IMG/VR virus record: IMGVR_UViG_3300048890_000052 | Location: 1 to 40,090 of that record | Source of the DNA: a virus | DNA length: 40,090 nt | Strand: one strand, 5' to 3' | Shown: positions 1-40,090 of the stretch, one piece after another | Numbering within the stretch: the stretch's first letter is position 1 | Layout of the letters: every line of letters starts with the position of its first letter | The notes under the pieces: model-generated | Databases searched by the model: none | Told to the model about the DNA's origin: nothing | What the model saw: only the letters and a program-made list of their open reading frames with translations | Program-made: the position numbers and the translations under genes

Positions 1-29
1 TCCCCGCCCGCAAGCTGGGATTTACTGTC
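1..29. repeat. Terminal overlap copy 1 (identical to 40062-40090)
   Basis: tccccgcccgcaagctgggatttactgtc occurs at both window ends. It lies inside a coding frame that stays open across the join. Confidence 0.95.
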
Positions 30-179
30 ACCAGCGAAGATGATGCGTGGATTGATAAGTCTACCCTGCGCGGCGTACAGGTCGCCGAAGTTGGCGTTCG
101 CCTTAATCCACGCCCCACGCTCGGTATCGCCAGTACCGTCATTGGCCGTCGTGCCGGTATTAATAACTTGATTGCTCAT
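1..179 (-). CDS. Tail fiber with SGNH/GDSL esterase domain, N-terminal segment (continues at 40061 across the circular junction)
   Basis: ATG at 179-177. MSNQVINTGTTANDGTGDTERGAWIKANANFGDLYAAQGRLINPRIIFAGDSKSQLAGG reads in frame into DAADSFAFWALGLAGVEYQYDS at 40061 downward. The ANDGTGD..ANxNF N-terminus is typical of phage tail fibers. GDS is SGNH block I. Confidence 0.8.
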   Translation of the reverse strand, partial: MSNQVINTGTTANDGTGDTERGAWIKANANFGDLYAAQGRLINPRIIFAGDSKSQLAGG

Positions 180-180
180 A

Positions 181-303
181 TCAGGCCCTATCTACAGTGC
201 GAGTGGTGGCGTCGACGGTCGTCGTCGTGCGATCGACGGTCTTGCTGATCAGAGCTACGCCCGCGCCGGCCAACAGCAGCAATAGCTGAGCAGCCGCGCG
301 CAT
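181..303 (-). CDS. Small hydrophobic protein (40 aa)
   Basis: MRAAAQLLLLLAGAGVALISKTVDR.. has one hydrophobic helix. Its ATG overlaps the stop of the upstream gene (ATGA-type coupling), and its stop lies 1 nt before the tail fiber ATG. Confidence 0.4.
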   Translation of the reverse strand: MRAAAQLLLLLAGAGVALISKTVDRTTTTVDATTRTVDRA

Positions 304-554
304 CAGGCGAACCCTTGAATGCCGGTGGCGGTCGTCGCCGCCATCACATAGCCCGCCCCGAACGGCACATATTCGCCCGCCGTCACCGCGATTGCGGCCG
401 TGGCGACCGCACCGCTGTCGGAGCCCTTGAGCACCAGATTGCCCGCACCGCCGATGCGCAGCCATTGATAGCCCTGCAGCAGCGTGGTGTCAGACGGCGT
501 GATCCCGGGGAACATATTGGGCGCCCCAGCCGGCGTTCTAATCACTGCACTCAT
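303..554 (-). CDS. Hypothetical protein (83 aa), virion/lysis-module associated
   Basis: ORF coupled by ATGA overlap to the o-spanin stop. Third-codon positions are GC-rich. No motif recognised. Confidence 0.5.
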   Translation of the reverse strand: MSAVIRTPAGAPNMFPGITPSDTTLLQGYQWLRIGGAGNLVLKGSDSGAVATAAIAVTAGEYVPFGAGYVMAATTATGIQGFA

Positions 555-877
555 GGTCGGTTTCCTCCTTCATCGCTCGGCCGCGCCGGACAGGCGAACG
601 GCAACTCGGCTCCATTGTCGACGGCCCAGCGGCAGATCCTGCCGCCGGCCCGGCTCACCCGCTCGCCCCAGCTCTCGACCGCGATGTCGTAGGCGGCCGC
701 CGCCTGGGCGCTGGTCACGATCGCCGCCGGCGCAACCGGCTTGGCTTCCGCCGCTGCCTCAAGGTCGACAGATGGCGGGAAGATCGGCCTCAGCACTTCC
801 CTGGGCGCGCAGCCGCTGACAGCCCAGGGCAACACGCACGCGATCAGGGCGATCGTCAGGCACAGTCGAAATCGCAT
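551..877 (-). CDS. o-spanin (Rz1-like outer-membrane lipoprotein)
   Basis: Signal peptide with lipobox LPWAVSG-C and a Pro-rich mature part. It starts inside the i-spanin gene in another frame and extends past its stop (overlapped spanin architecture). Confidence 0.7.
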   Translation of the reverse strand: MRFRLCLTIALIACVLPWAVSGCAPREVLRPIFPPSVDLEAAAEAKPVAPAAIVTSAQAAAAYDIAVESWGERVSRAGGRICRWAVDNGAELPFACPARPSDEGGNRP

Positions 878-1160
878 CGATCAGCTCCTCTTCATGATGA
901 TTGACGGCGAGCGCATCGCGCACCCGGTCGGCCGACGCCTTGGTTTGCGCCCCGGCATCCAATTCCAGCGCCTTGGTATTGGCGAGCGCCCGCGCCGCAT
1001 CGTTGCGCGCCCGCTCGCTCGAAACGCCCTCACAATGCCCCAGGACGAGACAGAGCCCAGCGACCGCGACGCAGGCCACGACGGAGCGCCATGCCCCGGC
1101 GATCACGCTCCACGCCCCGGAAATCGAAGATATGAGGCTGTTTAGGGTCCGGGACATCAT
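759..1160 (-). CDS. i-spanin (Rz-like)
   Basis: Start MMSRTLNS at 1160 overlaps the upstream stop. It has an N-terminal TM segment (AWRSVVACVAVAGLCLVLG) and a charged periplasmic part, and contains the embedded lipoprotein ORF. Confidence 0.65.
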   Translation of the reverse strand: MMSRTLNSLISSISGAWSVIAGAWRSVVACVAVAGLCLVLGHCEGVSSERARNDAARALANTKALELDAGAQTKASADRVRDALAVNHHEEELIDAISTVPDDRPDRVRVALGCQRLRAQGSAEADLPAICRP

Positions 1161-1417
1161 GTCGGTTCCTTCGCTGCAGGATCGGCGGGCGGCGAGTTGG
1201 CGAGGTTCTGGCCCATCCGATCGACGCTGCGCTGGGTCCAGCGCTCCTTGATCGCGTTGATGATCTGCATCAGCACGGCGGTCCATGCGGACGCCTCGCC
1301 CGCCTTGTCGGCGTCGATCGCCTGCCCGGCCAGATAGATCACGCCAGCCGCGATCAGGCCGAGCAGCAGGATCTCGCTGCCATGGTCGGACACCGGCGGG
1401 ATGCGGATCGGGCTCAT
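1157..1417 (-). CDS. Single-TM membrane protein (86 aa), holin/antiholin candidate
   Basis: TM segment EILLLGLIAAGVIYLAG. ATGA overlap with the endolysin stop. Located inside the lysis cassette. Confidence 0.5.
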   Translation of the reverse strand: MSPIRIPPVSDHGSEILLLGLIAAGVIYLAGQAIDADKAGEASAWTAVLMQIINAIKERWTQRSVDRMGQNLANSPPADPAAKEPT

Positions 1418-1959
1418 GCCGCCACCCGCGTCCGCAGCCAGCCATAGGCGAATGCCTCATTGGCCTGGCGCGCCTCGCACAGCGAAATGTAGCGCTCGGC
1501 CTGCAGGCCGTTGAGCGCGATGAGCAGCACCCTGGCACCCTCGGGCCCACGCTTGTCGAGAAAGGCGCGCAGGGCGCCGCGCGTGCCCGGCCCCATCATG
1601 CCGTCGACGACGATATCGCCATAGTCGCGGCCGCCATTGTTGAGCGCGGTCAGCACCCGCTGCAGGAACGTCGTCGCCACCTTAGGCCCCATGTTGACGC
1701 CCGTGTCGACCAGCTCGGCGCCGATCGCCGCGTTCATCTCGCCGATCCTGTCGAAGCCCGGTCCGATCACATAGCGGCGCAGGTAAATTTCCTTGGCCGT
1801 CGAGCGCGGCAGATCCCGCATCGCACCGCTATAACCCGCCGCGCGCGCCGTCTCCTTGGTGATTCCCCAATTGGTTTCGCCGCCGGCGTCGCGCGGATCG
1901 TTCACATAACGCCCCTCGCGCGTGATCACGCCCTCGATGACCTGATCAATGTCCGCCAT
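1414..1959 (-). CDS. Endolysin, glycoside hydrolase family 108 N-terminal domain plus PG_binding_3-like C-terminal domain
   Basis: MADIDQVIEGVITREGRYVNDPRDAGGETNWGIT.. matches the GH108 signature (EGGYxNxPxDxGGxTxxGIT). ATG 1959 is preceded by AAGGGGGTG. Confidence 0.85.
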   Translation of the reverse strand: MADIDQVIEGVITREGRYVNDPRDAGGETNWGITKETARAAGYSGAMRDLPRSTAKEIYLRRYVIGPGFDRIGEMNAAIGAELVDTGVNMGPKVATTFLQRVLTALNNGGRDYGDIVVDGMMGPGTRGALRAFLDKRGPEGARVLLIALNGLQAERYISLCEARQANEAFAYGWLRTRVAA

Positions 1960-2149
1960 GCTCACCCCCTTCATCGTCCCGCATCGCATCCGGCTCCACC
2001 TCATGCGGATCCTCGGCCAGCGTCCCGACACGCGGCTGCGAAATCGCCATCGCGACGCCGCCCACCGAAGTCCGGCAGACATTTTCCAGCTCGTGCGAGG
2101 CCAGGCGCAACCCCCGGATCACAGCGATCTTGTAAGGGACCGCCATCAT
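1946..2149 (-). CDS. Hypothetical acidic protein (67 aa)
   Basis: ATGA overlap with the upstream holin-like gene. Third-position GC is high. It fills the gap between the holin-like gene and the endolysin. Confidence 0.4.
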   Translation of the reverse strand: MMAVPYKIAVIRGLRLASHELENVCRTSVGGVAMAISQPRVGTLAEDPHEVEPDAMRDDEGGEHGGH

Positions 2150-2334
2150 TTCACCCTCTGCTTGAGATCAGCGATCGTCACGGTCAGCGCAGTCAGCGCC
2201 TGGGTCAGCGCGATATCGCTCTGCGCCCGCTCGCGATCGCACTTGCGCTGCTCGTTCTTGTCCCACATCAGATAGGCGATCAGCAGGCCGAGCGGCCCGA
2301 ACGGCACCAAGGAGGAGACCAGCTCCGGGGTCAT
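2146..2334 (-). CDS. Holin-like single-TM protein (62 aa)
   Basis: TM segment LVPFGPLGLLIAYLMW followed by a charged, coiled C-terminus. Lies immediately upstream of the endolysin. Overlaps the tailspike stop. Confidence 0.55.
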   Translation of the reverse strand: MTPELVSSLVPFGPLGLLIAYLMWDKNEQRKCDRERAQSDIALTQALTALTVTIADLKQRVK

Positions 2335-4139
2335 CCCGCCACCGAGAACGAGATCGTGGGGGCGGAGCTATAGGTCAGCGCCCGCGTCTCACCAGCCGGC
2401 CAGAACTCGATGCTGTTGCTCGCCCAGGTAATGGTGCCAGCACCATTGCGATTGATCCCTGTGACCGCACCGCCCCACATGAACATGACGAGGTTCATGC
2501 CGGTGGCGTTTGTCATCGCGACCGTCGTGGCCGCGAGCGTCGGCAGATTGGATGGGGTGAACGGCGCGCCCGCGATCAGCACACCGACCGAGCTGCCCAC
2601 AAACGCGGCCAGCGTGCCGCCGCCAGAGGGGTTCGGATTGGGGTTGACGAGCAGCAGGCGGCCACCGGCGGTCGAATGCACGGCATTGCTTGAATAGGCC
2701 CACTGCCCGCCGATAAACGTGTTGCGCGTGGCGTTCGCGGCGTCCTGCACCACGCAATAGGAGACGTTCTCCATGTCGCAGTTCGTGAAGCTGTTGCCGT
2801 AACTGAAGCCGGTCGTAATATGGAAGGCCTTCTGCGCCGAGCCGTAAGACCCCCTGAAGTTGCCGAACGCGCATTCCCTGAGCTGAACGGCATCGCCCTG
2901 CCCACCGACATAGCCGCCCGACCCGCAGTTGATGACCGCCAGGATATCCGGGTTGAACACCGCATTGAACTGCGCCCCGATCGCCGCCGACGTCGTGTTG
3001 AAGTTCTGCACCCCGACATTGTGGAAGCGCAGCTCATTGATCTGGTCCGAGAAATCGGCCTGGCCGACCGTGAACACCGGCCCGGCGGCATCCCCGATAA
3101 AGCCGATATCGGCAAAATCAGGATAGGCGCAGCTGGCCGGTGACGGCACCGACCCGCCGCTGCATGTCAGCAGGAAGTTATTGCCAGGGAGGCCCCGGAA
3201 ATCGAATGCGGATTTTTGCAGGCCGCTGCCGAATATCTTGAACCCCGTCGAGAAGAACGGCAGCATGTCCAGGGTGAAGATCGCCGTCATCGGGTAATAG
3301 GTCAGGCCCCCCGGCGGTGGCGGGACATAGATCGACCGCTTTGTCGCCGCCATGCGCGCCACGGCCTTGGTCAGCGCAGGCACCCAGTTCGAACCATCGG
3401 CCACCGCGTAATAGTCATGGAGGTTGATCGGCGCTTCAGACAGGACTTGCGCCAGTGTCCGCGTCTGCGCGCCCGTGCCGCCGTCATTACAGCCGACCTG
3501 CGCCGCGCCGGCGCTGCCCGCGAGCGTCGCCGCGTCGACCTTGCCGTCGAGCGCATCCTTGACGGTCGCGCCATCATAGGCGACCAGCTCGGCGCCGAGG
3601 CCTGCGATGTCATCCGCCAGGTCCGCGCGCAGCGACGGATCCGCCACGCCGCTCACCGCGATCGGCACCAGCACGTTGCCGGCATTGAGGCCGAACACCT
3701 TGCCCTGGAAGCTGGCCAGCGGACCCATGGTCGGCGCCGTCTCGCCATCGCGCACCTTGAACGCGCGCAGCGCCGTATCCGCGATCTTGTCGTCCTGTTC
3801 CTGGTCGACCAGCATCGATCGATCGAGCGCAGCCTCATGGCTTTCCGCCGGGAAAGCATCGCCCGTCGTGTAGTCGGTCGACTGGGAGCGCGCGGTTTCG
3901 CGGCGAAACCGCAGCGTCGCACCGGCCACCGACGACACCAGCGTCGCGCTGCCGCCGGCATCCGTCGAACCGCCTGTCGTCGAGAAATCAACCCCGATCG
4001 CCAGAGCGACGACGGATCCATCCGCCAGCACCCGCGTCGCGCTGATCGACCCAGCCAGGAACCGGAACGGCAGCGCAAATGTCAGCGTGACGCCATTCTC
4101 GATATAATCGATTTTCGACGTGAGGGCGGCGACGGTCAT
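2331..4139 (-). CDS. Tailspike / tail fiber (602 aa), probable beta-helix receptor-binding protein
   Basis: ATG 4139 preceded by GAAGGGAA. Lies directly after the internal virion proteins (T7 gp17 position). The G/N/S/T/A-rich C-terminal two thirds is typical of beta-helical depolymerases. Confidence 0.65.
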   Translation of the reverse strand: MTVAALTSKIDYIENGVTLTFALPFRFLAGSISATRVLADGSVVALAIGVDFSTTGGSTDAGGSATLVSSVAGATLRFRRETARSQSTDYTTGDAFPAESHEAALDRSMLVDQEQDDKIADTALRAFKVRDGETAPTMGPLASFQGKVFGLNAGNVLVPIAVSGVADPSLRADLADDIAGLGAELVAYDGATVKDALDGKVDAATLAGSAGAAQVGCNDGGTGAQTRTLAQVLSEAPINLHDYYAVADGSNWVPALTKAVARMAATKRSIYVPPPPGGLTYYPMTAIFTLDMLPFFSTGFKIFGSGLQKSAFDFRGLPGNNFLLTCSGGSVPSPASCAYPDFADIGFIGDAAGPVFTVGQADFSDQINELRFHNVGVQNFNTTSAAIGAQFNAVFNPDILAVINCGSGGYVGGQGDAVQLRECAFGNFRGSYGSAQKAFHITTGFSYGNSFTNCDMENVSYCVVQDAANATRNTFIGGQWAYSSNAVHSTAGGRLLLVNPNPNPSGGGTLAAFVGSSVGVLIAGAPFTPSNLPTLAATTVAMTNATGMNLVMFMWGGAVTGINRNGAGTITWASNSIEFWPAGETRALTYSSAPTISFSVAG

Positions 4140-4152
4140 TGCCCAATTCCCT

Positions 4153-6576
4153 TCATTGGAGCGTCTCCCCGAACATGGCTTCTGGGCTGGGGGCGTGGTC
4201 CGGTGCCGTCTCACCGGGTGCCCAGTAATATTCCGTGCGCTGGTCGCGGGCGCGCTTCTCCATGCGCCGCCACGACTGGCGATAATTGGGATCGATCTCT
4301 TCCTGGATCTGGTCCGTCACCAGCCGGTCGAAGGCGAGCTTGGCGTACCAGAGCGACCCGCCGGGCAGTTCCTGCCGCGCCAGCTTTGTCGCCGCCCAGG
4401 CGGGATGCTTTGATTTTACGATATCGGCGAGCGACTGCACGTCCTGCGCGACCGGGCCTGCCATCGTCTCGGCAATGCCGCCGCCGAAACGGTTCTGGGT
4501 CGACTGCAGGAAATCGCCGAAAATGCCGAAGCCGCCGCCCTGCAGCACCGCCGCGCCCCAGAAATCCTTATCGTCCATCGGCCGTGGGTCTTTACCGCCG
4601 GCGAGCGCCTTCAGCTGCATGGCCAGGCCACCCATCAACGTCGTGCCGATCACCAGTCCCGCGGCATAGCGCGCGGCATTGCCCGCCGATTGCTCCATGA
4701 CCCGGCGCCCCTGCTGGATCAGCATCGAGATCCCGAACGATTTGAACAACAGCGCCGAGCGCACGATCTCGCCCGCGATCGTGCCCTTGGGCGCGACCGA
4801 GTTGATCAGCGCCCGCGTGCGCAAATCCGCCACCGGCACCGCAAAATCGGTTTCCTGCAGGATCATCTCGAGCATCCGGTCACCGAGCGCCTGGTCCTCG
4901 ACATTGGCCGGCTTGATCCACGGCACGCCCCGGTCGACCTCGAGCGGCGTCGCGCGGATACTGTCCCAGCCGCCCGCGTCGATACCGTGCCGCGCCAGCG
5001 CCCCGCGAAACGCCGGATCGAGCTTGTCGAAGCCCTTGACGCTTTCGTCGGTGATATGGCCGAGAAATTCCATGCCGAATGCCCAGCGCCCCGCCTGCGT
5101 CCAGCGCGACAGGCCGGATGCGCGCAGCACGCCCTCGGCCAGGCGCCGCGAGATCTCGCCGGTCAGCTCCTCGTTGAGATAGCGGCCCTGGGCGGCCGCG
5201 CGCTGGCCCCATTCCTCGGCGATCAGGCCCAGCCGCACCGCCAGTTTCTGATCCTCTTTGGAGCCGGGGCGCAGCAACTTGGCATAGTCGCGGATCATCG
5301 AAGCGGCAGGCAGCCCGTTATATTTGCGGGTCGAGAACTGGAATGCCGTGTCCGTGACCGCCGACAGCGTCGCGCTGCCGAGCTTCGCTGCCGTCTGGAA
5401 ACTGCGCAGCGCCGAGAAGGCCAGTGCCAGCTTGCGGTTTTCAGGGCGGTTGGACGATCCCGTGATCTCGCCCCACAGCCGGTCGATCTGCTTGCCGCCG
5501 GCATGGGCGCGGTCGATCGCCTTGCTGTCAGGCGCGCTGTCGGTCGCGGCCGTCTTTTCGATCCAGTCCTTGATCCAGCCGACCGTGGCATTGGGATTGG
5601 GGCCGAGGATCTCCATCATCGCGGTTTCGCGGGACAGGCTATCGATATGCCCCATCATCGCGTCGAATGCGGTGCCCGATCCGAACTGCTGCTGATAGGC
5701 CGACCAGCTCGGCGCATCCTTGAACACCAGGAAGCGCGCATCGCCGTGGCGGCTCGCCATGATACCCTGTCCGGGCGAGCCCGCGGCGCGCTTCGACCAG
5801 CCCTCGCTGCGGATGCTTTCCCAGGTGTCGCGCAACGCCGCATCGAGATCCCGATCGGTGAAGGGCGCGCCGGTGTCACGATCGATCATCTGCGCGCGGT
5901 CGAGCAGCGGCACGATCGTGTCGCGCCACGCCTCGTAGCCGGCGCGCCGAACCTTGATGCTGTCATGCGCCTGCGGCAGGCCCCAGCGCTCGATCTTGCC
6001 GATATCGCCGCCGGCGGCGTTGAACCGCTTGCGCAGCATCTCGGCCGCCTCGCCCCAGGCACCGGCGAGCTCCTTGGCGGCGAGGTTGCCACTATCCTCT
6101 CCGAACGCTTCCTTGACGATATCGCCGAGCTGGGCGCGGTTGCGCAGCTGCCCGAACACATTGCGGCTATGATCGGCGAGGATCTGGTCGATCATCGCAT
6201 GGGCACGGCCCCGGATCGCCTTGCGCCGCCCCTCGACGTTAGAATAGGCCGCGCGGCCGTCGCGATCGAGCAGCGCCAGCGCGGCGCGCGGATCGATCGG
6301 GCCGTTCGCGCCCTTGCCGCCGTCAAAGCTGCCGAGCGAGGCGATCACGTCCTGCTGCGCCTTGACCTGCAACAGCATCCGGCGCTTTTTCAGGAGCACC
6401 TCATTCTCGAGGGCCTTGAGCACGGTTTGCGTCGCCAGCGCCTCGGCCGCCGCGCCGCCCATCTGGCGATCATAGACGTCGAGCAGCTGGCCATAGCGCT
6501 TGAGCGCCCACTCGCCCTTGCCCTTCGGGATCTTGCCCTGCTCGACCAGGTCGGGAATGCAAACGCCGGCGGCCAT
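4153..6576 (-). CDS. Internal virion (ejection) protein, 807 aa
   Basis: Position and size correspond to the T7 gp15/gp16 block. Gly-rich hydrophobic C-terminal segments (GLVIGTTLMGGLA, GGGFGIFGDF). Start preceded by cassette A. Confidence 0.65.
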   Translation of the reverse strand: MAAGVCIPDLVEQGKIPKGKGEWALKRYGQLLDVYDRQMGGAAAEALATQTVLKALENEVLLKKRRMLLQVKAQQDVIASLGSFDGGKGANGPIDPRAALALLDRDGRAAYSNVEGRRKAIRGRAHAMIDQILADHSRNVFGQLRNRAQLGDIVKEAFGEDSGNLAAKELAGAWGEAAEMLRKRFNAAGGDIGKIERWGLPQAHDSIKVRRAGYEAWRDTIVPLLDRAQMIDRDTGAPFTDRDLDAALRDTWESIRSEGWSKRAAGSPGQGIMASRHGDARFLVFKDAPSWSAYQQQFGSGTAFDAMMGHIDSLSRETAMMEILGPNPNATVGWIKDWIEKTAATDSAPDSKAIDRAHAGGKQIDRLWGEITGSSNRPENRKLALAFSALRSFQTAAKLGSATLSAVTDTAFQFSTRKYNGLPAASMIRDYAKLLRPGSKEDQKLAVRLGLIAEEWGQRAAAQGRYLNEELTGEISRRLAEGVLRASGLSRWTQAGRWAFGMEFLGHITDESVKGFDKLDPAFRGALARHGIDAGGWDSIRATPLEVDRGVPWIKPANVEDQALGDRMLEMILQETDFAVPVADLRTRALINSVAPKGTIAGEIVRSALLFKSFGISMLIQQGRRVMEQSAGNAARYAAGLVIGTTLMGGLAMQLKALAGGKDPRPMDDKDFWGAAVLQGGGFGIFGDFLQSTQNRFGGGIAETMAGPVAQDVQSLADIVKSKHPAWAATKLARQELPGGSLWYAKLAFDRLVTDQIQEEIDPNYRQSWRRMEKRARDQRTEYYWAPGETAPDHAPSPEAMFGETLQ

Positions 6577-6640
6577 CAGTCACGCCCCCAGGTAAAGTGG
6601 GGGCCGGTTTTCCGGTTCGGGGGCGTGACCACAAACATCA
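6574..6640 (-). promoter_or_regulatory. Conserved intergenic cassette, copy A (structured RNA or regulatory element)
   Basis: Minus-strand TGATGTTTGTGGTCACGCCCCCGAACCGGAAAACCGGCCCCCACTTTACCTGGGGGCGTGACTGATGG. CACGCCCCC (6581-6589, plus strand) pairs with GGGGGCGTG (6619-6627). Inner hairpin CCGG-AAAA-CCGG. About 80 percent identical to copy B. Confidence 0.6.
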
Positions 6641-9157
6641 TAGGCACTCCCGGATCGCGGCGAGCGCTGCGGCGTCTTCGTCGAGCTCAGCCAGCACGTC
6701 GGCCAGGCCGCGTTCGTCGCCATCCTCGAAGCGGAAGGTCATCTGCTCGGGCAGCGCTTTAATTTTTGGTGCCGCTGCCGAGGCATCGGAAATTAAACGG
6801 CGCGCGTCATGGTCGAGGCTGTCGGCCTGCAGCTTGGCGCCATCGCCATGCGGATCCGCGAACGGCTCGAGCGCGCGAGGATCATCGCCGGCCGACAGCG
6901 GCGATGCGTCGCGAGCGATAGCATTGCCCTCAGCACCGCTCGCCGCTATTCCCGGCTTCGCCACGGCGCCGGGGGAGCCGTCCCGCGCACCAGCTGCAGC
7001 ACGTCGGTCCTCCGCTGCAGCCGTGGCCTGCCTACCCCGTCGGGCATTTACGAATGCCGCGCCTTCCGGCGTCAGATCCCCGGATCCACTCAATCGGTCG
7101 ACAGGGTAGCCGGCGCGATCGAGCGCATCATAAAGCTTCGAACCAATCCCCTGGCGCCGAAACTCTGGACGCACATAGCTCGAGACTTCGTTCGTGATGG
7201 CGAGCGCCTCAGGGCTGATCGGCATCTGCACCGCCGCCTGCGCTCGGCCGCTGCCGTCTCGGAAAACAGCCGTGGCGAAGTGTCCTTCATCGTCCATGAC
7301 CGAAATGCCCGGTCGCCCCTTTTCCGGCTGAAAGCCAAGGATCGACGATGGGCCGAGAGTGTCATCACCGGCCGCACTTTGCGGCACGGTTGCCTCGACC
7401 GGTTCTGCCTGTCGTGCGGCAATGCCCTCAAGGGCAGCCACTGGCGGCACGCCCATCGCATCGGCATCGGCGGCGTGCTGCGCGATACGCCAGTTGCCAT
7501 CATCAGGAAACAGGTCGCGGCGCAGCTCGGGCGCTTCGAAGATCTCCCGCTCCGGCAGATCCACCGGCACGCGCTGTGCGTCCAGCGCGGGATCCCGCGC
7601 GACCGGCGCACCATCGGGCGCGGCGTCTAACGCCCGCGCCACATCCTCGCCATTGCGACCAAGCGCCGACAGGCCGCGGCTGAGGTCGCCACTGGTCTCT
7701 GCTCCCGCCCCCGGCCGCATGAACTTGCGGATATAGGCATCGAGCACCGCGGCCTCATCGCCCTGCGCGAGGACGGCGCGACCGCCATGGTCGCCGCCCT
7801 GCAACTCCCAATGGAGGAACTCGAGCTGCTCCGCGCGCGTAGGGCGCGGACCATAGCGGCGGATCAGTTCGCCCTTGCGCGGACCCAGCCACTGGCCGAG
7901 CCCAATCGCGCCGCTATCGGGGTTCAGGGCCGTGTGGCTACTCGCCGCCTCGGCCGCCACGCCCGCCGCGATCCCCCGCGCCTGCGCCTCGCTGTAGCCC
8001 TTGGCCTTGAAGAAATCGACGATGTCAGGCGCCAGCGACGGCGAGCCGCGCGCCGCCACCGCCGCGACCCGTCCGATCGGCGCGGACGCCACGTCGCCCG
8101 TATTGGTGCGCAGGATCGCTTCCATCGTCGATTGCAGGCGCGCGGCATGGGCATCGAGCCCGGCAGGCGTGGCAACGTAGGGACTGGCAGCGCGGACCTC
8201 GCCCTCGCGGGTGATGACATGGATCGCCGCCATTTCGTCGGGCGTGCGGATCTCGGTCGGGACCGCCTGCGAAAAGGCGGCGGCGATCTCATGGTCGCTG
8301 ACATCGTCGAGGCCGGTATGGCCGAGCGCCATGGCGATGCGCCGGTCGGCGGGCACCGCCACGTCGAAGGCCGCGCCGACTGCCTTGCCCGCGAACTTGG
8401 CCGCCTGCGGCACGACAACGTCGCCGAACACGCCGCCGGCGGCCGCCATGCCGACCTGGGCGACCGCTTCGCCCGCCGTCAGCTCCTCGCCCAGCTTCGC
8501 GCGCCCTTCAGCGACCAGCGGCAGCTGCAGCGCCTCGAGCGCGCCATTGACCAGCGCCGACCGCGCGACCTGGGCAAGGATCGTCTTGCCGCCGCCGCCC
8601 AGCGGCAGCGAGGCGATATTGACCGGATCGTGCATGGTTTCCCAGGTGCCGGCGGCAAAACCCGCCAACGTCTGGCCAGCGCCCGAGGAGCGGCCGAGCA
8701 CGTCGCGCGCACCAGCCCGCGCGGTCTTTTCCCGGTCGATGATCCCCTGCTGGAACACACCCGCATCGGCAGGCACGCCTTTGAGGAATGCCGGATCGCG
8801 CGCGCGGATCCCTGCCAGCTCCTTGAAGATCTCGCTCTGCTGTTCATCGCGCGTCACGCGCCGGTCGAGGATCGAGCCGAAATCGAACGGACCGCTCTCG
8901 GCCGACGGCCGCCGTGCCATTGACCCCTGCCAATAGCCGGGATTGACCATCGGCTTCAGGCCACGGCGCGCGCGATCGGCATTGACGGCGGACAGCACCG
9001 GCTCATAGGCGGTGCGCAGCCGATCGGCTTCGGCATCGGTGCGATCGCCGCGCGCCAGGACGCGATTGGCATCCCACACTTCGCCATAGGTCGCTGGCCG
9101 CTCCACAGGGCGCGGCGGCGGCGCTTCGGGGATCGGGGTGACGAACGCCCCGGTCAC
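6638..9157 (-). CDS. Internal virion protein (839 aa) with phage tail lysozyme-like domain and GNAT-like acetyltransferase motif
   Basis: FFKAKGYSEAQARGIAAGVAAEAASSHTALNPDSGAIGLGQW (aa ~380-500) resembles the phage tail lysozyme family. YVRPEFRRQGIGSKLYDALD (aa ~660-680) matches GNAT motif A (R-x-x-G-x-G/A). Confidence 0.75.
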   Translation of the reverse strand: MTGAFVTPIPEAPPPRPVERPATYGEVWDANRVLARGDRTDAEADRLRTAYEPVLSAVNADRARRGLKPMVNPGYWQGSMARRPSAESGPFDFGSILDRRVTRDEQQSEIFKELAGIRARDPAFLKGVPADAGVFQQGIIDREKTARAGARDVLGRSSGAGQTLAGFAAGTWETMHDPVNIASLPLGGGGKTILAQVARSALVNGALEALQLPLVAEGRAKLGEELTAGEAVAQVGMAAAGGVFGDVVVPQAAKFAGKAVGAAFDVAVPADRRIAMALGHTGLDDVSDHEIAAAFSQAVPTEIRTPDEMAAIHVITREGEVRAASPYVATPAGLDAHAARLQSTMEAILRTNTGDVASAPIGRVAAVAARGSPSLAPDIVDFFKAKGYSEAQARGIAAGVAAEAASSHTALNPDSGAIGLGQWLGPRKGELIRRYGPRPTRAEQLEFLHWELQGGDHGGRAVLAQGDEAAVLDAYIRKFMRPGAGAETSGDLSRGLSALGRNGEDVARALDAAPDGAPVARDPALDAQRVPVDLPEREIFEAPELRRDLFPDDGNWRIAQHAADADAMGVPPVAALEGIAARQAEPVEATVPQSAAGDDTLGPSSILGFQPEKGRPGISVMDDEGHFATAVFRDGSGRAQAAVQMPISPEALAITNEVSSYVRPEFRRQGIGSKLYDALDRAGYPVDRLSGSGDLTPEGAAFVNARRGRQATAAAEDRRAAAGARDGSPGAVAKPGIAASGAEGNAIARDASPLSAGDDPRALEPFADPHGDGAKLQADSLDHDARRLISDASAAAPKIKALPEQMTFRFEDGDERGLADVLAELDEDAAALAAIRECL

Positions 9158-11142
9158 AGCCCGAGATCCTTGGCGAGACGCTCGATATTCAGCGTCCAGG
9201 TGCGACCGCCCTTGACCGTGACTACCGTGTCATTGGGCCCATGGAATTCATAGAGCCCGTCGGGCCGCTGCACCGGCACATAGCGGCGCAACTGGTCGGG
9301 CGTCATCGCCTGCCCGTCATGCCAGACCGGGGCATTGGGCGTGTCGGGCCGGTACTGCAGGCGCGCGAGCGTGCGATTGAACCGATCATCGGTCATGGTC
9401 GGCGGCAGCAACACCGATTGGCGGTTCCAGCTACCGAGCCCGCCGAGCTTCTCGCCATTGGGCCCGCGCGTGCCGCCCAGCGCCTGGTGCACGAACTGGG
9501 CATAATCCTTGTCGTCATAGTCCTGCGCACCATGGCGCCCCGCCCAGTCGGCATAGAGATTGCGCGAGGCTTCAAACGCGGCGTTAAGATCGCTCTGCGA
9601 TAGCAGCGACGCGGCAACGCCGACGCGCGACAGGAAGGCATCGCGCGCCATCTTGCCCGCCGCCCCGTCGACCAGGTCGGGACGCGCCTTGCGGGCCTCG
9701 ATCCCGTTCGTGGCGGCCACCCGACTTTCCGGCGGCAACAGCGCCAGGCGGCCGAGCATCGGATCATTGGGCGCGATCTGGCGCGCCGCCTGCAGCACGC
9801 CATAGCCACCGATCGCAGAGATCTGGTTTGCCACGTCGAGCCGCCCCTTGGGCGAGGCCGTTGCCTGGGCGCGCAACGCGGAAGCCTCCGCCCCGGTGAA
9901 GAACGGCACCGGCCGTCCCGCCTCCGCCCCGACAGCGCGCTGCCAGCTTGAGCGCGCAGCGATCGCGGCGGGATCGCTGAGATTGAGCACAGGCGGCGGC
10001 ATGCCGTTCTTGGCCGCCCACTCACCAGGATTATTGTTGAACGTCGCAACCGCGCTGCCGCGCATGTCGCGCAGCGCCTTGAGGCGAATATCCTGCTCGG
10101 GCGAGCGGCTCTTGAGCCCCGCAAGCCGGTTGATCTCGCTATCGAACTGCTCGGGACGCCAGACATCGGCCTCGCGGATTACGCCGCCCTTGACGCGCAG
10201 CACGCCGATCTTGGTCGCCCCGCCCTGGTCGCCGATCGCCTGCAGCTGCGCCTGCAGTCCCGCGAGCTGGCCGTCGGGCACCTGGACCCCAGCCGAGATC
10301 CGCGTCTCGGCCGTCTGCACCTGGTCGCGCAGCGCGGCCGTCTGCAGCGCCTGCTGGTGCGCCGCCGCCGCATCGAGACGCCGCACCTCGACCGTCGCGC
10401 CACCGCGCGCCTGCTCGACCTGCTGCGGCGTCAGGATATCGTTGAACGCACCCGCATCGAGCAGCGCGATCGCCGCCTTGGGATTGGTGTCGTTGAGGCC
10501 GTTGAGATAACCGACCGTCACGGTCTCGTCGTGATGGCGGACCAGCTTCTCCTTGACGTCGGCGGGCACGCCCTGCAGCGCGTCGATCGACTGCCGGCCA
10601 AGGGTCAGCTCTTCGGCAAAGCTCTTGGGATCATGCGCCAGGCGCGCGCGATTGGCCGCCAGATCCGACGCGCTTTGCGTGTCCGTAACCAGCTTGCCGA
10701 CCCGCGCGCCAGCCTCATACTGATATTCGGATCCGGCGAAGCGCGCGCCGAACTCGACGATCTGCTGCTTGGCCGCGCGCAGGACATGGCTGTTCGTGAT
10801 GCCCTGGGTGAGCTGCTCGGCCTGCCCGGACCACCAATCGTCCATGGCCTTGGCATGGCCTGCCGCGCCGGGCTGGGCAGTGTTGCGGGCGTCGATCGAC
10901 GCCTTGTCCGCTGCCAGCCGGGCCTCGGCAAACTTCGCGCTGAAGTCGGCAAGCTGCTGGTCGGCTTCCTGCCGCTTCTCGATCTGGAAATTCTGGATCT
11001 GGCCGCGATGGATGGTATCGCCGAGCTGCCCCATCGCCTCGCCGACCCCGGCACCGTAGCTTTCCGCCGAGGCATAGGGCAGCGGCGTGGTGCGCGCCGG
11101 CCCAACCCGCTGCTGATAGATGCGCTCCTCGGCCGCCATCAC
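9154..11142 (-). CDS. Internal virion protein, 662 aa
   Basis: ATGA-coupled on both sides within the internal-protein block. Alpha-helical, A/Q/R-rich composition as in T7 gp15-like proteins. Confidence 0.65.
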   Translation of the reverse strand: MMAAEERIYQQRVGPARTTPLPYASAESYGAGVGEAMGQLGDTIHRGQIQNFQIEKRQEADQQLADFSAKFAEARLAADKASIDARNTAQPGAAGHAKAMDDWWSGQAEQLTQGITNSHVLRAAKQQIVEFGARFAGSEYQYEAGARVGKLVTDTQSASDLAANRARLAHDPKSFAEELTLGRQSIDALQGVPADVKEKLVRHHDETVTVGYLNGLNDTNPKAAIALLDAGAFNDILTPQQVEQARGGATVEVRRLDAAAAHQQALQTAALRDQVQTAETRISAGVQVPDGQLAGLQAQLQAIGDQGGATKIGVLRVKGGVIREADVWRPEQFDSEINRLAGLKSRSPEQDIRLKALRDMRGSAVATFNNNPGEWAAKNGMPPPVLNLSDPAAIAARSSWQRAVGAEAGRPVPFFTGAEASALRAQATASPKGRLDVANQISAIGGYGVLQAARQIAPNDPMLGRLALLPPESRVAATNGIEARKARPDLVDGAAGKMARDAFLSRVGVAASLLSQSDLNAAFEASRNLYADWAGRHGAQDYDDKDYAQFVHQALGGTRGPNGEKLGGLGSWNRQSVLLPPTMTDDRFNRTLARLQYRPDTPNAPVWHDGQAMTPDQLRRYVPVQRPDGLYEFHGPNDTVVTVKGGRTWTLNIERLAKDLGL

Positions 11143-11585
11143 CCGGCCGCCTTCTTTGCCGAGGCCCAGTCCGTCCCCTGGCCGACAATCGTATTGCCGA
11201 TATTGAAGCCCATCGACAGCAGCGCGCTATTGCCCTCGCGCCGGAACTGGTCGGCCTTCACATTATAGCCGCGCGCGCTACTCGCCGCCGCGCGCCGCGC
11301 GCTGAGCGCATCGATCGTGCTATTGATCTGGCTTTCCGCCAGCGCATCGAGGGCGCTGCCGGTGCCGAGCTGGAACCCGCTCGCCCCCTGCGCGCCGATC
11401 TGCTCGCCCATGGCCTGGCGCGCGCCATCGCGGATCCGCGCTTCCTCGGCGACGCCATTGTTGAGCTCAGCCACCGCATTCTGGTCGGCCGCCCGCGCAT
11501 TGGCCTTGGCCGCCGCGTTGGTGCCGAGACCCTTGACCAGCGAACCGCCGACCGCGAGGGCGATGGGTAGCGCCGCCTGGACCAT
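11139..11585 (-). CDS. Small internal virion protein (148 aa)
   Basis: Start MVQAALPIALAVGG at 11585 follows cassette B (GGGGG SD). Hydrophobic N-terminus. Occupies the gp14-like position. The longer 308-aa ORF in the track overlaps the upstream gene and is rejected. Confidence 0.55.
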   Translation of the reverse strand: MVQAALPIALAVGGSLVKGLGTNAAAKANARAADQNAVAELNNGVAEEARIRDGARQAMGEQIGAQGASGFQLGTGSALDALAESQINSTIDALSARRAAASSARGYNVKADQFRREGNSALLSMGFNIGNTIVGQGTDWASAKKAAG

Positions 11586-11649
11586 CAGCTGCGCCCCCAG
11601 CAAAAGTGGGAACCGGTTTTGCGGCTCGGGGGAGCGGCCACAAACATCA
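11583..11649 (-). promoter_or_regulatory. Conserved intergenic cassette, copy B
   Basis: Minus-strand TGATGTTTGTGGCCGCTCCCCCGAGCCGCAAAACCGGTTCCCACTTTTGCTGGGGGCGCAGCTGATGG. It spans from the upstream stop TGA to the downstream ATG, exactly as copy A does. Confidence 0.6.
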
Positions 11650-12174
11650 GCTGATCCTCTCGAACAGCATGTGCGTCTGGCTGGCGGCGCCATATTTGCG
11701 CAGCACCGACGCGGGCTTGAGGCCGATCGTCGTCGCCCAGCGCATCTCCGGCGTTGGCACCTCACACAGAACCGCGAGCAACTCACCCGCGTCGAGATCG
11801 GGGAAGCGATCGAGAACGATTTCGGCGTCGGCACATTCGACGATGGCATCGACGCGCGGCAGGTCGACCAGCGCCAGGCGCTCTCGGGCAAAACGCGTGA
11901 TCGCCAGATGATGCGCACCCACATCGTCCGAAAGTGTCGCCCACACACTCGCATGCGCATCGGGGAACACGTCGATAATGCCGAACAAGGCGACGATGCG
12001 CTCGCCCAAACCTTCACCCTCGAGCGCCGCCCACGCCTCACGGCCGCCCGCCAGCGCCGCAGCATCCTCCGCGCTCATGTCGGCGCGCAGGCCGAGTTGC
12101 ATGGCCTGGCTGGGCTGGCGCCGGATCTCGACACCGTGGCGCGCCTCCATCGGGACGAAGCGAAGCGCGCTCAT
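11647..12174 (-). CDS. Virion-module protein (175 aa), gp13 position; weak GNAT-like C-terminus
   Basis: ATGA overlap with tail tubular B. The C-terminus RWATTIGLKPASVLRKYGAASQTHMLFERI resembles the GNAT C-terminal GF-x-x-x-G-x-x-x-x-Y pattern. No clear motif A. Confidence 0.5.
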   Translation of the reverse strand: MSALRFVPMEARHGVEIRRQPSQAMQLGLRADMSAEDAAALAGGREAWAALEGEGLGERIVALFGIIDVFPDAHASVWATLSDDVGAHHLAITRFARERLALVDLPRVDAIVECADAEIVLDRFPDLDAGELLAVLCEVPTPEMRWATTIGLKPASVLRKYGAASQTHMLFERIS

Positions 12175-14402
12175 CCGTCGTCCCCGATCTCGAATTTCGG
12201 CATCAGCGCGGTGAGCGTCGCCGGCAGCGGCGTGTCCGAAATGAACTCGGCGCGACCATCGCGATCATAGCCACCACCGACCGCCTTACCCGTATCGCCG
12301 GTGAATAGCGGAATTGGGGCATCCATCGCATCGCTCGCACGGCGATCGATCAGATTGTCGAGCACGCCGCCAAAAGCCCCGATCCTGAGACCCGACGTCT
12401 CAAGCAGGCGCGCGGCCAGGCGCACCAGCCGATGGCGCAGGCCCTGGGTCGATTGCCCGTTCATGCTCAGCGGCGGCCGCAGCGTCACGCAGCGCGCGGT
12501 ATAAGGCAGGCCCACGGTCATGCGATAAGGGGCATTGGGCACCGAGGCGGCGGGCAGGTCGAACGCGCCCGCGCCATCGACCGCGACATTGGGGATATGC
12601 GCCCCGTTCGCCAGCACCGCGACCGTCTCACCGGCGAGATGGGTCAGGCCGGTGAAATGCGTCTGCCCGGCGCTCGCCATCACCGTCACGCCGAAATCGA
12701 CGAAAAACGCATCGGCGATCGGGTCGCCATCGTCGCGCCACTTGGCCATGCGCTGGATCGACTTGGCGCCGTTGCGCTCGATCAGCGCCCACAGCTCGTC
12801 GTTGACGCCATCCGCATCGGTGACGCACACCGCCGAGAGTATCTTGCCGCCGCCCGCGATCGTGCGCCGCGCAAAGCCCTTTACTTCCTGCTCGGGCGCA
12901 TGGGGATGCACCGCCAGCACGCCATCGGCGCGCACGCAGAACAGCAGCTCCTCCGGTTCCTTCTGGAACGCGAACTGGATCACGCCGGACTTTGTGATAT
13001 GCCGCGCCCAGACGGTCATATTATTGGCGACGTAGCGGTCGCGGGCGAAGTCATAGCCGACCTCGCGCAGCTTGCGCGCGCCGCGCTGGGCAAAGATCGT
13101 CGAGGTGGCAATCTGGACCGGGAACACCGGCGCGGACCCGTAGAAGCTCTGCGGCTCGGCCGAAATATTGGCGCCGGATAGCGCGGCTTGATTGTTGAGC
13201 GGCCCGACCGCCAGCTCGCGCGAGGCCGTGCCGACGATCAGCTTGCGGTCGCCCGCGATCCACAGCGGCGGATCCTCCGTCGCCAGCGTGCGCCGGAACG
13301 CCATGTCCGGCGCCAGCTGGCCCGAACTCGCCTTGGTCGCAAAATTGATCTGGCCGCCGCCATAGTCCCCCATGACGCTGCCATGCACATCGAAATCCTT
13401 GATCAGGATCGCGCGGCTGTTCCAGACGGCCACCAGGCTCGGCCAGCCCTTCGCCACCGAAAATGCGCCATGCGACCAGCGATAGGTCGCGACGCTGGTC
13501 ACGCTGTCGGGCAGGCGGCGCAGCACCGTGCCGGTCGCCGTCGTTCCGCCGACGGTCGCGATCTGGACGATCCCGAAATCGTCGGAGACATAGGTCCATT
13601 TGATCCCGTAGGGACCCTTGGTGTTCAGCTCATCCTGCTTGCCCGCGCCGTCCCAGGCGGCGCCTTCCGTGTGGATCGGCTGCACGCTGCCCGTCACACC
13701 GGCGGTCGCGGCCTCGTAAACCTTGCCATCGGATCGCACCTTCATGCCGATGGTGATGGCTTTCATCCCCGCTTCCCAGGCGGTCACGTCGGAGAAGTCG
13801 AGCGCGTCGATCCGGAAGAGGGATCCTACATGCCCGGCCAGGAAGATCGCCGAGGACGCCGTGACTGTCACCGCGCCGGTCACGCCGCTGCTGGTGACCG
13901 TGATCGCGCTGTCGGTATTCTGGTCGAGGAACGGCCCGTTCTTGAGGGTGACGGCGGCATGCGCGAATGTCACCGCCCCGGTCCGGGTCAGGCTGGCATA
14001 GGGGTAGCTGCCATGGGCAAGATAGAGCCGGTCATAGCTCTGCTGGAACGACAGGCGCGGCGCATCGGCCGCCGCATAGGGCGTGACGACTTCATAGGCG
14101 ACGCCGGGCGCGGTCTCGATCCGGCCGCCATTGGTGAAGAACCGGGCCTTGGCCGCGCCCCATTCGATCACATAGTCCTGCGTCAGGTTGAAGCGGAACT
14201 CGCCCAGCCAGGTCGAGCTGGCATCGGCCGCGCAGATGTATTCGAAGCCCGGCATCTTGACGATCGGCCCCTCGACCGTCGGGCAGAAATTCTCGCAGAC
14301 CTCGAGGCCGATCGCATAGACGGCGGTATCGGTCCGGCCCGCCATGCGCGGGGAAAGCTCGCCGCCGTTGAAACTGGTGATGAGGTGCCGGATCAGCCCC
14401 AT
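12171..14402 (-). CDS. Tail tubular protein B (T7 gp12-like nozzle), 743 aa
   Basis: The N-terminus MGLIRHLITSFNGGELSPRMAGRTDTAVY matches the conserved SFNxGELSP motif of podovirus tail tubular B. Start 14402 shares 1 nt with the upstream stop. Confidence 0.8.
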   Translation of the reverse strand: MGLIRHLITSFNGGELSPRMAGRTDTAVYAIGLEVCENFCPTVEGPIVKMPGFEYICAADASSTWLGEFRFNLTQDYVIEWGAAKARFFTNGGRIETAPGVAYEVVTPYAAADAPRLSFQQSYDRLYLAHGSYPYASLTRTGAVTFAHAAVTLKNGPFLDQNTDSAITVTSSGVTGAVTVTASSAIFLAGHVGSLFRIDALDFSDVTAWEAGMKAITIGMKVRSDGKVYEAATAGVTGSVQPIHTEGAAWDGAGKQDELNTKGPYGIKWTYVSDDFGIVQIATVGGTTATGTVLRRLPDSVTSVATYRWSHGAFSVAKGWPSLVAVWNSRAILIKDFDVHGSVMGDYGGGQINFATKASSGQLAPDMAFRRTLATEDPPLWIAGDRKLIVGTASRELAVGPLNNQAALSGANISAEPQSFYGSAPVFPVQIATSTIFAQRGARKLREVGYDFARDRYVANNMTVWARHITKSGVIQFAFQKEPEELLFCVRADGVLAVHPHAPEQEVKGFARRTIAGGGKILSAVCVTDADGVNDELWALIERNGAKSIQRMAKWRDDGDPIADAFFVDFGVTVMASAGQTHFTGLTHLAGETVAVLANGAHIPNVAVDGAGAFDLPAASVPNAPYRMTVGLPYTARCVTLRPPLSMNGQSTQGLRHRLVRLAARLLETSGLRIGAFGGVLDNLIDRRASDAMDAPIPLFTGDTGKAVGGGYDRDGRAEFISDTPLPATLTALMPKFEIGDDG

Positions 14403-14989
14403 CAGCGCACCGCCCCGTAGCCGAGATAGGCCTCTTCCCATCCCGTGAGATCAGGCTCGACCGGCGGGTTCTCGCGCGCGTCGGCGCGCACCGCCTGGCT
14501 CAGCGCGTCCTGGTAGAGCTTCCAGCCGGTCCCGACATCATAAGCGGAACCAGCGATGCGCTTGCCGATCTGGACCGCGATGCGGCGCGCGAAGGCGACG
14601 GCGAACAGGCTGTCCCACAGCGCGCTTTCGGGAACGTCGATCAGGTAGCGGACATAGACCGGGCCGGCGCTGTCGCAGAGGACCGAATGCCCCTCGAGCT
14701 GATAATCGTCCTGGGCGAGATTGAGCACCTCGACCAGGCGCAGGCTCTCGGCGGGCAGCGGAAAACTATAGGCCCAGGGGTATGGAACCTCACTCAGCGC
14801 CTCGGCGGCAAGCCCCTTGCGCCGCATCGCGAAATTCCATGTGTGATCGCGGATCGCGGCTTCGCGGCACAGATCCCACACCGCCTTGATCGTCCGCCCG
14901 ATATGCGTGTCATCGTCGGGCGACATCAACTGATCGTCCTCGCCGACCAGCGAGGCCGCCATATTGGCGATGGAGACATAATCGGCCAA
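14402..14989 (-). CDS. Tail tubular protein A / adaptor (T7 gp11-like), 195 aa
   Basis: TTG start preceded by GGAAGGA. The N-terminus ADYVSIANMAASLVGED follows the I-x-N-x-A-L-x-x-L-G pattern of podovirus gp11-like proteins. Lies directly upstream of tubular B. Confidence 0.7.
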   Translation of the reverse strand: MADYVSIANMAASLVGEDDQLMSPDDDTHIGRTIKAVWDLCREAAIRDHTWNFAMRRKGLAAEALSEVPYPWAYSFPLPAESLRLVEVLNLAQDDYQLEGHSVLCDSAGPVYVRYLIDVPESALWDSLFAVAFARRIAVQIGKRIAGSAYDVGTGWKLYQDALSQAVRADARENPPVEPDLTGWEEAYLGYGAVR

Positions 14990-15007
14990 GCGCCGGATCC
15001 TTCCGGC

Positions 15008-15211
15008 TTAGTTCAGTGGCCAGTTGCTACGCTGGATGTGCTCGATCAGATCCTCGAGCATCACGACCGCCTCGCCCTTGGAGAGGTTAGTCGCGTCGAT
15101 GTTGAGGCTCAGCGTATCGCTCTGCGCTTCGGCCGATCCCGCAGCCAGCACCACCGATGCCGGATTGTTGGACTTGCCGCGCTGGATTGTGAGCTTGCCT
15201 GTCCAGGCCAT
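15008..15211 (-). CDS. Small virion-module protein (67 aa)
   Basis: ORF between the capsid block and tail tubular A. Consistent strand and GC3. No motif recognised. Confidence 0.5.
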   Translation of the reverse strand: MAWTGKLTIQRGKSNNPASVVLAAGSAEAQSDTLSLNIDATNLSKGEAVVMLEDLIEHIQRSNWPLN

Positions 15212-15249
15212 GAACTGCCTCCCGCCCGCCGATCAGGGATTGAAAGCCT

Positions 15250-15303
15250 GGGCGGCGATCGACGGGCGCCGCCCCGGCACGTCACGATCAGTTGTTCGTG
15301 ACG
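15250..15303 (-). terminator. Tandem GC hairpins after the capsid block (possible attenuator or partial terminator)
   Basis: Perfect 8-bp stems CGTCACGA/TCGTGACG (15280-15303, spanning the stop codon) and GGGCGGCG/CGCCGCCC (15250-15274). On the minus strand they are followed by AGGCUUUCAAUC, a weak U tract. Confidence 0.3.
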
Positions 15304-15731
15304 TATTTGATGATGAAGCTGATGACCTCGGTGCCGGCGAGCGCCGCCGCCGCAAAGGTGCAGAGCAGCGTCTCCTTGGCAGTGACCGGGCCCGCGGCGA
15401 GGATGCTCGGTTTCGGACCGATCCCCGATGGCGCATTCAGCGGTGTGGTGAAGGTCCGCGCGGCCACATATTTGCCGGTGTTCCCCGCGATGCCGATCGC
15501 GATCGTGGTCGAGCCGAGCGTGGTGTCGGTGACGATCGCAATACTCGTGATCATCGCATTGGCGGGCAGTTCGCCGAGGACGAGATCGTCGCCGATCTGG
15601 GCAGCCACCGCCGTCATCGTGCAGATGATGGCGCGTTCCTTCGCATTGACCTGGCGGCCATCGGCGCGCAGCGGCGGAATGACGGTGCCGTCGAGAACGC
15701 CGACCTGCTGGGTTACATAACGTCGTGTCAT
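15288..15731 (-). CDS. Capsid-associated protein (147 aa), possible decoration protein
   Basis: Lies immediately downstream of the major capsid gene with its own RBS (GAGAGGA). Function is inferred from position only. Confidence 0.5.
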   Translation of the reverse strand: MTRRYVTQQVGVLDGTVIPPLRADGRQVNAKERAIICTMTAVAAQIGDDLVLGELPANAMITSIAIVTDTTLGSTTIAIGIAGNTGKYVAARTFTTPLNAPSGIGPKPSILAAGPVTAKETLLCTFAAAALAGTEVISFIIKYVTNN

Positions 15732-15747
15732 GGGTCAGTCCTCTCGA

Positions 15748-16671
15748 TCAGGCGCACAGGATCAGGCCGGACTTTCCGGCCTGGGTGCGGGTGGCGGCGG
15801 CGGTGGACGCCGCATAATACTGCTTGGAGAAGCGCTTCGTGGGCAGCGGATCGACACTGGCGAAGACCTTCTCCCACCAGCCGATCGCAAGGCCCGAAGC
15901 CTTCCAATAAGGACACTGGCGAAAGCCGCTGCCGTCCAGCGACGCCACCGCGGTGCGCGGCAGCAGCGGATTGCTCAGCTCGATATTGAGGATGCTCCAG
16001 CCCTTATAGGCCACGATCAACCCGCTCTTGGGATCGACCCGGCCGCCCAGCGCCGAGAAGTCGCTCGAGGTGACCTTGACCTCGCGCGCAAGCTGCCGGT
16101 TCTGCTTGGCGCACATGGCGATGAATTTCTGCTCGTCGGGATCATTATACGCCTCGAGCAGCAGCTGGTCGGCGGCGTCGAGCTTCTCGACATTCATGCC
16201 CTGGTTGCCCGACGCGCCGCCCTCGGTCACCGGAACCGTCATGCTGGAGCCGAGCGCGGTGACCGTGGTGCCCTGCTTGCCGCTGATGACCGAGCCATAG
16301 AGCGCGGCGAGACAGACATCGTCCCAGTAGCGATTGATCGCGCCGGCCTGCGACATGATGTAGCCCGAACCGATCTCGATGCTGGTCGCCTTCTGGTCGT
16401 TGCGATCGACCAGGTCCGCGACATAGTCCTCATCCGGCTTCACCAGCCAGAGGGCCTCGTGCGGCGTATTGGTGTACTGGGTATCGCCGTGGCGATCATT
16501 GCCGGTACGGGTCGCGACCGCACCGAAGAAATCCTTGATCTTCGCCTTTTCCGCGCCGTCCGTATTGGCGACCATCGCGAGGCTGGCGACCTTCGACTTG
16601 TTCTGCTGAAGCGTCAGCTCGATATTGTTGAGGAACTTGATCTGTGCTGTGACATTGACCTGATCGGACAT
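15748..16671 (-). CDS. Major capsid protein (307 aa)
   Basis: Portal-scaffold-capsid order as in T7-like phages. ATG 16671 preceded by GGAAGGG. Long structured leader with a promoter-like element upstream. Confidence 0.75.
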   Translation of the reverse strand: MSDQVNVTAQIKFLNNIELTLQQNKSKVASLAMVANTDGAEKAKIKDFFGAVATRTGNDRHGDTQYTNTPHEALWLVKPDEDYVADLVDRNDQKATSIEIGSGYIMSQAGAINRYWDDVCLAALYGSVISGKQGTTVTALGSSMTVPVTEGGASGNQGMNVEKLDAADQLLLEAYNDPDEQKFIAMCAKQNRQLAREVKVTSSDFSALGGRVDPKSGLIVAYKGWSILNIELSNPLLPRTAVASLDGSGFRQCPYWKASGLAIGWWEKVFASVDPLPTKRFSKQYYAASTAAATRTQAGKSGLILCA

Positions 16672-16828
16672 GACGTGCCCTTCCGAAACTTGGTGTTGAA
16701 GCCAGTTTTCGAAGGGCTTGGGGAGCGAGGCTCCGGCCATTCTGTCGATTTACGCCTGCGGTCGGCGCCCCGTCCGGGGTGGGCTCCCGGCCGCCGCCTG
16801 GAAAGGCGAGGGCTTGGGGGAGACGAAG

Positions 16829-16873
16829 GCGGGGGATTTTGTGCCGGATCCCCCGAACCGGCGTGACGCAAAA
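16829..16873 (-). promoter_or_regulatory. Diverged third copy of the intergenic cassette in the capsid leader
   Basis: Minus-strand TTTTGCGTCACGCCGGTTCGGGGGATCCGGCACAAAATCCCCCGCC. It shares TTTG-GTCACGCC and the CCGG..AAAA..CCCCC core with copies A and B. Forms the hairpin CGGGGGAT/ATCCCCCG. Confidence 0.4.
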
Positions 16874-16899
16874 TCTCAGATAACGACTCGCGCTGTCAA
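16872..16899 (-). promoter_or_regulatory. Sigma70-like promoter candidate for the capsid operon
   Basis: Minus-strand TTGACA (16899-16894), a 16-nt spacer, then GAGATT (16877-16872). Located in the 236-nt gap between the scaffold stop and the capsid start. Confidence 0.4.
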
Positions 16900-16907
16900 G
16901 CGGTATT

Positions 16908-17906
16908 TTAGCCGCCGGCCTGCTTGCGCGCCTCCTCCGCGCCGACGATCTCGAGCAGCCGGTTCCAGCGCAGGTTTTCCGGTGATCCCGCCTGCATCAC
17001 CTTGGCGCCCATGTCGGGATCCGCCTTCATCGTGTCGAGCTGGCCGCGCGCCTCGCTCGCCGTGATGCCGAAGCGCCCCGAACCGCCGGTCGACAGCACG
17101 TCCTCGGCGATCCCGGCGCCGATCGTCTGCAGGATCTCGAGCACCCGCGCCGAGCCAGCCTTGTCGGCCGTGCCCAATGCGATCTGCATCGCGCCGACGT
17201 CATCCTTGGACAGGCCGAGCGTCCGCATCGCCGCATTGGCCTCGGCGATCTTCTGGTCCTTGTTCGCGCCCCATTCCGTCAGCTTCGCGTCGCGGCCCTG
17301 ATCCTCCCGCTGCACCCGCTCGAGATGCGCGGCGACCTGGCTCTCGACATAGGCGTTGGCGATCGCCTCGAAACCACCCTTGGGCACACCGGATTTGTGC
17401 GCGATCTCGGCGAGCTTGCCGACCATGTCGCTGTCGAGCTCGAGGCCGCCATTGGTTTCCGGCAGCTTGACCTCATAGCCCTTGACATCGTCAGGCACGC
17501 CGATCGCCTTGTGGAACGATGCCAGTTCTTCATCGCTCGCGCCCTCGCCGGGCACCTTGATCCGGCCACTGTCGCGCAGCCCCTTCTCGGCGTCGCGATA
17601 GGATTTCGTCAACCCGTTGAGATCCTTGACCCCCTTGGATTTCAGCCAGTCACGCAAGGACGCGCTCTCGCCCTCCGGCACGTCGGCCGAGATCTGATCG
17701 TACCAGTCCGGATCCTGCGCGCCTTCACCACCGGCACCAGCAGCTGCAGCCGCAGCTGCAGCGCCCGCGTCACCACCGCCGACGGCAGCGGCGGCCGCCG
17801 CGCCGCCGTCACCGCCCGCGCCTTCAGCACCTGTAGCCGCCGCACCCTCTGCGCCGCCAGCACCACCATCGAGCAACGCCGCCGCCCCGCTATTCCCCAT
17901 ATCCAT
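16908..17906 (-). CDS. Scaffolding protein candidate (332 aa)
   Basis: Lies between portal and capsid. Ala/Gly-rich disordered N-terminus and helical acidic remainder. ATG 17906 is 7 nt after GGAG. Confidence 0.6.
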   Translation of the reverse strand: MDMGNSGAAALLDGGAGGAEGAAATGAEGAGGDGGAAAAAAVGGGDAGAAAAAAAAGAGGEGAQDPDWYDQISADVPEGESASLRDWLKSKGVKDLNGLTKSYRDAEKGLRDSGRIKVPGEGASDEELASFHKAIGVPDDVKGYEVKLPETNGGLELDSDMVGKLAEIAHKSGVPKGGFEAIANAYVESQVAAHLERVQREDQGRDAKLTEWGANKDQKIAEANAAMRTLGLSKDDVGAMQIALGTADKAGSARVLEILQTIGAGIAEDVLSTGGSGRFGITASEARGQLDTMKADPDMGAKVMQAGSPENLRWNRLLEIVGAEEARKQAGG

Positions 17907-18177
17907 CGTCAATCTCCATCATCTTTTGGACGGCATCTTCGTCCAGGTTGAGAAAATCCTTGATCCGCAGGAACACCTCGCGCCTGCCCTCGCGCCGGGC
18001 CATGACCTGCGGATCCCGGTCGAACGTGCTTTTGCCGGCGAAGCAAAACTCGCGCAGATCGGCGAGCACCGCCTCGCCCGATCGCCCGATCTCGCCATGG
18101 CTGGTGAAAATATCCTTGAACGCCCGCGCCTGCAGGATCGCGCGCCAGCGCAAAGGATTGAGCTCGGGCGAACTCAT
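17890..18177 (-). CDS. Hypothetical protein (95 aa) downstream of portal
   Basis: ATGA overlap with the portal stop. No motif recognised. Confidence 0.55.
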   Translation of the reverse strand: MSSPELNPLRWRAILQARAFKDIFTSHGEIGRSGEAVLADLREFCFAGKSTFDRDPQVMARREGRREVFLRIKDFLNLDEDAVQKMMEIDDGYGE

Positions 18178-19820
18178 GCGGCATCCTGCGCGATCGCGCC
18201 CGCCCTGGTCAGGTCGAGCGTCGCGCCGGCGGCCTGCTCGAGACCGGCCAGTGTCGCCGAGGCGGCCTTCTCCTGCGCGCGCTGGGCCCGGCGGGCGGCG
18301 ATCTCATCGGCCGTCCTGGTCCATGTTTTGCGCACGCCCAGCGCGTCGGCCAGGCCGGGCCCCGCTTCCTCGAGGTTGATCACGTCGCCGATGATATCGG
18401 GATCTGTCTGCGCGAACGGCGCCAGCACCTCGACCAGGCGCGACATGCCCGCCGCTTCCTGCGCCCGCGCCATCCGCCGCAGCGGATTGTCATATTCGAT
18501 CTGGGGATGCGCGCCCGCCTCCTGCACGACGGGCGGCGGCGGCTCGATCTGCCCCGAGCGCAGCGCCTCCTCAAATTCGCGCTGGGTGATCGGGTTCTGT
18601 TTCTCGCCCTGGTAGCGGCTCGCATAGGGTGCGACGATCACGCCCTGCTTGCCGGCGATCTCAAGCACCGCCGTCGCCGAACGCTGCACCGCATCGTCGG
18701 TCAGCAGCTTGAAATAGGATCCGAGGAACCCGTCATCGATGATCGCGCGCTCGCTCTCGAGCAGTTCGACCCCGACGGGCAGATTGCCATCGCCGGGCAT
18801 GGCATGGACAAGCGGGCGCCCATCCTCGTTGACCATGCCCGGGTTAGCGCCGCCGGGCTTGGTAACGAGCCGGGTGACCCCGTCGTCGCTGTAGAACAGC
18901 AGCGCCGGATCGACCGCCTTGTGGCCGGCGCGAATGATCGTCTGCGCCTGGGCATTGGCCAGGTTGATATTGGGCAGGACGTCCATCGCGGGCGATCGCC
19001 CATATTTCTCGCCGGGACTGGTCACATGGCGCGAGACCGTGATCGGCATGGTGAAATAACCACCACGCCGCAGCATCATCTTTTCATCTGGCGCGATGTA
19101 AAGCGAGGACACCGGCTTGCCGCGATAGTCGAGACGCGCAGTATCCATTTCATCATTGGGCCGGACCGTATGAACAATCTCGAATTCTTCATTGGGCTTG
19201 TCGCGCTGCAGAGCATCGAGCATCTTGGGCGTCAGGTTTTGCTCGCCGAACTGCTGCTTGAGCTGTCGGGCCGTGCGCTTGAGGCAGCGCCTGGCCGTGT
19301 CGACCATCCCGACATAGTCCACATCGATGTAGGTTTCGGCGAGCGGGATCGCCTTGTAGAACAGGCCGACACCGGGCTTGACGTCCGTCCAGAACGGCGA
19401 CGTGCCATAGCTGCCGAGCTGGCGAAAATCCTCATGCGCGGCCACGCCGAACATGGCGTGCGCGCGATAGCGCATGGCGTAGAGCCGATCGCCGGCATAT
19501 TCGCACCAGCGCCGCACCTCCGGCAACTTGTCGAGATCCTTGTCGGCGAACTTGACCTCGATGTACTGACGCGCCTCGGGCACGGTGATATCGCTCATCG
19601 CCGCGGAAAAGCGGTTGAGGCCGCGCGATGCCGAGCTGTCGAAATTGCGCTGGCCGCGCCGGGCGCCGGGCGTTGTCGGGTTGAAACCGGTCAGGCCCAG
19701 CCGCCCCTCGATCTCGCGCCACTGATCCTCATAGGGCGAGCGCTCGCCCTTCATGCGCTCGAGCTCGGCGATCTCGCGCTTGACCAGCCCTTCATCCTGC
19801 AGCTTGTCGTCCATCTTCAA
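18174..19820 (-). CDS. Portal protein (T7 gp8-like head-to-tail connector), 548 aa
   Basis: Size, position, and an N-terminal region (ERSPYEDQWREI..NFDSSASRGLNRFSAAM) resembling the podovirus head-to-tail connector family. Confidence 0.8.
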   Translation of the reverse strand: MKMDDKLQDEGLVKREIAELERMKGERSPYEDQWREIEGRLGLTGFNPTTPGARRGQRNFDSSASRGLNRFSAAMSDITVPEARQYIEVKFADKDLDKLPEVRRWCEYAGDRLYAMRYRAHAMFGVAAHEDFRQLGSYGTSPFWTDVKPGVGLFYKAIPLAETYIDVDYVGMVDTARRCLKRTARQLKQQFGEQNLTPKMLDALQRDKPNEEFEIVHTVRPNDEMDTARLDYRGKPVSSLYIAPDEKMMLRRGGYFTMPITVSRHVTSPGEKYGRSPAMDVLPNINLANAQAQTIIRAGHKAVDPALLFYSDDGVTRLVTKPGGANPGMVNEDGRPLVHAMPGDGNLPVGVELLESERAIIDDGFLGSYFKLLTDDAVQRSATAVLEIAGKQGVIVAPYASRYQGEKQNPITQREFEEALRSGQIEPPPPVVQEAGAHPQIEYDNPLRRMARAQEAAGMSRLVEVLAPFAQTDPDIIGDVINLEEAGPGLADALGVRKTWTRTADEIAARRAQRAQEKAASATLAGLEQAAGATLDLTRAGAIAQDAA

Positions 19821-19877
19821 CCTTCCTTCGTTCCGGGCGATAGGGAGGGGCGGCCCGCCGAAAGCCGCCCCCGACCG

Positions 19878-20471
19878 TCAAAAAATGATATCGTCCGCGA
19901 TATTCATCTGGGCGCCGGCGCCGATGGTCAGCTGGCCATTGACGCGCCGGGCATGGATCTCCGGCTTGCCGTCGATCACCAGGCCGAACCCATCCACCGT
20001 ATAGGCGGCATGCCCGGCCCCGGGGCCATGGACCAGCACGGGCACGGTCAGCAGCAGACCCTGCGACCGCACCGACCAGGCATCGCCCTGGACGCGCACG
20101 GGCGGGATCCCGAGCACTTCCTTGCCGCCGTCGCAGAACACCACCTCGACCGTCTCCGCCTCGCCGAGGAACGCCTTCAATTCCTCCAATTCCTCGGCCG
20201 ACAACCGATGGACCGGCTCGGTCGGTTTGAACACGCGCGCCTTGGGCCCCTGCACCCCCTTGCTCGCCTTGGCGGCATTCTTGGCCTTCTCGGTCGCTGC
20301 GTTCGCCTTGGCCAGCGCGGCGGAAAGATCATCCCTCTCCTGCTTCAGATCGCGCAGCTCATCATTGGCGGCCGCAAGCGCCGCCTCGGTTTCGGCGAGC
20401 CGCTCCATAGTATCTGGACCGGCCTGCTCATCAATAACTCCGTGTTCGTCCGTCATCATCATTCCTTTCAA
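19878..20471 (-). CDS. Hypothetical coiled-coil protein (197 aa)
   Basis: ORF between terL and portal, coupled to the upstream 83-aa gene. The N-terminal half is a helical A/E/K-rich coiled coil. Confidence 0.55.
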   Translation of the reverse strand: MKGMMMTDEHGVIDEQAGPDTMERLAETEAALAAANDELRDLKQERDDLSAALAKANAATEKAKNAAKASKGVQGPKARVFKPTEPVHRLSAEELEELKAFLGEAETVEVVFCDGGKEVLGIPPVRVQGDAWSVRSQGLLLTVPVLVHGPGAGHAAYTVDGFGLVIDGKPEIHARRVNGQLTIGAGAQMNIADDIIF

Positions 20472-20719
20472 CTGCCGAGGGTGAGTTTTGCACCGGGTGC
20501 GGCGGCCTCGGCGCCCTTGACCCCGCCCAGAATGTCCGCCGCGCCGCCCTTGCGCCGCAGCAGCTCATCGTTCGCCATCGCTTGCGCCTTGGCATCGTCG
20601 CGCGTCGCCGACGGCAGCGGCTGAATTGGCGCAGCCGCTTTCTTCCCGCCGAAAATCGACGTCGCCAGCCCCAGAACGCCGCCCGTGAGCGCACCCAAAA
20701 CCTTGTCGACCATGGTCAT
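20468..20719 (-). CDS. Hypothetical small protein (83 aa)
   Basis: ATGA overlap with the terL stop. Gly-rich hydrophobic N-terminus (VLGALTGGVLGLATSIFGG). Confidence 0.5.
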   Translation of the reverse strand: MTMVDKVLGALTGGVLGLATSIFGGKKAAAPIQPLPSATRDDAKAQAMANDELLRRKGGAADILGGVKGAEAAAPGAKLTLGS

Positions 20720-22275
20720 CCTCCATTGAAACGAAACTCGTCATAATCGCCGTCGACCGTGGCGGCCGCGCCGCCGCCGCGCGGCTGCCCGCGAATGTCG
20801 GAAATCACATGCTCGCCCTCGAGCGCCGCATATTGCTCGGCGTCGGCGACATGGGTGTAGATCGTGTCGGCGATCTCGAGATTGCCGCGCAGCTCGCCCG
20901 TGCTCATTTCCTGTTTCTGGTAGCGATAGCCACCCGAATGAGCCTTGATCAGGTGCTTGCAGCCGGGGTCGACATAGTATCCGTCCTGCTTGCCCATCGC
21001 CTTCCAGATCGCCTCGTTGCGCAGCCCCGCAGCGTTGCTTTTCGCCTTGAAGATCTTGCCCATGCCGATCGCCGCCTGGACCGCCAACACCCAGTCGCGG
21101 CCATCATTCGGCCGATCCTCGGCGGCGAAGGCGGCGGGATCACAGACCAATTTGACCTGGTCGCGCTGGATCCCCGGAAAGCGCTCGAGCAGCGCCTGTT
21201 TCACCCGCCGGCCGAACCCTTCCGCGCTGATCTTGACCAGCGCCTTGCCGCCGGTGGCCAGGCTCACCACCTCGCCGAGCGTACGAATATCGCCCTGGGC
21301 GTCGCGCTGCAGGAAGACGGCGGCGGCGCTGTAGCCCTGGTCGATGCCGACGATCAACTTGCGCCGCTTGTCCCAGCGCTCCTCGCGAACGTGGCGGGTA
21401 TAGACGAATTCATCATTGACCGGCTGCCCGTGCATCAGCGGCACCGGCTTGTTGTGTACCATGCGGTCGACATAGTTTTTCTTGTGCCGGTTCGCCGCGA
21501 TCTGCAGCACGTAATAGCCCCGGCCATTGTGCAGATTATGGAGGTTTTCCGCGTCCGGCTCCATCCCGCCGGGCTGCACGAACGTCTCGATCAGCTCGCG
21601 CCCGCCGAGCGCTTCCTTGAGCTGGCCCGTGTCCGCGTCCGAGAGCTCGCCGAGCTGCTTGTCGAATGCGAGCTGGTAGGCATGATTGTCGATATCCGGC
21701 ATGTTCATCGACACGATGATCTGCGGATCGACGACATTGCTCGGGTCGAGATCGGAGAAACGCCCGACGCGGCCCGTCAGGAATGGCACCAGGTCGGCGG
21801 GCTGCAGATCCGCCTCATCGATCATCACCGCGTTGATTTCCCAGCCGCGGCAGGCTTCCTCGACCGTCTGCTGGCCGATGCCCCGGAACTCATATTCCAT
21901 CTCGAGGATCTCGGTCGGCTTGCCAGTCTCCGGATCGCGCTTCAGCACCTTGGCGAACTGGTGCGTGTAGGGCGGCGACCAGTTGAAGCCCTTGTCCTCG
22001 GGCACGATGTTGAACCAGCTCTTGAGCGTCGTCGACTTGAGCGACGGATAGCTTTCGCGGATGACGCCGATGCGGGCCTTGCGCCGCCAGATCCCGCGCG
22101 CATCCTGCACCCGGCCTTGTTTCGCGCCGACCATGAGCCCCGTTTGCAACGCCGCCATCGTCTTGCCCGACCCCACCGGCCCGATAATGACCTTGATGAA
22201 CGCCCGCGACCGCAGAAACGCATCCGCCACCGGCCCCGGCGAGCGCAACAGGCGAGGCTTGGCGGGCGCGTTCAT
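20716..22275 (-). CDS. terL: Terminase large subunit
   Basis: Walker A IIGPVGSGKT, Walker B AVMIDEAD, C-terminal nuclease-sized domain. Preceded by a coupled small-subunit gene. Confidence 0.9.
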   Translation of the reverse strand: MNAPAKPRLLRSPGPVADAFLRSRAFIKVIIGPVGSGKTMAALQTGLMVGAKQGRVQDARGIWRRKARIGVIRESYPSLKSTTLKSWFNIVPEDKGFNWSPPYTHQFAKVLKRDPETGKPTEILEMEYEFRGIGQQTVEEACRGWEINAVMIDEADLQPADLVPFLTGRVGRFSDLDPSNVVDPQIIVSMNMPDIDNHAYQLAFDKQLGELSDADTGQLKEALGGRELIETFVQPGGMEPDAENLHNLHNGRGYYVLQIAANRHKKNYVDRMVHNKPVPLMHGQPVNDEFVYTRHVREERWDKRRKLIVGIDQGYSAAAVFLQRDAQGDIRTLGEVVSLATGGKALVKISAEGFGRRVKQALLERFPGIQRDQVKLVCDPAAFAAEDRPNDGRDWVLAVQAAIGMGKIFKAKSNAAGLRNEAIWKAMGKQDGYYVDPGCKHLIKAHSGGYRYQKQEMSTGELRGNLEIADTIYTHVADAEQYAALEGEHVISDIRGQPRGGGAAATVDGDYDEFRFNGG

Positions 22276-22943
22276 GCGGCCTCCTCCTCATCATCGACCG
22301 AAGTGAAATCCGCATCGAGCACGTCCTGGACCTCGGCATCGCTGTGCGTGACGCCGGCGATAATGAGATCCGAGAGCCCCGAAAAATTCATGTCGACCGC
22401 CACCGGCCGCTTGCTCTCGATGTAGGGCAGCAACCCCTCGGCGCAGCGGATCCTGAGCGACTGCGCCGCCTCATAGGTGAGCGTCTCCTCGACCACCTCG
22501 ACGACCTTGTCGGCGCGATCCTTGCCGCCCTTCAGGATCTTCATCACCGTGCGGCGGCTGTTCTCGATCAGGACTTCGGGCGCCGTGCTCTGGATCTGCA
22601 TCATCGTGATCGCCGGATGCTGGCCGTACTGGCCCAGATACCGCGCGAAATCATCCGTCCGCTTGTTGCGCGATCCCTTGGGCCGGCCACGCTTCACCTC
22701 GCGCGCCTGGCGCAGCACCGACAGCCGCCCGGCATGGGGCCCCAGCCGTTCGCGGGCTTCGACCATGTCCTCGGGCGTGACGTCCTCGAGCAGGTCGAGC
22801 TGCTCTTCCTCGCGCTGCGCCGTCTCGACAAGCGCCTTGGCGCCGTCCAGCGCGTCGGTGATAACCTTGTCCTGGCCGGTCTTAGTTGACATGGACCCGG
22901 ACCCCGCTAGTCTCGCCCGATCGACACAGCCCCCAACCGGCAT
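22272..22943 (-). CDS. terS: Terminase small subunit candidate (223 aa; alternative start 22892)
   Basis: ATGA-coupled directly to terL. Contains a basic KRGRPKGSRNKR DNA-binding-like stretch. ATG 22943 is preceded by CTGGGGGTCTG, the same SD context as cassettes A and B. Confidence 0.6.
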   Translation of the reverse strand: MPVGGCVDRARLAGSGSMSTKTGQDKVITDALDGAKALVETAQREEEQLDLLEDVTPEDMVEARERLGPHAGRLSVLRQAREVKRGRPKGSRNKRTDDFARYLGQYGQHPAITMMQIQSTAPEVLIENSRRTVMKILKGGKDRADKVVEVVEETLTYEAAQSLRIRCAEGLLPYIESKRPVAVDMNFSGLSDLIIAGVTHSDAEVQDVLDADFTSVDDEEEAA

Positions 22944-23246
22944 CAGACCCCCAGCCCCGAGCTCGCATGCGAGCGGAGCGGGAAAGCCGCTCCCCCGACC
23001 CCGTCTGCAGCCTCAAAATTCCGGGCGCCTCCGCACCCTTGGCTGGACAGTCATCGTTGATGGCGATCCAAATTGGGAAAATCGCGTGCGCCAAGGGGCG
23101 GGGGAAGGGGCGCGGCGCGGATGGGGGCCCGCCCCCCCCTGCCGGCCGATCGATGCCCCCCATGCCCTGCCCAGGCCGACCGGTCAGCCCGCATAGCTGA
23201 CGCCGCGCTGCAAGAAATGGCTGTTTCCTGCGGCTCTCAGAGGATC

Positions 23247-23268
23247 GTTCCAACGAGACTGTTCCAAC
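23247..23268 (+). repeat. Two direct GTTCCAAC motifs (same motif as the attP arms)
   Basis: GTTCCAAC at 23247-23254 and 23261-23268. The same 8-mer or its complement occurs five more times at 38221-38414. Confidence 0.6.
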
Positions 23269-23539
23269 GGCCACCCGCGACCCATGCGAAACCCGCACAA
23301 ATCCGCCATTCCCGCTGCACCAGGCCGAGCCGATCTCGATCGACCTCGAGCAACTGCCCAGGCCGAACCCCTGCGACCCGCCGCGCCCCCGAAGCCCGAA
23401 AGTTTTGGCACCGCGCCCCTCTGCTCGCCCCCTCATCGGGCATGATCGAGCCTGCGGATCGGCATCGCGCCAATATCCGCCGCCTATTTTATTCGGAAAC
23501 GGCGGATTTCTACGGCTTTGCGACCGGTGCGCCATGGAC

Positions 23540-23785
23540 GGTTGCAGCTGCAACCGACTTGCAACCGTTCTGCAACCACTAACCTCTTGATTTACATAAG
23601 ATATCTGATGCGGTTGCAAGGTTGCAAAGATTAGCCTCGCGCTATGCGCATGCGTGTAGGCGTACACGCGCATGTGCGCATGACGCGAGGCTCCAAGCTG
23701 CAACCGTGCAACCACTGCGATAAGCTGTTGATTTGGAAGGGTTTCCCGGTTGCAAAACGGTTGCAAGTCGGTTGCAGCTGCAACC
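23540..23785. repeat. Dyad-symmetric iteron array (12 x GGTTGCA(A/G)), candidate replication origin or protein-binding hub
   Basis: Octamers at 23540, 23548, 23559, 23570, 23612, 23620, 23698, 23706, 23748, 23759, 23770 and 23778. The 16-bp perfect palindrome GGTTGCAGCTGCAACC occurs twice. The symmetry centre at 23662/23663 carries a nested hairpin. Confidence 0.75.
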
Positions 23786-24050
23786 ACTCCCCCGGACCCG
23801 GATCGCACCAGACATTGGCGATCCATCTTTCCTGCCATCAAACGGGCCGGGGTGCAACGACAAGCGACAAGGCCGCACCACACCAACGGGCCAGGGTATT
23901 TATCCGCACCGAGGGAGGAGGATGCAGAGCACCCGCGCACCGCGTCCCTACGGGCCGCTGCGGGTGCGATTTTCGCTCTTGACATGGCGCTTTTCTGCGG
24001 GGCTGCGACCGCGAAAATCTTTTTCTCAAGAGGGATTGACATGTGCGTAA

Positions 24051-24245
24051 TCATTTCTTTTCACCATCCCCCATCGCGTCGAAGAGGGCGGCGATGAGCG
24101 CGTCAAAACCGGCGTTCACTGCACGAACAAGAAAGCTCTCATGTGGCAGCAAAAAGCTGCGCGCTTCTTCGGCCGCCGCATCTACAGCACCGCGCACCGA
24201 TGTCTCGACCTTGGCCCGAAGCATCTCCTGCTCCTCGCGCGTCAT
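24051..24245 (-). CDS. Hypothetical protein (64 aa), last gene of the replication operon
   Basis: ATGA overlap with the helicase stop. Helical, acidic. Confidence 0.5.
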   Translation of the reverse strand: MTREEQEMLRAKVETSVRGAVDAAAEEARSFLLPHESFLVRAVNAGFDALIAALFDAMGDGEKK

Positions 24246-26128
24246 GCCTTCTCACCCTTCCACCGCGCCACCGCCGGTATCTCGCTCTCATCGATCACCA
24301 GGTCGAGCGGCACCAGCGTCGCGCGCATCGCGATCCGCCCGAACTTCACCGTCACGCCCTCGAGCGCGCCCTCGCTCCGCCCCAGCGCCTGCGCCCACAC
24401 GCCGCCCGCCCATTTCTTGCCCGCGAAGATCCCGGCAATGGCCTGGTGCGAATTGGCGACGGCCAGAAAGCCCGGCCTGCCCGGCACCCAGATTGCCGAG
24501 CCCGTCCCGGTCGGCGTCACGATCTTGAGACCCAGCTCCTGCAGCCGGCGATGATGCTTGCCCTCGCCGCCCGAGGGATCGCATATTTCCTGCACGGCCG
24601 AGCCGATCCAGGTGCCGATGCTCTCGCGCTCATCGCCGCCGCGCGCCTGCACCATCGTCGTGCGCAGGTGCGTCAGGCACAGCTCATGCTCCTCGGCGCT
24701 GTCCGCGACCTCGCGCAGGAACTTCACGTCGCACAGCGCGGCTGCAGCCTCGATCGTCGCCAGATCCGGCAACCGATCGTAAAGCAGCAGGTCCGCACAG
24801 GCGAGCAGCGTGCCGAACTGGTCGCACGCGCGCGCCGTGTGGCCCATGTCGGCCAGCGCCTCCTGATAGGCGGCATAGGTCTCGCCCCAGCGCTCCCACC
24901 CGTCGACCATGCGCCTGAGCAGCTTGCGGCCGAGCTCGCCCAGCCGCGCCGCCTTGAAATCCGGTTTCTTCGCCGCCTTGTCGAAGGGCTTGAGCGCACA
25001 CACCGCCCAGCGGCTGCGGTCTTGCGGCTCCATCGGCGGGATCAGGATCGAGCTCGCCCAGAAGCTCGACTGCAGCGTGAAGTCCATCGCCTGGTGATCC
25101 TGCCCACCGCGCCCCGCATCGTCGCCGCTGGAGCTCACCCGTGCCAGCTCAAGGATCGCCTTGGTACGCCGGCCATCCTCCTCCGCCTCGAGCTCGTCGA
25201 GGAACACCGGCACCGTCGAATTGCGCAGCCGCTGGCGGATATAGGCCGCGCTCGCATCGGCGCTGCGCAGCCGGCCATTGCCGAAGATCTGGTCGAGCAT
25301 GCCATGCTTGCCATTGAGCGTCGACTTGCCGGTGCCGCGCCCGCCCGTGATCCAGACGCTCGGCCGCCATTCCAGCGCGCCGCCCAGGAAGGCCGCGCCG
25401 ATCCCGCCCAGCACCAGCAGCGGATCCAGGAGCGGCCGCTTCCAGTTCCAGCTCGCCAGCAGCGACCGCGTGATCTCGCCTGCCCGTTCGCCCACCGGCT
25501 CGGGCCAGGGGCGCGGGATCGGCGCGGCGGCGGGATAGACGAAATCGCCGTGCAGGCCGGTATCGAACCACTCGATCTCGGCCGCCTCGCCATTGATGCG
25601 CAGCCGCCGCCGCATGATCATGTTGCCGCAATGCAGGACCAGGGCGTCATTGCCGCTCCGGTGCGCACCGGCGCCACGGATCCGCCCTGTCGGATCGAAT
25701 ATCCCGCGGCGCGTGCATTCGACGATCAGCGCGTCGGACGCCGCAGCCTGGTCGAACCCCTTCAGCACCGAGGGCTTGAGGATATCGCCGGTTTTCCTGT
25801 CCGTCTTTTCCTCGGTCCACTGGCCGAAATGGCGCTCGAGCCAGCTCTTTTTCGTACCAAATAGGCCAATCAGGCTGTTCTTGCCGTGACGGTTGCCCAT
25901 CTCGAGCTTGATGATCTGGCCGTTGATGTCGAGGTAGAAGCATTGCTGCTCAAGCACCCCGAGCGGCTGGATCGGGCAGTCCGGCGGCAAGGGCGGTGCG
26001 TCGAGATCATCGCCATCATCATGCCCGCCGAACGGGCGCAGATCGCCCGCCTCGGCCAGCACCGGCGCATCCTCGGCCGCATCGATCGCGGCCCCTATGT
26101 CGACGATATTGCCCCCCCGGCTAGCCAT
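24242..26128 (-). CDS. P-loop NTPase, probable SF3-type replicative helicase (628 aa)
   Basis: Walker A ITGGRGTGKST, Walker B PVFLDELE. Start MASRGGN at 26128 overlaps the upstream stop. Sits in the same operon as the Toprim protein, as in P4-alpha-like split systems. Confidence 0.75.
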   Translation of the reverse strand: MASRGGNIVDIGAAIDAAEDAPVLAEAGDLRPFGGHDDGDDLDAPPLPPDCPIQPLGVLEQQCFYLDINGQIIKLEMGNRHGKNSLIGLFGTKKSWLERHFGQWTEEKTDRKTGDILKPSVLKGFDQAAASDALIVECTRRGIFDPTGRIRGAGAHRSGNDALVLHCGNMIMRRRLRINGEAAEIEWFDTGLHGDFVYPAAAPIPRPWPEPVGERAGEITRSLLASWNWKRPLLDPLLVLGGIGAAFLGGALEWRPSVWITGGRGTGKSTLNGKHGMLDQIFGNGRLRSADASAAYIRQRLRNSTVPVFLDELEAEEDGRRTKAILELARVSSSGDDAGRGGQDHQAMDFTLQSSFWASSILIPPMEPQDRSRWAVCALKPFDKAAKKPDFKAARLGELGRKLLRRMVDGWERWGETYAAYQEALADMGHTARACDQFGTLLACADLLLYDRLPDLATIEAAAALCDVKFLREVADSAEEHELCLTHLRTTMVQARGGDERESIGTWIGSAVQEICDPSGGEGKHHRRLQELGLKIVTPTGTGSAIWVPGRPGFLAVANSHQAIAGIFAGKKWAGGVWAQALGRSEGALEGVTVKFGRIAMRATLVPLDLVIDESEIPAVARWKGEKA

Positions 26129-26454
26129 CAGTGCCCGCCCCTCACGCCGAGAAACGCCTGCCAATCGCGATCGCCGATCACGCCGCGCTCTTTCCATGCA
26201 ATCCTAAAATTCGGCATAGCCTTGCCACGCGCCATCAGCGCGATGCGCACCCGCTGGCGGCTCTCAGGCAGCAGGAAATTCGCGACATCCAGTTCGCTAT
26301 GATGATCCTCACACAACGGCAGATCGACAATCATCCGCAGCGGCTGGCTACGCTTGCCACCCAGGGCGGGCACGCAAATCACCGCGTAGTAAATTCCGAG
26401 CCGTTCGCATCCGTCGCGCGAACATCCCCCAACGGTGCCCGATTGGCTCGCCAT
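26128..26454 (-). CDS. Hypothetical Cys/His-containing protein (108 aa)
   Basis: Start and stop are both ATGA-coupled. GGCSRDGCERLG..VICVP..LCEDHH suggests metal binding. Confidence 0.5.
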   Translation of the reverse strand: MASQSGTVGGCSRDGCERLGIYYAVICVPALGGKRSQPLRMIVDLPLCEDHHSELDVANFLLPESRQRVRIALMARGKAMPNFRIAWKERGVIGDRDWQAFLGVRGGH

Positions 26455-26777
26455 CAGGACAACCCCCGCAGCCGCGGATCATAGCGCTTTTCCATCTCAC
26501 CCAGCTTGGGCAGCGGCAGCAGCACGTCGGGCGGGCGACGCGGCGCAATTGGGGGAGCAGACGCGGTCCGCTCCCCCTCCCTTGCGGGCGCTGTTTGGGG
26601 GAGCCCTGTCGGCGCCTGGGGATGCCCGATGACATCCCGGGGGAGGTCTCGCGAACCGTGCCCCACTCCCCTCTCGGGTATTTGGTCCCTGACTGGCTTT
26701 CTGCAGCGGATAAGTTTGTCAGGCCGCACGATGCGCCCCGCCTCCCGGCTGAACCCGTAGCGTGTGATGCGGGGCAT
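26454..26777 (-). CDS. Hypothetical Pro/Arg-rich protein (107 aa)
   Basis: ATGA coupling at both ends is the main support. Low-complexity composition. Confidence 0.35.
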   Translation of the reverse strand: MPRITRYGFSREAGRIVRPDKLIRCRKPVRDQIPERGVGHGSRDLPRDVIGHPQAPTGLPQTAPAREGERTASAPPIAPRRPPDVLLPLPKLGEMEKRYDPRLRGLS

Positions 26778-26935
26778 CAGTCTAGCCCCCGATGCGCTGG
26801 ACAGAGAGCGGCCCATGCCCCCCCCCTGCCGAAAGCACGATTGGCAAAGATCACTTCCCATCCGCTGGGCGCCGCCTCCGGCAGCGTCCCGATCGCCTTC
26901 GCGGCGCACTTCCGGCATCGAACCAACTCTCTCAC
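26777..26935 (-). CDS. Small zinc-ribbon-like protein (52 aa, GTG start)
   Basis: GTG overlaps the primase TGA (GTGA). RELVRCRKCAAKAIG..WAALCPAH gives a CxxC...CxxH pattern. Its stop overlaps the next ATG. Confidence 0.4.
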   Translation of the reverse strand: MRELVRCRKCAAKAIGTLPEAAPSGWEVIFANRAFGRGGAWAALCPAHRGLD

Positions 26936-28041
26936 GCCGCCCTCTCCCCACCAGCCCGCGCACCGCGCTGCAGCCATAAATTGAGATCCTTCACCCCCAC
27001 AGGCGGCATCACATATTGGACGTGCATGCCGCGCGCCTGCTGCCGCGCAATCACCCGCTCGAGCAGGTCGGTGGCCTTGCTGCCCGCCTCATCGCGGTCG
27101 CACAGCAGCACCAGGCGCCGGACGTGCTCGGGAAAGACGATCGACCCGATATTGCCCAGCGAGTACCCGGCATCGATGCGGATCTCGGGCTTGGCCATCG
27201 CGGCGGTCAGGCAATCCTCGATCCCCTCGGCCATATGCTCGACCTCGCCTTCCGGCATCTGCGACATGGACTTGCCCGAGGGGCCGTGCCGCAATGGGAT
27301 GAACGACCCCGCGCAGGCGCCCAGCACCATCTTGGCATTGGGACTGTCCAGCTTCACCCAGCCCTTGCGCTCGCACCAGCGCAAATAGGTGCGATGGCTC
27401 GCCACATGCACGCCCGCCGGCGTCACCATCTGGGCGATCATCGCCGGGATCTTGAGCCCCTGCTCGCGGTTCCACACTTCGGCATGGAATTTCAGCGAAC
27501 CCGGCCATTTGCCCAGCCGCGCCACATCGATGCCACGCCCGCGCAGATAGGCTTCCGCCGGCGTCCCAGCGATCGGCTTGGCCCCCATCCACAGCGCCAC
27601 CGCGCGCTTGCGCTTGACCTCCTTCAGCTCGGCCGCCTTGATCACATCGGCCTCGGCCGATGCACGCGCCTCGCGCTTCTTCGTCTCGAGCCGATCGGCA
27701 TCGAGCCCGTCCAGGCCCAGCCAGCTCTTGGCCCATTTGATCGCGTCGACCAGCTCGCCCCGGAACAATATCTTGGCGATCAGCAGCAGGCAGTCGCCGC
27801 CGCCATCGTCGCTGCCCAGCGCCGCGAAATCCGCCCACATGCCGCGATTGGGCCCGTCGACATTGATCTTGAGACTCTGCCCCGGCTCGCCGGACAGCGA
27901 CCCCACGCACAGATAATGCCCGTCCCGCTTCGCATTGGGCAGCAGCTGCCACACCAGCGCCTCGACCTGGGCGCGCAGCAGCTGCTCGATCTCGCGCACC
28001 TCGATCGCGAATTGCGGTCTATCCCGGGCCGGGGCGTTCAT
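26932..28041 (-). CDS. Toprim-domain primase-like protein (369 aa)
   Basis: HMAEGIEDCLTAAMA (Toprim Glu) and LVLLCDRDEAGSKA (DxD). Architecture resembles alphaproteobacterial prophage primase-like proteins. No zinc finger in the protein itself. Confidence 0.8.
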   Translation of the reverse strand: MNAPARDRPQFAIEVREIEQLLRAQVEALVWQLLPNAKRDGHYLCVGSLSGEPGQSLKINVDGPNRGMWADFAALGSDDGGGDCLLLIAKILFRGELVDAIKWAKSWLGLDGLDADRLETKKREARASAEADVIKAAELKEVKRKRAVALWMGAKPIAGTPAEAYLRGRGIDVARLGKWPGSLKFHAEVWNREQGLKIPAMIAQMVTPAGVHVASHRTYLRWCERKGWVKLDSPNAKMVLGACAGSFIPLRHGPSGKSMSQMPEGEVEHMAEGIEDCLTAAMAKPEIRIDAGYSLGNIGSIVFPEHVRRLVLLCDRDEAGSKATDLLERVIARQQARGMHVQYVMPPVGVKDLNLWLQRGARAGGERAA

Positions 28042-28163
28042 CGCCGTTCATCCCTGGGCAGCGGATTTCCCGGCAGGCCCGGCAGCACGCAGAAATGATA
28101 TTCGTAGGGCGCGACCGGCAACAAACGACCGCACTTCGGGCAACAGGCCGGACTGGTGCTCAT
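28038..28163 (-). CDS. Micro-ORF (41 aa) with CCPKCG motif, coupled to the primase
   Basis: MSTSPACCPKCGRLLPVAPYEYHFCVLPGLPGNPLPRDERR. Its ATG overlaps the upstream TGA and its stop overlaps the primase ATG. It is below the ORF-track size cutoff. Confidence 0.4.
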   Translation of the reverse strand: MSTSPACCPKCGRLLPVAPYEYHFCVLPGLPGNPLPRDERR

Positions 28164-28408
28164 CGCGCCCACTCCGGCGGCCATGCGCCGCCTTCGGGCC
28201 CGGCGGGGGAAACGGGAGAAAACCCCGCCGGGCCGTCGGCGACCCGGCGCGCGTCCTGATCGGCGCGCGCTTGGGAACCGAGTAATTCCTGTAATCTGCG
28301 ATCGGCCACGAGCAGCTCGGTCAACGCATCATTGACCGCCCGCACCGCATTGGCCTTGCGATAGCGCGCCAGATCGAGCTGATCGCCGCCGCCGCCCATC
28401 AGCCGCAC
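28160..28408 (-). CDS. Hypothetical protein (82 aa; alternative ATG at 28399), first gene of the leftward replication operon
   Basis: Helical (LARYRKANAVRAVNDALTELLVADRRLQELL). Coupled to the downstream micro-ORF. Confidence 0.5.
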   Translation of the reverse strand: MRLMGGGGDQLDLARYRKANAVRAVNDALTELLVADRRLQELLGSQARADQDARRVADGPAGFSPVSPAGPEGGAWPPEWAR

Positions 28409-28492
28409 CCCGCCAGAGCGGCGGGCAGGATTGCTCCCGCCCGCCTACCGGTCCATCCAGACAGAGCGACCAGACAAGGAGGGACCGGAACC

Positions 28493-28753
28493 GTGGACTT
28501 GATCGATATCGAAATGCGCCTGATCGTGCTGGAAACGATGGTGGCGGACCTGACCGCCCGGCGCTTCGCCGACGAGGCGGCCATGCGCCGCTGGACGGAA
28601 GAAAACGACGCGCAGCTCACCGCGCACGAGGAACGGTCGAAGCACAAGCCAGAGGTCATCGCACGTCACCGCGCGGTATGGGACGCAATGCTCGCAACAG
28701 TGCGCGCACGGTTTCAGCACTTGAACAGGCCGCCAGCCAGGGATCCCGGCTGA
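28493..28753 (+). CDS. Hypothetical helical protein (86 aa)
   Basis: GTG start 10 nt after a strong AAGGAGGG. High GC3. Divergent from the replication operon. Confidence 0.55.
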   Translation: MDLIDIEMRLIVLETMVADLTARRFADEAAMRRWTEENDAQLTAHEERSKHKPEVIARHRAVWDAMLATVRARFQHLNRPPARDPG

Positions 28754-28897
28754 CACCGCCTTGCTCAGCGGCGATCAGCATCACCCGATCGAGCGCCGCC
28801 TCGTGGCTTTGGGAGGGAAAGGCGTCGCCCATCACGCGGCTTTCTCGAATTCAGGCGCGCCGTGATATGGACTAACGACTCGAGGGGGGAATATCGA

Positions 28898-29290
28898 ATG
28901 CGGAAAACATGGGTAATACTTGGCCTGGTGCTGGCAGGTTGCTCGAAAAGTGACAATGCTGCGGACAATAACGGTTACCCGCCGACTGACGCCGTCACGA
29001 CAGCACCAGTAAAAAAGGCGGTTACCGCATGGAGCGACTGCCTCATCTATGGGATCAAGCAAGTCGACAATACGAAGGAACCGGCCGTCACGATCGCGGA
29101 GGCCGCAATGGCGGGATGCACGCGCGCTGAGACGAACCTGGAAGATCGACTGTTTGACGCCATGAAGAAGAGCGGTAATCCACTTGAGGTGCGCGCCATC
29201 GCCGCTGACATGGTGGATGGCTTTCGCACCCGCATGAGATCGCAAACTATCCGATGGGTCTTGTCGAAACATGCGGAGGAGCGTCACTGA
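28898..29290 (+). CDS. Lipoprotein (130 aa), moron-like
   Basis: MRKTWVILGLVLAGCSKSD is a signal peptide with lipobox LAGC. RBS GGGGGGA. Visibly lower GC than its surroundings. Oriented against the flanking phage operon. Confidence 0.7.
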   Translation: MRKTWVILGLVLAGCSKSDNAADNNGYPPTDAVTTAPVKKAVTAWSDCLIYGIKQVDNTKEPAVTIAEAAMAGCTRAETNLEDRLFDAMKKSGNPLEVRAIAADMVDGFRTRMRSQTIRWVLSKHAEERH

Positions 29291-29292
29291 CA

Positions 29293-29535
29293 TCACGCCG
29301 CCACCTGCCGGTGCGACTGCCCGGACGCCCATTCAGGAAGATCGTAAAAATCATTCGGGCTCGCGATCCCTTCGCGGTGGAGTTCGATCAGATAGGCAGC
29401 GCCGGGAACCTCGGTTCCGTTCTCCCAACGCCACCATTGCTGCCGCGTTGCACCGACGATATTGGCTGCGGCCGCCTGGGTCAGGCGGTGTTCGCGCCGC
29501 CATGCCTGCATTTTGGAGTGAGACTGTTTCGCCAT
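29293..29535 (-). CDS. XRE-family HTH regulator (80 aa), Cro-like candidate
   Basis: HRLTQAAAANIVGATRQQWWRWENG is an HTH_3-type motif. Divergent from the second HTH gene across a 71-bp operator region. No SD upstream of the ATG. Confidence 0.8.
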   Translation of the reverse strand: MAKQSHSKMQAWRREHRLTQAAAANIVGATRQQWWRWENGTEVPGAAYLIELHREGIASPNDFYDLPEWASGQSHRQVAA

Positions 29536-29546
29536 GGGACAGTCTG

Positions 29547-29563
29547 GTAACGCCTAACGTTAC
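29547..29563. promoter_or_regulatory. Operator O1, perfect GTAACG-N5-CGTTAC
   Basis: GTAACGCCTAACGTTAC, located between the divergent HTH genes. Confidence 0.65.
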
Positions 29564-29579
29564 AACTTGACAACCCCAT

Positions 29580-29596
29580 GTAACGTATGGCGTATC
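29580..29596. promoter_or_regulatory. Operator O2, imperfect (GTAACG-TATGG-CGTATC)
   Basis: Starts 33 bp after the O1 start. There are two mismatches in the right half-site. Confidence 0.5.
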
Positions 29597-29606
29597 TTTT
29601 TTGCTT

Positions 29607-29978
29607 ATGCAGAATGTCGTACCTTTCATTGCGATGGACGAGTTTCCAAATCGCATCAATGAGCTACGGCGCATGGCTGGCCTGACGCAGGAAGCGTTGG
29701 CCAACCTGCTCGGCACGTCCAAAATGAACGTATCCCGTTACGAGACCGGCAAGCAGGATCTCACCATTGACTGGATGCGACGTTTTGCCGAAGCCTTGGG
29801 CTGCGAGCCGGCGGAAATTCTCAGCGACCAGGACAACCCGATGCGACTGCGCCCGACCGAACGGCAGCTGATCACCCGCTTCCGCTCAGGATCCCCCGAC
29901 CGTCAGGACGATCTGCGCCGGGTTGCTGAAACCCTCATCCCCTACACCCCTCAACCGCGCGATCGCAGCGCCGCTTGA
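29607..29978 (+). CDS. XRE-family HTH regulator (123 aa from ATG 29607; TTG 29601 possible), CI-like candidate without peptidase domain
   Basis: LRRMAGLTQEALANLLGTSKMNVSRYETGKQDLT is an HTH_3-type motif. No S24-like C-terminal domain. No SD upstream. Confidence 0.8.
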   Translation: MQNVVPFIAMDEFPNRINELRRMAGLTQEALANLLGTSKMNVSRYETGKQDLTIDWMRRFAEALGCEPAEILSDQDNPMRLRPTERQLITRFRSGSPDRQDDLRRVAETLIPYTPQPRDRSAA

Positions 29979-30347
29979 TCACGGCCACGCGCGCGCCAAA
30001 CCCGCGCGCATCTGCGCCGCGCCCAGATCGCGGCCCTCAACCGCGCACCGCACGATCGGGCGCCCATATCGATCATCCGGCGCCACCCGGGCACAATCGA
30101 TCGGTCCCCGCGCCGCCAGCGAACGGATATGGTTACGAGACTTGAAACCAAGCGGGAAATCGCACCAACTGTGTCGGCCTGGACGGCGGCACTTTGGGCT
30201 GCCGGGTAGTTCCGGCGCGTCGATCGCTGCTAGCCGCATTGTTCGGCCGCCACAGCGGATATCGTCGCCATCATGAAAATAGGGCGCATCGCAGCGGAAG
30301 CTGCCGCCCGATACCGCCAGCGCGAGCGAGAGTGAGAAAATGAACAT
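29979..30347 (-). CDS. Secreted thermonuclease (SNase)-like nuclease (122 aa)
   Basis: Signal peptide MFIFSLSLALAVSGG. HDGDDIRCGGRTMRLAAIDAPE matches the SNase DGDT..RLxGIDAPE motif. The later DRYGRPIV..GLARAW is also SNase-like. Confidence 0.8.
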   Translation of the reverse strand: MFIFSLSLALAVSGGSFRCDAPYFHDGDDIRCGGRTMRLAAIDAPELPGSPKCRRPGRHSWCDFPLGFKSRNHIRSLAARGPIDCARVAPDDRYGRPIVRCAVEGRDLGAAQMRAGLARAWP

Positions 30348-30484
30348 GCCAGCACCCTAACACGAGCGCGGATGCATCCTGCCTAAAACCGCGCCGAAAC
30401 GGCTTGAAATTTGTAAGCTGCAAACCGAGAGATGCCCAGGCACACTCGGTTCGTCGCATTTTTGTTCGCTATCCGTTCCGATAT

Positions 30485-30501
30485 GTAACGGTAGGTGATA
30501 C
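30485..30501. promoter_or_regulatory. Operator O3, imperfect (GTAACG-GTAGG-TGATAC)
   Basis: Same left half-site and N5 spacing as O1. Starts 33 bp before the O4 start. Confidence 0.45.
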
Positions 30502-30509
30502 TTTTTAGC

Positions 30510-30537
30510 TTGACCTTGTAACGTATACCGTTACTTC
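30510..30537 (+). promoter_or_regulatory. Rightward early promoter candidate
   Basis: TTGACC (30510-30515), a 16-nt spacer, then TACTTC (30532-30537). Operator O4 lies in the spacer and the -10 element. Confidence 0.4.
30518..30534. promoter_or_regulatory. Operator O4, perfect GTAACG-N5-CGTTAC
   Basis: GTAACGTATACCGTTAC, overlapping the candidate rightward promoter. Confidence 0.65.
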
Positions 30538-30540
30538 TGT

Positions 30541-30560
30541 CCTCCGTTAACCCACGGAGG
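30541..30560 (+). promoter_or_regulatory. Hairpin pairing the Shine-Dalgarno of the first rightward gene
   Basis: CCTCCG-TTAACCCA-CGGAGG. The GGAGG of the 3' arm is the SD, and ATG 30566 follows it after a 5-nt spacer. Confidence 0.4.
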
Positions 30561-30565
30561 GCATC

Positions 30566-30973
30566 ATGCACCTTGTCCACACTACCCCACCGCCCAGCGC
30601 CCCGGTCGCCTGCATTGCCGAGGCCCGCGCCGCGCGCCACGCCGTGCAGGACCGGGCCGAACCGACCTGGCCGATGCACACCATCGCCCGCAAGCTCGGC
30701 GTCAACCACCGCAGCGCGCGCTGGCAGCGCGACTACATCACCGCCCTGATCGTCAACGAGGGCTTTCCCCAGCCGCTGCCGACCCTGGTCAGCGGCGCGA
30801 TCAGCCGCGAGATCTCGCCGGCGAAATCGCGCTGGATCCCCGCCGCGGTCGCCGCCTGGCTCGGCGGCACACTACCCCCCGGCACCCTCGCCGCGCTCGA
30901 CAGCGCCGACGCCCGCGACGCCGCCGACCGCCTCGACGCCCGCGCCGACGCCCTGTTCGGAGGCGCGGCATGA
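30566..30973 (+). CDS. Hypothetical early protein (135 aa)
   Basis: Good RBS. First gene after the operator-controlled promoter. MHTIARKLGVNHRSARWQRDYI may be helix-turn-helix-like. Confidence 0.6.
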   Translation: MHLVHTTPPPSAPVACIAEARAARHAVQDRAEPTWPMHTIARKLGVNHRSARWQRDYITALIVNEGFPQPLPTLVSGAISREISPAKSRWIPAAVAAWLGGTLPPGTLAALDSADARDAADRLDARADALFGGAA

Positions 30974-31512
30974 AGCTCATCAACATCGACGGCCGCGATC
31001 ACGCCAGCTGCATCCGCGATGAGCAGGACGGGATGAACGCGCTCATCGTCAACGAAGACGTCACCTACATTCCGGCCGGAAAGCTGCGGCTGACCGCGCG
31101 CGGCGAGACGGACGCCAAGCTGTCCACCATCCTGCTGCTAGTATCCACCGGCGACGCCGGCCTGCACTGCACCATGACCCCCGATGCCTGCCGCAATCTG
31201 GCGCGGCAGCTTCTGTCCGTCGCCGGCATGGTCGAGGCCAATGCCGCCCAGGCAGCGGCAGACGCCATCGCACGCGCCAGAACAGGGGGGGGGGAAGGCA
31301 TGAAAGCCGCAGACCTCACCCAGCCGCTCGACGCGATCGCCGACAAGCTGAAATTCTACCGCTTCCTCGGTCGCCACGCGGAGGCCGAGGCCGCTGGTCA
31401 CGCGCTGGCCCTCGGCCTGAACTTCCAGCTCGAACTGTCGCGCCTCGAGATCCTCGAGGCGAAGATGGACGCCGAGCCCGAGGACAGCGCCGGCCGGCAG
31501 GTGGCGGCATGA
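30970..31512 (+). CDS. Hypothetical protein (180 aa)
   Basis: ATGA overlap with the upstream gene. High GC3. Confidence 0.55.
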   Translation: MKLINIDGRDHASCIRDEQDGMNALIVNEDVTYIPAGKLRLTARGETDAKLSTILLLVSTGDAGLHCTMTPDACRNLARQLLSVAGMVEANAAQAAADAIARARTGGGEGMKAADLTQPLDAIADKLKFYRFLGRHAEAEAAGHALALGLNFQLELSRLEILEAKMDAEPEDSAGRQVAA

Positions 31513-31781
31513 CCGGCAATGTCGCCACCCCGACAGGCTGGCCGCGCGCGGCCACGCCCTGCGACCTCAAGCCCAAATGGGCCGGTGAATTCAGGGACTT
31601 CGACGATTGGGTGAACTTCGCCGGGGCACGCCTGTCCGGCGCGACCGGCACCGTCGGCCAAAGCGTGCCGCCCATCTGCGTCGACGCGCGCGGCCGCCGC
31701 TGCCACGTCGGCAAGGACTTCATGCGCGCCCGCGAGGAGCAGGCCTTCCCGGTCCGCTACTTCTGGGAGTGCGAGCCATGA
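31509..31781 (+). CDS. Hypothetical protein (90 aa)
   Basis: ATGA overlap with the upstream gene. Confidence 0.5.
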   Translation: MTGNVATPTGWPRAATPCDLKPKWAGEFRDFDDWVNFAGARLSGATGTVGQSVPPICVDARGRRCHVGKDFMRAREEQAFPVRYFWECEP

Positions 31782-31876
31782 TCACGCGCATCACCGGCGA
31801 ACGCGCCGCCGTCGCGATCCTCGCCTGGACCGCCCTCTGCAGCGCCGTGATCAACTTCCTGTTGCCGCTGCCATGA
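31778..31876 (+). CDS. Micro-ORF, single-TM peptide (32 aa)
   Basis: MITRITGERAAVAILAWTALCSAVINFLLPLP. ATGA overlap with the upstream stop. Confidence 0.35.
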   Translation: MITRITGERAAVAILAWTALCSAVINFLLPLP

Positions 31877-31932
31877 GCGCGGCGACCCACCCCTTTTGAA
31901 CCTGTTCCCCACCAGCCAACCAAGGAGATTTT

Positions 31933-32253
31933 ATGGCTGATACTGCGACTGCCGACGACAACTGGATCGGCAAATATGTGATCGTCCGCACCCGCGACGC
32001 CGGCGTGCATGCGGGCGTCCTCAGAGCCCGGCATGAGCGCCTGGCCGAACTCACCGAAAGCCGCCGGCTCTGGTACTGGAAGCCCGCCAATAAAGCGGCG
32101 TTCCTGTCCGGCGTCGCGACCGAGGGCCTACACAAGGACAGCAAGATCGGCGCGCCGATCGACATCGTGCTCACCGAAAATTGCGAGATCATCGCTTGCG
32201 GCGAAGCGGCAGAGGCGAGCATCCGCGCTCACCCGAGCCATGAGGGCCGTTGA
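31933..32253 (+). CDS. Hypothetical protein (106 aa)
   Basis: RBS AAGGAG 5 nt upstream. The conserved-looking core is KYVIVRTRDAGVHAGVL. Confidence 0.6.
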   Translation: MADTATADDNWIGKYVIVRTRDAGVHAGVLRARHERLAELTESRRLWYWKPANKAAFLSGVATEGLHKDSKIGAPIDIVLTENCEIIACGEAAEASIRAHPSHEGR

Positions 32254-32551
32254 TGTGGGCGGGCAAACAGCTGCCGGCGACGGCTACGGCTCCGGCTCCG
32301 GCTACGGCGACGGCTCCGGCTCCGGCTACGGCTCCGGCTACGGCGACGGCTCCGGCTACGGCGACGGCTCCGGCTACGGCGACGGCTCCGGCTACGGCGA
32401 CGGCTCCGGCTACGGCTCCGGCGACGGCGACGGCTCCGGCTACGGCTCCGGCTCCGGCTACGGCTACGGCTACGGCGACGGCGACGGCTCCGGCTCCGGC
32501 TACGGCGACGGCTCCGGCTCCGGCGACGGCTCCGGCTACGGCTCCGGCTGA
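32240..32551 (+). CDS. (Gly-X)n low-complexity repeat protein, X = Asp/Tyr/Ser (103 aa from ATG 32240; GTG 32255 possible)
   Basis: This frame gives GDGYGSGSGYGDGSGSGYG.. and ends at TGA 32549-32551 directly after the repeat. The same frame continues into the DUF4326-like ORF. Confidence 0.4.
   Translation: MRAVDVGGQTAAGDGYGSGSGYGDGSGSGYGSGYGDGSGYGDGSGYGDGSGYGDGSGYGSGDGDGSGYGSGSGYGYGYGDGDGSGSGYGDGSGSGDGSGYGSG
32276..32548. repeat. Hexanucleotide tandem repeat (GGC-GAC / GGC-TAC / GGC-TCC), about 45 units
   Basis: Uninterrupted 273 nt of GGCNNC units. It is open in all three plus-strand frames and in at least one minus-strand frame (ORF 32189-32680). Confidence 0.9.
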
Positions 32552-32914
32552 GCGTGCCTCGGATCGAGGCGGCTGCCGCGCACGCGCCGCAAATATGCCA
32601 TTGCCCCAGCTGGGGCCATCTACGTTGGCCGCCCGACCATCTGGAGCAATCCCTTTTCCGGGAGGCACCGGATCGGCCATGCGCGCAGCGTCATCCTTTA
32701 CCGGGCATGGATCCGGGGCGACCTGACAACCAGGATCCTAGCCGCCGCAGGCTTTAGCTTGGCCGAGATCGAGGCATTGCAACGCTGGCGCGCACGCCTG
32801 CTGCCGCGGCTGCAGCAGCTCGCTGGAAAGGACCTGCAATGCTGGTGCCCGCTCACGTCGCCGTGGTGCCACGCCGACGTGCTGCTGAACACAGCCAATG
32901 GCGGGCGGATATGA
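32552..32914 (+). CDS. DUF4326-like protein segment (120 codons) lacking its own ATG/GTG/TTG start
   Basis: AIYVGRPTIWSNPF ... GKDLQCWCPLTSPWCHADVLL matches the DUF4326 signature (GRPxxWGNPF, CHADVL). The open frame begins right after TGA 32549-32551. Its stop is ATGA-coupled to the next gene. Confidence 0.6.
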   Translation, partial: ACLGSRRLPRTRRKYAIAPAGAIYVGRPTIWSNPFSGRHRIGHARSVILYRAWIRGDLTTRILAAAGFSLAEIEALQRWRARLLPRLQQLAGKDLQCWCPLTSPWCHADVLLNTANGGRI

Positions 32915-33054
32915 CCCTGCCCGCCTCGATCAGCCCACCCTCGCCCGAGGCATCCGCGCTCCTCGAGCACGCGCCCGAGGAAGACGAGTGCACCTGCGAG
33001 GAGCACCGCCGCCGCCCTTCCCCGGAGCCAGAGAACCTCGATGTCAATGACTGA
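32911..33054 (+). CDS. Small acidic protein (47 aa)
   Basis: MTLPASISPPSPEASALLEHAPEEDECTCEEH.. ATGA-coupled to the DUF4326-like ORF. Confidence 0.4.
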   Translation: MTLPASISPPSPEASALLEHAPEEDECTCEEHRRRPSPEPENLDVND

Positions 33055-33619
33055 TCCCTTCACCGCCGTCCAGCTCACCCTGGGCCAGCCCATCGCCCGC
33101 GCCGACCATGAGGACACCATTCCCATCCTCACCGGCGAGGCGCTGCGCCTGATCATCGCCGAGCGGCTCGAGCAGGTGACCAAGCATGGCAACACGATCG
33201 ACCATGATCTGGCCCATGACGGCGCCGAGATCGCCCTGGCCGCCAAGGCCTATCTCGACGCCTATATCGACCTGGCGCTTCGCCCCGACCTGGTCCCGTC
33301 ATCGCCGCCGGAGAGCTGGCCCTGGCAGCTGGATTTCTGGAAGGAGCCAGGCCCGCACGACCAGGTCAAGGCGCTGGTCAAGGCGATCGCCCTCGCCTGG
33401 GCGGAACTCGACCGCATCCTCGCCGCCCAGGATATCCTCAACCGCTTCATCGCGATCACGGCCGAGGATTTCACCGATGCCGCCAGCTGCCGCGTCTGCG
33501 GCTGCACCAACACCCGCGCCTGCACCCGCGACCGCGTGACCGGCGAACCAATCGCGCCCTGCCACTGGGTCGAACCCGACCTCTGCAGCGCCTGCCTTTC
33601 AACCCAGGGTGACGGTTGA
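33041..33619 (+). CDS. Hypothetical protein (192 aa) with Cys-rich C-terminal module
   Basis: CRVCGCTNTRACTRDRVTGEPIAPCHWVEPDLCSAC at the C-terminus. Overlaps the upstream gene. Confidence 0.55.
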   Translation: MSMTDPFTAVQLTLGQPIARADHEDTIPILTGEALRLIIAERLEQVTKHGNTIDHDLAHDGAEIALAAKAYLDAYIDLALRPDLVPSSPPESWPWQLDFWKEPGPHDQVKALVKAIALAWAELDRILAAQDILNRFIAITAEDFTDAASCRVCGCTNTRACTRDRVTGEPIAPCHWVEPDLCSACLSTQGDG

Positions 33620-33774
33620 TGGCCCCGCCCGATCCCCACTGGGCCGACGATGCCGAGACGCAGGCCGCGGCGCGCGATCGCGCCCGTGTCGAGCGCGCCA
33701 TGGCGATCGCGGCCGTCGCGCTGCTCGTCTGGCTGGCCATGGGCGTCGCGATCACCCTGATCGAGGCGCGCTGA
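33619..33774 (+). CDS. Small single-TM protein (51 aa)
   Basis: The ATG shares 1 nt with the upstream TGA. TM segment AMAIAAVALLVWLAMGVAITLI. Confidence 0.4.
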   Translation: MAPPDPHWADDAETQAAARDRARVERAMAIAAVALLVWLAMGVAITLIEAR

Positions 33775-33776
33775 TC

Positions 33777-33995
33777 ATGGCCGGCCACCCCACATTCGAC
33801 CAGGTCGACCAGCGCATCGCGGCCTATGCCCGCATCGAGCGCGAGCGTCCGCTCACCCAGGCCGAATGCGCGGATCTCGACCGGCTCCACGCCCGCCGCA
33901 CCCTGCGCCTGTCCCGCCTCCCCAACCAAATCGCAGCCACCCGCGAAAAGCTCGAGCGGCTTCTGGCCATCTATCAAGGAAAGGCCGCAGCATGA
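33777..33995 (+). CDS. Hypothetical protein (72 aa)
   Basis: MAGHPTFDQVDQRIAAYARIERERPLTQAE.. Stop is ATGA-coupled to the next gene. Confidence 0.5.
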   Translation: MAGHPTFDQVDQRIAAYARIERERPLTQAECADLDRLHARRTLRLSRLPNQIAATREKLERLLAIYQGKAAA

Positions 33996-34456
33996 GGCGT
34001 TCGCCTATCATCTTAACCGGTTACCGCGAGGGCCACATCCTTGGCTTTGGTCGGAAGTTCTATTGCGTGTTCAAGCAGGATTTTCCGATGGAATTTTGGT
34101 ATGGACTAGTGCCAGGCGCGAACCGGGAAGACGCACCGATTGAGCAAATGATCGATGTGCGGACGCTGCCCGCGCAATTTGTCCAACCAGCATATCCGCT
34201 GGAAGTCGATACCAGCGATCTACCTCCCCCGTTCAGTCGCAGCGTAAACATTAAATGGACCAGACGCTTGAACCGCCAGCGCCTGCACCATTGCTTCGCC
34301 TTGGGAACGGCGGTGCGGGATGGCTTCGATTTCGAGGCACACGCCTTCGAGCAGGAGCGCATCGCCCGCATAGAGGCCCAGGCATATAGGCAACGACAGG
34401 CCGAGCACACGACGCGCTTGGCTGCCGGCGAAATCGAAGACGAGTGCCCCTGGTGA
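33992..34456 (+). CDS. Hypothetical protein (154 aa), lower-GC island
   Basis: ATGA-coupled start. The N-terminal half is visibly AT-richer than neighbouring genes. Confidence 0.5.
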   Translation: MRRSPIILTGYREGHILGFGRKFYCVFKQDFPMEFWYGLVPGANREDAPIEQMIDVRTLPAQFVQPAYPLEVDTSDLPPPFSRSVNIKWTRRLNRQRLHHCFALGTAVRDGFDFEAHAFEQERIARIEAQAYRQRQAEHTTRLAAGEIEDECPW

Positions 34457-35109
34457 CCGCCCTCGACCCCCGCTTCCCCTGTCTCTCCCCCGACAGCGCG
34501 GAGCCCGACGCCATCCCCCTCCGCCACCAGATCGAGGAGATCGCGCGCGAGCTCGAGCAGCGCCGCGCCGCCTATCCCCGCTGGGTCGACAAGGGCCAGC
34601 TCGCCCAATATGACGCCGACCGCCAGGTCGACATGCTCCGCTGCATCCTCGCCGATCTGCGCTGGAACGAGGCGATCAGGATCTGGGCCGGCCAGGAAAC
34701 CGCCGAGGCCTGGGCCGAAGTCGAGCGCCGCCGCGCGCGCGCGCTCGAGGAGCTCACCCGCTTCCCCTGGTCGCAGCTGGTCGGCGAGCTGCAGCGCGAG
34801 ATCCTCATGCGCCGCCGCGCCTATCCCAAATGGATCCGGGGCGGCACCCTCGACCCGGACCAGGCCCGCCACCGGCTCGAGCGGTTCGAGGCCGTGCATT
34901 TCAACTGGTGGCGCTGGGGCAATCATTTCATGCCCGACGGCCTCACCCAGGCCGCGATCGGGCAGCCCGGCGAGGCCCGCGACCGCTTCACCCTCGAATG
35001 CCGCGCCCACCGCGCCCTGTTCGACCCCGACGGCCGCCGCGGCGAATATGCCAGCGCCGGCGCATCGCAGCCGCCCGCTCAGCCCGAGCCGGAGCTCGCC
35101 TTCGCATGA
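34453..35109 (+). CDS. Hypothetical protein (218 aa) with internal duplication
   Basis: GTGA-coupled start. There are two copies of an approximately 50-aa unit containing RR-x-AYP-(R/K)-W ... G-x-L ... RW. Confidence 0.55.
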   Translation: MTALDPRFPCLSPDSAEPDAIPLRHQIEEIARELEQRRAAYPRWVDKGQLAQYDADRQVDMLRCILADLRWNEAIRIWAGQETAEAWAEVERRRARALEELTRFPWSQLVGELQREILMRRRAYPKWIRGGTLDPDQARHRLERFEAVHFNWWRWGNHFMPDGLTQAAIGQPGEARDRFTLECRAHRALFDPDGRRGEYASAGASQPPAQPEPELAFA

Positions 35110-35186
35110 GATCGCCCCGCCCCGACTGGATCATCTTCCTCGCCCTGGTCATCGGCTGCGCGATCACCAGCGGGATCCATTCATGA
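35106..35186 (+). CDS. Micro-ORF, TM peptide (26 aa)
   Basis: MRSPRPDWIIFLALVIGCAITSGIHS. ATGA-coupled at both ends. Confidence 0.3.
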   Translation: MRSPRPDWIIFLALVIGCAITSGIHS

Positions 35187-35449
35187 ACGACACGCCAAAG
35201 GAGCACCGCGTGAAAAACAAATTGTCCGACCTCAACAACCATCTTTTCGCCCAGCTCGAGCGACTGTCGGATGAGGAGCTTACGCCGGAACAGATCGAGC
35301 ATGAAGTCAAGCGTGCCGACGCGATCTGCGCGGTGGCGGACCAGATCGCGCGGGGCGCGGACCTGCAGCTCAAGGCGTGCAAGCTGATCGCGGACCATGG
35401 CGATCGCTTCATCCATCAGCTGCCCATGATCGAGCAGAAAATCGCATGA
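35183..35449 (+). CDS. Hypothetical helical protein (88 aa)
   Basis: ATGA-coupled at both ends. Amphipathic, acidic. Confidence 0.5.
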   Translation: MNDTPKEHRVKNKLSDLNNHLFAQLERLSDEELTPEQIEHEVKRADAICAVADQIARGADLQLKACKLIADHGDRFIHQLPMIEQKIA

Positions 35450-36084
35450 GGGGACGCGCGATCCTGTACAGCGCCGATGAACTCGCGTGGATCGAACGGC
35501 GCAAGGACTGGAAGCGCTCGGATCTGCATGCCGCCTTCCGCACCCAGTTCGGCCGTGCCGACGTCTCCTGCGCGCATATCAAGGCCCTGTGCAAACGTCG
35601 GGGCTGGTTCACCGGCAGGACTGGCCGGTTTGATCCGGGCGCCGTGCCTGCGAACAAGGGCAAGAAGATGCCCTATCACCCGAACAGTGCCGCGACCCGC
35701 TTCAAAAAGGGCAATTTGCCGCACAATACCCAGTATCTCGGCCATGAACGCCTGTCGAAGGACGGCTATGTCGAGATCAGCGTCGACCAGCCGAACCCGC
35801 ACACCGGCTTTTCCCGCCGCTATGTGCAGAAGCATCGCTGGTTATGGGAACAGGCCAACGGCCCGGTGCCGGCAGGCATGGTGCTCAAATGCCTGGGCGA
35901 CAAGCTGGATACCGATCCGTCGAACTGGAAGCTGGTGCCACGCGCCATCCTGCCCCGGCTGAACGGCCGCTTCGGACGAGGCTATGACACCGCCGCGGCC
36001 GAAGTGAAGCCGACGATCATGGCCATCGCGGAGCTCGAGCACCGAGCCCGGATGGCAAAAGCCAAGGAGCAAGGCGGTGAGTGA
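35446..36084 (+). CDS. HNH endonuclease (212 aa)
   Basis: GYVEISVDQPNPHTGFSRRYVQKHRWLWEQANGPVPAGMVLKCLGDKLDTDPSNWKL follows the HNH_3-type pattern. Confidence 0.75.
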   Translation: MRGRAILYSADELAWIERRKDWKRSDLHAAFRTQFGRADVSCAHIKALCKRRGWFTGRTGRFDPGAVPANKGKKMPYHPNSAATRFKKGNLPHNTQYLGHERLSKDGYVEISVDQPNPHTGFSRRYVQKHRWLWEQANGPVPAGMVLKCLGDKLDTDPSNWKLVPRAILPRLNGRFGRGYDTAAAEVKPTIMAIAELEHRARMAKAKEQGGE

Positions 36085-36164
36085 TACCCCGCGCGGGAGG
36101 CGGCGTGACCTTGCCAGCCCCGAAACGATCCCTCACAACGACAAGCTCAAAAGGGGGAAATGAA

Positions 36165-36386
36165 ATGACAGAGTTCTGGCTCGGCCTGGCTTTCGCGGCT
36201 CTGGGCATAATATTCTTCCGCATTGCCCTTAGCGGCCATCGGCGCAACGTAGCCCTAAGAACGGCGGGCCTTTGCATCGGCTGCGGGAACCAGGTCGAGG
36301 ACACACCGGCAGGGGAAGCCCCTGTCGCGCTAACCCGAAAAAATGATACATGCCAAGCGTGCCAGCTAGACATGATAGCCTGGTGA
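36165..36386 (+). CDS. Small membrane protein with CxxC...CxxC motif (73 aa)
   Basis: RBS GGGGGA. TM segment FWLGLAFAALGIIFFRIAL, then CIGCG..CQAC. Lower-GC island. Confidence 0.5.
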   Translation: MTEFWLGLAFAALGIIFFRIALSGHRRNVALRTAGLCIGCGNQVEDTPAGEAPVALTRKNDTCQACQLDMIAW

Positions 36387-36451
36387 GACCCATTAACCCG
36401 CCCGCGCCGCCACGCGCATAACCTCGCCCGCCTGCTCGACGGAAGGCACCC

Positions 36452-37732
36452 ATGGCAAAGATCGACATTCCCGGCCTGGTCATCAAGACCCGCGGCGCCC
36501 GCGTCTACCATTATTGGCAGCCGTCGGCCGCGCTGCGCAAGGCGGGCTGGACGGCCCTCACCCTCGGATCCGACCTGCGCACCGCCATGAAGCTGGCCGA
36601 GGCGCAGAACGACAAGGTCGAGGAGTGGCGCAGCGGCGGCGCCAAGCCCCGCCAGGTCAGGAAGTTCATCGCCGGCGGCACCGTCGACCAGCTGATCGCC
36701 CGCTTCAAGGCGCTGCGCTATCCCACGATCAAGCCCAGCACCGAAAAAACCTACAACTGGGCCCTGGGCGCGATCAGCAAATGGGCCGGGCCGGAGAAGG
36801 TCGCCCACATCGATCGCAACCGGGTACGCAAGCTGCGCGACGTGCTGCTGAAACCCGACAGCTTGACCGGCATCGTCAGCCTCAACCGCGCCAACGGCAT
36901 CATGCGCGTGCTTTCCACGCTGATGAAATTCGCGATCGACGAAGGCTTTTTGCAGCAGGACGCCCGCAACCCGGCCTCCGATCACAATGTCCCGTCGGCG
37001 GATCCACGCCATCAGGTCTGGTCGCCCGCCGCCGTCGACCTGATCGTCGCGGCCGCGCTCGAGGCGGGCCAGCCCGGGCTGGCGCTCGCCATCCTGCTCG
37101 CCCGCGAATGCGCGCAGCGCGAGGGCGACCTCATCAAGTTCCCGATCAGCAAATGGGCCGCCATTCCCCGCCACAAGCTCGAGGCCGACGACTGGGAGCG
37201 CATGGCCGAGCCCGGCCCGGACGGCACCCGCGACGTGCGCGGCGTGCGCCTGCGCCAGGGCAAGACCAATCGCTGGATCGAGGTGCCGATCGTCGGCGAC
37301 ACCCGCCGCCTGATCGAGGACGCGATCGCCGAGGCGCGCCAGGACGGCACCACCGTCCTGCTGCAGGAGCGCCGCCAGGACGCCCAGGGCGAGGCCGTGC
37401 GCGTGCCGTGGACCGGAACACGCCTGCAACGCGCCATCGCCGCCCTGCGGCCACTGGCGGCCGCCAGCGCGCGCGAAAATGGCGATGAGGATCTCGCGGC
37501 CGAGATCGAGGATCTGCAATTCCGCGACCTGCGGCGCACCGCCGTCGTCTGGCTGGGAGAGCTCGGCATCGAGGACCACCTGATCGCCGCGATCACCGGC
37601 CACAATCTTGACCAGACCAAGCAGATCCTCGAGACCTACATGCCCCGCAATACCAAGATGGCCGGCAAGGCGATCGCGCTCCGCCTCGAGCGCGACCGGA
37701 CGACGCCGGCGACGAAGGAGAAGCAGGCGTGA
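36452..37732 (+). CDS. int: Tyrosine integrase (426 aa)
   Basis: C-terminal catalytic signature FRDLRRTAV (Arg), AITGH (His), ILETYMP (Tyr). N-terminal SAM-like region. Adjacent to a tRNA-derived attP candidate. Confidence 0.9.
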   Translation: MAKIDIPGLVIKTRGARVYHYWQPSAALRKAGWTALTLGSDLRTAMKLAEAQNDKVEEWRSGGAKPRQVRKFIAGGTVDQLIARFKALRYPTIKPSTEKTYNWALGAISKWAGPEKVAHIDRNRVRKLRDVLLKPDSLTGIVSLNRANGIMRVLSTLMKFAIDEGFLQQDARNPASDHNVPSADPRHQVWSPAAVDLIVAAALEAGQPGLALAILLARECAQREGDLIKFPISKWAAIPRHKLEADDWERMAEPGPDGTRDVRGVRLRQGKTNRWIEVPIVGDTRRLIEDAIAEARQDGTTVLLQERRQDAQGEAVRVPWTGTRLQRAIAALRPLAAASARENGDEDLAAEIEDLQFRDLRRTAVVWLGELGIEDHLIAAITGHNLDQTKQILETYMPRNTKMAGKAIALRLERDRTTPATKEKQA

Positions 37733-37926
37733 CCGAGGCGCAATTCCGCCAGCGCTTCGACGCCGATCAGCGCGACGGCAAGATGACATGGGTAGAGGGC
37801 GCCATCGCCAAGGGCATCGCCGTCGGCAGCGGCACCGCCAACGGCAAGGGCGTGATCCTGCTGCGCGGTGGCGGCCATATCCCGCTCGAGGACGCCGCCT
37901 TCACCACCGCCCCATGGGACGTCTGA
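37729..37926 (+). CDS. Hypothetical protein (65 aa, GTG start)
   Basis: GTGA overlap with the integrase stop. No motif recognised; an excisionase role cannot be supported from the sequence. Confidence 0.4.
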   Translation: MTEAQFRQRFDADQRDGKMTWVEGAIAKGIAVGSGTANGKGVILLRGGGHIPLEDAAFTTAPWDV

Positions 37927-37930
37927 GGCC

Positions 37931-38155
37931 CTAGCGCTCATCATCATTGTGATGATGATGCCGCCCGCCATGCTCGGCCGCCGGCTGGATTGCGTCGCGC
38001 ACCACCCGGTGCACAGCCTGGAACAGATAATAGAATTTGCCCGGATCGATCCGATTGCGCGGATCCAGCCCGCCTATCAGGTCGCCGAGCCCCTCCATCG
38101 CGCCCAGCGCCAGGCTGTTCCTCTCCTCGGCCTCGAGCTTCTGCCTGCGGGTCAT
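37931..38155 (-). CDS. Hypothetical protein with His-rich C-terminus (74 aa; longer starts at 38203/38284 possible)
   Basis: MTRRQKLEAEERNS...EHGGRHHHHNDDER. Convergent with the int operon. Lies between int and attP. Confidence 0.35.
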   Translation of the reverse strand: MTRRQKLEAEERNSLALGAMEGLGDLIGGLDPRNRIDPGKFYYLFQAVHRVVRDAIQPAAEHGGRHHHHNDDER

Positions 38156-38220
38156 GAAGCGTCGTCCATTGACGAAAAACCGCAGCCGAGCTAGTGCGCC
38201 CATCGCCGGTCGACCCGGAG

Positions 38221-38414
38221 CCCGTTGGAATTCCAACGGGGACAATGTTGGAACTTTATTTGCATTTTGCAAAATTCTCCGCATTTTTCAATAACTTGCG
38301 GGTGTAGCTCAATGGTAGAGCAGCAGCTTCCCAATGTGCCTGCAACATGAGATTTCAACGAGTTATCTCGGGGATTTGTTCCAACATTCGTCAGTATTGC
38401 CTTGATGTTGGAAC
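38221..38414. other. attP-like recombination region
   Basis: The tRNA-Gly 5' half is flanked by the 20-bp perfect palindrome CCCGTTGGAATTCCAACGGG (38221-38240), ATGTTGGAAC (38245-38254), GTTCCAACAT (38378-38387) and ATGTTGGAAC (38405-38414). It is AT-rich and has an IHF-like TTCAATAACTTG. It lies about 0.5 kb from int. Confidence 0.6.
38298..38334 (+). tRNA. Truncated tRNA-Gly(CCC): 5' half only (acceptor 5' arm, D arm, anticodon 5' stem and loop); attP core candidate
   Basis: GCGGGTG-TA-GCTC-AATGGTA-GAGC-A-GCAGC-TTCCCAA. The downstream sequence cannot form the anticodon 3' stem or a T arm. Confidence 0.7.
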
Positions 38415-38441
38415 GCATCGTCGGGGCGATATGGCTTTTCC

Positions 38442-38732
38442 CTAGAGGCTGCCGCCAGGGTACATCTCGATCAGCACGGCATCGACCAGGACATAGGTCG
38501 TGCTCATCACGTCGCCGCCGAGATAAACCGCGAACTGCCGGCGACGGTCGCGCCCAGGCGCCGCCAGTGGCGGGATGGTCGCCCGCGTCGCCGCCTTCAC
38601 ATCGTCGGGCTGATCCGCGATCATCGCCTCGACTTCAGCGACCATGGCTTTCCGCGCGGCCGTGGTGGAGGCCGCCAGCCGCTCAGGCTGGTCCACCGCG
38701 TCCATGACGCGCTTGATGGTCCAGCGGATCAT
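38442..38732 (-). CDS. Hypothetical protein (96 aa) downstream of the tail fiber, possible fiber chaperone
   Basis: ATGA overlap with the tail fiber stop. Last gene of the long minus-strand transcription unit. Function inferred from position only. Confidence 0.45.
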   Translation of the reverse strand: MIRWTIKRVMDAVDQPERLAASTTAARKAMVAEVEAMIADQPDDVKAATRATIPPLAAPGRDRRRQFAVYLGGDVMSTTYVLVDAVLIEMYPGGSL

Positions 38733-40061
38733 GTGAGCGGCGCCGGCACCGCCTGCACAAAGCGAGCGTCTTTATACAGCAAGTCAATATAGCCAGAACA
38801 CGCAATACCGTTGCGCAGTGTAGTCTTTACGCCAAGATTGGGCGGCGCAATGTAGTTGACAGGTGAAGCGGTAGTGGGGACGGGTGAACTATCTCGGCTG
38901 CACAATATCAAACGTTCTGTCAGCGCAGGCAGTGCGTTACTTGCCACTGTTGCGTTGCTGTTCCGTAGAATTTGGCCGCCCGACATGCGAACAGAAAATT
39001 CTTGTGTGCCGGTAAGGGCATTGGCTTCCACAATAATCCGGCACCGGATAGGCGTAGTATTCTGGATTACCGGGTAACGAGTTGTTCCGGTCTGGTACTC
39101 ATGGAGTTCAATAGCGTCATTAGCGGTAGGCGTGCCGCTAATCGTCATCCGAACACATGTCAGGTCTGTTCGACCCAGCAAAGTATTAAGATACGTGTTG
39201 GCTACTTGGGAAAGTGTTACCGTCACGTTGCCGCTGATGCTGCCAGCTAATTCCATGCCGTCCGGCACACTGCCGACAACGGAGGCAGTGCCGGTCTTGG
39301 TAAGGCTATCGGTACCCGTTGCTCCCTCCGAGAATGGGTTTTTGTTGAGGTTCGCGGCCAGCCCGACCGTGGGATAGGCGCCCGCGCCGAAATATGCCTG
39401 ATATACGTCAGCCTTGCTGCCAATGCGCAACGGCGTGGCACGAAACAGCGCCGCGATCTGCGGAGCCATCATCTTGCCTTCGAGGTAGGCACCATAATAG
39501 CTCTCATGGGTTCCGTCCTTCGTGGTCGCAAACGCTGCGCCGCCCGTGCCCCCGATCGGAATGCCGGTCGTGGATGCAGGATCGATGGTCGCGAGATAGT
39601 GTTTGATGACCTTCACGTCCGTCTGTGTCTTGCACCAGTCTTCAAGACGCGAATTGATAGAGCCGATATTAGCCGCCGTGGTCGCACTTGCGCCGGTCCC
39701 GATCGGGGGAACATCATTGACGAGAAACAATTTTGCCCCCGCCGTCCGGCAGGCATTGATGACCTTACGTAGAGAGGCAAGATGCGCGGTGTCGTCGACA
39801 AGCGAGTTGGTGCCGACCTGTATCCACAGCACTACGTTATCGCCTGCGGCTGCGCGCGCCGTCACGCGAGCTACGATCACTGCCACATTGGTATCATGCG
39901 CAAAACCCAGCACGGTCGCCGTACCGGAGCCATTATTAGCGGCTGTCGTCGTAGTATTGTTGCAGAGCGCGCCGTTAACACCGCAGTTGTCGGTCGCGCT
40001 GTCATATTGGTACTCGACACCGGCCAAACCGAGCGCCCAAAATGCAAAGCTATCCGCTGCA
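38729..40061 (-). CDS. Tail fiber with SGNH/GDSL esterase domain, C-terminal segment (joins 1-179; total 503 aa)
   Basis: SGNH blocks are present: GDS (in the 1-179 part), VGTNSL (GxN-type block III), DGTHES (DxxH block V). Visibly lower GC than the rest of the genome. Confidence 0.8.
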
Positions 40062-40090
40062 TCCCCGCCCGCAAGCTGGGATTTACTGTC
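40062..40090. repeat. Terminal overlap copy 2 (identical to 1-29)
   Basis: Exact 29-nt identity with the window start. Confidence 0.95.

Follow-up and report, generated by a model that had tools for sequence, protein, structure and literature searches.

Probable copies of an alphaproteobacterial palindromic repeat bridged by 20-codon cistrons in a podophage operon

The window, i.e. the whole 40,090-nucleotide stretch of virus record IMGVR_UViG_3300048890_000052 that was analysed, carries a chain of overlapping genes running from position 14441 to 4153. Two copies of a hairpin element, A and B, occupy the sole junctions of this chain where consecutive genes do not overlap (Table 1). The initial annotation had described these junctions as the only two intergenic gaps of the block, which holds for the flanking genes, but each gap is itself filled by a 20-codon ORF, unseen at that time, that overlaps both neighbours. 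No close cultured relative was found by DNA comparison with INPHARED, copy B has no match among cultured phages, and the capsid shares only 29-38% identity with those of Pelagibacter and Ralstonia podophages.

Table 1. Features at the two junctions of the window that hold the hairpin element.
Feature	Position	Strand	Remarks
839-aa internal virion protein, upstream of copy A	6638-9157	(-)	phage tail lysozyme domain PF18013, 1.8e-11; ends ..RECL*
Copy A	6573-6640 (68 nt; also 6574-6640)	(-)	63-nt hairpin-repeat insertion plus duplicated TGATG on each side; direct-repeat family D6
Copy A, lower stem 5' arm GTCACGCCCCC	6619-6629	(-)	11/11 Watson-Crick with 6579-6589
Copy A, lower stem 3' arm GGGGGCGTGAC	6579-6589	(-)	contains G5 tract 6585-6589
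Copy A, upper stem GGAAAA/TTTACC	6591-6613	(-)	one A.A mismatch; encloses loop CCGGCCCCCAC; model alignment
Mini-ORF A	6576-6638	(-)	20 codons + stop, MFVVTPPNRKTGPHFTWGRD*
807-aa virion structural protein, downstream of copy A	4153-6576	(-)	phrog_684, 5e-177
175-aa protein of unknown function, upstream of copy B	11647-12174	(-)	phrog_4177; ends ..FERIS*
Copy B	11582-11649 (68 nt; also 11583-11649)	(-)	63-nt hairpin-repeat insertion plus duplicated TGATG (9-nt CAGCTGATG repeat); family D6
Copy B, hairpin	11591-11635	(-)	lower stem GCTCCCCC/GGGGGCGC, 7/8 pairs; upper stem GCAAAA/TTTTGC, 6/6
Mini-ORF B	11585-11647	(-)	20 codons + stop, MFVAAPPSRKTGSHFCWGRS*; TGATG overlaps at both ends
148-aa internal virion protein, downstream of copy B	11139-11585	(-)	phrog_418, 1.7e-19

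The copies form a direct repeat of 82% identity over 68 nt, each starting at the TGA of the gene before it and ending at the ATG of the gene after it, as first described, and motif searches of the window recovered exactly these two against a chance expectation of 0.00 to 0.38. The outer stem between a C5 and a G5 tract is likewise present and is a perfect 11-bp one in copy A, whose fold has a dG of -31.4 kcal/mol and a z-score of -3.48. The copies do differ by compensatory change, and by more of it than had been proposed, as two lower-stem pairs switch on both sides (T-A to C-G and A-T to G-C) together with one upper-stem pair (G-C to C-G). The loop of copy B is the family consensus CCGGTTCCCAC; that of copy A departs from it by CC in place of TT. 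In the comparison with copy A the lower stem of copy B shows two mismatched pairs, and as RNA copy B favours another fold, at -33.6 kcal/mol compared to -18.4 kcal/mol for the family fold.

The G5 tract of copy A lies 8 nt ahead of the ATG of the 807-aa gene and serves as its SD, with an unpaired probability of 0.000, and the corresponding G5 SD of copy B lies at 11594-11598. This probability ranges from 0.000 to 0.005 in all four intact phage copies compared to 0.505 in a remnant carried by a relative, L440, the SD-AUG spacing being 8 nt in intact copies and remnant alike. Such SD-like, G-rich 3' arms distinguish the phage copies from typical bacterial ones.

Other features proposed along with the element did not hold. 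The sequence at 16829-16873, taken for a diverged third copy, scores 8.4 bits (E 3.7) with the covariance model R1, among about 25 equal noise matches, shows no fold (z +0.41) and was negative in a motif search allowing 3 mismatches. The inner hairpin CCGG-AAAA-CCGG (GAGCCG/CGGTTC in copy B) is paired in 68.8% of family cases compared to 69.2% of shuffles, with no covariation, and its extension to GAACCG/CGGTTC does not covary in the family either. The CTGGGGG..TGATG context of terS does exist, at 22941-22954, but consists only of an SD and an overlapping start; the motif search with 3 mismatches and R1 rejected it, too, as a copy of the element.

R1 was built from a seed of bacterial, metagenomic and other viral sequences, with no window sequence included. 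It matches copy B at 11581-11645 with 54.3 bits (E 1e-13) and copy A at 6572-6636 with 44.0 bits (E 1e-10), each over model positions 1-64 of 64, and its next-best match in the window reaches 11.1 bits. Since a model free of window sequence matches both over its full length, copies A and B are members of a widespread hairpin-repeat family with the CCGGTTCCCAC loop. Genome and metagenome contigs each yielded at least 120 loci with the core motif, which also occurs in at least 119 viral contigs; these family counts are lower bounds, and the nearest host copy may lie beyond the matches listed. Among the latter, almost all named genome records belong to Alphaproteobacteria, as do all matching plasmid or chromid records (17 of 17). 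Viral scans with a pattern requiring GGGGG, or with the back-translated peptide, gave no match, being over-strict, and looser cores succeeded. A weak model match in L034 was rejected as a copy, being AT-rich coding sequence. Nothing in the window reached the gathering threshold in an Rfam scan; bacterial copies gave only sub-threshold partial matches to BASRCI408 and BASRCI27, which are models of Brucella sRNA candidates. A literature string search for the loop returned only unrelated eukaryotic papers.

The family core reads AAAA-CCGG-NN-CCCAC-TTT(T), with an N before the A-run complementary to an N' after the T-run. Copy B satisfies this pairing at 6 of 6 positions (GCAAAA..TTTTGC) and copy A at 5 of 6 (GGAAAA..TTTACC). 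In the 119 genome copies with a fourth T, the N:N' pair is G:C in 62, C:G in 30, A:T in 14 and non-complementary in 13, and the conserved pairing of the family is G-N-AAAA/UUUU-N'-C. The lower stem is about 8 bp long, copy-specific and self-complementary (8/8 in copy A, 11/11 when extended, and 7/8 in copy B), its longest Watson-Crick run averaging 7.1 compared to 4.5 with mismatched partners. Pairing holds in 94.5% of the cells of the seed alignment (shuffles, 74.8%; slid controls, 40-52%), and each of the 8 pairs of the lower stem shows double-sided changes. Variation and covariation in the seed are confined to the N/N' pair, its upper-stem neighbour and the lower stem, beside a near-invariant loop; loop and A4/T4 collar were set by the search patterns, thus their invariance is no independent measurement. 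The arms vary (191 distinct 8-mers in 354 copies). Copies occur in both orientations and show no asymmetry between G.U and A.C (30 vs 38), hence the family is not constrained as a one-strand RNA. They also form tandem arrays with a period of 55-63 nt and sometimes two-arm composites, and they favour gene ends over promoter regions according to the crude GC3-based gene caller on which all gene-context statistics rest.

The element is not conserved among relatives, a finding that the initial annotation had named as speaking against a regulatory role: nearly all of them lack it at both junctions. Relatives sharing 40-78% identity in the 807-aa protein have direct TGATG/ATGA overlaps at junction A, and those sharing 55-64% identity in the 148-aa protein have them at both junctions; the insert-free relatives include a prophage in the Sphingobium sp. 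YG1 chromosome. The outgroup sequence without insert is TGCCTCTGATGTCG at junction A and ATCGGCTGATGGTG at junction B. Given these direct stop/start overlaps, each copy is a 63-nt insertion flanked by duplicated TGATG. Among 80 related loci (1.24 Mb) a copy was found only in L005, at a different junction, between an M15 peptidase endolysin and a membrane protein; these are not homologous to the lysis genes of the window, so that no empty site can be compared for this copy. The flanking duplications are TGATG (5 nt) for copy A, CAGCTGATG (9 nt) for copy B and GTGA (4 nt) for the L005 copy, lengths that seem at odds both with a fixed transposase footprint and with one common mechanism. Both inserts are present in two independent assemblies (L444 and L445), and copy B also in L446, which ends before junction A; they are therefore not an assembly artefact.

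L440, the closest of the relatives at 80% identity, is the only one among those compared that shares copy A, there flanked on both sides by TAATG. At its junction B a 21-nt, 6-codon remnant is left, MCRGRS*, which has no hairpin (z +0.53) but preserves the G5 SD and the TGATG overlap at either end. Because this remnant keeps overlaps and SD without the hairpin, it is apparently the coupling, not the hairpin, that persists at this junction. Copy A is identical in window and L440 at 60 of 63 positions (95%; P 0.008-6e-7 against four-fold-site identity) and its lower stem has no change in 22 nt (P 0.025-4e-4 against the same reference), four-fold sites being 51-74% identical overall and 81-87% locally. 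The fold is stable in L440 as well (z -3.99), which carries a further loop change, C-to-T in the conserved CCCAC, and retains the element. Copy A thus looks more conserved than expected of a merely tolerated insert; the hairpin may have a selected role, or this tract may have been exchanged recently.

Each insert reads as an exact mini-ORF. Mini-ORF A begins with an ATG whose A is also the last base of the upstream TGA and ends with a TGA whose A opens the downstream ATG; a further in-frame ATG at 6641-6639 provides an alternative ATGA-type overlap. The L005 copy is likewise an exact mini-ORF overlapping both neighbours. This bridging geometry is found in 20 of 108 viral copies (18.5%) compared to 45 of 4146 decoy positions (1.1%), and the bridged copies use different frames and both orientations and encode unrelated peptides. 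None was called in the JGI annotation. Six viral contigs have in common a VRASRKVGTGFRTRSMNKDKS-type peptide (1-3 substitutions) in the same gene context, with a more diverged version in L438; bridged copies are stably inherited in other phage lineages. The peptide itself appears to be free of constraint and a by-product of the insertion, given that the codon positions take equal shares of the differences between A and B (4/4/4), which alter 6 of 20 residues, and that both internal changes between window and L440 in copy A are nonsynonymous. Inspection of both copies rejected programmed frameshifting, as the slippery heptamer is absent and the upstream frame stops ahead of the hairpin.

Taken together, we consider it likely that the cassettes are solo copies of an alphaproteobacterial interspersed palindromic repeat, inserted in TGATG overlaps of the late operon of a temperate sphingomonad podophage and bridged as 20-codon cistrons that keep the genes coupled. 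In this account family membership, insertion polarity and exact ORF geometry are observed, and the mini-gene probably keeps the neighbouring genes translationally linked. Judging from the geometry, the insertions would persist because their 63 nt can be read as a bridging cistron. Ribosomes that reach the end of the upstream gene would reinitiate at the mini-ORF ATG overlapping it, and their passage through the mini-ORF would melt the hairpin, exposing the G5 SD in its 3' arm; they would then terminate on the mini-ORF TGA and restart at the downstream ATG that overlaps it. Translation of the downstream gene would in this way continue to depend on that of the upstream one, as it did across the ancestral direct overlap, and independent downstream initiation would be suppressed because the folded hairpin hides the SD. 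Beyond being tolerated, the hairpin may benefit the phage, for instance by stricter coupling or by protecting the mRNA. From sequence, the mini-ORF seems to be the feature that best explains how the insertion is compatible with a translationally coupled operon. A stronger version, which we regard as possible but rather doubtful, holds that the hairpin is a domesticated one: temperate alphaproteobacterial phages would acquire the host repeat time and again at stop/start overlaps and keep it by purifying selection as a "coupling valve", the downstream virion protein being made only by ribosomes arriving from upstream since the hairpin hides the next SD, and the invariant loop might also be read by a conserved host factor. 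The 95% conservation of copy A, the inheritance of bridged copies in other lineages and the SD-like 3' arms are compatible with this version.

A dedicated phage cis-regulatory RNA, in which the hairpin is selected for SD sequestration and the ratio of ejection and virion proteins, for RNase III/E processing or for mRNA stabilisation and the mini-ORF is incidental, we judge unlikely. The SD is indeed buried in all four intact copies, as the initial annotation had foreseen; copy A folds stably in both phages and is better conserved, with its 22-nt lower stem unchanged, than four-fold sites; and the G-rich 3' arms set phage copies apart. The cassette did not evolve for the internal-virion-protein block, however, but is a generic host-type repeat of hundreds of alphaproteobacterial loci, in both orientations and without wobble asymmetry, and it is missing from both junctions in nearly all relatives. 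Moreover, junction B of L440 lost the hairpin and kept SD and coupling, and the RNA of copy B does not favour the family fold. The lack of strand bias would also suit a site acting as DNA, where the CCGGTTCCCAC loop and A4/T4 collar are bound by a conserved alphaproteobacterial protein (a repeat-mobilising enzyme, a nucleoid or a replication factor) and copies matter or spread by that means, not via RNA. The tandem arrays and occasional two-arm composites are in keeping with such a site, and so is a near-invariant loop beside covarying arms, loop and collar being fixed by the search patterns. Nevertheless, the element was not lost despite loop changes in copy A and again in L440, and the precise framing as bridging ORFs is left unexplained, such that a translational argument is needed anyway; we hold this reading to be improbable.

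It is very improbable that the inserts encode, twice, a functional 20-residue micropeptide (MFV..P..RKTG.HF.WGR.), for instance a small virion or assembly factor. Copies A, B and L005 do share a reading frame, even across an in-frame 6-nt length difference, and a core P-x-RKTG-x-HF-x-W, and SD-like GGGAG and GAGAGGA lie 5-8 nt upstream of the mini-ORF starts. The shared residues are nevertheless the mere translation of the invariant nucleotide core, the substitutions between A and B and between window and L440 show no sparing of the protein, other phages bridge the repeat in other frames or on the other strand, giving unrelated peptides, and junction B of L440 retains only MCRGRS*. A promoter, a terminator or attenuator, or chance similarity deserves hardly any credence. 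At the stop, TATGAT (in L440 TATAAT) looks like a -10 hexamer, but an acceptable -35 is absent, no T-run follows the stem and no promoter-like or terminator-like prediction overlaps either copy, which leaves the promoter or attenuator role suggested earlier unsupported; chance similarity is excluded by the motif-search expectation and the R1 scores.

In a bicistronic or coupling leader, a short cistron holds the next SD and ends on a stop overlapping the next ATG (TGATG/TAATG), and ribosomes unfold the structure and hand over. A leader cistron of this type, the "bicistronic design", was reportedly engineered by Mutalik et al. in 2013. The window cassettes share the leader-cistron geometry exactly, as a functional analogy only, the difference being that they are natural, derive from repeat insertion and contain a hairpin of high stability (about -31 to -34 kcal/mol). 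Intergenic RNase III processing sites of T7 are conserved across relatives. Both these and the window elements are stable hairpins between late genes of T7-like podophages, whereas the latter are not conserved in relatives, are of host-type repeat origin and lie inside a mini-ORF.

Among bacterial repeats, the family may be likened to the Caulobacter CcrM-associated intergenic repeats (CIR) and Brucella Bru-RS1 and Bru-RS2, interspersed palindromes that, according to the Delihas review (PMC2229807), are conserved throughout Alphaproteobacteria, lie mainly between genes and have no known function; the match is one of architecture as described, not of sequence. In L138, L166, L122 and L129 the family hairpin is the right arm of a two-arm composite of about 100 nt with a T-rich linker and CTAG/TA termini, and the terminal loop of the left arm in L166 carries GAATC, a trait described for CIR. 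A copy is also contained in the two Rfam models of Brucella sRNA candidates. The window copies differ in being solo 63-nt hairpins without left arm, GANTC (no GA.TC) or TA termini; to their left lies the coding end of the upstream gene, not a second arm, the CIR/Bru-RS unit being about 100-110 bp. By a strict test, only about 3-5% of family copies are preceded by a duplicate of their 3' arm. REP/BIME and MITE-like repeats (Rickettsia RPE, ERIC, YPAL, Correia) are, according to PMC2229807 and PMC2759123, short genome-wide hairpins co-transcribed with their neighbours and sometimes translated within or fused to ORFs. These repeats prefer gene ends over promoter regions, as does the R1 family. 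However, the GTAG/CGTC tag given for REP in PMC3733652 is absent on either strand of either window copy, and RAYT-associated REP are palindromes of 20-40 bp compared to a hairpin of more than 50 nt with an 11-nt conserved loop. In the R1 family the arms vary by copy and the loop is fixed in every retrieved copy, the reverse of MITE terminal repeats, and while Rickettsia RPE are fused in-frame to a protein, the window repeat is its own cistron, overlapping stop and start on both sides.

What appeared to be a bespoke regulator of ejection stoichiometry would hence be a host-type palindromic repeat that invaded a coupled phage operon and was accommodated as a doubly overlapping mini-cistron. Bridging in about one-fifth of viral copies would represent one way in which compact coupled genomes absorb selfish hairpin repeats with operon expression unbroken. 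For annotation, it reveals a class of 13-40-codon ORFs missed by standard gene callers. The repeat subtype matches sphingomonads, a clue to the host that agrees with the prophage relatives in Sphingobium. The family is widespread, with strong covariation, an invariant 11-nt loop and no Rfam model, and the alignment and R1 could seed one. Finally, the cassettes, being natural and open to mutation, lend themselves to the study of termination-reinitiation across a stable hairpin.

Two 68-nt copies of one sequence, 82% identical to each other (direct-repeat family D6), lie on the minus strand within a chain of late genes that elsewhere overlap by a few bases, and are referred to here as copy A and copy B at junctions A and B respectively. 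Searches of the window with half-elements, allowing up to three mismatches, returned only these two sites, while 0.38 and 0.00 were expected by chance. The initial annotation had described both copies, which are real even though its description is partly wrong, and its gene picture was roughly right except that copy A precedes the gene of a virion structural protein and not the tailspike itself. It had also placed the copies in intergenic gaps, overlooking that each gap is exactly a doubly overlapping 20-codon ORF, MFVVTPPNRKTGPHFTWGRD in copy A and MFVAAPPSRKTGSHFCWGRS in copy B, each followed by its stop codon. Both of these mini-ORFs, short cistrons formed by the repeat, begin with a TGATG in which the A is common to the upstream TGA and their own ATG, and end with another in which the A is common to their TGA and the downstream ATG. 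Copy A has an additional in-frame ATG one codon upstream, giving an ATGA overlap as well. Since both mini-ORF ends overlap the neighbouring genes, the chain of overlapping genes runs on through the supposed gaps. In the public gene calls (JGI, Logan) for contigs of an 80%-identical relative (L440-L443) and for contigs identical to the window (L444-L446), every cassette appears as a 61-nt gap and no 20-codon ORF is called.

Features of the window around the two repeat copies and at the sites compared with them
Feature	Positions	Strand	Remark
Tail protein	12171-14441	-	Chain member
175-aa protein	11647-12174	-	Chain member, upstream of copy B
Copy B	11649-11582	-	Hairpin repeat
Mini-ORF of copy B	11647-11585	-	20 codons
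Internal virion protein	11139-11585	-	Downstream of copy B
662-aa protein	9154-11142	-	Chain member
839-aa protein with tail-lysozyme domain	6638-9157	-	Upstream of copy A
Copy A	6640-6573	-	Hairpin repeat
Mini-ORF of copy A	6638-6576	-	20 codons
807-aa virion structural protein	4153-6576	-	Downstream of copy A
Tailspike		-	Chain member, next after the 807-aa gene
CTGGGGGTCTGATG	22941-22954	-	Start of 223-aa ORF 22272-22943, upstream of probable large terminase
CTTGACAGCGCGAGTCGTTATCTGAGATTT	16870-16900	-	After scaffold gene, ahead of capsid gene

The ancestral state of junction A was examined in 80 viral-contig loci, each coding for a homolog 40-78% identical to the 807-aa protein. Nearly all of them display a direct stop/start overlap (..TGCCT[A/G]TGAGC.. 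or ..TGCCTCTGATGTCG..), and the same picture is found at junction B in relatives (..ATCGCCTGATGG..). Closer relatives were retrieved through the 148-aa internal virion protein. Those at 55-64% identity show a direct overlap at each of the two junctions; they include a chromosomal prophage of Sphingobium sp. YG1 (L451, AP018518.1) and a prophage in a 184-kb bacterial contig (L447, ENA k141_34854, 183,872 bp). Given that relatives sit inside bacterial contigs and a chromosome, the podophage group is temperate, and host repeats are directly accessible to it. The 80%-identical relative has copy A and not copy B. Three independent assemblies supplied the contigs identical to the window: both inserts are present in L444 and L445, and L446, which stops short of junction A, has copy B. 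The ancestral junctions were TGATG overlaps, into which 63 nt were inserted in either window copy, with TGATG duplicated on the two sides; the flanking duplication at junction B is of 9 nt (CAGCTGATG).

Junction B of L440 reads just ATG TGC CGG GGG CGC AGC TGA (MCRGRS and a stop), a remnant made of the 3' arm and tail, without 5' arm or loop, which retains the G5 tract and both TGATG overlaps and shows no structure on folding (z +0.53). What survives there is the coupling geometry and the Shine-Dalgarno (SD) sequence. In public gene calls this six-codon remnant is swallowed by the downstream gene, whose start is extended to a GTG. At copy A of L440 (14768-14832) both flanking overlaps are TAATG, compared to TGATG in the window, a concerted change at either end of the insert which could be due to two parallel substitutions or to an independent insertion into a TAATG junction; the upstream junction consequently reads TATAAT.

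The repeat was next defined from copies elsewhere. A third copy, which another phage of the group (L005, 14923-14981) carries at a junction of its own, following an M15 peptidase gene, revealed the invariant bases. The copies have a weakly conserved T-rich leader and a lower stem of 8-10 bp with its own sequence in each copy. Next come an asymmetric internal loop, the upper stem G-N-AAAA / TTTT-N'-C and an 11-nt loop (CCGGTTCCCAC). In the bacterial genome set, whose selection was blind to everything 3' of the core, N:N' is G:C in 62, C:G in 30, A:T in 14 and non-complementary in 13 of the 119 copies with the fourth T, and the longest Watson-Crick run is 7.1 for real arm pairs versus 4.5 for mismatched partners. 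The 3'-arm 8-mers are of 191 different kinds among 354 copies. In the 58-sequence seed of covariance model R1, none from the window or L005, 94.5% of alignment cells pair versus 74.8% when shuffled and 40-52% with slid partners, and 8/8 lower-stem pairs change on both sides; as a lower limit of 6 nt on stem length had been applied to this seed beforehand, the genome-set test is the unbiased one. The model recovers copy B (54.3 bits, E 1e-13) and copy A (44.0 bits, E 1e-10) end to end, the next-best match in the window being at 11.1 bits. Hence, the window copies are members of a hairpin-repeat family and the hairpin is real. The third copy proposed at the start of the capsid leader scores 8.4 bits (E 3.7), as one of ~25 noise matches, and the CCGG inner hairpin drawn within the copies displays no covariation in the family.

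In its strict form the core is rare, but as CCGNAAAACCGGNNCCCACTTT it occurs at no fewer than 120 loci in bacterial genome contigs; a related core pattern occurs at 120 or more metagenome loci and the bare core in at least 119 viral contigs. The named genome records among the matches listed are almost all Alphaproteobacteria (Bradyrhizobium, Mesorhizobium, Hyphomicrobium, Devosia, Maricaulis, sphingomonads, Rhodospirillaceae, Brucellaceae), and so are all 17 of the plasmid or chromid records with a match. Both orientations relative to neighbouring genes occur, and convergent gene ends (24 in genomes, 32 in metagenomes) are preferred over divergent promoter regions (7 and 4). G.T mispairs are not in excess over A.C ones in the family (30 vs 38), which together with the two orientations marks the family as a palindromic repeat at the DNA level and not as a one-strand RNA element. 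Between co-directional genes, as delimited by a crude gene caller, the antisense repeat is commoner than the sense one (26/19/39 versus 11/7/22 in the genome, metagenome and viral sets), which puts the window copies in the minority orientation. Head-to-tail arrays are seen in bacteria and some viral contigs (L093 2552-2680, L218, L208, L257, L365, L126, L228), with periods of 55-63 nt, or 110-122 nt in L126 and L228.

Rfam has no model for this repeat; the only matches were sub-threshold partial ones to two Brucella sRNA candidates, which evidently contain a copy. At some loci (L138, L166, L129, L122, L101) the core is preceded, ~110 nt upstream, by another hairpin that reuses the copy's own stem sequence, and at some the repeat hairpin forms the right-hand arm of a composite of ~100 nt with two arms and CTAG/TA ends. 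The left-arm loop contains GAATC in L166, while the upstream loop of L101 is different and palindromic (GTGGGGCCAC). The composite, its ends and the GAATC match CIR/Bru-RS repeats as described (PMC2229807), but most copies of the present repeat are solo hairpins. As the likeness is one of architecture, CIR/Bru-RS is treated as the closest named relative and not as an established identity. The element is a new member, carried by a phage, of an alphaproteobacterial hairpin-repeat family that is widespread and unnamed or poorly named.

Bridging of the repeat by a mini-ORF was scored when an ORF of up to 45 codons crossed the core, starting within 4 nt of a stop that closes at least 80 open codons and stopping within 4 nt of a start that opens at least 60. 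All three T7-like copies (window A, window B and L005) are bridged, versus 1/120 decoys from the same loci. In viral contigs the proportion is 20/108 (18.5%) against 45/4146 decoys (1.1%), in bacterial genomes 6/127 against 37/4727 and in metagenomes 5/128 against 17/4696. Bridging is the recurrent solution for this repeat in phages. The bridging peptides (for example MPGAAPEPQNRFPLLRGAA, MMRGMTLSKNRFPLFGVMP, MRRKSGNRFSDKRMAGER and VRASRKVGTGFRTRSMNKDKS, each up to its stop) are unrelated, as they use different frames and both strands; six related contigs share the VRASRKVGTGFRTRSMNKDKS type by inheritance, and a seventh has a more diverged form of it. The 12 differences between copies A and B fall 4/4/4 across codon positions and alter 6/20 residues, and the two internal differences between copy A of the window and of L440 are both nonsynonymous. 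The peptide is not the conserved property of the mini-ORFs. At the copy-A junction, two other relatives of the window phage, L017 and L026, hold, shortly before position 10001, unrelated short GC-rich inserts that model R1 does not recognise, which are doubly overlapping mini-ORFs too (MRAAAPQPRQAGAPARREK and MNVPTNKLAGAPE, each with its stop); in L013 and L018 the upstream protein is ~8 residues longer instead.

Copy A of the window and of L440 are identical at 60/63 positions with 0/22 lower-stem bases changed, while identity at four-fold degenerate sites in the flanking genes is 51-74%, and 81-87% over the 60 neighbouring codons. Finding 60/63 identities or more has a probability of 6e-7 at the global rate and 0.008 at the local one; for the unchanged lower stem it is 4e-4 and 0.025. 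On this comparison, either the junction-A hairpin would be under purifying selection or the tract would have been exchanged recently.

In window A, window B, L440-A and L005 the downstream SD (GGGGG or GGGAG) lies 8 nt from the AUG, with a computed unpaired probability of 0.000-0.005, versus 0.505 in the L440-B remnant. Computed folds reach -31.4 kcal/mol for copy A (z -3.48) and -34.0 for L440-A (z -3.99); for copy B an alternative fold is preferred, where the SD is also buried. Among the roles initially suggested, SD sequestration agrees with this computed burial in intact copies. A promoter or attenuator has no support, as a scan gave no promoter-like or terminator-like site overlapping copy A or B, and an RNase processing site would be a less likely reading, the hairpins lacking the conservation among relatives of T7 sites. 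The CTGGGGG..TGATG context pointed out at terS exists but has no copy of the element: its G5 SD and TGATG overlap, in the same style as the cassette ends, show only the usual coupled-start style of this phage.

Elsewhere in the window, CTTGACAGCGCGAGTCGTTATCTGAGATTT resembles a sigma-70-type promoter by eye, with no call there from the consensus scan. At 32275-32549 (+), ~46 tandem copies of the 6-nt unit CGGCTA, also readable with an 18-nt period, encode the Gly/Tyr/Asp/Ser-rich tail (..GSGYGDGSGYGDGSGYG..) of ORF 32009-32551. Of the 77-nt direct repeats D5 (3791-3867 and 28757-28833, 73% identity), one falls within the tailspike gene, in its N-terminal part, and the other, at a distance of 25 kb, close to where a 166-aa ORF ends; they may represent a shared adaptor-type segment.

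Because the hairpin buries the downstream SD and the remnant keeps both coupling geometry and SD, termination-reinitiation is the most economical mechanism. The terminating upstream ribosome would reinitiate into the mini-ORF and, in translating it, unwind the hairpin, and reinitiation would follow at the downstream ATG overlapping the mini-ORF stop. Translation of the mini-ORF and reinitiation are inferred steps of this model. Interspersed palindromic repeats and translational coupling are both known already, and what is new here is the variant joining them, in which a repeat is accommodated as a doubly overlapping mini-cistron, recurring across phages.

Follow-up and report, generated by a model that had tools for sequence, protein, structure and literature searches.

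The stretch of viral DNA analyzed here (IMG/VR record IMGVR_UViG_3300048890_000052, 40,090 nucleotides, referred to as the window) carries on its minus strand, in gene order, a 369-aa primase with Toprim_3 and DUF7146 domains (26932-28041), its partner, a 628-aa SF3 helicase of the D5/P4-alpha/SaPI-Rep-like type (“DUF927”; 24242-26128), and a 206-aa putative small terminase (terS; 22272-22892, start ATGTCAACT). The longest open frame of the helicase starts at 26197 and encodes 651 aa. Residue numbers below refer to this frame, residues 616, 618, and 625 corresponding to 593, 595, and 602 in the 628-aa numbering. A dyad array of twelve heptamer iterons, GGTTGCA (octamer GGTTGCAR), at 23540-23785, follows the helicase stop at a distance of 456 bp and is the proposed origin and helicase-loading site. 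A preliminary description of the window had placed this array in a gene-free region downstream of a primase/helicase operon. The position relative to the operon holds, provided that the direction is read on the minus strand, where the flanking genes lie. “Gene-free” is inaccurate, as a 390-codon open frame on the minus strand (ORFx; 22882-24054), whose stop overlaps the terS start, contains the entire array.

The 40-kb window has 12 exact GGTTGCA heptamers on its two strands taken together, every one of them within 23540-23785. The chance expectation for the window is 4.2 (sd 1.8), and 12 copies were reached in none of 100 shuffles. The heptamers are laid out as 4+2 and 2+4 around a GC-rich imperfect palindrome, with the symmetry center at 23662/23663. 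The outer arm proximal to terS in gene orientation (23540-23577) holds sites at 23540(+), 23549(-), 23560(-), and 23571(-) in 11-bp phasing, the first two together forming the palindrome GGTTGCAGCTGCAACC; the helicase-proximal outer arm (23748-23785) holds sites at 23748, 23759, 23770(+), and 23779(-). Each inner pair has its starts 8 bp apart, at 23612 and 23620 on the plus strand (23612-23626) and, mirrored, at 23699 and 23707 on the minus strand (23699-23713). An inverted-repeat search found the outer arms over 49 nt at 88% complementarity and the inner arms over 39 nt at 77%. The preliminary description had the site coordinates, the phasing, the center, and the AT-rich patch right, and its outer arms are indeed near-perfect with one mismatch, over 38 rather than 37 nt.

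Two spacers, both taken on the minus strand, separate the outer from the inner sites. The first (23578-23611) is the most AT-rich and best-conserved spacer of the array, with an AT-rich patch at 23584-23610, and contains the IHF-consensus-like ATCAAGAGGTTA at 23580-23591 (minus strand). It is a candidate unwinding or bending element. The second (23714-23747) contains the IHF-like ATCAACAGCTTA at 23721-23732 (minus strand). The possible binding of IHF at these spacers is judged against the IHF consensus, WATCARNNNNTTR. Both sites share one orientation, and the spacers therefore break the dyad. The palindrome between the inner pairs (23630-23695) alternates purines and pyrimidines; AGCCTCGCG at 23633-41 pairs with CGCGAGGCT at 23684-92 and, nested inside, GCGTGTA at 23652-58 pairs with TACACGC at 23663-69, exactly as had been claimed. 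Of the short central palindromes described earlier, ATGCGCAT is perfect only once (23644-51), the other copy being GTGCGCAT. The inner 116 nt form a hairpin with a predicted folding energy of -42.9 kcal/mol (z = -7.1); Rfam matches to the palindrome were meaningless miRNA hairpins. A protelomerase or telomere-resolution site was considered because the palindrome is large with a purine/pyrimidine core, and was rejected: the palindrome varies and is not perfect, and there is no tyrosine recombinase apart from an ordinary integrase of 426 aa.

The same architecture of ~240 bp was present between the helicase and the putative terS in ~55 Sphingomonadales prophage relatives, so that comparable arrays do occur in syntenic genomes, and the deposited phage record MT835534.1 also has the layout. 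The order 4+2, palindrome, 2+4, with 11-bp and 8-bp phasing, was seen in 25 of the first 26 relatives. A sister clade has 5+6/7 sites, and the 6+6 count is thus not universal. The architecture stays constant while the heptamers differ among relatives (GGTTGCA, GGTTCTG, GGTTCCA/G, GGTTACA, GGTTGTG, TGTTGCA, and TGTTCT), and the central palindrome is kept regardless of heptamer class. No similarity was found between the gap DNA and deposited phages. A search of IMG/VR for the exact 16-mer GGTTGCAGCTGCAACC gave four contigs (L003-L006), none with an array, and these were set aside as chance matches. The paper on an “ancient Sphingomonadales prophage” (PMC5381585) mentions no primase, helicase, or terminase, and no link to the present element was found in it.

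When whole-protein identity was compared with heptamer class, no protein family stood out; the informative signal was column-wise only. The covariation scan, scored by corrected MI, drew on 49 non-identical helicases over ~650 columns. Residue 616 was the top helicase column for heptamer base 5 (corrected MI 0.77; next 0.40) and residue 625 for base 6 (0.84; next 0.63). The leading column for base 1 was residue 618 (0.49; next 0.41), a correlation with few independent events behind it. All three residues sit on one beta-hairpin in the C-terminal domain (CTD) of the helicase (the specificity hairpin, residues 612-630, 24308-24364, minus strand), with the codons of T616 at 24350-52, K618 at 24344-46, and R625 at 24323-25. 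In the control proteins (primase, terS, and terL), the maxima for bases 5 and 6 were 0.28-0.54; the best column reached 0.38-0.45 in terS and 0.28-0.46 in terL, against 0.77-0.84 in the helicase. No other conserved protein co-varying with the heptamers was found.

G at base 5 went together with T or A at residue 616 in 13 of 13 loci, versus 0 of 33 otherwise (Fisher 1e-11). At base 6, C was paired with R625 (21/24) and T with T625 (16/17), and at base 1, T was paired with R618 (5/5). The resulting code reads T/A at 616 as G and K/R/D as C (base 5), R at 625 as C and T as T (base 6), and R at 618 as T (base 1). Proline at 616 is non-predictive, as the loci that have it show A, C, or G at base 5. 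A tree of the helicase core alone requires six or more changes of base 5 and five or more of base 6, and residues and bases have therefore co-switched repeatedly and independently. Between the window and a 74%-identical relative (L032), the differences in the CTD lie mainly at 616 and 620-625. Pre-registered blind predictions were correct in 6/6 unambiguous cases, including the new combinations TGTTGC and TGTTCT; the sole prediction flagged as ambiguous (proline at 616) failed. The heptamer of MT835534.1 also fits the code. From these sequence comparisons, we infer that the CTD of the helicase sets iteron specificity. Such a code could yield mutually orthogonal replicons for high-GC alphaproteobacteria and could also help to study what keeps related phages from cross-activating or hijacking one another's origins.

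The covariation data also bear on packaging. In that reading, the small terminase would bind the heptamers on either side of a central cleavage region, with IHF assisting, in the manner of P1 pac or lambda cosB. The distance from the array to the terS start is nearly fixed in all relatives (~520-650 bp), insertions (extra genes, or morons) being placed instead between helicase and array, a distance of 190-3500 bp. The array also has IHF-like sites and lies at the early/late module boundary, which is where cos sits in lambdoid prophages. At P1 pac, hexamers (4+3) flank the cut site on either side of a center with an IHF site, adjoining the terminase genes. The repeats here differ from those of P1 in following the helicase rather than terS/terL, and they show no Dam-type GATC logic. 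No column of terS or terL, where corrected MI peaks at 0.28-0.45, follows the heptamer class, although helicase residues do. Whatever that class, terS keeps the same RGRPxGxRN, its putative DNA-binding motif, and the identification of terS is itself positional only, a Pfam scan of 17 homologues having found no family. Packaging through the heptamers is thus unlikely, and the pac/cos role offered as an alternative in the preliminary description is weakened for the array itself, though the conserved blocks beside it are still candidates. As a side observation, a distance that is constant to terS and variable to the helicase counts against an origin.

Conserved blocks occupy the ~600 bp between the array and terS and account for the constancy of that distance. 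These blocks are independent of heptamer class and are therefore better candidates than the array for recognition by a conserved terminase. On the terS side (22992-23494, minus strand), they comprise GGATAT at 23473-78, AAACTTTCGGG at 23395-405, GAATGGCGGA at 23302-11, two copies of GTTGGAA at 23262-68 and 23248-54, a hairpin at 23185-99, and GGGTCGGGGG at 22992-23001, and they are candidate packaging or late-expression signals. The helicase-side non-coding blocks (23789-23967) comprise CGGGTCCGGGG at 23790-23800 (minus strand), two inverted ACCCCGGCCCGTT boxes at 23841-53 and 23885-97, and the inverted repeat GCACCCGC/GCGGGTGC (23929-36/23960-67), which shows compensatory changes in relatives. 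The flanking blocks considered for packaging include CGGGTCGGGG and GTTGGAA. The contig ends of relatives fall outside the array, but the relatives are assemblies or prophages and their ends are not usable as a proxy for genome termini.

A role in regulation or segregation was weighed in the same way. The heptamers could be operators of the late operon, as the array directly precedes the structural operon, or they could form a plasmid-type centromere to which a partition protein binds. The array resembles parC-type centromeres, in which phased repeat arrays flank a core, and two relatives (L073 and L076) encode ParA and an RHH protein nearby instead of an integrase. This substitution suggests plasmid-like maintenance in some relatives, which would need an autonomous origin. 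However, the array is found alike in relatives with ParA and in those with an integrase, as in this window; the neighboring small ORFs are not conserved among relatives, although all carry the array; and the heptamers co-vary with no conserved protein but the helicase, a covariation that this role would turn into a coincidence. A scan of the region for sigma-70 promoters and terminators gave no convincing candidate, and operators of a late operon would lack a sigma-70-like promoter there. We consider regulation or segregation very unlikely as the function of the array.

The AF2 model of the helicase (pLDDT 74) has the SF3 fold and matches the SF3 replicative helicases ASFV PrimPol, NrS-1, PriRep1 with dsDNA, the poxvirus D5/E5 proteins, and the SaPI5 primase-helicase. 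PHROG primase families match as well; in phrog_35358 (“DNA primase”), it is the helicase half that aligns with the present protein. The CTD (residues 540-651; 24245-24580, minus strand), the proposed iteron-binding domain, is modeled (pLDDT 83) as H-H followed by a long beta-hairpin, a topology that is winged-helix-like. Foldseek gave no significant fold match of the CTD to known origin-binding domains: the best E was 0.25, and winged-helix matches (8tch, 5vfx, and FOXA2) came only at E = 2.8-5. Searched by sequence against the PDB, neither the helicase nor the CTD had a match (for the CTD, none at E ≤ 10).

As the helicase is modeled as SF3 and a Toprim primase lies upstream of it, the array is best read as an iteron origin onto which the phage's helicase loads itself. 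We estimate at about 0.72 the probability that replication of a temperate podovirus-like Sphingomonadales prophage originates at the array and that its heptamers are recognized by the CTD of the phage's own SF3 helicase. The preliminary description had already proposed a candidate origin with iterons bound by the adjacent primase/helicase, and the comparative evidence supports that proposal. The CTD would recognize the twelve heptamers, with residues 618, 616, and 625 of its hairpin reading at least bases 1, 5, and 6, respectively. The six sites in each half of the array (four outer at 11 bp and two inner at 8 bp) would correspond to the six CTDs of one hexamer. This match in number is the reason for proposing two head-to-head hexamers, which would assemble over the GC-rich purine/pyrimidine palindrome that the relatives have in common. 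Binding at the IHF-like sites of both spacers, a bending protein of the host may assist, opening would begin in or beside the AT-rich spacer, and the adjacent Toprim primase would prime synthesis afterwards. If so, the 6+6 layout offers a simple model of double-hexamer assembly by a self-loading SF3 helicase in bacteria, and the array and helicase give a widespread, unstudied family of Sphingomonadales prophages and phage-plasmids its candidate origin and initiator, with a rule for locating such origins from sequence alone.

The center of the array is GC-rich and its AT-rich patch lies off-center, two features that count against an origin when set beside the SaPI origins, which are AT-rich there. 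The GC skew is monotonic with no switch at the array, which is uninformative in a co-directional operon.

The closest parallels are the SaPI/PICI elements. The SaPI ori has 6-12 short iterons just downstream of rep, in two opposed sets, bound by the C-terminal winged helix of Rep, and the helicase CTD decides ori specificity, which differs among related elements (PMC9371898). The window shares with them the gene order of primase, self-loading SF3 helicase, and iterons, the two opposed sets of short repeats, and a helicase model that matches SaPI5 PriRep and PriRep1. It differs in having heptamers or octamers rather than penta- or hexamers, a strict dyad of 246 bp (4+2 and 2+4), a GC-rich purine/pyrimidine palindrome where SaPI has an AT-rich region, two IHF-like spacers, and morons that can part the helicase from the array. 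The host is alphaproteobacterial, the element is a complete phage and not a satellite, and the CTD is not detectably homologous (best Foldseek match, SaPIbov1 Rep, E = 2.8).

In P4 alpha, a primase and an SF3 helicase are joined with a winged helix at the C-terminus (PMC2777425), and the window likewise has a DnaG/Toprim-type primase, an SF3 helicase, and a proposed C-terminal DNA-binding domain. Here, however, primase and helicase are separate genes, the sequence matches neither the P4 origin-binding domain nor any other PDB chain, and P4 has no described dyad. The P4 type I iterons are octamers, TGTTCACC, which occur in both orientations, as here. The parallel with P4 ori/crr drawn in the preliminary description is accordingly a functional one: no second GGTTGCAR cluster was found in the 40-kb window with up to one mismatch allowed, so that a crr-like second cis element is missing, and homology of the DNA-binding domains is not detectable. 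The core origins of SV40/polyomaviruses and papillomaviruses also have dyad short repeats around a palindrome, with an AT tract on one side, and large T antigen and E1 are SF3 helicases whose origin-binding domain binds the repeats and which form a head-to-head double hexamer. This is an analogy only, as those origins have 4 pentamers in 64 bp compared with 12 sites in 246 bp here, and the lineage and the DNA-binding fold are different. Relative to P4 and SaPI, the array would represent a new architecture with a binding domain that has no detectable homologues.

The helicase might also bind the array without initiating there, for titration, autoregulation, or as a roadblock, for example, coupling the level of replication proteins to late read-through. 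The covariation demonstrates helicase/heptamer co-evolution and says nothing on what the binding does, and the array lies within a frame kept open between helicase and terS, so its occupancy could gate read-through. Against this, iteron arrays are the origin in every characterized SF3 primase-helicase replicon, namely P4 and SaPI (PMC9371898, PMC2777425), and the window has no other iteron cluster able to serve as one. Binding that serves some purpose other than initiation therefore seems unlikely to us, and replication initiation by the helicase is the preferred reading.

The open frame around the array raises the question of whether the heptamers are a by-product of coding for a repetitive protein. 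ORFx spans the array, is stop-free in 34 of 48 relatives and in phase in 32 of 37, and is annotated by gene callers in L069 and L070. Its GC3 is low, however (0.65, against 0.85-0.87 in neighboring genes), substitutions are spread evenly over codon positions 1, 2, and 3 (813/817/814), a Pfam scan gave no family match, and repeats in both orientations with a DNA-level dyad are unlike coding repeats. We regard a coding by-product as extremely improbable. Across relatives, the frame is kept stop-free and in phase with neither amino-acid-level selection nor a coding signature.

A tentative explanation, possible though not one we would favor strongly, is that the origin is housed in a “spacer” frame of ~390 codons selected just for ribosome read-through, with stops purged, indels in threes, and residues drifting. 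If this is true, translation across the palindromic origin would prevent termination in a long co-directional operon (primase-helicase-ori-terS-structural); alternatively, it might couple terS initiation to upstream translation or modulate origin use. ORFx would then represent a selected “non-protein ORF” of a new kind, paired with a readable residue-to-base code for origin binding. If confirmed, such a frame would have implications for the passage of long phage operons through large non-coding control regions and for the way gene callers should treat frames of this type. The lambda ori offers a comparison, its iterons and adjoining AT-rich segment lying inside the translated gene O in the early operon. 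The array here is likewise inside a frame that is kept open and may be translated. In lambda, O is the initiator and evolves as a protein, whereas ORFx shows no amino-acid-level constraint and the proposed binder is the helicase.

The origin reading offered by the preliminary description has strong comparative evidence behind it, namely a kept layout, covariation with the helicase and correct predictions of the repeat word. On these sequence comparisons, the array would be the phage replication origin and helicase-loading site. The window has a G+C content of 66%, and, judged by GC3, every real gene between ~28.4 kb and 0.3 kb is on the minus strand. In gene orientation, a Toprim_3/DUF7146 primase (26932-28041, minus) comes first, followed by the 628-aa helicase (24242-26128, minus), a gap of ~1.3 kb holding the array, a putative small terminase (terS; 22272-22892, minus, its start agreeing with the source record's own gene call) and, beyond it, the large terminase (terL) and then a T7-type portal; an integrase is encoded at 36452-37732. 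Homologues of the helicase are “DUF927”-type proteins of Sphingobium, Novosphingobium, Sphingomonas and relatives, many from ~40-kb contigs, and the AlphaFold model of the helicase (pLDDT 74) resembles SF3 replicative helicases (ASFV PrimPol, NrS-1, PriRep1 with dsDNA, poxvirus D5/E5 and the SaPI5 primase-helicase). The putative identity of TerS is position-based: a Pfam scan of 17 homologues and a PHROG scan of the window protein gave no match, and the homologue alignment holds an invariant AT-hook-like motif, RGRPxGxRN(K/R)(R/T).

In the 40,090-bp window, exact GGTTGCA heptamers number 12 and all fall within 23540-23785; 4.2 are expected window-wide, and no shuffle of the window attained 12. 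A second cluster was not found in the window at one mismatch or fewer, only scattered background matches. The outer iterons of the first arm start at 23540 (+) and at 23549, 23560 and 23571 (-), in 11-bp steps; the inner pairs, each with an 8-bp step, have their starts at 23612/23620 (+) and 23699/23707 (-); and the second outer arm has starts at 23748, 23759 and 23770 (+) and 23779 (-). Sites, phasing, the dyad centre (23662/63) and the nested central stems were all located as first described, and so was the single mismatch between the outer arms, which measure 38 nt rather than the 37 reported. A repeat search gave longer outer arms (49 nt, 88% complementary) as well as inner arms of 39 nt (77%), and the inner 116 nt are predicted to fold into a hairpin (-42.9 kcal/mol, z = -7.1).

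Loci gathered via the helicase (2 from IMG/VR, 24 from genomes and 37 from metagenomes) were supplemented with one deposited phage record; eight further contigs served as a blind test. The preliminary description had named a lack of comparable arrays in syntenic relatives as one ground for rejecting its reading; a ~240-bp array of the same anatomy is present in nearly all loci reaching far enough. In gene orientation it consists of a GGGyCnGGGG box, one site opposing three in 11-bp phase, a spacer holding ATCAAnnnnTTG, a site pair with an 8-bp step, a GC-rich purine/pyrimidine palindrome (GCCTCGCGTGATGCGC ... GCGCATATACGCGAGG), a second site pair, a strongly AT-rich spacer holding ATCAnnnnGTTAG, and three sites opposing one; in a sister clade the array is rearranged (++-++---+++). 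The heptamer is GGTTGCA in the window and ~15 relatives, and GGTTCTG, GGTTCCA/G, GGTTACA, GGTTGTG, TGTTGCA or TGTTCT(G) in the others. As the layout is kept while the repeat word varies, selection acts on the architecture; such a pattern marks an array of binding sites that co-evolves with the protein recognising it.

Covariation among 49 non-identical full-length helicases pointed to that protein. Whole-protein identities did not separate the heptamer classes. Single columns followed single bases (residues are numbered on the 651-aa ORF, 23 higher than in the 628-aa protein): base 5 tracked column 616 (corrected MI 0.77, runner-up 0.40), base 6 column 625 (0.84, runner-up 0.63) and base 1 column 618 (0.49, runner-up 0.41). 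These residues lie on both strands of one C-terminal beta-hairpin, 612-630, and the top columns of the primase, TerS and TerL controls reached only 0.28-0.54 for bases 5 and 6. T or A occupies 616 in 13/13 loci with G at base 5 and in 0/33 others (Fisher 1e-11); R625 accompanies C at base 6 in 21/24 loci, T625 accompanies T in 16/17, and R618 is found in all five loci with T at base 1. The pairings make chemical sense, with Arg or Lys present where the complementary strand has a guanine. On a neighbour-joining tree of the helicase core only, base 5 changed at least six times and base 6 at least five, so the association is not a single inherited event. Between the window helicase and that of relative L032 (74% identical, GGTTCT), the C-terminal domain differs mainly at 616 and 620-625. 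A role as operator or centromere is very improbable, as no co-varying partner protein accompanies it.

Heptamers were then predicted from residues 616/618/625, the predictions being recorded before the new contigs were fetched, and all six unambiguous ones were correct. Helicase P0012 (T, K, R; predicted GGTTGC) went with GGTT(G/A)C, P0023 (D, K, R) with the predicted GGTTCC at 12/12 sites, P0114 (T, R, R; predicted TGTTGC) with TGTTGCA at 10/10, P0095 (K, R, T) with the predicted TGTTCT at 11/11, P0076 (K, K, R; predicted GGTTCC) with GGTTCCCA, and P0107 (A, K, R; predicted GGTTGC) with (G/A)GTTGC. The K..T residues of phage record MT835534.1 accompany GGTTCT. The prediction for P0031 (P at 616), flagged ambiguous in advance, failed (observed GGTTGC), so proline at 616 is uninformative; R, a residue new at 616 and present in P0051, behaves like K in accompanying C at base 5.

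The array might instead serve packaging, in the manner of P1 pac. Its distance to terS is 520-650 bp, against 190-3500 bp to the helicase gene, and a position tied to terS suggests packaging. However, this constant distance is filled with conserved blocks independent of heptamer class, the heptamers do not covary with TerS or TerL, and the basic TerS motif RGRPxGxRN is invariant, which together make a packaging array unlikely; the flanking blocks are better pac/cos candidates. The extra DNA between helicase gene and array consists of reverse-oriented cargo genes (ArdC-like, of anti-restriction/metallopeptidase type, DUF932 and ArdA), a cargo hot spot seen in L011, L012, L015, L019, L026, L029, L073 and L074.

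The many conserved non-coding blocks of the window, at 22992-23494 and 23789-23967, are unrelated to heptamer class. They include CGGGyCnGGGG boxes facing either way, a GAATATTCT..GGATAT block, AAAnTTTCGGG, GAATGGCGGA, two GTTGGAA copies 14 bp apart and a CAGCCTGTCAGGCTG-type hairpin, and are possibly pac/cos or late-expression signals. An inverted repeat at 23929-23936/23960-23967 reads GCACCCGC...GCGGGTGC in the window and GCGGCCGC/GCGGCCGC, GCGCTCGC/GCGAGCGC or GCGAGCGC/GCGCTCGC in relatives; the joint change of both arms suggests a conserved hairpin or symmetric protein site.

The region around the array, previously called gene-free, is spanned by a 390-codon frame (ORFx; 22882-24054, minus), annotated by some gene callers and not by others, whose stop overlaps the terS start (ATGTCAACTAA in the window, GTGTCAACTGA in relatives). 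Over a fixed span of 1.1 kb, 34/48 relatives keep one sense frame free of stops, whereas the remaining five frames show medians of 6-9 stops and the antisense frames are stop-free in none of the 48. The spacing between conserved DNA blocks takes 22 and 17 distinct lengths, yet holds its modulo-3 value in 32/37 and 24/26 of the non-redundant loci (p about 1e-10). Against an ordinary protein gene, GC1/2/3 values of 0.63/0.60/0.65 differ from those of the helicase gene (0.68/0.49/0.87), substitutions between related pairs number 813/817/814 at codon positions 1/2/3, and the translation has no Pfam match. Many loci have an in-frame RTGTCAA 185-310 nt upstream of the array. The frame, not the protein, thus appears to be selected. 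Our working idea is that translation through the origin may serve as an anti-polarity bridge in a long co-directional operon, or couple to terS. Dyad symmetry and the missing coding signature rule out the array as a by-product of coding repeats.

An SF3 helicase with a neighbouring primase and a C-terminal domain reading downstream iterons is the SaPI/P4 organisation, which is why we read the array as an origin. SaPI pri-rep-ori likewise places an SF3 helicase beside a primase and an iteron array downstream of the helicase gene; there, 6-12 penta/hexamer iterons in two opposed sets flank an AT-rich centre and are bound by the Rep C-terminal winged helix (PMC9371898). The centre of our array, in contrast, is GC-rich, and its sole strongly AT-rich segment is the terS-proximal spacer. 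P4 alpha joins a DnaG-type primase, an SF3 helicase and a C-terminal winged helix (PMC2777425); the parallel drawn earlier with P4 ori/crr holds for the organisation of primase, helicase and a putative DNA-reading domain but not for crr, as the window has no such second cluster. The helicase C-terminal domain is modelled (pLDDT 83) as helix-helix-long-hairpin, a winged-helix-like topology; Foldseek gave nothing significant for it (lowest E-value 0.25, and 2.8 for SaPIbov1 Rep), and PDB no sequence match. Unlike in known systems, its specificity residues lie on the hairpin (“wing”), not a recognition helix. This domain would read the iterons, and the six sites per half-array, equal to the six C-terminal domains of a hexamer, suggest that two hexamers assemble head to head; with 5+6/7 sites in the sister clade, six per half is not rigid. 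Both spacers hold IHF-consensus-like motifs in the same orientation, and bending with first melting at the terS-proximal AT-rich spacer is plausible. The comparisons support an iteron origin of a putatively self-loading SF3 helicase, distinctive in its architecture, readable specificity code and surrounding open frame.

MT835534.1 (L068; array at 5420-5700, GGTTCT with matching helicase residues) is deposited without annotation as “Bacteriophage sp.”, from human faecal samples, and belongs to this Sphingomonadales phage family; the host assigned to it, or the origin of its sample, may merit re-examination. Relatives L073 (350-988) and L076 (812-1459) encode ParA and an RHH protein ahead of the immunity/replication module, suggesting a phage-plasmid lifestyle within the same family, whereas the window has an integrase. 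The window segment 28493-30566, between divergent small genes upstream of the primase, has low GC (0.58-0.59), few confident ORFs and no GGTTGCA sites, and is probably the immunity/lysogeny switch. At 32275-32549, a region without a confidently called gene, ~46 tandem copies of the 6-bp unit CGGCTA (18-bp super-unit, 88% matches) would encode Gly-Tyr repeats in one frame.

Follow-up and report, generated by a model that had tools for sequence, protein, structure and literature searches.

In phages lambda, P22 and 434, the CI and Cro proteins bind common operators. In lambda, two clusters of one 17-bp palindromic operator enclose the repressor gene and the morons that follow it; the clusters lie 2.3 kb apart, overlap two outward-firing early promoters and each comprise three adjacent sites spaced by 23-24 bp. 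The restriction-modification controller C.AhdI is a small dimeric XRE HTH protein whose binding to two neighbouring palindromic sites at its own promoter is cooperative. Precedents for DNA looping are lambda CI and 186 CI (for the latter, PMC3675496), and Rco of pLS20 is a tetrameric XRE regulator that acts at overlapping divergent promoters and forms a DNA loop (PMC4207663). Finally, the Gifsy repressors GfoR and GtgR are short, non-cleavable lambdoid repressors whose induction occurs via LexA-controlled antirepressors (Lemire et al. 2011, PMC3121763).

The locus described here belongs to a nearly complete phage genome of about 40 kb (66% GC); the whole stretch analysed, hereafter the window, covers 40,090 bp of a 40,188-bp contig. 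No tRNA genes were found in the phage sequence. The host is probably alphaproteobacterial, as judged from the GC content, a GapR-type gene in one relative (L007) and a Caulobacter-type SOS box. As in lambda, the repressor gene and the morons after it are enclosed by two clusters of a candidate 17-bp palindromic operator, and the clusters overlap two predicted outward-firing early promoters; a divergent cro-like gene uses one cluster jointly and a single weak site appears to cover the repressor's own promoter. As far as the layout goes, the comparison that an earlier note on this DNA made with lambda OL/OR holds. Unlike in lambda, however, each cluster has two sites, which are 33 bp apart (centre to centre) with a -35 element between them; the clusters are separated by 0.5-1.7 kb; transcription of the repressor gene runs away from the leftward lytic promoter and towards the rightward one; and the 123-aa repressor lacks the S24 cleavage/oligomerisation domain.

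Likenesses to the other systems are more partial. The repressor shares with C.AhdI the character of a small XRE HTH protein, probably dimeric, but the similarity is limited to the HTH domain, the biological role differs, and the C.AhdI operator is compact (~35 bp) with no intervening -35. In common with Rco are an XRE-type HTH regulator, two separated operator regions and a weak own promoter that overlaps a strong divergent one; the regulator may likewise be both a repressor and an indirect activator of its own promoter. Rco, on the other hand, comes from a Gram-positive conjugation system, its operators are many short repeats much closer together than the pairs found here, and its tetramer has been demonstrated, whereas the 123-aa protein has only predicted C-terminal helices. 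The likeness to GfoR/GtgR is one of domain make-up: a short CI-type repressor without an autocleavage domain, in a phage that carries a putative host SOS box (30464-30478). Here the box lies inside the immunity region, beside an operator, while in the Gifsy type it lies outside; no antirepressor gene was recognised in this phage.

Four palindromic sites in two pairs

The sites are copies of a 17-bp inverted repeat, GTAACG-N5-CGTTAC. In pair 1, O1 (29547-29563, GTAACGCCTAACGTTAC) is a perfect palindrome and O2 (29580-29596, GTAACGTATGGCGTATC) is degenerate, with CGTATC as its right half. Pair 2 consists of O3 (30485-30501, GTAACGGTAGGTGATAC) and O4 (30518-30534, GTAACGTATACCGTTAC), the latter again perfect. 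The coordinates and sequences given for the four sites in the earlier note were borne out to the base, and the start-to-start distance of 33 bp that it had reported within pairs is exact in both. The distance from O1 is 938 bp to O3 and 971 bp to O4.

A genome search with up to two mismatches, which the earlier note had suggested, returned six matches in 40,090 bp versus 0.39 expected; none of 100 shuffled sequences gave six. When the genome was scored with a weight matrix trained solely on the sites of two distant relatives, O1, O4, O2 and O3 ranked as the top four (23.1, 22.1, 15.4 and 14.2 bits, respectively). The fifth-best score was 10.9 bits, and the mean maximum in random sequence is also 10.9. 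The two extra pattern matches, at 18862 and 29725, score at background with a position weight matrix. The latter, inside the CI-like gene, is kept only in an 80%-identical relative, codes there for the recognition helix KMNVSRYE and is regarded as non-functional, as is a similar repeat at 30120 (family D3), which shows no conservation. No third site scored above background in either cluster; each has exactly two, 33 bp apart. Since the window spans all but a small part of the contig, the search is effectively complete: four sites, no more.

Conservation of the two-pair layout

Related loci were drawn from GenBank phages, from a protein collection combined with contig look-ups, and from a DNA-pattern scan based on the pair-1 core. 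Protein-based locus searches yielded zero relatives in IMG/VR and, in GTDB genomes, no more than remote HTH proteins from Firmicutes and Streptomyces. The same layout was found in nine other distinct loci (L001, L007, L011, L015, L016, L017, L018, L023 and L024), where repressor identity, where measured, ranges from 80% down to 48%, the most distant being at 48-52%. One pair occupies the interval that separates the Cro-like gene from the divergent CI-like gene; the other is directly 5' of the first rightward gene, which it adjoins in every relative, whatever DNA intervenes. Spacing within pairs is 33 bp, except for 31-32 bp in L011 and 32 bp in one pair of L024, and a TTGAC -35 is present in every pair spacer in all ten loci. 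That nine other loci combine two pairs, a spacing of 31-33 bp and TTGAC in each spacer argues for the earlier note's view that the sites are operators at promoters. In contrast to the spacing within pairs, one pair is anywhere between 485 and 1698 bp from the other across the ten loci, a variation due to the differing morons in the slot behind the repressor gene.

In alignments A3 and A4, the invariant columns are those of half-sites, -35 hexamers and start codons; among the relatives, conservation of the half-sites contrasts with divergence of the flanks and of the central 5-7 bp. The operator consensus across loci is GTAAC-N7-GTTAC. O1 is perfect in nine of the ten loci. O2 is the most degenerate site in every one of them, with 2-3 mismatches located in the promoter-proximal half; a YAKCTK sequence, the putative P_cI -10, is conserved. 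The earlier note had described the perfect sites as facing outward in both pairs; this is true of the window but fails as a general rule, O3 being perfect in 4/10 loci.

Candidate promoters at each pair

The spacer of pair 1 contains TTGACAA (29567-29573), in which two back-to-back -35 elements overlap (TTGACA on the plus strand, TTGTCA on the minus strand); the heptamer is invariant in alignment A3 and in all ten loci. In the spacer of pair 2, TTGACC (30510-30515, plus strand) would be the -35 of the rightward promoter P_R, and its TTGAC is invariant in alignment A4 and in 10/10 loci. Both hexamers, TTGACA at 29567-29572 and TTGACC at 30510-30515, had been pointed out in the earlier note and were confirmed. 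With these elements as reference, O1 would lie over the spacer and -10 of the leftward promoter P_L, O2 over the core of P_cI, and O3 would be an auxiliary site directly 5' of the P_R -35. The P_R -10 may be TACTTC (30532-30537), made of the last 3 nt of O4 and the 3 nt that follow. A scan for the sigma-70 consensus between 28000 and 30800 gave no canonical promoter and the -10 elements are poor; with TTGACA as its -35, P_cI would need a spacer of 20 bp. It is therefore on geometry that the promoters have been assigned, and their exact positions and start sites are predicted ones.

Two HTH proteins covary with the operator

The gene to the right of pair 1 (29607-29978, plus strand) encodes the 123-aa CI-like XRE repressor, an HTH domain followed by two C-terminal helices. 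Its ATG is 10 nt outside O2 and its mRNA is probably leaderless, as in lambda. The protein matches PHROG repressor families and, in Pfam, HTH_31 (49.8 bits, cut-off 27) and HTH_3 (44.5 bits, cut-off 23). It is 34% identical to the N-terminal part of mEp213 cI, in an alignment that covers only the first ~108 residues of this 213-aa protein. Pfam gives HTH families only, and an S24 peptidase or LexA-like autocleavage domain is absent from the 123-aa protein. In the AF2 model, the HTH is followed by two short helices (83-94 and 97-108) at pLDDT ~55-60. The best PDB sequence match is C.AhdI (1y7y, E 1.7e-5). PDB sequence and Foldseek searches returned generic XRE HTH domains only and no class for the C-terminal helices; SinR aligns to the model at an rmsd of 10.8 in Foldseek, where matches are limited to the HTH domain.

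On the other side of pair 1, the 80-aa Cro-like HTH gene (29293-29535, minus strand) is the first of the leftward lytic arm. Its ATG is 11 nt outside O1 and not preceded by a Shine-Dalgarno sequence, so its mRNA, too, is probably leaderless or nearly so. The HTH_31 score of this protein is borderline (26.1, just under the cut-off of 27).

In loci with the GTAAC-type operator, the CI recognition helix reads S-K-M-(N/Q/H)-(V/I)-S and the Cro-like one TR(Q/M)(Q/T)W; the unusual W-rich helix TRQQWWRW of the Cro-like protein is kept within this group. Three further loci, L013, L002 and L014, have the recognition helices SQP(A/Y)ISQ and SQ(S/P)YVSQ instead, and (A)TATAAGC repeats replace the GTAAC type at both promoter regions. 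By sequence, these three form a heteroimmune subgroup, with other repeats and other helices in both HTH proteins. Because both proteins covary with the operator, sequence does not tell which of them binds it.

Gene order around the pairs

Between the repressor gene and pair 2 lies a 122-aa secreted SNase-like moron (29979-30347, minus strand). Its designation as a nuclease in the earlier note is weak: the Pfam SNase score is 17.4 bits, under the cut-off of 21, and a PDB search with the protein gave no match. The contents of this slot differ among relatives, in which the repressor gene is co-oriented with membrane-protein morons, like cI with rex. Beyond pair 2, the first rightward early gene (135 aa, 30566-30973, plus strand) begins the operon that would be controlled from this pair. 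A 503-aa protein flanks the locus; its homologues are all without a name.

The earlier note had left the control of the leftward replication operon unexplained. Relatives largely account for it: in L011 and L013, the Cro-like gene heads one contiguous leftward operon that includes primase. In the window, two plus-strand genes (28493-28753 and 28898-29290) are inserted between the Cro-like gene and the primase operon; control of this operon by P_L requires ~0.9 kb of antisense read-through or a second promoter.

A putative SOS box and a hairpin near pair 2

Caulobacter has a direct repeat, GTTC-N7-GTTC, as its SOS consensus (PMC9578287). A perfect copy of this alphaproteobacterial type of LexA box (GTTCGCTATCCGTTC, 30464-30478, plus strand) is found 21 bp upstream of O3. 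It is the only match in the window versus 0.64 expected, a count not above chance, and boxes with one mismatch occur at chance frequency. L007 and L018 each have a box as well, again at -21 relative to O3. Two pattern scans for the combination of SOS box and O3 gave chance matches only, besides the already known L018. The presence of a putative host SOS box in the phage suggests that SOS input probably reaches it through LexA, not through repressor cleavage.

On the other side of pair 2, a hairpin at 30538-30563 (plus strand) pairs the Shine-Dalgarno GGAGG of the first rightward gene (30556-30560) with an upstream CCUCC. Its predicted stability (dG -16.8 kcal/mol, z -4.3) is accompanied by presence in four relatives too; Rfam gave no match on 28000-31200.

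Discussion

Most probably, the palindromes are temperate-phage immunity operators bound by the 123-aa CI-like repressor and, probably, by the 80-aa Cro-like protein as well. Each pair would act as a bipartite operator, with two 17-bp dimer sites 33 bp (about three helical turns) apart that bracket a -35. At pair 1, two divergent promoters would have the overlapping -35 TTGACAA in common. O1, which is always strong, would block P_L and thereby the Cro-like gene, after which come the genes for replication and structure; this repression would in turn free the shared -35 for P_cI. O2, always weak and positioned over the P_cI core, would allow negative autoregulation at high repressor level. At pair 2, strong O4 would cover the P_R spacer and -10, and O3, just 5' of the -35, would aid the loading of O4 through dimer-dimer cooperativity; within a pair, dimers probably bind cooperatively. 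The stretch from the repressor gene to pair 2 would serve as a moron slot. The sequence data establish where the sites lie with respect to genes and -35 hexamers, that they are not random, that they are conserved and that they covary with the HTH proteins; that the repressor occupies them is inferred, as are the promoters and cooperativity.

The pairs could in addition communicate with each other. Tetramers on O1-O2 and O3-O4 would join as an octamer and loop out 0.5-1.7 kb with the repressor gene, which, as in lambda, would hold P_L and P_R more tightly repressed and would be needed for autoregulation, by filling O2 (and O3), which are weak. Two equal clusters around the repressor gene in all ten loci of the GTAAC operator type and an O2 that is always weak, like lambda OR3, speak for such a loop, for which lambda CI, 186 CI and the tetrameric XRE regulator Rco are precedents. 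However, control of the local promoter is already a sufficient role for each pair, and the distance between pairs is not conserved. O2 degeneracy has a simpler cause, in that this site must also encode the P_cI -10. Moreover, the repressor is devoid of a lambda-type C-terminal octamer domain, and a tetramer lacks structural support, the predicted C-terminal helices having the low pLDDT given above. Helical phasing was absent among the ten inter-pair distances (Rayleigh p at least 0.06 for every repeat tried, uncorrected), a result that is weak either way because phase should matter little at such lengths. We regard the loop as possible, though rather doubtful, and unnecessary for the layout.

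It is unlikely that the main ligand of the sites is the Cro-like protein, or some further factor of phage or host, with the 123-aa protein recognising something else. Covariation with operator type does extend to the Cro-like recognition helix, whose W-rich sequence is kept in the GTAAC group; but CI and Cro use common operators in characterised switches, other repeated motifs were searched for in both promoter regions and none was found, and the 123-aa gene is the sole regulator outside both lytic arms. Least credible by far is that the palindromes arose by chance or form a non-regulatory repeat, e.g. a duplication remnant. O2 and O3 are alike, T-rich 3' flanks included (family D1), which might point to an old duplication of a promoter-operator module. 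This reading, however, is refuted by the shuffled sequences, none of which reached the observed count, by the relative-derived matrix, which picks exactly O1-O4, and by the retention of half-sites in the face of diverging centres and flanks.

A bolder extension of the operator model, which we hold to be improbable, makes host LexA integral to the switch. The SOS box would overlie the point at which transcription from a leftward promoter is predicted to start; this promoter, with TAC from the outer end of O3 plus ATA/AAT as its -10, would be gated jointly by LexA and by repressor at O3. After DNA damage, a leftward transcript would cover the SNase-like moron and continue, antisense, across the adjoining repressor gene; in L018, where the moron is lacking, it would pass straight into the repressor gene. 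A non-cleavable repressor could in this way be induced without an antirepressor. If true, and combined with a minimal loop between two sites and two sites, it would amount to a pared-down switch of the lambda type with different SOS wiring.

Read as repressor operators, the four sites make up an ordinary lambda-style layout, in which the familiar lambda logic is obtained from fewer parts, with each operator made of two sites and a repressor of 123 aa. The operator consensus, site hierarchy, promoters and two regulators together provide a fully specified candidate genetic switch for uncultivated GC-rich temperate phages of ~40 kb. As at least two heteroimmune specificities are visible, the switch is directly testable. 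It would be usable as a compact repressor-operator part for alphaproteobacteria, and would lend itself well to the question of how far a stable switch depends on the cooperativity and looping machinery of lambda.

The immunity region and its probable operators

The window is a temperate phage genome of 66% GC. Its immunity region sits between a minus-strand left arm, which carries the structural genes, the large terminase (20716-22275), the primase (26932-28041; DUF7146 and Toprim, phrog_510) and a 651-aa primase/helicase-like protein, and a plus-strand right arm, which runs from 30566 and has genes for an HNH endonuclease (35377-36084) and an integrase (36452-37732) at its far end. The rightward early arm also contains a tandem repeat of the hexanucleotide CGGCTA (32275-32549; about 46 copies, 82% matches), which in one frame reads as a Gly/Ser/Tyr/Asp-rich repeat.

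The minus-strand gene for an 80-aa Cro-like HTH protein (29293-29535) scores 26.1 bits with HTH_31, just below cut-off, and matches PHROG repressor families. The plus-strand CI-like gene (29607-29978) encodes a 123-aa XRE protein (HTH_31 49.8 bits, HTH_3 44.5 bits). This protein shows 34% identity to coliphage mEp213 cI (213 aa), over roughly the N-terminal 108 residues of the latter. In its AF2 model an HTH domain of five helices (residues 17-71) is placed with confidence, two extra helices (83-94 and 97-108) have low confidence, and a peptidase domain is absent; Foldseek recognised the HTH domain alone. A minus-strand gene (29979-30347) codes for a secreted, SNase-like protein of 122 aa. The evidence for an SNase is weak: the score, 17.4 bits, falls short of the cut-off of 21, the protein matches phrog_18798, and a PDB search with it gave no match.

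The four 17-bp palindromes described in the earlier note agree exactly with the sequence. Pair 1 consists of O1 (GTAACGCCTAACGTTAC, 29547-29563) and O2 (GTAACGTATGGCGTATC, 29580-29596), pair 2 of O3 (GTAACGGTAGGTGATAC, 30485-30501) and O4 (GTAACGTATACCGTTAC, 30518-30534). Start-to-start distance is 33 bp in each pair, and the 16-bp spacers hold TTGACA (29567-29572) and TTGACC (30510-30515), respectively. Searching the window for GTAACG-N5-CGTTAC with up to two mismatches, as the note had proposed, returned six matches against 0.39 expected, a number reached in 0 of 100 shuffles. The only two extras (at 18862 and, within the CI-like gene, at 29725) fall to background when a weight matrix is applied. 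A matrix derived solely from the sites of L001 and L011, both distant relatives, places O1 (23.1 bits), O4 (22.1), O2 (15.4) and O3 (14.2) at the top of the window; the fifth-ranked position, at 10.9 bits, equals the mean maximum in random sequences of the same composition. As the window covers 40,090 of the 40,188 bp of the contig, and related contigs measure 38-41 kb, the count is essentially that of a whole genome, with four such sites and none further.

Degenerate operator-like matches at 29725-29741 (TGAACGTATCCCGTTAC, in the repressor gene) and 30120-30136 (CGAACGGATATGGTTAC, in the SNase-like gene) are related through a direct repeat of 30 nt (73% identity). Conservation of the former extends only to the 80%-identical relative, where it encodes the recognition helix, and the latter shows none; neither is likely to be functional.

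Operator type covaries with both regulators

Comparison with relatives is the decisive evidence in this analysis. Related loci were taken from GenBank metagenomic phages (L001, L002), from a protein collection combined with contig look-ups (L007-L014) and from a scan of IMG/VR and JGI metagenomes with the DNA pattern of the pair 1 core (L015-L029). GTAAC-N7-GTTAC sites occur in ten distinct loci including the window, with an identical plan in all ten. Pair 1 invariably separates the Cro-like gene from the divergent CI-like gene, pair 2 directly precedes the first rightward gene, TTGAC is present in all spacers, and sites within a pair are spaced by 33 bp, the exceptions being L011 (32 and 31 bp) and one pair of L024 (32 bp). 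Identity of the CI-like repressor to the window protein, measured in three of these loci, is 80% (L007), 52% (L011) and 48% (L001). In alignments of both pair regions, the half-sites, the TTGAC(AA) hexamers and the start codons are invariant, whereas central bases and flanks vary.

Three other relatives (L013, L002 and L014; 41-45% identity) lack the GTAAC motif and carry (A)TATAAGC repeats, with different spacings, at both promoter regions and almost nowhere else (L013, 3948-3998 and 4718-4743; L002, 3436-3487 and 4339-4364; L014, 340-366). The recognition helix of the CI-like protein reads SKM(N/Q/H)(V/I)S in GTAAC loci versus SQP(A/Y)ISQ in these three, and that of the Cro-like protein TR(Q/M)(Q/T)W(W/M/N)RW versus SQ(S/P)YVSQ. 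Operator type and both HTH proteins thus differ together, a covariation that we take to mark heteroimmune modules whose CI and Cro would share operators.

The DNA after the repressor gene is a moron slot, resembling the place of rexAB behind lambda cI. L011 and L018 have no gene there. In L001, L007 and the heteroimmune L013 the repressor gene is followed, in the same orientation, by one for a small membrane protein, and the SNase-like gene is present on the opposite strand in the window and L007.

Proposed overlapping promoters at pair 1

The geometry was taken directly from the sequence, and promoters and start sites were inferred from it. A consensus scan of the region detected no canonical sigma-70 promoters, and the inferred -10 elements are weak. 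The back-to-back -35-like hexamers seen earlier at pair 1 are present, TTGACAA (29567-29573) being readable as a -35 on either strand. The leftward lytic promoter, P_L, would consist of TTGTCA, 18 bp and TACCAG, whose TAC is the outer end of O1, and would start about 2 nt ahead of the Cro-like ATG (29535). The right edge of O2 reads YAKCTK across loci (TATCTT, 29593-29598, in the window); a second role of this hexamer as -10 of the repressor's own promoter, P_cI, would explain why the right half of O2 is degenerate in every locus (GTATC, GTAGC or GCAGC versus GTTAC). If its -35 is TTGACA, P_cI would have a 20-bp spacer; like lambda PRM, it could be poor in itself and activated indirectly.

Neither the Cro-like ATG nor the CI-like ATG (29607, 10 nt past O2) is preceded by a Shine-Dalgarno sequence. 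Both genes begin 10-11 nt outside pair 1 (29533-29546 and 29597-29609), an arrangement kept in relatives, which suggests that their mRNAs are leaderless or near-leaderless. With -35 DNA overlapping, polymerase on P_L or P_cI should exclude the other. Repressor bound to the strong O1 would close P_L, so freeing P_cI, and repressor on the weak O2 would close P_cI itself.

Predicted promoter, hairpin and candidate SOS box at pair 2

The rightward early promoter, P_R, would comprise TTGACC, 16 bp and TAC(TTC); the last hexamer reads TACTTA or TACATT in relatives. O4 would lie over its spacer and -10, and O3 immediately upstream of its -35. Since 33 bp correspond to 3.1 turns, the two dimers of either pair would sit roughly on one helix face, flanking the -35, which would suit dimer-dimer cooperativity and blocking of sigma region 4.

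In a stable hairpin at 30538-30563 (dG -16.8 kcal/mol, z -4.3), the GGAGG Shine-Dalgarno of the first rightward gene pairs with an upstream CCUCC. Equivalent hairpins exist in L007 (5151-5176), L001 (4226-4255), L011 (4510-4533) and the heteroimmune L013 (4758-4782); dG in the set ranges from -13 to -19 kcal/mol and z from -3.1 to -5.4, while inner stem bases and loops vary. With transcription from P_R predicted to begin at about 30544, within the 5' arm, the complete anti-Shine-Dalgarno would be present only on transcripts from upstream. The block might therefore be limited to these, leaving read-through from the repressor promoter silent in translation and P_R transcripts translated.

The sole perfect alphaproteobacterial-type SOS (LexA) box of the window, GTTCGCTATCCGTTC (30464-30478), starts 21 bp upstream of O3; GTTC-N7-GTTC is the Caulobacter consensus (PMC9578287). 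By count, one match is not above chance (0.64 expected in the window). The same box recurs at the same offset from O3 in L007 (5076-5090) and in the distant, moron-less L018 (9521-9535, reverse-complement coordinates), and L015, L017 and L023 have GAAC-N7-GAAC 311 bp left of O1, beyond the Cro-like gene. Because the repressor has no cleavage domain, SOS input to the switch through LexA is plausible, the Gifsy phages offering a comparison (PMC3121763); no antirepressor gene was recognised among the annotated genes of the window. More speculatively, a leftward promoter may have its start site under the box, with a -10, TACATA (TACAAT in L018), formed by the outer end of O3 and no recognisable -35. 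Transcription from it, if real, would pass through the SNase-like gene and continue, in antisense, into the adjoining repressor gene.

Control of the leftward replication operon

As the earlier note had stated, pattern and matrix scans of the window find no operator-like site near 28409-28492. Control of the replication operon, which it calls unexplained, can largely be accounted for. Small genes and the primase gene directly follow the Cro-like gene on its strand in L011 and L013, and this contiguity points to an ancestral state with a single operon, transcribed leftward from pair 1. The window has an insertion of two plus-strand genes (28493-29290) that parts the Cro-like gene from the primase operon: an ORF of 86 aa (28493-28753), preceded by a strong Shine-Dalgarno, and a lipoprotein gene (28898-29290) in DNA of 55-58% GC. 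Here the primase operon would need either antisense read-through by P_L transcripts or a secondary promoter. A terminator-like GC-rich hairpin with a T-rich tail (minus strand, 28249-28226), upstream of the primase gene in the leftward arm, could be a point of attenuation or antitermination.

Looping and relation to lambda

No computed result shows or excludes a loop between the pairs, and we regard a repressor-mediated, physiologically relevant one as rather unlikely. The symmetric two-plus-two sites around the repressor gene, universal in GTAAC-type loci, and the likeness of O2 to lambda OR3 as a weak autoregulatory site speak for it, and lambda CI provides a precedent. Others are 186 CI (PMC3675496) and Rco, a tetrameric XRE regulator acting at overlapping divergent promoters (PMC4207663). 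However, the local promoter to be repressed is sufficient reason for each pair. The O1-to-O3 distance (485, 514, 686, 699, 702, 734, 741, 938, 1183 and 1698 bp in the ten loci) varies 3.5-fold without helical phasing, although beyond about 500 bp phasing is of little consequence. Moreover, the 123-aa protein has no lambda-type C-terminal domain. The outward-facing perfect sites that had been adduced are true of the window but not of the group, O3 being perfect in 4 of 10 loci.

The system most likely works as a lambda-type immunity region, but each operator has two sites, three turns apart, and the repressor is short and non-cleavable. Two defining lambda features, three adjacent sites and an S24 C-terminal domain, are absent; it is therefore classed under general phage CI/Cro switches whose operators flank the repressor gene, and not as a lambda homologue. 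In the literature searched, neither this operator nor the phage group is described. The switch is not a surprising finding; it is solid, testable and useful for annotation.

Follow-up and report, generated by a model that had tools for sequence, protein, structure and literature searches.

The 5′ half of a tRNA-Gly(CCC) gene as the probable attP core of a temperate phage predicted to rebuild its host tRNA from the 5′ side

We propose, with a probability of roughly 0.9, that a 37-nt segment of a phage genome, identical to the 5′ half of a bacterial tRNA-Gly(CCC) gene, is the attP common core of a temperate phage that rebuilds the tRNA-Gly(CCC) gene of its host from the 5′ side. The host is probably a member of the Sphingomonadaceae. 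The window (the whole stretch of DNA analysed, 40,090 nt) is a complete circular phage genome, in which the attachment region and its neighbourhood comprise the following features:

36452..37732, + strand: tyrosine integrase, 426 aa (match to PHROG 1, integrase, at 3e-24)
37729..37926, + strand: small ORF of 65 aa overlapping the integrase stop codon (gene call)
37931..38203, − strand: small ORF of 90 aa, located past the integrase gene and before the core (gene call)
38221-38240, no strand assigned: P-arm repeats, palindromic pair CCCGTTGGAA/TTCCAACGGG (repeat search)
38244-38254, no strand assigned: P-arm repeat, direct copy AATGTTGGAAC (repeat search)
38259..38287, + strand: weak candidate promoter TTTGCA-N17-CATTTT, at the position of host tRNA-Gly promoters
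38286..38298, + strand: IHF-like motif TTTCAATAACTTG (consensus WATCAANNNNTTR), its last base being tRNA position 1
38298..38334, + strand: probable attP common core, the tRNA-Gly(CCC) 5′ half (a relative has the same 37-mer at attP, attL and attR)
38328-38334, + strand: likely crossover region, the anticodon loop TTCCCAA (identity with the host stops exactly at CCCAA)
38353..38365, + strand: IHF-like motif TTTCAACGAGTTA, 18 nt after the core
38378-38388, no strand assigned: P′-arm repeat GTTCCAACATT, inverted (spacing the same in L049, L004, L040 and L041)
38405-38414, no strand assigned: P′-arm repeat ATGTTGGAAC (spacing the same in the same four loci)
38442..40090, − strand: last part of the late-gene block, next to the P′ arm (gene calls)
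38442-38732, − strand: 96-aa ORF of the late-gene block (gene call)
across the window ends, − strand: 503-aa tail-fibre-like protein of the late-gene block, with weak GDSL similarity

The stop codon of the integrase gene lies about 570 bp upstream of the fragment, on the same strand. Although its match to Pfam PF00589 (4e-5, 23.9 bits) falls under the cut-off of 27.1 bits, the protein has the catalytic pattern of tyrosine recombinases, R...K...HxxR...H/W...Y, and the residues invariant among 29 homologues include R223, K271, R361/R362, H384 and Y396. The homologues come mostly from Sphingomonadales. Sequence comparison found no relative of the integrase in the PDB, no close integrase was found among cultured phages in GenBank, and a tblastn search of 50,697 phage records at E<=1e-5 returned four matches, none of them to a pelagiphage. 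Of the two small ORFs that follow, the first has a counterpart at the same place in related phages, with a sequence that is not kept (poor alignment), and the second, which converges on the integrase gene, encodes a histidine-rich C terminus; a promoter-like TTGAAA-16-CAAAAT (38291..38264, − strand) is directed off the core towards it. Neither ORF gave a significant Pfam match or any PHROG match, the corresponding small ORFs of the relatives gave no significant Pfam match. No excisionase candidate could be named among the small ORFs beside the integrase. The GC content is approximately 0.58 over 38001-40090, an interval spanning the att region and the 503-aa tail-fibre-like gene, and 0.63-0.70 elsewhere.

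The circularity of the genome is evident from the last 29 nt of the window, which repeat the first 29 nt, and from two contigs that span its ends, one of 40,188 bp from JGI and an independent one of 18.5 kb from Logan. The path to the right of the fragment leads across the ends through the 503-aa tail-fibre-like gene and the lysis genes to the tail genes at the window start. Since these contigs read across the window ends, both flanks of the fragment are phage DNA, which bears on the possibility that the window is chromosomal and the fragment an attL scar left by another element. The fall of the GC content to 0.58 in the last 2 kb would suit such an origin; however, contigs from two sources cross the ends with the 29-nt overlap, and the upstream flank carries phage arm repeats instead of a host promoter, so that we consider a chromosomal scar very improbable.

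The fragment itself, GCGGGTGTAGCTCAATGGTAGAGCAGCAGCTTCCCAA, occurs once in the window, on the + strand, and spans the tRNA from its first acceptor base (position 1) through the whole anticodon loop. It is identical to positions 1-37 of the tRNA-Gly(CCC) genes called by ARAGORN in two contigs of a related phage (L050 and L051), and by direct reading the same 37-mer was found to head full-length tRNA-Gly(CCC) genes in L119 and in GenBank record MT835913.1. Because the same 37 nt head complete genes elsewhere, the fragment is a genuine and exact 5′ half; the earlier note, which had described a perfect 5′ half up to the anticodon loop and proposed a comparison with host tRNA genes, was right in this. 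It had also seen neither a 3′ half nor a T arm, and the tRNA searches that it suggested bear this out: ARAGORN called no tRNA in the window, the Rfam models at gathering threshold gave no match over the whole window, and on the fragment the Rfam tRNA model scored 19 bits against a gathering score of 29, with a good alignment in the 5′ half only. By both ARAGORN and the Rfam tRNA model, the T arm and the 3′ strand of the acceptor stem are absent after the fragment. A further remark, on the pairing of GCAGC after the loop, needs one correction: the native 3′ strand of the host anticodon stem is GCTGA and not GCTGC, pair 27:43 being G.A in the natural tRNA.

A chance match was considered and rejected, as none of 100 shuffled versions of the window matched the 37-mer, even with 3 mismatches allowed. 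The intact tRNA-Gly(CCC) gene of MT835913.1 (15290-15363; L134 701-774), with the identical 37-mer, has a host-type promoter upstream; the record, labelled 'Bacteriophage sp.', derives from human faecal samples and is probably bacterial DNA or a prophage flank.

On both sides the core is accompanied by short repeats. The 40-kb window holds three exact copies of TGTTGGAAC, each of them less than 170 bp away from the core. Together with the palindrome CCCGTTGGAATTCCAACGGG they make up five arm-type repeats confined to 38221-38414, of which 38221-38254, towards the integrase, contains three and 38378-38414, beyond the core, contains two. The layout is kept in at least 11 related phages. The final P-arm repeat stops 43 nt before tRNA position +1, the first IHF-like motif has tRNA position 1 as its last base in the relatives as well, and positions −13 to −1 are conserved in 11 phage P arms; beyond the core, the second IHF-like motif of the relatives starts 18 nt past CCCAA (an offset identical in L049, L004, L040 and L041), with the first P′ repeat 12 nt behind it and the inverted partner of that repeat after a further 21 nt. 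Within the second motif, TTTC and TT are invariant columns of alignment A2. The arm repeats co-vary among phages as GTTGGAA, GTCGGAA and GTTGGAT. Such fixed spacing with co-varying repeats is the signature of a working lambda-type attP, at which, to judge by the motifs, the integrase would bind the repeats and IHF would bind both IHF-like sites. Since the fragment adjoins a tyrosine integrase gene within this conserved arm-site architecture of a circular phage, the name attP, given to it in the earlier note, is justified.

Evidence for the use of the site comes from related phages that share its layout and whose integrases are 56-58% identical; for these, attP, attL and attR were all found. 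At attL, a host promoter is followed by the 5′ half and the right (P′) arm of the phage; at attR, the left (P) arm of the phage is followed by the 5′ half and the host 3′ half, which together form a complete tRNA-Gly(CCC), and then by host genes. The rebuilt tRNA predicted earlier, with a phage 5′ half and a host 3′ half behind phage DNA, is therefore what is seen at attR of these relatives. In one of them, P0009 (integrase 58% identical), the 37-mer of the window recurs without change in all three forms. Its attP is present in a 41.5-kb contig, in which the integrase precedes the late genes (L049), and also in L052; its attR (L050 and L051) consists of the P arm, the 37-mer and GCTGACGACGGGGGTTCGATTCCCCTCACCCGCTCCA, with the tRNA-Gly(CCC) called by ARAGORN and host genes next to it; and its attL (L047) consists of a host promoter-like region with TTGACG, the 37-mer and the P′ arm. 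L047 and L050/L055 represent the two ends of one 41,698-bp contig. As in target-rebuilding attP sites, the core of the window phage is a contiguous end-fragment of a tRNA gene, and the attR of P0009 contains the full 74-nt tRNA.

A second relative, P0013 (integrase 56% identical), forms a tandem double lysogen in Sphingomonadales bacterium 56, in which attL (L044), the attP between the prophages (L004) and attR (L003) are identical through CCCAA and diverge exactly there. In this assembly (VFEL01000001.1, ~350-430 kb; L004, L043 and L044) the two prophage copies are located ~39.3 kb apart with an intact attP-like junction between them. Mobile-element-like DNA is situated just downstream of the rebuilt tRNA (L003 11812-21374 and L005; VFEL01000001.1 and VFEK01000001.1) and encodes an S24 repressor, Phage_CP76, ParB and a DNA polymerase III beta subunit; the tRNA of this organism may have an element on either side and so consist wholly of element-borne halves.

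Further chromosomal loci are in line with these junctions. The chromosome of Sphingobium sp. YG1 carries an attL with the exact 37-mer of the window, and the prophage beside it encodes an 807-aa protein 74% identical to that of the window phage. At another locus, L017, the D loop reads AACGG in the attR 5′ half and AATGG in the attL 5′ half, and because the two differ, the attR 5′ half must have arrived with the element and the crossover must lie 3′ of the D loop. This position and the end of identity with the host at the 3′ edge of the anticodon loop would both fit a crossover within that loop. The junctions also bear on the alternative that the fragment is a decayed remnant of a phage-borne tRNA gene with no part in integration. 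tRNA genes are frequent in phages and the 3′ half is absent here, as expected of such a remnant, but the break after CCCAA falls exactly at the point of the relatives' attL and attR junctions, and conserved arm-type repeats flank the fragment on either side; decay as its origin is accordingly hard to credit.

For the window phage itself, neither attL nor attR was found; in one metagenome scan for an attR of its type (pattern: end of the P arm, 5′ half and G), the sole match was an unrelated attP (L046). We therefore infer the integration of this phage from the junctions of its relatives. In Logan data from SRR35925357, contigs end 27 nt into the tRNA fragment (L002) or exactly at tRNA position 1 (L011); these breaks suggest a branch of the assembly graph at a repeated tRNA and are not proof of integration.

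Taken with the proposed role as attP core, the arrangement suggests the following course of integration. The integrase would bind the three (A)TGTTGGAAC arm-type repeats of the P arm and the two of the P′ arm, five in all, with bends at the two IHF-like motifs aiding the formation of the complex. The complex would then recombine with the host tRNA-Gly(CCC) gene, the exchange most probably taking place in the 7-nt loop TTCCCAA at the right edge of the identity block, where the cleavage positions would then lie. Because the phage carries tRNA positions 1-37 and not the 3′ part, the prophage would land upstream of the tRNA. At attL, the host promoter would remain in front of the 5′ half of the host gene, now continued by the P′ arm; this would be a dead fragment, reading for this phage from the host promoter through the 5′ half into TGTGCCTGC. 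At attR, the P arm would lead into the 5′ half brought by the phage, to which the 3′ half and the terminator of the host gene are joined, reading ...CAATAACTT followed by the full tRNA ...CCCAAGCTGA... The tRNA-Gly(CCC) at attR would have the sequence of the native gene, including the natural G27.A43 mismatch, with phage DNA upstream.

How the rebuilt tRNA is transcribed is less evident. The earlier note had seen no convincing −10 at the right distance upstream of the fragment, and our promoter scoring produced just the weak candidate TTTGCA-N17-CATTTT, which is speculative because its score (7/12) is near the phage-arm average. The hexamers TTGCAT (38260-38265) and TTGCAA (38267-38272) and the palindrome TTTTGCAAAA (38265-38274), to which the earlier note drew attention, were placed correctly there. 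The best promoter scores averaged 6.2 of 12 in phage P arms versus 7.1 in host regions (Mann-Whitney p=0.007). Most host regions upstream of attL have TTGAC or TTGCC at −38 to −45, a feature missing from the phage P arms, and TTGCAT at −38 is found in the P arm of the window only. The lower scores and the lack of a TTGAC-type −35 would suit a reading in which integration takes the course given above and yet attR yields little or no hybrid tRNA, lysogeny effectively knocking down tRNA-Gly(CCC) and the host surviving via tRNA-Gly(UCC) reading GGG; in E. coli, tRNA-Gly(CCC) is dispensable. A consensus sigma-70 scan of the + strand upstream of the fragment also found no promoter, but since the same scan misses the native host tRNA promoter, this result carries no weight. 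Furthermore, 6 of 11 P arms have CTA(A/G)NN at −19 to −14, resembling the host −10 elements CTAATC and CTAAGC. If the crossover falls in the loop, the phage 5′ half would be kept through every cycle of integration and excision, and its perfect match up to position 1, with the co-variation of the D stem between CCC and UCC types, would then require selection on a functional, and hence expressed, hybrid tRNA. A silent hybrid is thus unlikely in our view, though of the alternatives considered it deserves the most attention.

We infer instead that the hybrid gene is transcribed, the source being a weak promoter of the phage or else transcripts that read on from the integrase operon. Read-through is possible in those relatives in which all upstream genes are co-oriented; in the window phage simple read-through is less likely, because the − strand ORF and a terminator-like hairpin of arm repeats intervene between the integrase and the core. 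In a broader and doubtful proposal, to which we give somewhat less credence than to a silent hybrid, the rebuilt tRNA would be under phage control (weak P-arm promoter or integrase operon) and GGG decoding would become prophage-dependent, and at the same time the strong host promoter orphaned at attL would drive a fusion transcript that starts with the 5′ tRNA half and enters the prophage, where it would be antisense to the last genes of the late block (orf96 and the tail-fibre-like gene). If true, the attL fusion transcript could be an inherent regulator of the integrated state, or a marker of it.

Conventional tRNA sites with crossover in the anticodon loop are reportedly those designated class I by Williams in 2002. 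The window phage resembles them in its lambda-like tyrosine integrase, its arm-type sites, a core of about 40 bp bounded by the loop, and one junction at which the tRNA is rebuilt, but its site is their mirror image, with identity running from the loop back to tRNA position 1. As the identity block reaches the 5′ end, the rebuilt gene is separated from the host promoter, while the host terminator stays with it. [quoted passage not shown] Another departure from the 3′-half rule among phages integrating in tRNA genes is the tRNA-dependent lysogeny of Fionnbharth and related actinobacteriophages, with a core of ~10 bp, no rebuilding of the tRNA and complementation by a complete phage tRNA (PMC10865867). 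The window phage does not belong to this type, because its 37-bp core rebuilds the gene and it has no complete tRNA of its own.

The closest likeness is with pelagiphages. HTVC021P, 022P, 105P, 109P, 120P, 121P and 201P have a partial tRNA 5′ end in attP (bioRxiv 10.1101/410191), and in HTVC028P a 40-bp core identical to the 5′ end of tRNA-Asn is located downstream of the integrase, with integration experimentally verified (PMC8477408). The window phage shares with them an attP downstream of the integrase, a core made of the 5′ part of an alphaproteobacterial tRNA, almost the same core length (37 bp versus the 40 bp of HTVC028P), and a phage-borne 5′ part that completes the disrupted host tRNA. 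The pelagiphages described there differ in being podoviruses of SAR11 hosts that target tRNAs Cys, Leu, Arg and Asn, and in having experimentally verified junctions, those of the window phage being deduced from sequences of its relatives. The likeness is one of layout and not of lineage, because no pelagiphage integrase matched at E<=1e-5. The word 'promoter' does not occur in bioRxiv 10.1101/410191, and a mention of promoters or arm-type sites was met in neither pelagiphage account, for PMC8477408 in the text available. The 5′-half layout is known but uncommon, and its precedents with verified junctions are the pelagiphages (10.1101/410191; PMC8477408). The Islander pipeline, for its part, also takes account of 5′ fragments that have been displaced to the upstream side of their target gene (PMC4383910).

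When 185,579 genomes, one representative per species, were scanned for the 5′ half followed by a base other than G, 27 loci were obtained. Approximately 25 of these are 5′ halves cut off at CCCAA, and a TTGAC-type host promoter precedes most of them. They were distributed over Sphingomonadales, Rhodobacterales, Rhodospirillales, Hyphomicrobiales and Burkholderiales. Some members of the integrase family use tRNA-Gly(UCC) likewise, and in L057, L063 and L086 the integrase gene is on the P′ side. In L119 (4375-4448; IMGVR_UViG_2890671501_000001), an intact tRNA-Gly(CCC) behind a host-type promoter has the gene of a 45% identical integrase on its 3′ side, and this conventional orientation hints that the integrase family has switched which half of the tRNA it carries.

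Several other loci merit mention. L046 (383-430; MDTG01341329.1, a 39-kb metagenome contig) is an AT-rich, phage-like contig with its own tRNA-Gly(CCC) 5′-half attP, in which a perfect IHF consensus, TATCAATAACTTG, ends on tRNA +1 and the arm repeats, TTTGTACA, are unlike those of the window; the phage is seemingly unrelated to ours, and the far side of the site reads like the start of an integrase gene. In L017, L024, L037 and L039, only 1-4 kb separate an attL with the truncated 5′ half from an attR with the full tRNA-Gly(CCC), and no relative of the window integrase could be detected in any of the four; they represent either the remains of decayed prophages or small elements that are mobilised in cis. 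Sphingobium aromaticivastans (L026, 2168-2196, − strand) has a tRNA-Gly(CCC)-like sequence preceded by an IHF-like motif of the phage type; the sequence lacks G39, has an altered T arm and is not called by ARAGORN, and it may be a decayed hybrid tRNA.

With these sites the 5′-half layout gains a second, sizeable lineage besides the pelagiphages, represented by an uncharacterised integrase clade that uses tRNA-Gly(CCC) and tRNA-Gly(UCC) in Sphingomonadales. For annotation, this means that prophage and island mappers and tRNA pipelines expecting displaced 3′ fragments can misplace the borders of such elements. For the biology of the lysogens, it raises the question of how the host tRNA is expressed once the prophage has replaced its promoter region, and of the fate of the orphaned host promoter.
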